DNA from: Candidatus Hadarchaeum sp. | Lineage (GTDB): Archaea; Hadarchaeota; Hadarchaeia; Hadarchaeales; Hadarchaeaceae | Reading direction: 5' to 3' | Assembly (NCBI GenBank): GCA_020725895.1 | Contig: DYTO01000006.1 | Coordinates: forward strand, 17,725 to 41,724 | DNA: 24,000 nt | In this document: in pieces, positions 1-24,000 of the stretch | How the letters are laid out: every line of letters starts with the position of its first letter | Numbering within the stretch: the first letter of the stretch is position 1 | The notes under the pieces: generated by a model | The model's database searches: none | What the model was told of the DNA's origin: nothing | What the model saw: only the letters and a program-made list of their open reading frames with translations | Made by a program: the position numbers and the translations under genes

Positions 1-995
1 AGAACACCGTCAGGTACAGGATTTACGACCTTTTCAAAAAAGGCGAAGAAAAGTTCTGCCTGGAAACTATCGCGCGCATCGTGAAGATAAACGAACTCGA
101 CGTCGCAAAGCCCAGGGTCGCTGGGGTCGAGATACCCCAGCAGGACATCTTCAAGATTCGCGACAAGCGGCTGCAGAAGGACGGTGTCGTGGAGGTTGAC
201 AGCTGGCTTCTCCCCCAGTACCTCCCCAAATATGCCGTTCACTGGACTGGCCTTTCGCCGATCCTTAGGCACGGAAGGCTCGACATGACGGACATGTATC
301 TGGTCGGAGGGTGGGCCGTGTTAACGACGAGAGATTTGTGGGACATTTACGCCGAGCTCATTGGAGCGAAAACGGAGGAATACATCCAGTCAGTTTACGA
401 GCGCATGCTTGAGACCAGCGCCCCGCCGCTGCCAGTTCTGACGGAAGTCGGAGGCAGGATTTCATCCCTAGTCCCGAAGGCGCCAGAGTCAAGGGGAGGG
501 TTCAGCATGCAGGGCGGGAAGCTGCGCCCGGAATTTTTCCCGCCCTGCATCAACTTGGTCCTGGGTGGCGTCGGTTCCGGGATGAGAAACTTCGCGATCG
601 TGATGCTGCTCACATCATTCCTTACTTACGCGAGGTTCCCGCCAAGGGGAAGATTGGTCACGAAGATTTCGGACACGACCGACGACATCTCCCCGCTGAA
701 GGAGGAAGTCGCGCCGCTGATATTCGAGGCCGCGGACAAGTGCAACCCTCCGTTTTTCAGGGACCAGCCACAGGAAAAGACGAACGTCTACTATCACATG
801 GGCCTCGGGATGACCACCGAGCCCAAGATCGGGGATTCTGGCAGGTCAAAATGGTACAGGTGCCCGAATTGCACGAAGGTCCAGATATCGGCGCCGCCGC
901 TCTGCAGGCCTGACGAGTTCTGCAGGAGCATCAAGAACCCGCTGACGTACTACTTCCGGAAAAAGTCGGAGAGCTACAAGAATGGGGGTTCATGA
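1..995 (+). CDS. priL: DNA primase large (regulatory) subunit PriL, probably 5'-partial (frame open back to nt 3; first candidate start is GTG at 81)
   Basis: The C-terminal half shows the PriL Fe-S domain pattern (FFPPCINLVL, ADKCNPPFF, CRPDEFCRSIKNPLTYYF). There is no in-frame stop between nt 3 and 81. The stop TGA overlaps the ATG of the catalytic primase gene (ATGA at 992-995). Confidence 0.8.
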   Translation, partial: NTVRYRIYDLFKKGEEKFCLETIARIVKINELDVAKPRVAGVEIPQQDIFKIRDKRLQKDGVVEVDSWLLPQYLPKYAVHWTGLSPILRHGRLDMTDMYLVGGWAVLTTRDLWDIYAELIGAKTEEYIQSVYERMLETSAPPLPVLTEVGGRISSLVPKAPESRGGFSMQGGKLRPEFFPPCINLVLGGVGSGMRNFAIVMLLTSFLTYARFPPRGRLVTKISDTTDDISPLKEEVAPLIFEAADKCNPPFFRDQPQEKTNVYYHMGLGMTTEPKIGDSGRSKWYRCPNCTKVQISAPPLCRPDEFCRSIKNPLTYYFRKKSESYKNGGS

Positions 996-1945
996 TGTTC
1001 AGAAAATCCACGGCCGAGGAGAGGATTAGGTTCTATCGCGAGGAGTGGAACAGGCGAGACGTCCCCGATTTCATCATGCACACGCTTTCTCTCAGGGAGT
1101 TCGGTTTCGACCTCGATGGGAGCGGCCCCAACTGCAGGTACAACCAGTTCATGATGGCCGAGCAGCTGGAGGACTTCCTGAAGAACAAGGCACCCTATTC
1201 CGCTTATGCGAGCGTCGCGCTGTACGAGAAGCCTTCGAAGCGCGAGGATTGGTTGAAAGCGGAACTCGTCTTTGATATAGACGCGAAAGACCTGCCGCTG
1301 AAGCCCTGCAAGTGCTCAGCCGGGGAAGTCTGCGAGAAGTGCATTGAAGAGGCCAGAGTAGTCGCAGCCGGCCTTGCAGACACTTTGAAGAACGATTTGG
1401 GGTTGAGGAACGTGAACTTCGTCTATTCCGGCAGGGGCTTCCACATCAGGGTTTTCGACGATTCCGTCATGCAGCTTGGCCAAAGCGAACGTTCGCAGGT
1501 CATCAACTACATCACTGGGGCCACCGTGCCGCCCCAGATGACGATGAACCTCGGCTATTCGAGAGTCTTCCGCGAGCGGGCGGCAAGGGCATTCGAAAGG
1601 CTCGACGAGAGCAAGGTCACGGAAGTTGTGAAATCGAAAAGAGTCGTCCAGAAAATATTCTCAGAGAGAGAAAAAATCCTCGGAATAATCAAAAGCGGGA
1701 GAATAGAGGACATCTCAAATGTCGAGGGGGTCGGGTTGGAAACGATGAAGAAGCTCTTGGGCCAAATAGCCAAGCTGAACTCCGGTCTGACGGACGGAAA
1801 GGTGACGGTCGACACGAAGAGGATTCTTCGCCTGCCTTCCAGCCTGCACACCGGCGTAAGTATGAAATGCATCCTCGTGAGGAGCTTGGACAGTTTCAAG
1901 CTGGAGGACGCCGTGCCCAAGTTCATGAGAGAGGGTGGGGCGTAA
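992..1945 (+). CDS. priS: DNA primase small (catalytic) subunit PriS
   Basis: Archaeo-eukaryotic primase motifs are present: the acidic catalytic ELVFDIDAKD, then SGRGFHIRVFD, then RLPSSLH. It is start/stop coupled to priL upstream and to the next gene downstream. Confidence 0.9.
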   Translation: MMFRKSTAEERIRFYREEWNRRDVPDFIMHTLSLREFGFDLDGSGPNCRYNQFMMAEQLEDFLKNKAPYSAYASVALYEKPSKREDWLKAELVFDIDAKDLPLKPCKCSAGEVCEKCIEEARVVAAGLADTLKNDLGLRNVNFVYSGRGFHIRVFDDSVMQLGQSERSQVINYITGATVPPQMTMNLGYSRVFRERAARAFERLDESKVTEVVKSKRVVQKIFSEREKILGIIKSGRIEDISNVEGVGLETMKKLLGQIAKLNSGLTDGKVTVDTKRILRLPSSLHTGVSMKCILVRSLDSFKLEDAVPKFMREGGA

Positions 1946-2496
1946 TGGCTGAAATGACCACAGAGAAAATTTTAGATATATACAAGAAGGAGATGGCGTC
2001 GCAGGAGTTGCTTGAACTTCCCGAGAATTTTTACGAGGACGTCGCGAAAGTCGTCTCAAGTCTCGCCGACTCGAAAAAGTCCGATCCGATACAGCGCGAG
2101 ATGCTTGAGGAAGAGCTGAAAAAAGTTGTTTTTCTCGTCAGGGAGATACACAACACCCGAGTCTTGAAGGCGATTGACCGCCTGATGGTCGGCGAAATCC
2201 CCTCCCCGATCCTTGAACGCGAGAGGACGACATTCCAGGAAATGAGGCAAAGCTTGGAGAAGCTTCACTCAGAGCTAGTTTTGCCCGCGGTAGAAGGCAA
2301 GACCTCAGTTTCAGCGCCCGCGGAGAGAAAGAGGGTCGCGATAATGATGCGCGCGGACATCGAGGACAGGATAATGGGGTCCGACATGAAGTTTTACGGG
2401 CCGTTCAAGCGCGGCGAGGTATTCAGCCTGCCGGAGTCGAACGCCTCTTCATTGGTCAAGCACGATTACGCCAGAACCATCAAAATAAGGGTTTGA
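1945..2496 (+). CDS. GINS complex subunit, Gins51-like
   Basis: Start placed at ATG 1945 (TAATG overlap with the priS stop), not the track start at 1867, which lies inside priS. The N-terminus MAEMTTEKILDIYKKEMASQELLELPENFYEDV...REIHNTRVLKAIDRL resembles archaeal Gins51. Size (183 aa) and position next to priS fit the known conserved arrangement. Confidence 0.6.
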   Translation: MAEMTTEKILDIYKKEMASQELLELPENFYEDVAKVVSSLADSKKSDPIQREMLEEELKKVVFLVREIHNTRVLKAIDRLMVGEIPSPILERERTTFQEMRQSLEKLHSELVLPAVEGKTSVSAPAERKRVAIMMRADIEDRIMGSDMKFYGPFKRGEVFSLPESNASSLVKHDYARTIKIRV

Positions 2497-2562
2497 AGCC
2501 CAAAAAACCGCATTGTGAAACCGTTTTATGTGTGCAGTTGAAATGTCTGCGGGGAACAACAG

Positions 2563-2841
2563 ATGAACTTGCCCAAAAAAATAAGGACATACTGCCCAAC
2601 GTGCAAGAAGCACACAGAGCATAGCGTGTCGCAGGCGAAGAAGCGTCCAGCGCGAGCATTGAGCTGGGGACAGCGACAGTTCAGGCGCACACAGAAGGGT
2701 TACGGCAGCCAGCCCAGGTCTGAGCAGCACAAATTCTTCAAGACAACGAAGAAGATAACGCTGCTCTTGAAGTGCAGCAAGTGCAACAAGTCGCACCCCC
2801 TCAAAGGATTCAGGAGCAAGGCGGTAAAGTTCGGTGAGTGA
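2563..2841 (+). CDS. rpl44e: 50S ribosomal protein L44e (eL42)
   Basis: 92-aa basic protein with two CxxC pairs (CPTCKKH ... CSKCNK) and KRPARALSWGQRQFRRTQKGYGSQ, typical of L44e. A TATA-like TTTTAT lies about 35 nt upstream. Confidence 0.9.
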   Translation: MNLPKKIRTYCPTCKKHTEHSVSQAKKRPARALSWGQRQFRRTQKGYGSQPRSEQHKFFKTTKKITLLLKCSKCNKSHPLKGFRSKAVKFGE

Positions 2842-3019
2842 GATGAAAGCGAAGTTTTTGAAGGTAAGATGCACGGGTTGCGGGAACGAGCAGTCAGTGT
2901 ACAGCCACGCCAGCACCATCGTGAGATGCAATGTCTGCGAGAAGACCCTTGCCACGCCTACAGGGGGGAAGGCCGAGATGAAGGGGATAGTGATCGGGGC
3001 GGTCGAGCAGAGTGGTTAG
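2834..3019 (+). CDS. rps27e: 30S ribosomal protein S27e (eS27)
   Basis: Zinc-ribbon pattern KVRCTGCGNEQSVYSHASTIVRCNVCEKTLATPTGGKA. The start is either GTG 2834 (overlapping the rpl44e stop) or ATG 2843. Confidence 0.85.
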   Translation: MSEMKAKFLKVRCTGCGNEQSVYSHASTIVRCNVCEKTLATPTGGKAEMKGIVIGAVEQSG

Positions 3020-3803
3020 GCGTAAATCGGAGTGGCCAGAAGTCGGGGAATTGGTAGTCTGCACAGTCACCAAAATTTTCAATCAGGGCGTTTTTGTCAC
3101 CCTTGACGAATATAATAAAAATGAAGGGATGGTCCACATCTCGGAGATTGCTTCCGGGTGGATCAAGAACATACGGGACCACGTCCGGGAAGGCCAAAAG
3201 AACGTTTGCAGGGTTCTTGCTGCAGACCCTTCCAGAAAGTCCCTCGACCTGTCAATCAGGCGCGTCAAGGACAACGAGCGCAGGTGGAAGGCAGAGAGGT
3301 TGAAACTTGAGCAGCGTGCCGAAAAGCTGCTAGAACTCGCCGCGAAGAAATTGGAAAAGAATCTTGACCAGGCCTATGACGAGGTCGGCTATTCCTTGGA
3401 GGAGAAGTTCGGCGACCTCTACTCGGCGTTCGAGGCCATTTCAAAGGACATCAAAAAAGTCGAAGAGGTAGTGAAGGACAAGAATTGGATGAACGCCCTG
3501 AGCGAATTGGCCACGGCCACCGTCCAGACGCCAACTTACAAGGTCGTCGGGCAGGTCTCCCTGATGAGCACTGCGTCCGACGGCGTCGAGATATTGAAAG
3601 CCGCGATGCTCAAAGCGAGGGAGTTTGCGAAGGATGATTCCAAGGTCGAGTTCTATTTGATCGGCTCCCCGAGGTACAGGATAGAGGTGTCGGCAAAGTC
3701 ATACAAATCGGCGGAGAACGCCCTGAAGCACGCCGCAGACATAGCGATAGACGAGGTCGTGAAATCTGGCGGCAGAGGAGAATTCGCGAGGGGAACGAAG
3801 TGA
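3012..3803 (+). CDS. eif2a: Translation initiation factor aIF2 alpha subunit
   Basis: N-terminal S1 domain (PEVGELVVCTVTKIFNQGVFVTLDEYNKNEGMVHISEIASGWIKNIRDHV), followed by helical and alpha-beta domains. The GTG start overlaps the rps27e stop (GTGGTTAG). This is the conserved S27e-aIF2alpha-Nop10 order. Confidence 0.9.
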   Translation: MVRRKSEWPEVGELVVCTVTKIFNQGVFVTLDEYNKNEGMVHISEIASGWIKNIRDHVREGQKNVCRVLAADPSRKSLDLSIRRVKDNERRWKAERLKLEQRAEKLLELAAKKLEKNLDQAYDEVGYSLEEKFGDLYSAFEAISKDIKKVEEVVKDKNWMNALSELATATVQTPTYKVVGQVSLMSTASDGVEILKAAMLKAREFAKDDSKVEFYLIGSPRYRIEVSAKSYKSAENALKHAADIAIDEVVKSGGRGEFARGTK

Positions 3804-3805
3804 AG

Positions 3806-3961
3806 ATGAAGAAATGCAAATCCTGCGTGACTTACACTATGAAGGAAAAATGCCCGACGTGCGGAGGCGTCACTGTTTCGCCGCACCCCCCGAAGTTTTC
3901 ACCTGCGGACCCTTACGGAAAGTACAGGCGTGCGCTGAAGAAGGAGGCGGGGGTCGCCTAA
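3806..3961 (+). CDS. nop10: H/ACA RNP component Nop10 (51 aa; below the ORF-track size cut-off)
   Basis: Hand translation gives MKKCKSCVTYTMKEKCPTCGGVTVSPHPPKFSPADPYGKYRRALKKEAGVA. That is the Nop10 zinc ribbon plus the PPKFSP.D.Y..YR motif. The stop TAA overlaps the next ATG (TAATG at 3959-3963). Confidence 0.85.
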   Translation: MKKCKSCVTYTMKEKCPTCGGVTVSPHPPKFSPADPYGKYRRALKKEAGVA

Positions 3962-4722
3962 TGAAGAAGACCGTGCTCAACATCATAAAAAGACCGGTCG
4001 TCAAGAATCCGATAATGATCGAGGGCCTGCCAGGTATGGGTTATGTTGGCAAGCTCGCTGTAGAGCACCTGGTCAACGAGATTCATGGTGAAAAATTCGC
4101 GGAACTATTCTCCCCGCATTTCCCGCACCACGTTTCCGTGGAGATGGGCGGGGTGATCAGGCCGCTCAAGAACGAGATATTCCACGCGGCCGTCGATGGG
4201 CAGGACCAGATAATGTGGGTCGGGGACGTCCAGCCGCTCACGCCCGAGGGCCATTACGAGGTCGTGGAGAAAGTTCTGGACATGTGCTGGGATTTGAAGG
4301 TGAAAGAGATCTACACGCTCGGCGGTTACGCGACGGGCAAGTACTCGGAGAAGTGGCCGAAGGTCATAATACTCGGTGACCCGGAACTGACAAAGAAAGC
4401 AGAGAGGTTCGGCGCGTCTGCCGAGATCGGAGGTGGCCCGATAATCGGCGCGGCTGGGCTTCTGATCGGGCTTGGGAAGCTTCGTGGAATGAAGGGGGCC
4501 TGCCTTCTGGGCGAGACGCACGGGATGGTCGTTGACCACAGGGCGGCAAAAGCCGTTCTTGACGTGCTGACGAGCGTCATGAAGATAAAAGTGAACATGA
4601 TCAATCTGGAGCAGAGGGCAAAGAAGACCGCGCAGCTAATGGAGCGGCTCAGGGAAGAGATGGAGCGCAGGAAGAAGGATGAGCATGCGCACGCAGAAGA
4701 TGAGCCGTCTTACATTGGTTGA
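3961..4722 (+). CDS. PAC2-family protein (proteasome assembly chaperone-like, COG1938-type)
   Basis: Start placed at ATG 3961. The track's 3814 start would run through nop10 in another frame. The N-terminus MKKTVLNIIKRPVVKNPIMIEGLPGMGYVGKLAVEHL is typical of archaeal PAC2 proteins, and the position after nop10 is conserved. Confidence 0.65.
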   Translation: MKKTVLNIIKRPVVKNPIMIEGLPGMGYVGKLAVEHLVNEIHGEKFAELFSPHFPHHVSVEMGGVIRPLKNEIFHAAVDGQDQIMWVGDVQPLTPEGHYEVVEKVLDMCWDLKVKEIYTLGGYATGKYSEKWPKVIILGDPELTKKAERFGASAEIGGGPIIGAAGLLIGLGKLRGMKGACLLGETHGMVVDHRAAKAVLDVLTSVMKIKVNMINLEQRAKKTAQLMERLREEMERRKKDEHAHAEDEPSYIG

Positions 4723-4755
4723 AAAATTTTCACGGCATACAAAGAGAGTGAGCAT

Positions 4756-6000
4756 TTGAACTTGAGACCTTTCCACGTCGATCTGCACATACACTCGAAG
4801 TATTCCGGCGCGACATCACAGCGGATGGACATAGAGACAATTGCCCAGCAGGCGAAGCTGAAGGGCCTGGCGATAATAGGCACAGGAGACGTTTTTCATC
4901 CCGTTTGGTTCGAAAGCATCAAAAAGAGCCTTTCAAAAATCGACGAAGGAACTTTTGAACACTCTCGCTACGGCACACGCTTCGTGCTCTCTACGGAAGT
5001 CGAGGACAAGGACCGGGTCCACCACTTGATATTTTTTCCATCCGTGAGCGCCGTCGAAAGCGTCAGGGAAGTTTTTGCGAAGCATTCGCGCGAAATAGAC
5101 CTCGACGGCCGGGCCACTCTGAGCATTCCAGCAACCGAGATAGCGGACGTCGCAGTCGAGCATGGATGTCTCGTCGGCCCTTCCCACGCGTTCACTCCTT
5201 GGACGAGCATGTACAAGGAGTTCGACTCAATCGGCGATTGCTACAAGGATTCGGTCGGCAAGGTGAGTTTCTTGGAGCTCGGGCTCAGCGCGGACACGGA
5301 CCTCGCGGACAGGATCTCGGAACTTTCGGAGATAACCTTCATCTCATGCTCGGACGCCCACTCGCCTTGGCCCGACAAGCTCGGGCGGGAGTTCAACCGC
5401 ATGGAGCTGGACGACGCCACTTGGGAGGAGGTAGTTAAAGCGATAAGGCGCGAGGGAGGGCGCAGGATTTCACTTAACGTCGGGTTCGACCCGAGACTCG
5501 GAAAGTACCACCTCACCGCCTGCTCGCAGTGCTTCAAGCAGTTCGGGTTTGACGAGGCGAAGAAGTTGAACTGGAAATGCGACATTGACGGGGGCTGGGT
5601 CAAGAAGGGTGTTATTGACAGAGTGAACGAGCTCGCGGATTTTCCCGAACCGAGGCACCCGCCCCACCGTCCACCATATTTGAAAATCGCACCTCTAGCC
5701 GAGGTCGTGGCGCTGACGATCTCCAGCCCAGACCCCCACTCGCCTGAAGTGAGCGACGTCTGGCAAAAGCTCGTCAGGAAATTCGGCAACGAAATCTTCG
5801 TCTTGGTTGATGCGCCGCTCGAATCACTTGTCGAAAGTGCCGGGCCGCGGTTCGCAGCAGTTGTAAAAGCATTTAGGGAGAGAAATTTAAGGGTGGTAGC
5901 AGGTGGCGGAGGCCAGTACGGGCGCTTGGAACTCCCGGGAGAGTTCTCGAACGTGCTGCCGTCTCCATCGCAAAGGAAACTTTCGGAGTTCGGAATATGA
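4756..6000 (+). CDS. endoQ: Endonuclease Q (PHP-domain nuclease with Zn ribbon acting at deaminated bases)
   Basis: HVDLHIHSKYS PHP start, GPSHAFTPWTSMYKEFDS, LELGLSADTDLAD, SDAHSPWPDKLGREFNR, DPRLGKYHLTACSQC...WKCDIDGG and a GGGGQYG tail closely recall Pyrococcus EndoQ as I remember it. The start is TTG. Confidence 0.8.
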   Translation: MNLRPFHVDLHIHSKYSGATSQRMDIETIAQQAKLKGLAIIGTGDVFHPVWFESIKKSLSKIDEGTFEHSRYGTRFVLSTEVEDKDRVHHLIFFPSVSAVESVREVFAKHSREIDLDGRATLSIPATEIADVAVEHGCLVGPSHAFTPWTSMYKEFDSIGDCYKDSVGKVSFLELGLSADTDLADRISELSEITFISCSDAHSPWPDKLGREFNRMELDDATWEEVVKAIRREGGRRISLNVGFDPRLGKYHLTACSQCFKQFGFDEAKKLNWKCDIDGGWVKKGVIDRVNELADFPEPRHPPHRPPYLKIAPLAEVVALTISSPDPHSPEVSDVWQKLVRKFGNEIFVLVDAPLESLVESAGPRFAAVVKAFRERNLRVVAGGGGQYGRLELPGEFSNVLPSPSQRKLSEFGI

Positions 6001-6173
6001 AAGTGGACCCATCCCTCTGCATAAGGTGCGGGGCTTGCGTGAGCGTATGCCCATTCGACGCCATCGACGCGACCGACGGCTACGTGGCGGCGAACGAGAG
6101 ATGCACCGAGTGCGGGATATGCGAGAAAGTTTGCCCTGTGGGAGCGATTGAAGTTGCCAGAAAAAAAGTATGA
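5997..6173 (+). CDS. 2x[4Fe-4S] ferredoxin (58 aa; below the ORF-track size cut-off)
   Basis: Hand translation gives MKVDPSLCIRCGACVSVCPFDAIDATDGYVAANERCTECGICEKVCPVGAIEVARKKV, with two CxxCxxCxxxCP motifs. Its ATG overlaps the endoQ stop (ATGA at 5997-6000). Its 3' end overlaps the reductase start by 26 nt. Confidence 0.8.
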   Translation: MKVDPSLCIRCGACVSVCPFDAIDATDGYVAANERCTECGICEKVCPVGAIEVARKKV

Positions 6174-7341
6174 TGTAGTGATCGTGGGCGCGGGACCGGC
6201 TGGTTCGACGGCAGCCTATTCCGCCGCGAAGAACGGCGCGAAAGTCCTGATGCTTGACAGGCGAAGGGAGCTCGGCGTGCCTGTCCAGTGCGGGGAGGCG
6301 CTTGCAGAGGACGCTTTGAACGAACTGGGCATAAAACCAGACAGGCGCTGGGCCGTCAACCCGACGAACGCCGTGAACATAATCTCTCCCGGCGGCATCG
6401 AGATCCGAGTCGCAGAGAGGAAAGGAGGGAAAGTCGGTTTCGTCCTTGACCGCAAGCAGTTCGACAAGTTCCTCGCTGTCAGGGCGGCGGATGCGGGTGC
6501 GGAAACGATCGTTGGCACGTTTGTTTACGATATGGTGAAAAGGAACGGCAAAGCTGTCGGAGTGAAGGCGAAGGGAATTCACGAAAAGTTCGAAGTTGAG
6601 GCGGACGTGATAATCGGCGCCGATGGTGTCGGGTCGAGGGTCGCGCGCTGGGCAGGCTTGAAGTCGACGCTCAAGCTCGCGGACATAGAGACTTGCGCGC
6701 AGTTCCAGATGGTTGGTGTCGACATCGAGGCTCCTGAGCTGCTTGAATTTTATCTTGGAAGCAAAATCTCCCCGGCAGGCTACGCTTGGGTTTTCCCCAA
6801 GGGGAACGACCTGGCGAACGTTGGACTCGGCGTGCTCGGCAGCAAGGCGCAGAAGAGACCGATTGAATACCTGAAGGATTTCGTGGCGAGCAAGCCGAAG
6901 CTTTCGAAAGGGAGGGTCGTGGAGATCAACATCGGTGGGGTGCCGGTCTGCGGCCCGATGGACCAAACAGTAAAAGACAATGTCATGCTGGTCGGCGACG
7001 CGGCGCGGCAGGTGAACCCGCTCACGGGAGGCGGAATAGACTCGGCGATACGCGCGGGCAACATCGCGGGAGAGGTAGCGGCAAAGGCGATTTCTGAGGG
7101 CAACGTTTCGGAGAAGAGGTTGAACGAATACGACAAGCGCTGGAGGGAGCTGATGGGCAAGCGGCTCGAGCGATATCTGAAGGCGAAGGAGATTTTGCTT
7201 AGCCTTTCGGACGACGAGATGGACAGGCTCGCAAAGGCCCTCGCGGGAGTAAAGTTCGACGAGATCAGCCTCACGAAGATGCTCAAGGTTCTCGTGAAAT
7301 CGGACCCCAAGCTCCTGTGGAAGTTGAAGAAATTCATTTAG
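6148..7341 (+). CDS. Geranylgeranyl reductase (digeranylgeranylglycerophospholipid reductase family, FAD-dependent)
   Basis: FAD Rossmann motif YDVVIVGAGPAGSTAAYSAAKNGAKVLMLDRR, then CGEAL, GADGVGSRVARWAG, YAWVFPKG and LVGDAARQVNPLTGGGI. There is no in-frame ATG before the Rossmann motif, so the start is TTG 6148 or TTG 6154. Confidence 0.85.
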   Translation: MKLPEKKYDVVIVGAGPAGSTAAYSAAKNGAKVLMLDRRRELGVPVQCGEALAEDALNELGIKPDRRWAVNPTNAVNIISPGGIEIRVAERKGGKVGFVLDRKQFDKFLAVRAADAGAETIVGTFVYDMVKRNGKAVGVKAKGIHEKFEVEADVIIGADGVGSRVARWAGLKSTLKLADIETCAQFQMVGVDIEAPELLEFYLGSKISPAGYAWVFPKGNDLANVGLGVLGSKAQKRPIEYLKDFVASKPKLSKGRVVEINIGGVPVCGPMDQTVKDNVMLVGDAARQVNPLTGGGIDSAIRAGNIAGEVAAKAISEGNVSEKRLNEYDKRWRELMGKRLERYLKAKEILLSLSDDEMDRLAKALAGVKFDEISLTKMLKVLVKSDPKLLWKLKKFI

Positions 7342-7381
7342 TCTGCTCGGTTTTTATTGAAGTCAACCAAATCAAAACGGT

Positions 7382-8089
7382 GTGAAAATGCTGGTGGCCG
7401 CGATTTCGGATGTTCACGCGCCGAGATACTTCGATGATTTCAAGGCCGCGATATCTCGGCTCAAGAAATGCGACTTGTTGCTGTTCGCGGGCGACATAGT
7501 TTCTAAAAGCAGGCACGAGCAGGTTCCGGCGATTTTGGAGGCCGTGCGTGAAGTCTACAAAGGCCAGATAATCGCCTGCTTCGGGAATGAGGAGTACGAC
7601 CAGAGTTTGGATGAATTCAAAAAGTTCAAGGAAATCTCTTGGCTGAACGACGAGTCGGTTGTTGTTGATGTTGATGGCGTGAAAGTCGGGGTCGCCGGCT
7701 CACGCGGTTCCTTGGATAGGCCGACTTTTTGGCAGAGGACGCACGTCAACGAGATTTTCGAGACATATCGGAAAAGAGTGGAAAATATCGACAGCATGTT
7801 GGCCGAGCTCAAATCAGATTTGAAAATAGTGATCTCACACTACTCGCCGACTTACCTCACTCTTGAGGGCGAGCGCGAGTCTTCATGGCCGGAAATGGCA
7901 AGCAAGGCGATGGAAGAAGTTATCAAGAAAAGGCAGCCTGACGTCTGGTTCCACGGTCACATCCACAGGAGCACGAAACCAGAGGTTGAGATAGGGAGGA
8001 CGCTCGTGGTCGATGTCGCGCTCCCCGCTAGGAAAAACGTGACAGTTGTCGATCTTCCTAGAAAAACTGGGCTGGAAAAATTCGTCTAG
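7382..8089 (+). CDS. Metallophosphoesterase (calcineurin-like)
   Basis: Motifs ISDVH, FAGDIV, GNEEYD and a terminal HGHIH. The start is GTG 7382 or ATG 7388. A TATA-like TTTTATT lies about 30 nt upstream. Confidence 0.75.
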   Translation: MKMLVAAISDVHAPRYFDDFKAAISRLKKCDLLLFAGDIVSKSRHEQVPAILEAVREVYKGQIIACFGNEEYDQSLDEFKKFKEISWLNDESVVVDVDGVKVGVAGSRGSLDRPTFWQRTHVNEIFETYRKRVENIDSMLAELKSDLKIVISHYSPTYLTLEGERESSWPEMASKAMEEVIKKRQPDVWFHGHIHRSTKPEVEIGRTLVVDVALPARKNVTVVDLPRKTGLEKFV

Positions 8090-9408
8090 GGCGTGAGGCG
8101 GCTGCGGTCGCGAGGGAACAGAACGCATTCACGCACGTTGTCCATACCTGTCAATACCATCGTAAATCTATCGAGACCAAGCCCCCAACCCGAGTGGGGC
8201 GCCAACCCGTAGCGATAGCTCAGAAGATGCGATTCGAAGTTTTCAGGGTTGAGCCCCTTTTCCCTCAACTGCTTCACGAGAAGATCCGGCTGGTGAACGC
8301 GTGTCCCTCCGGAGGCCAGCTCTAACTCGCCGTACATCAGGTCGAAAGATTCTGTAATTTTTGGATTGTCTTTTTTCGGCATAGTGTAGAAAGGCTTGAT
8401 TTCGCTCGGCCAGTCGGTGATGAAGTATGCCTCGCCCACGAGTTCGCCAAGCTTCTTAACGGCAGGCGTCGGCAAGTCCTCCCCCCACGGGATTTTCACC
8501 CCTGCTTTCCCCACCATCTCGATCGCCTCGGTGTAGGTTATGCGCGGGAAATGCTCTCCTGGGACTTTGAGACTGTGTCCGAGTATTTTCAGGTCAGGCT
8601 GGCAATATTTCTCCACATCTGAAAAAGCCTGCCAGACCATCTTTTCCAAAGTGTTCATGACGTCTTCAGCCGTCGCGTATGCCATCTCGATGTCGAACGA
8701 GATTGCCTCGTTTAGATGGCGTGGCGTGTCGTGCTCCTCCGCACGGAAAATCGGCCCGACCTCGAACACACGGTCGAGCGCCCCCGTTAGTACCTCCTTG
8801 TAAAGCTGCGGGCTCTGGCTGAGGAAGGCCTCCCTGTCAAAGTAGGATATCGGGAAAAGGGCCGCGCCGCTCTCGGTTGCGGTAGCGACTATTTTCGGCG
8901 TGTGGACTTCTACGAACCCGCGCGAAAGCAGGTACTGTCGAGAGGCTTGGAGTGCCTTGTTCCTTATACGGAAAATCGCAAGCGCTTGTGGACTCCTCAA
9001 ATCGATCGCGCGTGCGTCGAGCCTCGTGTCCAAGTTCGCTTTCACCCGCCCCATCGGGTCGAGAGGCAGCGGCACTTGCGCAAGATTCAGAATCCTTATC
9101 TCGGAAGGAACGATCTCGACTCCGCGAGGTGCCTGCCTCGCCTTGACGACTTTTCCCCTCACTGCGACAGAAGTTTCCTGCGTCAAGGAGTTTATCTTCG
9201 AGATTATCTCCTCGCCGGACTTGGTTTTGAGCGCCGTTACTTGGACCGCCCCGCCAACATCGTGAAGAACGAAAAATTTTATCCCGCCCAAGTCGCGGAC
9301 GTCGACCACGCGCCCCATGACGACGACTTCCTGGCCCTCCATCTGGTCCGTTATCCTGTTCGAAAGGTGCGTCCTCCGCAGGTTTCCGAGATCGTCGAGT
9401 TTCACCAT
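8086..9408 (-). CDS. aspS: Aspartyl-tRNA synthetase, archaeal type (class IIb)
   Basis: OB-fold N-domain (VVVMGRVVDVRDLGGIKFFVLHDVGG) and class II motifs (FRAEEHDTPRHLNEAISFDIEMAY; GGTRVH; GLGLDR). Start moved to ATG 9408 (MVKLDDLGNLRRTH). It follows GGTGAT directly and a TATTTATT box lies about 30 nt upstream. The track's 9483 start adds 25 non-conserved-looking residues. Confidence 0.85.
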   Translation of the reverse strand: MVKLDDLGNLRRTHLSNRITDQMEGQEVVVMGRVVDVRDLGGIKFFVLHDVGGAVQVTALKTKSGEEIISKINSLTQETSVAVRGKVVKARQAPRGVEIVPSEIRILNLAQVPLPLDPMGRVKANLDTRLDARAIDLRSPQALAIFRIRNKALQASRQYLLSRGFVEVHTPKIVATATESGAALFPISYFDREAFLSQSPQLYKEVLTGALDRVFEVGPIFRAEEHDTPRHLNEAISFDIEMAYATAEDVMNTLEKMVWQAFSDVEKYCQPDLKILGHSLKVPGEHFPRITYTEAIEMVGKAGVKIPWGEDLPTPAVKKLGELVGEAYFITDWPSEIKPFYTMPKKDNPKITESFDLMYGELELASGGTRVHQPDLLVKQLREKGLNPENFESHLLSYRYGLAPHSGWGLGLDRFTMVLTGMDNVRECVLFPRDRSRLTP

Positions 9409-9524
9409 ATCACCTAAATTGGTTAATGGCCTTTCAATAAATACTGTTGTCTTTGTAAAAAGCGCAGACAGATGAGCGTTCATTTTCTCGGAGATTTAGA
9501 CCACCCACTAGCTTGCGCAGTTAG

Positions 9525-9560
9525 AAAAGAAAAAAAAGAAAAAAAAGAAAAAAAATTTTT
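9525..9560 (-). terminator. Oligo-T terminator: T8-C repeated three times on the minus strand, directly after the membrane-protein stop
   Basis: The plus strand reads aaaa g aaaaaaaa g aaaaaaaa g aaaaaaaa ttttt. On the minus strand this is three T8 runs starting 3 nt after TAG (9565-9563). Archaeal termination uses oligo-T tracts. Confidence 0.5.
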
Positions 9561-9562
9561 GC

Positions 9563-9964
9563 CTATATCTTAGACATGTGATGTCGTCCAAGAGTCCTTA
9601 ATGCAAGGACTATTATCGCGGCTGCCGAGAACGTCGCGACGTTCGCCACCATGGAGTTCAACGCCGTTCCGATCGATAGGGCGCCAGCGGTGTTTGCACC
9701 TGCTGTGAACACGTTCATTTTGCTGGCAATCAAAAGTCCAAGGGAGACGACCACTATGACGTAGATCTCTTCCTCGATCTTCTTTGAGGTCGACATGAAG
9801 AATCCTATCAGTAGTCCGAGACCCGAGAATCCAAGCGTTACCAACGTAGCAACGTCGCCAGCGAGACCAATCAAACCGACGGCCAAACCGGCGATTACAG
9901 ACCCAACTAAGCCCAATATGAACAGATACCCTGCAATATGGGACAAATCATCTTTTAGAAGCAC
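9563..9964 (-). CDS. Small integral membrane protein (about 4 TM segments), function unknown
   Basis: 133-aa G/A/L/V-rich ORF with four hydrophobic stretches. The GTG start is preceded by GGAGGT with 6-nt spacing. I recognise no family. Confidence 0.6.
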   Translation of the reverse strand: MLLKDDLSHIAGYLFILGLVGSVIAGLAVGLIGLAGDVATLVTLGFSGLGLLIGFFMSTSKKIEEEIYVIVVVSLGLLIASKMNVFTAGANTAGALSIGTALNSMVANVATFSAAAIIVLALRTLGRHHMSKI

Positions 9965-10033
9965 TTTTTTACCTCCTTTTTTGTATATTATTGATATATC
10001 GCGCCTTTTTTAAATCTTTCGATTATTAGGGGC

Positions 10034-10153
10034 TTAATCTAGATTTATGCGGGAATTGAAATTTTAATCAAGATTTATGCTGAATTTAAAAAGTTAATCA
10101 AGATTTGTTGGAAAATTAAAAATTTAATCAAGATATAACTGAAAACAAAAGGT
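10034..10153. repeat. Four direct repeats with an exact 30-bp period (core TTAATC[T/A]AGAT)
   Basis: Units start at 10034, 10064, 10094 and 10124: ttaatctagatttatgcgggaattgaaatt / ttaatcaagatttatgctgaatttaaaaag / ttaatcaagatttgttggaaaattaaaaat / ttaatcaagatataactgaaaacaaaaggt. A degenerate ttaaatc lies at 10010. Confidence 0.8.
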
Positions 10154-10154
10154 T

Positions 10155-10198
10155 TATAAAAAAAATAAAGGGCCGGCAAGAGTTTACTTCTTCTTGCC
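10155..10198 (-). terminator. Hairpin plus T8 terminator of alba
   Basis: The minus strand reads GGCAAGaagaagTAAactCTTGCC, a 6-bp stem spanning the stop codon, followed by GGCCCTTTATTTTTTTTAT. Confidence 0.45.
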
Positions 10199-10471
10199 GA
10201 TGGTTATTTCAATTGTCGAAACGTTTGCTGTGCCGCTTTCACCTTGGACCTGTTCGGTCCCGATGATTATGCTGTCCACGGTCGAATTTTGCAGGAATCT
10301 GTTCCTGAGAATCTCAGCGACGTCGACGGCCCTGCTGATCGCTCTTCCGCGAGCCTTGAGCGTTACCACTCCGGCGCCCGCGTTGAACTGCGTGATTGCC
10401 GCCAAAACATAGTTCATCACTGGTTTCGTCCCGATGAAAACAACGTTTTCTATGCTTTTTTGTTCAGCCAT
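10184..10471 (-). CDS. albA: Chromatin protein Alba (DNA/RNA-binding)
   Basis: [51 protein letters not shown] is a textbook Alba sequence. A strong AAGGAGGA Shine-Dalgarno lies 8 nt before the ATG, and TTTTTAAA lies about 50 nt upstream. Confidence 0.9.
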
Positions 10472-10589
10472 GTTTTCTGTCCTCCTTTGTTTTCTGAGTT
10501 GGTTTGACTGAATTGTTTAAAAACGTTTCGTCGCGGTTGGCGTTGTTAATGTCTTAAAATTTTTTCTACTTTTTTAACAATATTCGGAC

Positions 10590-11261
10590 TTATTCGACAG
10601 ACACATAGAAATCGAAAACTTTATTGAAAGCCGAAGCAAATGTAGGAGGGTCATTCGGGCCGCGATTTTCGGGGACTACATCGTATGGGTAACCATGGCC
10701 GTTTCCACCCGCTTCATCGCTGTGCACCACAACAAAATCCCAATCGAGATTTAATTCCCGTGATTTTTCGGCAGTTCTAAGCACGACTTGTTCATACTCC
10801 CATTCATTGTCCGCATAAGGGTTGTTGAACTCCAAACCCGCCTTCCAGCCAAAACTCTTGATCAGGGCAAACGCTTCTGAATCTGCCAGTTCATGCCAGC
10901 CTTCGGCGTTCTCGAATTGACTGGAATTATCCCAATTCTTGTCAAACTCGATACGGATCCCTTCGAAATTGAGATTTTCGTAACCCCTTGGATCGTTCTC
11001 CATCGTGTTGTCAAGCGCCTCGTAAGCATCCATCCAATCCTTGTTACTATCATAGTCGCGTCTCTGCAAGAGGGCATCGCCCAAATAGAACTTCATCGTC
11101 GGGTATTCCGCCTGGATGGCTTTCATGTATTCCAACGCAACGTATACATTGTTCTGAAGACCGCGCTCGAAATCTCCGGAAATAACACTATGGAGTTTTA
11201 TGAGTATTTCCGGGCGTCCATCGGTGAAGAGTTCGTCACATACATCGTCAATGAGACCCAA
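10590..11261 (-). CDS. Hypothetical acidic, Trp/Tyr-rich protein; possibly the 3' part of a disrupted gene
   Basis: 223-aa ORF with a TTG start (the first ATG is about 45 codons in). Alternating beta-strand-like hydrophobic runs (ILIKLHSVI, VYVALEY, GIRIEF, FALIKSFGW, WDFVVVH) suggest an alpha/beta barrel-type enzyme. I recognise no family. The DNA looks lower in GC than its neighbours by eye. Confidence 0.5.
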   Translation of the reverse strand: MGLIDDVCDELFTDGRPEILIKLHSVISGDFERGLQNNVYVALEYMKAIQAEYPTMKFYLGDALLQRRDYDSNKDWMDAYEALDNTMENDPRGYENLNFEGIRIEFDKNWDNSSQFENAEGWHELADSEAFALIKSFGWKAGLEFNNPYADNEWEYEQVVLRTAEKSRELNLDWDFVVVHSDEAGGNGHGYPYDVVPENRGPNDPPTFASAFNKVFDFYVSVE

Positions 11262-11286
11262 GGCGTACCTGGATGAGCTCCAAACC

Positions 11287-11649
11287 CTAGTTGTCTTCCG
11301 GATAGGTTATCGTATCGGTTCCATCTGACGTCCCATACATCTCCCAAGGCACGAAATCTCCCTTGGTCTCCACCGCATGTATCAACAACTTAACACCGCG
11401 TTCATGCAAGACTGGCAGTATCAACCTCAGGTAAGCCTTGTGGAGCTCTTCGTCACCCATATCGCCGAAGTTGTCTTGCAGCAAGCGCAAAAACTTCCGT
11501 CCCATGCCGTGCTCGGCACCCGTCGTTTTGAACAACTGCTCGTGAAGGAAATAAGCGTCCATGTTGTTCAGAGCCTGGCTCCAATCCTCGTCGTTGTACC
11601 ATCTCGTCAACATGTCGGGGACAAACTCCGGTTCGTCGTCGTTTTCCAT
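11287..11649 (-). CDS. Hypothetical acidic protein; possibly the middle part of the same disrupted gene
   Basis: 120-aa ORF (MENDDEPEFVPDMLTRWYNDEDW...GVKLLIHAVETKGDFVPWEMY) ending in TAG. It is in frame, across a single TGA, with an upstream signal-peptide ORF. It is one +1 shift away from the downstream 223-aa ORF. Confidence 0.5.
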   Translation of the reverse strand: MENDDEPEFVPDMLTRWYNDEDWSQALNNMDAYFLHEQLFKTTGAEHGMGRKFLRLLQDNFGDMGDEELHKAYLRLILPVLHERGVKLLIHAVETKGDFVPWEMYGTSDGTDTITYPEDN

Positions 11650-11685
11650 GTTTACGTAATCGTCATGCTGGAACCATATCTCTGG

Positions 11686-11808
11686 TCATCCCTCAACCGC
11701 GCCACCCTGGTTTGGCCCTGTTTCGTTTTGAATGTATGCTAAGGTTGCTGCAATTGATAAAACAAAAAGTAGCGCCATCATCAAAACTTTTTTTTTCCAT
11801 AACTTCAA
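11686..11808 (-). pseudogene. Orphan signal-peptide ORF (40 codons) ending at an in-frame TGA; likely the 5' end of a broken secreted-protein gene
   Basis: Hand translation from TTG 11808 gives (M)KLWKKKVLMMALLFVLSIAATLAYIQNETGPNQGGAVEG-TGA-PEIWFQHDDYVN-MENDD... This is a classic n-region plus h-region signal peptide. TGA at 11688-11686 is in frame with ATG 11649. The TTG overlaps the hcp stop (TTGA). Confidence 0.4.
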
Positions 11809-13457
11809 CCGAGTATTTCCTTTAGGTCATAATCCGCCCGGCCAATCGGCTTCAGTCCGAACTCCTTTACCAGCACGTCAAGCACATTCGGCGTCACGAA
11901 TGCGGGAAGAGACGGCCCCAGCCGGATATCCTTGACCCCGAGATAAAGCAAGGTCATCAGGATCGCCACCGACTTCTGCTCGTACCATGAGATTATGAAT
12001 GACATAGGCAACTCGTTTATGCTGATCCTTAACCTCTCGGACAAAATGCTCGCGAATCTAATCGCCGAGTACGCGTCGTTGCACTGGCCGGCATCGATAA
12101 GTCTTGGAATTCCATCGATTTCGCCCAAGTCCAGATGATTGAACTTGAACTTCCCGCAAGCAAACGTAATGACGATGCAGTCTTTAGGCAGCCTCTCCAC
12201 GAATTCCGTGTAGTAGTTGCGCTCGGGTTTCACCCCATCGCACCCCGCGACCACGAATATGCGCCTGATTTTCCCGCCCTTCACGTGTTCGATTATCTTG
12301 TCCGCGACCTCGCTCAGGGATTCGTGCCCGTACCCGACAGTTATGTTCTTGCCATCCGCGTCTTTGGAGAAGCCAGGCATCTCGAGCGCCTTCCCGATGG
12401 CTGGCGTGAAATCCTTGTCAGCCATGTGCCTCGTTCGCGGCCACCCAACCGCCCCCGCAGTGAAGATGTTGTCGCGGTAGGATTCGAGCGGCTTCTGGAG
12501 GCAGTTCGTGGTCATCACGATTGCGCCCGGGAATTTCGGGAATTCCTTCCACTGGTTCTGCCAGGCCGTCCCGTAATGGCCGTAGAAGTGCTTGAACTTC
12601 TTGAGATTAGGATAGCCGTGGGTCGGTAGCATCTCGCCATGCGTGTAGACATAAATCCCCTTCCCCTCGCTCTGTTCCAGGATTTTCTCCAAGTCCGCCA
12701 GGTCGTGCCCGGAGACGAGGATCGCCTTCCCCTTCTTGTGGCCGAGCGGGACCTTTGTGGGAACCGGTGCACCGTACGTCCCGGCGTTGCCGGCGTCCAG
12801 TAGCTCCATCGCCCTGAGGTTGATTTCGCCGGACTTGAGAACAATCGCCAGCCACTCCTGCAGAGGAAGTTTGTTTTCGACTATCTTGGTCAAAGCGTGG
12901 TGGAAAAATCCGTAAACGGCGTCGTCCTCCTGGCCGAGTATCTGCGCATGGTGGGTATATGCCGCGATTCCCCCTAGGGAGAATACAACAGTATCCTGAA
13001 GGGACTTGATGTCGGGATCATTGGCAGACCGGGCCGAAGTCCACATAACTTCCTTTCCCTGCCCGACCATCCCTTCCAAAGTGGCGGCCGGGAAGAAGTT
13101 CTCTGGCCCACCTCCGAAGTCCGTTTCCCCGCCCGCCGCAGCGACCTTCTTCTTGAGCGCCTCGCGCAGTTCCACGGCGCGGTTGACGTAGGCGAAGAAC
13201 CTTTCGGGGTCGAAATTGACGTTCGTGAGCGTCGTGAAAAGCGCTTCCGCGGTGAACCTGTTGACTTCCTGATCGACCATCCCGACCCTCCGCCCCTCCG
13301 AGGCCACGACGGAGAGCCCCTTCAAAGCGTGGGTGAGGAGATCCTGGAGGACTGCCACGTCGGCCAGCTTCCCGCACACCCCGGCCACGGTGCAGCCCTT
13401 TCCCTTTGATGTCTGTTCACACTGATAGCAAAACAAGCAAATCCTCTCGAAATCCAT
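11805..13457 (-). CDS. hcp: Hybrid cluster protein / hydroxylamine reductase
   Basis: N-terminal cluster motif CYQCEQTSKGKGCTVAGVCGK. The full-length 550 aa carries typical Hcp blocks (GHDLADLEKILEQ, VYTHGEMLPTHGYP, MTTNC, LDLGEIDGIPRLIDAGQCNDAYSAI). Confidence 0.9.
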   Translation of the reverse strand: MDFERICLFCYQCEQTSKGKGCTVAGVCGKLADVAVLQDLLTHALKGLSVVASEGRRVGMVDQEVNRFTAEALFTTLTNVNFDPERFFAYVNRAVELREALKKKVAAAGGETDFGGGPENFFPAATLEGMVGQGKEVMWTSARSANDPDIKSLQDTVVFSLGGIAAYTHHAQILGQEDDAVYGFFHHALTKIVENKLPLQEWLAIVLKSGEINLRAMELLDAGNAGTYGAPVPTKVPLGHKKGKAILVSGHDLADLEKILEQSEGKGIYVYTHGEMLPTHGYPNLKKFKHFYGHYGTAWQNQWKEFPKFPGAIVMTTNCLQKPLESYRDNIFTAGAVGWPRTRHMADKDFTPAIGKALEMPGFSKDADGKNITVGYGHESLSEVADKIIEHVKGGKIRRIFVVAGCDGVKPERNYYTEFVERLPKDCIVITFACGKFKFNHLDLGEIDGIPRLIDAGQCNDAYSAIRFASILSERLRISINELPMSFIISWYEQKSVAILMTLLYLGVKDIRLGPSLPAFVTPNVLDVLVKEFGLKPIGRADYDLKEILG

Positions 13458-13501
13458 TCAGTTGAGTTCGCAAAAAGCTTGCGGTGTAACCCGGCTTCAA
13501 A

Positions 13502-13915
13502 TCACTTTTTTGGTGAAGCCCCGCGTTTTCTGTACATGTCCGCCATCCTTTGTTCGACCCGTGCCCGGAACTCTTCTTTTTCCAAATCCCCCCTCTTGAA
13601 ACTTGAAAAGTCAAAAAGGTCGTCCGTAAGGTGATCGGCGGTGTCCAGGTCCAAAACGCCCGCCAAGAGCGCAAGTTTGATGGTGAAAAACGCGCGAAAG
13701 ACGGAATCACGCCCGCGGTTATAGCATTTCCAAGCGCCGGGTTGCTGAATTTTCAGAACTTCCGCCACTTCGTCGAATGTCGCGTCCTCTTTTGACGAGT
13801 GAAAAAGGAGCGCTTTAAATGTCTTTTCCCTGAAATAAGACTGTTTTAGGAGCTCTTGTGCAAGGAGGCTTTCCTTCAACCAAGCCTCTGATTTGGCGAA
13901 TTCATCGTTCGTCAT
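13502..13915 (-). CDS. Small helix-turn-helix protein (sigma70-region-4-like HTH), function unknown
   Basis: 137 aa. REKTFKALLFHSSKEDATFDEVAEVLKIQQPGAWKCYNRGRDSVFRAF fits the pattern L..r....L.....s..EiA..l.i....v......R....l of region-4/LuxR-type HTHs. It has its own TTTATA box about 35 nt upstream, overlapped by a perfect palindrome. Only 44 nt separate its stop from the hcp start. Confidence 0.55.
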   Translation of the reverse strand: MTNDEFAKSEAWLKESLLAQELLKQSYFREKTFKALLFHSSKEDATFDEVAEVLKIQQPGAWKCYNRGRDSVFRAFFTIKLALLAGVLDLDTADHLTDDLFDFSSFKRGDLEKEEFRARVEQRMADMYRKRGASPKK

Positions 13916-13926
13916 GCGATTTCAGA

Positions 13927-13949
13927 ATACTTCCAATTTTTGGAAGTAT
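13927..13949. promoter_or_regulatory. Perfect palindrome ATACTTCCAA-ttt-TTGGAAGTAT overlapping the TATA box of the small HTH gene (candidate operator)
   Basis: Arms at 13927-13936 and 13940-13949 are exact reverse complements. On the minus strand GATTTATAC (13954-13946) overlaps one arm, and the ATG is at 13915. Confidence 0.5.
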
Positions 13950-13974
13950 AAATCTATCGGATAAGCGGCGTTTT

Positions 13975-14847
13975 TCATGGTTTGAAGAATCTTGCGAACC
14001 TGGATACCTTGTTTGCCCTCTTGACTATGCGGGAGTCGATTGGGGAGTCCAATTGTGCCGCCTGGCGGAGGGATTTGCTCGCCACTTTGAGTACCGCCCT
14101 TGGTATCCCCTTGCTTATCCTGCGTATTTCCTTGTACCCGTCCGGCGTTATCATCCCGTCCTGGGTTGAATAGCCCGCGTACTTCAGGCGGTACTGAATC
14201 AACTCCTTGACGCCGACCTCGTCAAGGCCGGTAATCGCTATGTGAATCTGTACCCTGTCGCGCAGAGCGGGGACTTTCCCTAGGAATCTCATCACCTGCT
14301 TGTATTCTCCGTTGAAAAGTACCGAAATATTGGGCAAATCGGCCAAAACTCTAAGAAATTCACCTATTTCTTGAAAATCAGCCGTACTTTCAGGCACATC
14401 ATCGATAATAATGGCTAATTTTTCCCTATGTTCGATTCCCCACCTCCTGAGGACGTCAAACAGGGTCGCCGAGTCCTTGCTAGAGTCGAGTTCAATTGCG
14501 AGGATGATTGCACGCAGGAACTCGTCCGCCGACTTGTACGCAGCGCCGTGGATCAGGACAGGTATCGCCTGCTTTTCAGGGTCCGAAGTCAAGACGCTTT
14601 CCTCGCGGAGCGCGGCAGTAAGGAATTCGCAGATAGTGGTCTTGCCCATCCCAAGGCCGCCCGTCAGCATGCCGACCTTCCCTTCGAGAAGCATCCTCTT
14701 TAGCTTTAGCATGTCAGTCGGCTGGATTGGGACGAATGCGTCCGGCGTCGGGAGCTCCGTCGAGAACGGGTCCTTTTGCAGCCCCCATTTTTTGAGATAT
14801 TCCTCGAAGCGGTAATCCTTGCCGAGCTTGTCCTCCCACAACGTCAT
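13975..14847 (-). CDS. AAA+ P-loop ATPase of the ExeA/GspA/TniB (AAA_22) type
   Basis: Start moved to ATG 14847 (MTLWEDKLGK), which forms an ATGA overlap with the upstream stop and sits 7 nt after GGAGGTG. Motifs are N-terminal WGLQKDPFS, Walker A LTGGLGMGKTT, Walker B KLAIIIDDV and the lid ISKGIPRAVLKVA. Confidence 0.75.
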   Translation of the reverse strand: MTLWEDKLGKDYRFEEYLKKWGLQKDPFSTELPTPDAFVPIQPTDMLKLKRMLLEGKVGMLTGGLGMGKTTICEFLTAALREESVLTSDPEKQAIPVLIHGAAYKSADEFLRAIILAIELDSSKDSATLFDVLRRWGIEHREKLAIIIDDVPESTADFQEIGEFLRVLADLPNISVLFNGEYKQVMRFLGKVPALRDRVQIHIAITGLDEVGVKELIQYRLKYAGYSTQDGMITPDGYKEIRRISKGIPRAVLKVASKSLRQAAQLDSPIDSRIVKRANKVSRFARFFKP

Positions 14848-15611
14848 TTGACCACCTCCACGGTCAGCTCGTACCCGAGTTCCGTTTTTCTGATATATCC
14901 CAGGCTTTCCATTCTCTCTAGAAACGTTTTGGCCACGATGTCCGAGCATTTTGCCCTGGATAAGAGGTCTTGGACCGTGAATTTCTTAAAAACAGTCATT
15001 GCAGAGAGTATTTCGCCAAAAGCAGCCCTTTGGGCAATTCCAGATGGAGAAAGGGCGTCTAAAATGGCGCTTCTCGTGATTTGGTTCGTGGGAACGACGG
15101 GTTTTGGTGCCTCATGGACTGCAACTTCATGGAGGGGTGCCGCGAGGAGCAATTTTGTTGTCCTTTCTCGCGATGGGATTTCTTTCGCGTGCAGCTTCGC
15201 ATGGCATTTCTGGCAAAGCGTGGCCAGATTTTCTGGATCGTTGCCGCCGCTATCGTCTTTTTTGTGCACGCCGAGAGGTCCCTTGCTCCCGCACTGCGTG
15301 CATTGGTAATTATCTCGGACTAAAACGGCTTTTTTCACCAAGTCCCAGTCGTCGCTGAGGTTTTTGAAAACGTAGTCCAAAAAAGACGTTTTTTCGTCTT
15401 TAAATTCAGATATGCCTTCTTTAATATCCTTTGTTAGATTTTCGCCACTAATAATACGATTAATTTCAGTTTCAGGTACCTTTCTATGCCCTTTTCCAAC
15501 TCGAATAGTGATGATATTTCCCTCCTTTTCCCACTTTCGGATCGTGTTTGGGTGCACTCCGAGTAGTGAGGAGGCCTTATACATTTTTCCATGTGCTTCC
15601 ATTTGCTCCAC
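14844..15611 (-). CDS. Three-module nuclease: excisionase/MerR-type HTH + HNH endonuclease + C-terminal winged-helix-like domain
   Basis: HTH: YKASSLLGVHPNTIRKWEKEGNIITIRVGKGHRKVPETEINRI. HNH: VLVRDNYQCTQCGSKGPLGVHKKDDSGGNDPENLATLCQKCHAKLH. Tail: VAKTFLERMESLGYIRKTELGYELTVE. Possible starts are GTG 15611, ATG 15602 (after GGTGGAG) or ATG 15584. A CTTTTATA box lies at 15650-15643. Confidence 0.75.
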   Translation of the reverse strand: MEQMEAHGKMYKASSLLGVHPNTIRKWEKEGNIITIRVGKGHRKVPETEINRIISGENLTKDIKEGISEFKDEKTSFLDYVFKNLSDDWDLVKKAVLVRDNYQCTQCGSKGPLGVHKKDDSGGNDPENLATLCQKCHAKLHAKEIPSRERTTKLLLAAPLHEVAVHEAPKPVVPTNQITRSAILDALSPSGIAQRAAFGEILSAMTVFKKFTVQDLLSRAKCSDIVAKTFLERMESLGYIRKTELGYELTVEVVK

Positions 15612-15926
15612 CGTTTCTCACATAATCTAACACTTTCTAACTATAAAAGACTTACTATGAGTAAACTGATCTCAAAAGGCTTCAAAATATATAACTAAAG
15701 TTAACTATTTCTAATAATTTCTGAACATTTTTTCGCCGATTTTTGCTAGTTTTCCCGTCACCGAACACCCCGCGGCTATTTTGGGCCAATATTTTTCGAA
15801 AAATAGGTAAAAACTAACATAGTCCTCGAAAACTAACAAAATTTAACAATTTCTACACCCAAAACCATTGGAATCCACATATGAGGGCAAAGTTAATAAC
15901 TTTCCAGAGCAAGTCCAACGGAGAAT
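15612..15926. promoter_or_regulatory. A/T-rich divergent promoter region between the HNH gene (-) and the PHP gene (+)
   Basis: 315 bp that is clearly A/T-rich by eye. TATA-like boxes face each way (tataaaag 15643-15650 for the minus gene; ttaataac 15893-15900 plus a GGAG Shine-Dalgarno for the plus gene). AACTAA-type motifs recur, including the direct repeat AAAACTAACA at 15810-15819 and 15829-15838. Confidence 0.4.
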
Positions 15927-16619
15927 ATGGTTGCAAAATTCGACCTTCATATCCATTCAAACTATTCGGACGGCAAAGCCACCCCCGCGCTTATGGTGGA
16001 GGCTGCCGAGTCCCAAGGACTTGAAGCGGTTGCGGTAACCGACCATGGCCCGGACTTGAGCGTCGGGATAAAGAGGGCGGACATACCACGGGTGATTGAG
16101 GATGTGAGGCGGGCCGGGAAGGGATTGAAAGTCAAGGTTTTGCTCGGGTTTGAGACGAACGTGGTCAACGAATTTGGTGCCATCGACATCGACGATTCCG
16201 TTATCGAGCAAATCGACTTTTTGACTATGGGCATCCATTACATTTCCGGAGCCACCGAACCCAACGAGGTCGCCAAGGTGTACTTGAAGAGCGCGATTAG
16301 CGCAATCGACAAGAACCAGATAGACATCTTCGCCCACCCATTTTTCCTTCACGGACCACTTCTTCCGCACCTCGCTCCCGAGGAGATCGGGCGCTTCGTC
16401 AGGTTGGCCGCGGAACGCGGCACCGCGATGGAGATAAACGTCAAGTATCGGGCACCGGACGAGGATTTCCTCCGGCTTTGCCTGCGGGAAGGGGTTAGGC
16501 TGAGCGTCGGCTCAGACGCCCACTGGCCGGAAGAAGTAGGCAAGGTCGACTGGGCGTTGGAAGTTCTAGAGCGAATAGGAGCGAAAAAGGAAGACCTCGT
16601 CCTTGATAGTTTTCTCTAG
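15927..16619 (+). CDS. PHP-domain metal-dependent phosphoesterase (histidinol-phosphatase-like family)
   Basis: FDLHIHSNYSDG, AVTDHGP, and later HPF and GSDAH motifs, as in PHP hydrolases. Its TAG overlaps the hypE stop on the opposite strand (CTAG at 16616-16619). Confidence 0.75.
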   Translation: MVAKFDLHIHSNYSDGKATPALMVEAAESQGLEAVAVTDHGPDLSVGIKRADIPRVIEDVRRAGKGLKVKVLLGFETNVVNEFGAIDIDDSVIEQIDFLTMGIHYISGATEPNEVAKVYLKSAISAIDKNQIDIFAHPFFLHGPLLPHLAPEEIGRFVRLAAERGTAMEINVKYRAPDEDFLRLCLREGVRLSVGSDAHWPEEVGKVDWALEVLERIGAKKEDLVLDSFL

Positions 16620-17641
16620 CAAATTCTTGGGATGGGGTCGCCGGCCGGAGGGGGCACGACCCGGCTGCCACCGACCACAGTTTTCAATATTACCTTTCCA
16701 GGGTTATCTCGAGTCGCCTCGCCAATGACCTTGGCACCAGCTCCATACTTGGTCCTTCGAATCGCCTGTAGCACGGAGTCGCAGTCCTTTGCATCGACCC
16801 CCATCAATATTTTTCCCTCGTTCGTCAGGGTGAGGGGGTCGAGGCCCAGCATCTCGCATAGGTTTTTCACAGGCCTTGAAATCGGAAGCTCGGCTTCGTC
16901 AATCACGATTCCAACCTTTGACTTTGACGCGATTTCGTTCAGGGCCCCCGCGACACCGCTCCTTGTCGGGTCCTTCATCGCCGAGACCGTGCCTGCCTTC
17001 ATCGCTGCCTTGGCCAGGCCCCACAATGGCGCGACATCTGACTTCAGGTCCCCCTTGACTTTTATCCCCTCTCGGCTGCCGATTATCGTCGCACCGTGGT
17101 CGCCGATAGTCCCAGTGATAATGATTTTTTGCCCTGTCTTCAGCTGGGCGTCGGTCTTCAGGCTTTCAGCTATCCCAACTCCGGTCGTCGTTATGACTAT
17201 CCCGTCCAAGGCGCCCTTTTCCACGACTTTCAAGTCGCCCGTCACGATGGAAACGCCCGCTTCAACCGCCGCCTCGTTCATCGACCTGCATATCCTACGG
17301 AAGTCTTCCATCGGAAAGCCCTCCTCCATGACCACGGCGCATGCCATCGCCAGCGGTTTGCCACCCATCACGGAGAGGTCGTTCACGGTGCCCGAGACCG
17401 AAAGGTGCCCGATGTCGCCTCCAGGGAAGAATATCGGCTTCACAGTGTGGGCGTCCGTCGTGAAGACCAATGTCTTGTCGCCAATCGTGATCGCCGCGCC
17501 GTCGTCAAGCTCATCCAAACCAACGGGGCCGACCTTCTTGTGGGTGAACTCCTTCAGTACGATATCGACGAGCAATTTCATCATGGCAGTCCCTCCGCCG
17601 CCATGTTCCAGGGTTATTTTTTCATCGGGCATCGCGGCCAC
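16616..17641 (-). CDS. hypE: [NiFe]-hydrogenase maturation protein HypE
   Basis: PurM-like fold sequence with the diagnostic C-terminal PRIC motif (GDPIPRIC-stop). The start is GTG. Confidence 0.9.
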   Translation of the reverse strand: MAAMPDEKITLEHGGGGTAMMKLLVDIVLKEFTHKKVGPVGLDELDDGAAITIGDKTLVFTTDAHTVKPIFFPGGDIGHLSVSGTVNDLSVMGGKPLAMACAVVMEEGFPMEDFRRICRSMNEAAVEAGVSIVTGDLKVVEKGALDGIVITTTGVGIAESLKTDAQLKTGQKIIITGTIGDHGATIIGSREGIKVKGDLKSDVAPLWGLAKAAMKAGTVSAMKDPTRSGVAGALNEIASKSKVGIVIDEAELPISRPVKNLCEMLGLDPLTLTNEGKILMGVDAKDCDSVLQAIRRTKYGAGAKVIGEATRDNPGKVILKTVVGGSRVVPPPAGDPIPRIC

Positions 17642-17647
17642 CAGAAT

Positions 17648-18439
17648 TCATCCAGCCTTGACCAAGCGGGATTTCAGCTTCTCGGCGAGATCAGGCGGAA
17701 GCAGCATCGAGCCCGTGATCGAAACGTCCGTGCAGACGGCGACCGTCAGGCAGTCCGCGGCTATTTTACCAGATGTTAAGTTTTTCACGATATTCCTGAA
17801 CTTTATGTGCTTCCGGCCGATTTCCTCCACCCAAACCGCAACCTCGATCTCGTTGTCAATCCTGACCGGCGCGAGAATTTTCCCGGTCGTCTCGACAGTG
17901 GGGATGAAAATCCCGAACTTGTGGATTAGGGTCGCGTAGCTGAAGCCCAGCTCGTCAAGGAGCTCCTGCTGGGCGCGCTCGCAGAACCTGAAGTAGTTCG
18001 TGTAGTGCATGACCTGCAGGTAGTCTGTGTCAGAAAGCGAGATCTTGTACTTCCGCCTGAACGCAGCATCCGGCACCCTGATTTCCTTTTCCTCGGCCAT
18101 CTCTTCCATCTCCTCAGGTTTTACATTTTCAACTGATTCGTCTATCCCTAGTGTCTCCAGCAATTTATTAATTTCACCAGTCGCCTTCTCCTCCGCGGCG
18201 CCCTTCCCCATCCCGGTCTCCTGGAACTCCTGCGATAGGATGTCCCTGTACAGGGCGACGTTCTCCATGAAGTCCTTCAGGCTTAGTTTCCCTATCGCCA
18301 TGCCCGCGTGGATCATGACAAGGTCGTTCGGTGCGATGCCCTTCGCCGCGACGAGGACCTCCTTCTGCACGCCGCCGAAGTCGACGAGCGCCGTCAGCCC
18401 CTCGACGCTCAAAACCTTGGCCGGAACTCCCCAACACAT
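17648..18439 (-). CDS. hypC: HypC hydrogenase maturation chaperone fused to a C-terminal hot-dog (4HBT/YbgC-like) thioesterase domain
   Basis: The N-terminus MCWGVPAKVLSVEGLTALVDFGGVQKEVLVAAKGIAPNDLVMIHAGMAIGKL is HypC with the essential Cys2. An acidic linker follows. Then YKISLSDTDYLQVMHYTNYFRFCERAQQELLDELGFSYATL...VAVWVEEIGRKHIKFRNIV is the hot-dog thioesterase pattern. The whole is one uninterrupted 263-aa ORF. Confidence 0.8.
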   Translation of the reverse strand: MCWGVPAKVLSVEGLTALVDFGGVQKEVLVAAKGIAPNDLVMIHAGMAIGKLSLKDFMENVALYRDILSQEFQETGMGKGAAEEKATGEINKLLETLGIDESVENVKPEEMEEMAEEKEIRVPDAAFRRKYKISLSDTDYLQVMHYTNYFRFCERAQQELLDELGFSYATLIHKFGIFIPTVETTGKILAPVRIDNEIEVAVWVEEIGRKHIKFRNIVKNLTSGKIAADCLTVAVCTDVSITGSMLLPPDLAEKLKSRLVKAG

Positions 18440-18440
18440 C

Positions 18441-19661
18441 TCAGACGCCCTCCGTCTTCTCGTTCCTGGCCCAGATTGCGCAGACGCCCTCAGACGAGAC
18501 CATGCAGGGACCCCAGGGCTTCTCCGGCGTACACTCTTTCATGAAGAGGGCGCAGTCAGTTGGCTTCGCCACCCCCACGACGACCTCACCGCACCTGCAC
18601 CCGTGGGGCATGTCGTGCCCCCAGGGAACGCCGTGGTGTGCGTGGGTGTAGACGAATTCCTTCGGCGTGAGGTCCGGGATGTCGTAATACTCGAAAGCGT
18701 CATAAGGCTCCAGATATTCGGGCTTGAGCTTCATGCCGCTCGCCGGGATGAACCCTATCCCCCTCCATGCGGCGTAGGATTTCTCGAAAACCTCGCCGAT
18801 CAGACCTTTCGCAAGCTCGTTCCCTTCCCACACGACTAGCCTCTTGTACTCGTTCTTCACTCCCGGTTTTTTCTCATTTATCATTTGCAGGATCTGGGCG
18901 ATTGCCATCATTGCATCGAGCGGCTCGAAGCCAGCGACGACCGTCGGGAGGCCGTGCTCCTTCGGGAGGAACTCCCACTCGGATGCGCCGATTATCGCGG
19001 AGACGTGTCCAGGGGCGATCACTCCTCTTATCGGCAAGAGTCCGCGCTCCTGGTGAAGCTTTATCGTGTACTTCATCGCCGGCGGGGTCAGCCTCACGGC
19101 GCTCAGGAATTTCAGGTTTTCAGGGACCATCCCCTCCTTCAGCGCGAGCGCGTAGCTCGGTGCAGTGGTCTCGAAACCTATCCCGAAAAACACGCTGTCC
19201 TTCCCGCTCTCGCGAGCGTCCTTAACGGCGTCCAGGAAACTGTAGACGACCTTGACGTCCCCGCCCTCGGCCCTTGCCTCCTGGAGGCTTGCCGGGTATT
19301 GCTTTTTGGCGCTCCGCAGCCTGAGCGGGTCCCCGTAGGTGTAGACCCTCGTCCCATCCTGCGCGAGTCTCACGACGACGTCAACGTAGTGCGAAGGCGT
19401 GACGCAGACGGGGCAGCCGGGCCCGGCGATCACATCCAGGAATGGCGGGAGAAGGTCCCTTATCCCATAGTGTGTCGCGGTCCACTCGTGGGTGCCGCAG
19501 AAGTTCATTATCTTTATCCTGTCGCATTTCTCCGCCCGTCTGATGGCCTCGGCATGCCTCCAAATGACCTCTTTTAGCCTCAGCGCAAGCGGCAAATTCC
19601 GCCTGAAAACTTTCTCTATGGACGCTTGGTCCCAGGTATTGGCCTTCATTTTATATACCAA
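18441..19661 (-). CDS. hypD: [NiFe]-hydrogenase maturation protein HypD
   Basis: FCGTHEWT, GPGCPVCVTP, HVSAIIG, and the C-terminal Fe-S motif CRCGEV...PWGPCMVSSEGVCAIW. Confidence 0.9.
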   Translation of the reverse strand: MVYKMKANTWDQASIEKVFRRNLPLALRLKEVIWRHAEAIRRAEKCDRIKIMNFCGTHEWTATHYGIRDLLPPFLDVIAGPGCPVCVTPSHYVDVVVRLAQDGTRVYTYGDPLRLRSAKKQYPASLQEARAEGGDVKVVYSFLDAVKDARESGKDSVFFGIGFETTAPSYALALKEGMVPENLKFLSAVRLTPPAMKYTIKLHQERGLLPIRGVIAPGHVSAIIGASEWEFLPKEHGLPTVVAGFEPLDAMMAIAQILQMINEKKPGVKNEYKRLVVWEGNELAKGLIGEVFEKSYAAWRGIGFIPASGMKLKPEYLEPYDAFEYYDIPDLTPKEFVYTHAHHGVPWGHDMPHGCRCGEVVVGVAKPTDCALFMKECTPEKPWGPCMVSSEGVCAIWARNEKTEGV

Positions 19662-19720
19662 CTTCTATAACGCATTCTACTTTTAACGTTGGAGGATTTT
19701 TATTTATTGGTTGTTTCGCG

Positions 19721-22036
19721 ATGACGGCAATTCGTTCTGAGATTTCGGTGAGCGGCCTAGTCCAGGGAGTCGGATTCAGGCCTTTTTGCTACAGGCTGGC
19801 CACGAAATTCGGTCTGAAGGGCACAGTCAGGAACATGGGTGACGCTGGGGTCCAGATAATCCTCGAGGGTGAGCGAGGCGCAATCGAGAATTTCATTCAG
19901 GCCCTCGGGAAGGAAAAGCCGCCCTTGGCGAGGATTGACGGAATCGGCGCCGAATGGAAACCAGCGACAGGCGAGTTCAAGGATTTCTCAGTTGTCGAGA
20001 GCGGGAAAGGCGGGCTCGGTCTCTTGTCCGTCATCCCGCCCGACATCGCCATTTGCGACGACTGCCTGCGTGAGATGTTCGACCCCAAGGGCCGCCGCTA
20101 CCGCTACCCATTCACAACCTGCGTCAACTGCGGCCCGAGGTTCACGATAATCCGGGACCTGCCATACGACCGCGAGCGCACATCAATGGAAGATTTCCCA
20201 CTCTGCGGGGATTGTCGCGGCGAGTACACGAACCCGTCGGACAGGCGATACCACGCGGAGCCGACATGCTGCTCAGCTTGCGGGCCGGAGGTCAGGCTCC
20301 ATCATGCGTCAGGCGAGTCGCACGAGGTCGAGGACCCGTTGCGTGAGGCATCGAAGCTCCTTGATGAGGGAAAAATCGTCGTGATAAAGGGGATCGGCGG
20401 GATGCACGTCGCGGCCAAAGTGACGGAGGACGGGCCGCTTCAGCGTCTGAGGGAGGCTTTCAAGAGGCCCCAGCAGCCATTCGCGATAATGTCGAAGGAC
20501 TTGGAAACTGTGCGAACGTTCGCAGAAGTAGGGGCGGATGAAGAGGAGCGCCTAAAGTCCCCGCAAAGGCCGATAGTGGTCCTGCGTTCAAAAATAGGCA
20601 AGATCTCAGAGCTCGTTTCGCCAGGCCTAGACTCGATTGGCGTCATGCTGCCGTACAACGGAATCCAACATATCATCCTCCGCGATGGGAAGGAGCCGGC
20701 ATACGTGATGACGAGCGCGAACCTGCCCGGCTTGCCGATGGTCCTCGAGAACGAGGATGCGATATCGAAGTTCGGAGGCCTCGTCGACTATTTCCTTTTG
20801 CACAATCGCAGGATAATCAATCGTTGCGACGATTCGGTCGTGAGGCTCACGGCAGGCGCGCCGGTTTTCCTCAGGCGCTCGAGAGGTTACGCGCCAATGC
20901 CGCTCGACCTTCAACTCCCGAAGGAGGCAAATGTTCTCGCCCTAGGCGCGGAGTTCGACGTCGTGGCAACGCTCCTGAAGGGCGGCCGGTGCTTCCCGAC
21001 GCAGCACATAGGCGACGTAAGCAAGCTTGAGACGATGGGTTATCTCAGGCAGGCCGTCGAGCGCCTGATGCGCCTGCTGAACTTGGAAAAAATCGATGTC
21101 GTCGCATGCGATCTCCATCCCCAGTACGCCACCAGCTCGGAGGCGGAATCGTTCGCCCGCGAGTTCAACGCGAAGCTTGTCCGCGTCCAGCACCACCACG
21201 CTCATCTCGCGGCCCTGATGGCAGAGCATGGCATCGACGAGATTGTGGGGATAGACGCCGATGGGGTCGGTTACGGCGCGGACGGGACTCTGTGGGGAGG
21301 AGAGGTGATGGTCGCGAGCCACAGGGATTTCGAAAGGGTCGGCGCGCTAGCGAGCCAGCCGATGCCGGGCGGTGACTTGGCCACGAGGTTCCCTGCGAGG
21401 GCTGTCGCGGGAATTCTCTGGGGCGCGCTCCAGCCGAAAGAGGTCGAAAATGTTCTGGGAGATTTCTGCCTTGAAGGTTTCAGGCAGGGCGAGGACGAGA
21501 TCAAGGCCGTCATCCACCAGCTTGAGATAGGGATGAACGTTTTCCGGTCATCGAGTTGCGGGAGAGTTCTCGACGCGGTATCGTGCATATTGGGAGTATG
21601 CCGAGAGAGGACATACGAGGGCGAGCCGGCGATAAAATTGGAGGCTTTCGCCAGGGGTGGCGATGAAAGCGGTTCAAGTTTCAAGTTTTCGCTGAAGCGC
21701 GAGAAAGGATTTGAGAGGGTTGATACTTCGAAGCTGCTCTTGGACGTTCTAGAGGCGATGAAGAAGGGGGATTCCAAGAGGGACATCGCCGCGCGCGCAC
21801 AAATTGAATTGGGGAGGGGCCTTGCGGAGCTTGCGGTCAAGGCTTCCAAAGCCAAGGGGATCGAGACCATCGGCGCAAGGGGAGGGGTTTTCTACAACGA
21901 TGCGGTATCGTCCGCCGTTTGGGATTTTGTGGACGGCGAAGGGTTGAAATTTTTGATGCACAGGCAGGTCCCGCCCGGGGACGGCGGCATCTCGATAGGT
22001 CAGGCTGTCGTCGCTGCCCACAGGTCTACTTCTTGA
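19721..22036 (+). CDS. hypF: Carbamoyltransferase HypF
   Basis: Acylphosphatase domain (VSGLVQGVGFRPF), two Zn-finger pairs (CDDCLREMFDPKGRRYRYPFTTCVNCGPRFT; CGDCRGEYTNPSDRRYHAEPTCCSACGP), a YrdC-like block (VVIKGIGGMHVAA) and a Kae1-like C-terminal domain. Length is 771 aa. Confidence 0.95.
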   Translation: MTAIRSEISVSGLVQGVGFRPFCYRLATKFGLKGTVRNMGDAGVQIILEGERGAIENFIQALGKEKPPLARIDGIGAEWKPATGEFKDFSVVESGKGGLGLLSVIPPDIAICDDCLREMFDPKGRRYRYPFTTCVNCGPRFTIIRDLPYDRERTSMEDFPLCGDCRGEYTNPSDRRYHAEPTCCSACGPEVRLHHASGESHEVEDPLREASKLLDEGKIVVIKGIGGMHVAAKVTEDGPLQRLREAFKRPQQPFAIMSKDLETVRTFAEVGADEEERLKSPQRPIVVLRSKIGKISELVSPGLDSIGVMLPYNGIQHIILRDGKEPAYVMTSANLPGLPMVLENEDAISKFGGLVDYFLLHNRRIINRCDDSVVRLTAGAPVFLRRSRGYAPMPLDLQLPKEANVLALGAEFDVVATLLKGGRCFPTQHIGDVSKLETMGYLRQAVERLMRLLNLEKIDVVACDLHPQYATSSEAESFAREFNAKLVRVQHHHAHLAALMAEHGIDEIVGIDADGVGYGADGTLWGGEVMVASHRDFERVGALASQPMPGGDLATRFPARAVAGILWGALQPKEVENVLGDFCLEGFRQGEDEIKAVIHQLEIGMNVFRSSSCGRVLDAVSCILGVCRERTYEGEPAIKLEAFARGGDESGSSFKFSLKREKGFERVDTSKLLLDVLEAMKKGDSKRDIAARAQIELGRGLAELAVKASKAKGIETIGARGGVFYNDAVSSAVWDFVDGEGLKFLMHRQVPPGDGGISIGQAVVAAHRSTS

Positions 22037-22433
22037 AAGTGACGAGCTTTACATGCTTGACCCCGCGCAGCGACTCAATCCTGTTCAAAAGATCCTTGAT
22101 GACCTCGGCCTGCCCGCTGATCATTATAGTCTCCATGCAGTTCCTCTCGTCGAGGTGCCAGTGCTGCACGGAGCCGACGACGGCCTTCGAGTGGTGCTGG
22201 ATGTCCGTGATCTTGTCGCCTATGCCCTTGATTTCGTGGTCGTAGACTATGACCGCCACCCCGAGCTGCTTCCCCTTCAGGTCGCTCCTCCACTTGTGCT
22301 CGGCTATGAAGTCGTGGACGGCGTCCCGGACTGCCTCAGAGCGGCTGACGTAGCCCTCAAGCTCAATCAGATTGTCAAGTTCATCCAAAAGCTCCTGCGG
22401 CAGCGTAAGGCTCGCGCGAACGAATTTCGTCAT
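22026..22433 (-). CDS. nikR: Nickel-responsive regulator NikR
   Basis: Ribbon-helix-helix N-terminus (RASLTLPQELLDELDNLIELEGYVSRSEAVRDAV) and a C-terminal metal site H-x-H-x5-C (HWHLDERNC). Start moved to ATG 22433 (GGAG 5 nt upstream) rather than TTG 22457. The 3' end overlaps the hypF end by 11 nt. Confidence 0.8.
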   Translation of the reverse strand: MTKFVRASLTLPQELLDELDNLIELEGYVSRSEAVRDAVHDFIAEHKWRSDLKGKQLGVAVIVYDHEIKGIGDKITDIQHHSKAVVGSVQHWHLDERNCMETIMISGQAEVIKDLLNRIESLRGVKHVKLVTFKK

Positions 22434-22521
22434 TCTATCTCCGATTAGATTCGGCAATCAACGCTTAAAATAAGCCCGCTAAACAACCTTATACCACAAA
22501 AATCATTTTATTTTAGATAGC

Positions 22522-23433
22522 ATGGAAAAACTCGCTGTTTTGATATTGGTGCTCTCGATGTTTGTAGTTAGCATCCCATCCGCGGAGGGGCTGAGCTACA
22601 ACGTCACGGTTGAAAACGACAACATAAGCGTGGCCGTCGACATCACGGTGAACTTCGACTTGGAAGTGATATACAACTCAATCGTCAGCAAGCTCGAGAA
22701 CATCGGAGTCCCCGCCGAATACATACCCTCTCTGGACGAGGTTTCCGCAACCGTTGAGAACAGGCTGGAAACGGTGGAGAACCTGCGCAACGAGTATCGG
22801 GATGAAATAGAGAACGCGATGAGCGAGATATGCGAGAACAAGATACGGGAATACGTGCCGGGCGTCGATGTGGAATACACAAAATTCATCTTCGACGTGA
22901 CCAGACAGGGATACGTTTTCACGATAGACCTCGAGATAGGGCTAGACTTGACTGGCGAGGGCCTTTTCAAGGCGACCTCGGAGGGGAGGCGCAGGATTGA
23001 TTTGAGGTGGAGAGCTTTTGCGGTCAATCAGGCAAGAAACGTGGCTGGGAAGTCATTTGACTCAAGATGGACTTTCATGAACCTTTCGGGATTCCAGACT
23101 TCGCTCGAAAATTGGCAGAGAAGTGATGAGAATGACAGGATCGTGCTCTCTTACACCACGGATTACCAGGTCGAGCTCCCTGAGTACGGGGTTGCGATAA
23201 GCGTTGATCCGATCGCCACGTTGGTCGGGCCCCCAGGCTCGGCAGGAGCATCGGTGACCGGTGATGAGATAGTTCTGGCGCTCCCAACGCAGCCGTATTC
23301 GTTCCTGCCGCCACTTTGGCTCGTTGCCGTGGCCTTGGTAGGTTTGGTTGTCGCGATTCTTTTCGTGGTACTGAAGTACACTTCGTTCAGGAAAGTCAAG
23401 ACGCCCGTGGCGCTTTTCATCGAAATTTTTTGA
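22522..23433 (+). CDS. Secreted, C-terminally membrane-anchored surface protein, function unknown
   Basis: N-terminal signal peptide MEKLAVLILVLSMFVVSIPSAEG and a C-terminal TM segment LWLVAVALVGLVVAILFVVL followed by a basic tail. I recognise no family. Confidence 0.6.
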   Translation: MEKLAVLILVLSMFVVSIPSAEGLSYNVTVENDNISVAVDITVNFDLEVIYNSIVSKLENIGVPAEYIPSLDEVSATVENRLETVENLRNEYRDEIENAMSEICENKIREYVPGVDVEYTKFIFDVTRQGYVFTIDLEIGLDLTGEGLFKATSEGRRRIDLRWRAFAVNQARNVAGKSFDSRWTFMNLSGFQTSLENWQRSDENDRIVLSYTTDYQVELPEYGVAISVDPIATLVGPPGSAGASVTGDEIVLALPTQPYSFLPPLWLVAVALVGLVVAILFVVLKYTSFRKVKTPVALFIEIF

Positions 23434-23659
23434 GCAGACATTCCACATCCGATGCGTGCAAGAGGATTTCATCGCTTTTGAAGAACGCCAGAGTTCGGCC
23501 ACCCTTATCTCGGACGAGCTTCGATGCCGCGAATAGGTCGGAAAGTTTTTGGAACTCCCAGATCGAGCGCTGCACTGGCTTGGCCGTGCCCCTGAGATAC
23601 TTCTCGATCTTCCGCCTGCCCTCGCCGCCGTTCAAGTCCGTGAATAGCAGATAGGACAT
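23417..23659 (-). CDS. Small 80-aa protein with a weak Cas2/VapD-like sequence pattern
   Basis: Start placed at ATG 23659 (GAGGG upstream), because the track's longer ORF overlaps the upstream gene in another frame and is Arg-rich junk. MSYLLFTDL..GRRKIEKYLRGTAKPVQRSIWEF loosely matches the Cas2 beta1(D)-alpha1-beta2 (vQ.SvFe) pattern. This is not verified. Confidence 0.4.
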   Translation of the reverse strand: MSYLLFTDLNGGEGRRKIEKYLRGTAKPVQRSIWEFQKLSDLFAASKLVRDKGGRTLAFFKSDEILLHASDVECLLKKFR

Positions 23660-23667
23660 TTTTTCCC

Positions 23668-24000
23668 TCAAGACGTCCCGCCGACAACCTTTCCGGCCCG
23701 GAGGACAAGCTCGCCGCCGCCGTTTCCCTCGTCGTAGATTACCCAGGTCGTCAGAGGGGAAACCTCGGACATCCGCTTTATCGTCAGAAGCACGAGAAGG
23801 CGTTCCTGGTCGTTCTCGACGCGGGTGTAACCCCACCTCGACTCCTTGGGCTCGAGGCCTTCGACTATGTCGGATTTCCGCCACAGCTTTATCCTCTCCC
23901 AGAAGCCGCGCCCCTCGTTGAACTGCTCCCTGACCTGCCGGAGGCCCTGCATCTCCTCGGGATCTATCGGTTCCAGCGTTTGGTAGTGTATCAGTTTCAT
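23668..24000 (-). CDS. Hypothetical protein; its Met codon sits exactly at the window edge, so it may be 5'-partial
   Basis: 110-aa ORF ending 8 nt before the next ATG, which makes it operonic. I recognise no motifs. The frame may continue beyond nt 24000. Confidence 0.4.
   Translation of the reverse strand: MKLIHYQTLEPIDPEEMQGLRQVREQFNEGRGFWERIKLWRKSDIVEGLEPKESRWGYTRVENDQERLLVLLTIKRMSEVSPLTTWVIYDEGNGGGELVLRAGKVVGGTS

Follow-up and report, generated by a model that had tools for sequence, protein, structure and literature searches.

A HypC chaperone fused to a predicted hot-dog thioesterase domain in a hydrogenase maturation locus of Candidatus Hadarchaeum sp.

The HypC/HybG/HupF chaperones of hydrogenase maturation, represented by the structure 2z1c and by the HypCD and HypCDE complexes 3vyr-3vyu, are single-domain proteins of about 75-100 aa. 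They begin with Met-Cys, fold as an OB-fold followed by a C-terminal helix, and carry the His of a VHAG motif; their genes lie directly after hypD and adjoin hypE or hypF. In aerobes, the CO ligand is synthesized by HypX, a separate protein made of a formyltransferase and a crotonase-like domain, which takes N10-formyl-THF through formyl-CoA to CO (PMC12134894). The same 2025 review acknowledges the source of CO under anoxic conditions, and the enzyme involved, as an open question, and names formyl-CoA as a candidate substrate. In E. coli HypC, every mass adduct depends on the N-terminal Cys, among them one of +26 Da, possibly derived from S- or N-acetylation, and a formyl-sized one of +28 Da; the authors of that work propose this residue as the carrier on which the CO precursor is delivered (PMC10847431).

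The second group of proteins relevant to this study is the YbgC/4HBT class of hot-dog thioesterases, for which E. coli YbgC (1s5u/5t06), a P. aeruginosa enzyme (5v10), a T. thermophilus enzyme (1z54) and the Synechocystis DHNA-CoA thioesterase (4k00) serve as comparators. Hot-dog thioesterases normally recognise the pantetheine arm of their substrates. The editing enzymes EntH/YbdB, of enterobactin synthesis, and those of the enediyne SgcE10/CalE7 type act on acyl groups carried on assembly-line protein thiols and not on bulk acyl-CoA; they are separate proteins that recognise phosphopantetheine arms on carrier proteins.

The window analysed here, a stretch of 24,000 nucleotides from Candidatus Hadarchaeum sp., contains a hyp cluster in which hypC occurs in an enlarged form. 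The genes of the cluster, in window coordinates, are the following:

17648..18439, minus strand: hypC-thioesterase fusion gene, 263 aa plus a TGA stop (open reading frame list; two Pfam domains above threshold)
18441..19661, minus strand: hypD, directly upstream of the fusion (Pfam HypD, 9.1e-120)
16616..17641, minus strand: hypE, directly downstream of the fusion (Pfam AIRS and AIRS_C)
19721..22036, plus strand: hypF, divergent from hypD (Pfam Acylphosphatase, zf-HYPF, Sua5_yciO_yrdC, HypF_C and HypF_C_2)

The arrangement is compact, with a single nucleotide between the TGA of hypD (18441-18443) and the ATG of the fusion (18437-18439), a 6-nt gap between the TGA of the fusion (17648-17650) and the GTG start of hypE, and 59 nt between hypD and hypF. 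The order hypD-fusion-hypE, with hypF divergent, is thus the gene association known for HypC. The HypE translation ends in PIPRIC, and the PRIC ending is a motif named in the abstract of PMC12130793. Neither tRNA genes nor Rfam matches were found in the window. The first-pass annotation had described one uninterrupted reading frame of 263 aa between hypD and hypE, and the open reading frame list, the sequence itself, with no internal stop, and the Pfam assignments of the neighbours all bear this out. A protein in public collections (P0001) is 100% identical to the product.

That separate hypC and thioesterase genes had been joined by a sequencing or assembly error is an explanation to which we give almost no weight. 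The same single-frame architecture, with lengths of 255-282 aa, was found in 51 independent protein clusters (40-100% identity) from NCBI, JGI, ENA and Logan assemblies, and the frame was continuous in all 44 loci that no contig end interrupts; this recurrence excludes a hidden stop or frameshift. The one apparent stand-alone thioesterase, P0052, was rejected as such, being itself a fusion cut by a contig end, and no point in support of an error was found. The HypC-thioesterase fusion is genuine, not an assembly artefact. No published description of such a protein was found in the hydrogenase-maturation and thioesterase literature, nor among the listed titles and abstracts on Hadesarchaea hydrogenase maturation, and the fusion has seemingly been undescribed until now.

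Profile searches, structural modelling and the alignment of orthologues divide the fusion protein into these segments:

18215..18439, minus strand: HypC domain, residues 1-75, OB-fold (strands within 5-52) and first helix (54-74), Pfam HupF_HypC
18146..18214, minus strand: second helix, residues 76-98, the "long HypC" extension (AF2 helix 79-96, alignment columns)
18065..18145, minus strand: disordered acidic tether, residues 99-125, about 27 residues (pLDDT and alignment)
17651..18064, minus strand: hot-dog thioesterase domain of the YbgC/4HBT class, residues 126-263, 138 aa (Pfam, phmmer, Foldseek)
18023..18025, minus strand: codon (GAC) of Asp139, the second Asp of SDTD and predicted catalytic residue

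Residues 1-63 matched HupF_HypC (PF01455) with an E-value of 1.9e-16 and 60.4 bits, against a gathering threshold of 28.5, and the score with the NCBIfam HypC model TIGR00074 was below its cut-off (33.7 vs 48). The protein begins with MCWGVP, thereby presenting the N-terminal Met-Cys of the family, and contains the conserved His (His44) of the HxG/VHAG motif. Cys2 (codon 18434-18436) is kept wherever the N-terminus of the orthologue is complete, and His44 is invariant in the alignment. In phmmer searches this part of the protein matched the structure of T. kodakarensis HypC (2z1c, 9.5e-11), with the Cys2 residues of both proteins aligned, and also 3vyr. The AF2 model, with pLDDT of about 90 in this region, predicts strands at residues 5-13, 16-20, 25-30, 40-44 and 47-52 followed by a helix at 54-74, which is the OB-fold with C-terminal helix characteristic of HypC. 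These results substantiate the earlier assignment of the N-terminal 72 or so residues to canonical HypC.

The chaperone part extends beyond this point. Residues 76-98, in which G76, A82, A86, L97 and G98 are conserved, recur in unfused "long" HypC proteins, which have 95-129 aa and cover the profile from position 1 to about 108; a HypC search with a short query returned 9 proteins. Residues 1-98 of the fusion are therefore an archaeal "long" HypC, with Cys2, His44, OB-fold and two helices, and the protein differs from known HypC, HybG and HupF in having the second helix and, in addition, 165 residues of tether and enzyme domain.

The acidic linker of about 50 aa initially proposed between the two domains has to be shortened. 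An acidic, disordered tether does exist, although only at residues 99-125 or so, the remainder (76-98) being the conserved helix of long HypC. In the AF2 model, residues 97-126 have no secondary structure and pLDDT falls below 50 at 110-117, and the tether is the sole region with large variation in length and sequence among orthologues. The two domains were not confidently docked on each other (pTM 0.54). A disordered tether of variable length is compatible with the second domain reaching its target in cis or in trans.

The C-terminal domain matched Pfam 4HBT_2 at residues 135-255 (1.1e-11, 45.6 bits vs a gathering threshold of 25.5) and 4HBT (6.6e-07, 30.0 bits vs 20.6). Its matches by phmmer against PDB were 5v10 (8.4e-14), together with 1z54, 2egi and 1s5u, and Foldseek retrieved 5v10, 1s5u, 5t06, 1z54 and 4k00 at E-values of about 1e-11 with target TM-scores of 0.84-0.90. 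The model has pLDDT of about 90 over most of the domain and 65 at residues 141-150. The proposal that the last 140 or so residues form a 4HBT/YbgC hot-dog domain thus passed both profile and fold searches. The domain does not belong to any of the narrower families by NCBI criteria, since its TIGR00051 score is under the cut-off (3.6e-14, 53.1 vs 68.7), and the tol-pal YbgC equivalog models are likewise far from reached (50.3 vs 141.35 and 30.1 vs 185 for TIGR02799 / PRK10800). The genomic context differs too, with an archaeal host and a hyp operon instead of the tol-pal operon, and no menaquinone context.

With the YbgC/4HBT class the domain has in common the fold, the P..R.D and VC.D motifs, and a DxD motif that contains the catalytic Asp and precedes the central helix. 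Asp139 aligns with the final D of EDTD, AETD and YETD in the solved YbgC-type thioesterases 5v10, 1z54 and 2egi, and we take it to be the equivalent of the catalytic Asp18 of E. coli YbgC and Asp17 of the Pseudomonas 4HBT enzyme. It is invariant in 27 aligned orthologues, in agreement with the conservation of the SDTD region anticipated at first reading, and so are the residues around it (Y140, L141, Q142, V143, H145, Y146 and N148). The Gly-rich stretch that follows the Asp in YbgC (D-x-G-G-V) is replaced in the fusion by D-Y-L-Q-V-M-H-Y-T-N, which does not vary. On the basis of these alignments, the thioesterase domain is apparently catalytically intact.

This conservation bears on whether the domain needs to be an enzyme at all. 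It could instead serve only for oligomerisation or docking, clustering HypC units or binding HypD, HypE or the large subunit. Most hot-dog thioesterases form tetramers, the YbgC structures are oligomeric, with 2-8 chains in the matched PDB entries, and the surface-like motifs of the fusion are very strongly conserved. A pure scaffold, however, would not need an invariant catalytic Asp within an invariant active-site stretch. Furthermore, the candidate docking site on HypD, an insertion (YTHAHHGVPW) located before the C-terminal Cys motif, does not track the presence of the thioesterase: it looks degraded in a lineage that lacks the thioesterase, is intact in another such lineage (L061) and takes a different form in the fused Desulfurococcales, and the last two observations led us to reject it as a docking site. 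A purely non-catalytic role is, altogether, very unlikely.

The fusion occurs in 24 species genomes and at 23 metagenome loci. Its hosts are uncultured heat-loving archaea: Hadarchaeota, thermophilic Nitrososphaeria and MAGs of Desulfurococcales/Sulfolobales. The gene usually follows hypD directly, as it does at 26 of the loci retrieved, which come from Hadarchaeota, Nitrososphaeria-type genomes and some Desulfurococcales. One clade has the fusion inside a full Mvh-type hydrogenase-hyp operon, the order in L007, L009 and L012 being MvhD, small subunit, NiFe large subunit, HycI protease, hypD, fusion, hypE and hypF. No association with hypD or other hyp genes was found within 10 kb in Sulfolobales-type loci, and hmmsearch detected no second hypC in the flanks of 44 loci.

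In phylogenetic trees, all fusion-borne thioesterase domains form a single monophyletic group whose major clades match those of the N-terminal part, which points to one old fusion event and co-evolution of both parts since then. The mean identity to the window protein is 64.5% for the thioesterase domain vs 46% for the HypC part and, judged by these values, the thioesterase domain is under the tighter constraint. The motifs L[SA][DE][TM]DYLQV and IH[KRE][FY]GxF[IV]PT were found only in fusions across 185,579 species genomes and a metagenome contig collection, and an HMM search run exhaustively against 1.84 billion representatives returned 4 fusion representatives. The next thioesterase matches were P0054 (161 bits, 40% identity) and P0057 (115 bits, 36% identity). 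P0054 is truly unfused, with in-frame stops upstream, but it is found on contigs of about 1 kb beside a TENA/THI-4 gene, and P0057 adjoins a giant ORF and a PadR regulator; no stand-alone copy linked to hyp genes was thus found among these nearest unfused thioesterases. In these searches, the thioesterase subfamily was thus found almost exclusively as part of HypC fusions.

On the other hand, close relatives whose loci are fully collinear have lost the thioesterase domain while retaining hypD together with a long hypC, and the tree of the N-terminal domain suggests at least three losses. Its secondary deletion in these relatives indicates that it is accessory, and repeated loss of this kind would mean that HypC itself can function without it.

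The two halves might be independent, a housekeeping YbgC-like acyl-CoA thioesterase gene beside hypC having merged with it when a stop codon was lost and the fusion having persisted because it is harmless or offers convenient co-expression. The repeated loss of the domain while hypC and hypD stayed would fit this explanation, as would the disordered tether with no predicted interface between the domains, the unrelated contexts of the closest unfused relatives and the generic nature of YbgC-type enzymes. An independent role nevertheless predicts unfused copies of this subfamily. Neither the 185,579 species genomes nor the scanned metagenomes contained any, and the exhaustive search yielded a single distant unfused candidate, P0054. 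Independence is also at odds with a thioesterase part more tightly constrained than the chaperone part, and with a fusion that has stayed intact across three archaeal lineages while the N-terminal part diverged to 30-47% identity. We regard an uncoupled origin and persistence as rather doubtful; were it correct, the protein would simply be an unusual domain architecture in uncultured archaea.

If both halves work together, the CO ligand offers one possible connection, the main one raised at first reading. The hot-dog domain could bind formyl- or acetyl-CoA and pass the acyl group to the N-terminal Cys of HypC via an Asp-anhydride, or release CO or CoA at the iron, which would give these anaerobes a dedicated carbonyl-ligand route with a logic analogous to that of aerobic HypX. 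Several observations are in line with it: the subfamily is only found fused to HypC and strongly conserved around the catalytic Asp, its patchy distribution and dispensability in relatives recall HypX, and the anoxic route is unsolved, with formyl-CoA as a candidate (PMC12134894) and Cys-dependent formyl-sized and acetyl-like adducts on E. coli HypC (PMC10847431). The likeness to HypX, as an accessory and patchy maturation factor bringing CoA-thioester chemistry to the HypCD scaffold (PMC12134894), is however one of functional analogy only. There is no homology between them in sequence or fold: the Pfam matches of the fusion at E ≤0.1 were HupF_HypC, 4HBT_2, 4HBT and a weak Acyl-ACP_TE only, and neither of the two HypX domains, formyltransferase and crotonase, was found. 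The hot-dog domain is, moreover, fused to HypC and found in anaerobic thermophiles, whereas HypX is a separate protein of aerobes.

Other results argue against a supply of CO by this domain. All-against-all ORF clustering of 25 loci revealed no conserved formyl-CoA-forming enzyme nearby, hypD being the only gene common across clades. In addition, sister lineages without the domain keep hypD and hypC, so that this clade must have some other way to obtain CO. To our knowledge, no hot-dog fold has decarbonylase activity. We consider that CO supply through the hot-dog domain is unlikely. The stronger proposal, that the tethered domain is the missing enzyme of anaerobic CO-ligand biosynthesis, or one of several, placing or processing a formyl or acetyl group from CoA on the N-terminal Cys of its own HypC for conversion on HypCD to the Fe-bound carbonyl, appears quite improbable. 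If true, the fusion would be a natural "Rosetta stone" in which the anoxic CO ligand is derived from a CoA thioester.

The interpretation that we favour, tentatively and at somewhat less than even confidence, is that the fusion is a two-function hydrogenase maturation protein whose tethered thioester hydrolase acts at the HypCD(E) scaffold in an accessory manner. The HypC part would work as usual, carrying Fe(CN)2CO jointly with HypD and handing it over to the large subunit of the hydrogenase, and the second domain would be an active thioester hydrolase that the tether holds in high local concentration at the scaffold. In the mechanism we prefer, its targets would be acyl groups on reactive scaffold Cys thiols, chiefly the N-terminal Cys of HypC, which is a 1,2-aminothiol and as such unusually easily acylated by acyl-CoA. 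The domain would either clear S-acyl adducts formed off-pathway or turn over an acyl intermediate, in a manner that may resemble the editing by EntH/YbdB, and SgcE10 (4i4j) is among the fold matches of the fusion. Such a function would be accessory and losable, improving or protecting maturation in hot, anaerobic cells rich in acyl-CoA.

Unlike the carrier-protein substrates of the editing enzymes, a Cys side chain of HypC, HypD or HypE is a hypothetical substrate for the fusion domain. We know of no precedent for the recognition of an acylated protein N-terminus by a hot-dog thioesterase, and this counts against the preferred mechanism. A core role in maturation is further opposed by the loss of the domain in collinear sisters, by the absence of hyp linkage in the nearest unfused thioesterases and by the lack of confident AF2 docking. 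The position of the fusion away from hypD in Sulfolobales-type MAGs, and the scores of both halves under the NCBIfam cut-offs, also count against the favoured interpretation. A functional tie to thioester chemistry is favoured by the near-exclusive occurrence of the thioesterase subfamily in HypC fusions and by its tighter constraint, and a role in acyl-group chemistry at the N-terminal Cys of HypC fits the acetyl- and formyl-type adducts published for this residue (PMC10847431).

The conserved fusion of HypC to an apparently intact thioesterase provides independent comparative-genomic evidence for thioester chemistry at the HypCD scaffold. It links this chemistry to the unsolved origin of the CO ligand, in a group whose sister lineages manage without the domain. 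In case the domain only edits mis-acylated Cys, it would represent a form of quality control new to metallocofactor assembly. The protein also lends itself to experimental work, as it offers one polypeptide, one point mutant (D139A) and natural thioesterase-less sister alleles as controls.

Genes for the alpha, beta and gamma subunits of a 2-oxoacid:ferredoxin oxidoreductase (POR) adjoin the fusion in Sulfolobales-type loci, and this enzyme was considered as a functional partner. The same POR neighbourhood is present at a HypC gene without the thioesterase (L032); it was therefore treated as lineage synteny and not as a link to the thioesterase, and the candidate was discarded. Two genes of this POR cluster annotated as "unknown" resemble a thioredoxin/DsbD-like membrane pair, with CxxC and SPC motifs.

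The HypC-thioesterase fusion is encoded by a single open reading frame located between hypD and hypE, in the following arrangement:

16616..17641, minus strand, hypE, starting 6 nt past the fusion stop
17648..18439, minus strand, HypC-thioesterase fusion, single 263-aa ORF starting ATG-TGT (Met-Cys)
18441..19661, minus strand, hypD, with its stop codon one base ahead of the fusion ATG
19721..22036, plus strand, hypF, divergent from hypD

The archaeal character of the remaining window is clear (primase subunits, GINS, aIF2-alpha, PAC2 and geranylgeranyl reductase), and the closest relatives of its hyp proteins, at about 70%, are Hadarchaeota MAG proteins. No hypA, hypB, hydrogenase structural genes, tRNA or Rfam matches were found in the window.

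Analysis of the encoded protein bore out the composition proposed in the first-pass annotation, a HypC N-terminus followed by a 4HBT/YbgC-type C-terminus. Pfam placed HupF_HypC at residues 1-63 (1.9e-16) and both 4HBT_2 (1.1e-11) and 4HBT (6.6e-07) at residues 135-255, all exceeding their gathering scores; NCBIfam models also matched both halves, yet under their curated cut-offs. The solved Thermococcus kodakarensis HypC 2z1c aligned residue-for-residue with the N-terminal part from Cys2 (9.5e-11), and the C-terminal part showed sequence matches to solved YbgC-type thioesterases (5v10, 8.4e-14). In an AlphaFold2 model built with 27 orthologues as input (mean pLDDT 86.5), an OB-fold (residues 5-52) is followed by a pair of helices (54-74 and 79-96), a disordered region at about 97-125 (pLDDT below 50 at 110-117) and a hot-dog domain (127-260), for which Foldseek gave target TM-scores of 0.84-0.90 against E. 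coli YbgC, P. aeruginosa 5v10 and relatives; given a pTM of 0.54, the relative placement of the two domains is unpredicted in this model. Residues 76-98 form a conserved helix in common with stand-alone archaeal HypCs of 95-129 aa, which cover profile positions 1 to about 108, so that the fusion consists of a long HypC, a tether of about 27 residues and a thioesterase. The acidic linker of about 50 aa initially described is thus reduced to this tether, residues 76-98 being helix and not linker.

In the alignment of the 27 orthologues, Cys2 is present in every protein with a complete N-terminus and His44 is invariant, as are D139, Y140, L141, Q142, V143, H145, Y146, N148 and many other residues of the thioesterase part. 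D139, the second Asp of the SDTD region to which the first-pass annotation had drawn attention, has as its counterpart in solved enzymes the Asp of the motifs EDTD, AETD and YETD, and we take it to be the catalytic residue by equivalence to E. coli YbgC D18 and Pseudomonas 4HBT D17. Mean identity to the window protein was 64.5% in the thioesterase domain vs 46% in the chaperone part, the acidic tether being the sole segment strongly variable in both length and sequence.

The same fusion was recovered repeatedly from independent sources when homologues were surveyed. A first homology search returned 51 full-length clusters from NCBI, JGI, ENA and Logan assemblies (255-282 aa, 40-100% identity), all with both Pfam domains, and pattern and tblastn scans revealed 24 fusion loci among GTDB contigs (one genome per species) and 23 among those from metagenomes. 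At all loci uncut by a contig end, hmmsearch detected one continuous ORF of 261-326 aa that included the HypC part. These data indicate that the fusion is not an assembly artefact. The one match of the first search that appeared to be a thioesterase-only protein (P0052) starts 22 nt from the end of its contig and is a fusion truncated there.

Fusion-bearing genomes, all of them MAGs, are assigned to Hadarchaeota/Hadesarchaea, Nitrososphaerota/Nitrososphaeria, 'Geoarchaeota' and Desulfurococcales/Sulfolobales. When 1.84 billion 50%-identity representatives were searched exhaustively by HMM, only four fusion representatives were retrieved; below these, scores dropped sharply, first to 161 bits for the stand-alone thioesterase P0054 (40% identity) and then to 115 bits or less for generic thioesterases. 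In neighbour-joining trees, of which only coarse features were relied on since they are simple distance trees of short sequences, the thioesterase domains of the fusions group together, and their major subclades are those also seen for the N-terminal part, pointing to a single old fusion that has co-evolved since and has probably moved between phyla.

The one free-standing thioesterase to carry a near-family motif (LSDTDYLRV) is P0054 (L027, 75..536), from an AT-rich organism represented by contigs of ~1 kb, with a TENA/THI-4 gene adjoining; it could be of the type of the unfused ancestor. In P0101 (260 aa), residues 154-227 correspond to a Hadarchaeota-type long-HypC segment devoid of the N-terminal Cys region, with an unrelated N-terminal part before it and a tail that looks like nonsense after it; the gene call is probably frameshifted or chimeric.

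Stand-alone long HypCs were found that are 68-76% identical to the HypC part of the window protein, as close as the fused orthologues. Stand-alone long HypC genes (111-129 aa) of close relatives include:

L029, 4868..5212
L065, 9825..10160
L061, 2083..2472
L032, 2396..2746

The loci L029 and L065-L067 (HypC of 114 and 111 aa, the latter allele being found on ten contigs) are collinear over about 20 kb with the fusion locus L001, with the common order DUF6775, ThiI, JAB, aminotransferase ... hypD, hypC, TBP, ThiF, MoaE, radical SAM ... Lon_C, and blastn revealed that about 600 nt, corresponding to tether and thioesterase, are missing from them. The 114-aa HypC of L029 ends in ...PSPSNDF, which matches IPSNAF at the start of the thioesterase domain in a fused relative and looks like a deletion scar. 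In L061 the order is hypD, hypC, hypF, hypE, and the 129-aa HypC has no thioesterase. At least three fusion subclades of the N-domain tree have thioesterase-less proteins nested within them. These deletions and this nesting indicate that the thioesterase domain is dispensable, an accessory lost several times. Such losses, together with the lack of a predicted domain interface, would fit a purely coincidental joining of HypC to a thioesterase; we regard this as rather unlikely, since no unfused copies were found and the thioesterase domain is tightly constrained.

Regarding genomic context, hypD lies directly upstream of the fusion in 26 loci, and clustering of all ORFs from 25 loci revealed no other neighbour common across clades. 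A complete arrangement was observed in Nitrososphaeria-type MAGs:

L007, 5411..14157 (also L009 and L012), Mvh/Hdr-type hydrogenase operon with the complete gene string MvhD/FlpD, small subunit, [NiFe] large subunit, HycI-type protease, hypD, fusion, hypE, hypF

HdrA-like and ferredoxin genes lie upstream of this string, which embeds the fusion in a structural-plus-maturation operon. In Sulfolobales-type MAG loci, no hypD was found within 10 kb of the fusion. The neighbours there (L013, L016, L018-L025; e.g. L018, 255..10819) encode a four-subunit-type 2-oxoacid:ferredoxin oxidoreductase, a thioredoxin/DsbD-like membrane protein with CxxC and SPC motifs, IscS, IscU and a heavy-metal P-type ATPase, all on the same strand as the fusion in L013 and L025. 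The oxidoreductase was not read as a partner of the thioesterase because it also occurs near the thioesterase-less HypC of the same lineage (L032). The HypDs of the window, L001-L012 and L061 (about 400 aa) carry an N-terminal extension and, just ahead of the C-terminal CxC...C motif, an insertion with consensus YTHAHHGVPW. This insertion, which L032 lacks, is degraded in L029 and differs in Desulfurococcales; it does not follow thioesterase presence.

Altogether, one chain carries a canonical HypC and, across a flexible tether, a hot-dog domain with a conserved predicted catalytic Asp; the two are conserved together as a unit, in hyp operons, and the thioesterase subfamily is essentially without free-living copies. 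Our favoured reading, a tentative one, is that the hot-dog domain would be active in hydrolysing thioesters, with a substrate linked to the HypCD(E) scaffold, where it would edit or turn over acyl groups on cysteine thiols, especially that of the HypC N-terminal Cys. As a 1,2-aminothiol, this residue is by its chemistry prone to be acylated by thioesters, and editing by hot-dog thioesterases is an established concept (EntH/YbdB); both points support an editing role. In addition, the Cys-dependent adducts observed in E. coli HypC, which may derive from acetyl or formyl groups, support it (PMC10847431). In the version of the first-pass annotation, which we consider unlikely, the domain would supply or process a CoA-thioester precursor of the CO ligand; a 2025 review names formyl-CoA as a candidate substrate for this ligand and states its source and enzyme as unknown (PMC12134894). 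The fusion offers a concrete, testable handle on the long-standing question of the origin of the CO ligand, its link to that question being circumstantial.

Literature searches for HypC or hydrogenase maturation together with thioesterase-type terms turned up nothing on the fusion architecture, nor did the listed titles and abstracts on Hadesarchaea hyp genes, and the words 'fusion' and 'thioester' are both absent from the 2025 review. Database labels read 'HypC/HybG/HupF family chaperone' or 'acyl-CoA thioester hydrolase', never both.

Elsewhere in the window, ORFs of 120-414 aa at 2449..2955, 4756..6000, 9563..9964, 10590..11649, 13502..13915 and 22053..23433 had no Pfam match (E <= 0.001). 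Other genes near the hyp cluster were:

15927..16619, plus strand, PHP-domain phosphoesterase, convergent with hypE and overlapping its 3' end by 4 nt
11805..13457, minus strand, 550-aa Prismane/CO-dehydrogenase family gene (Pfam 2.8e-156), about 3 kb off the hyp cluster
13975..15611, minus strand, AAA_22 ATPase (324 aa) overlapping a MerR-type HTH and HNH endonuclease protein (255 aa)

The phosphoesterase had no tblastn match (E <= 1e-5) in loci L001-L025. Judged by its length, the Prismane-family product is probably a hybrid-cluster protein rather than CooS. The AAA_22 and MerR-HNH pair lies between the hyp cluster and the Prismane-family gene and may represent a module of mobile or defence type.
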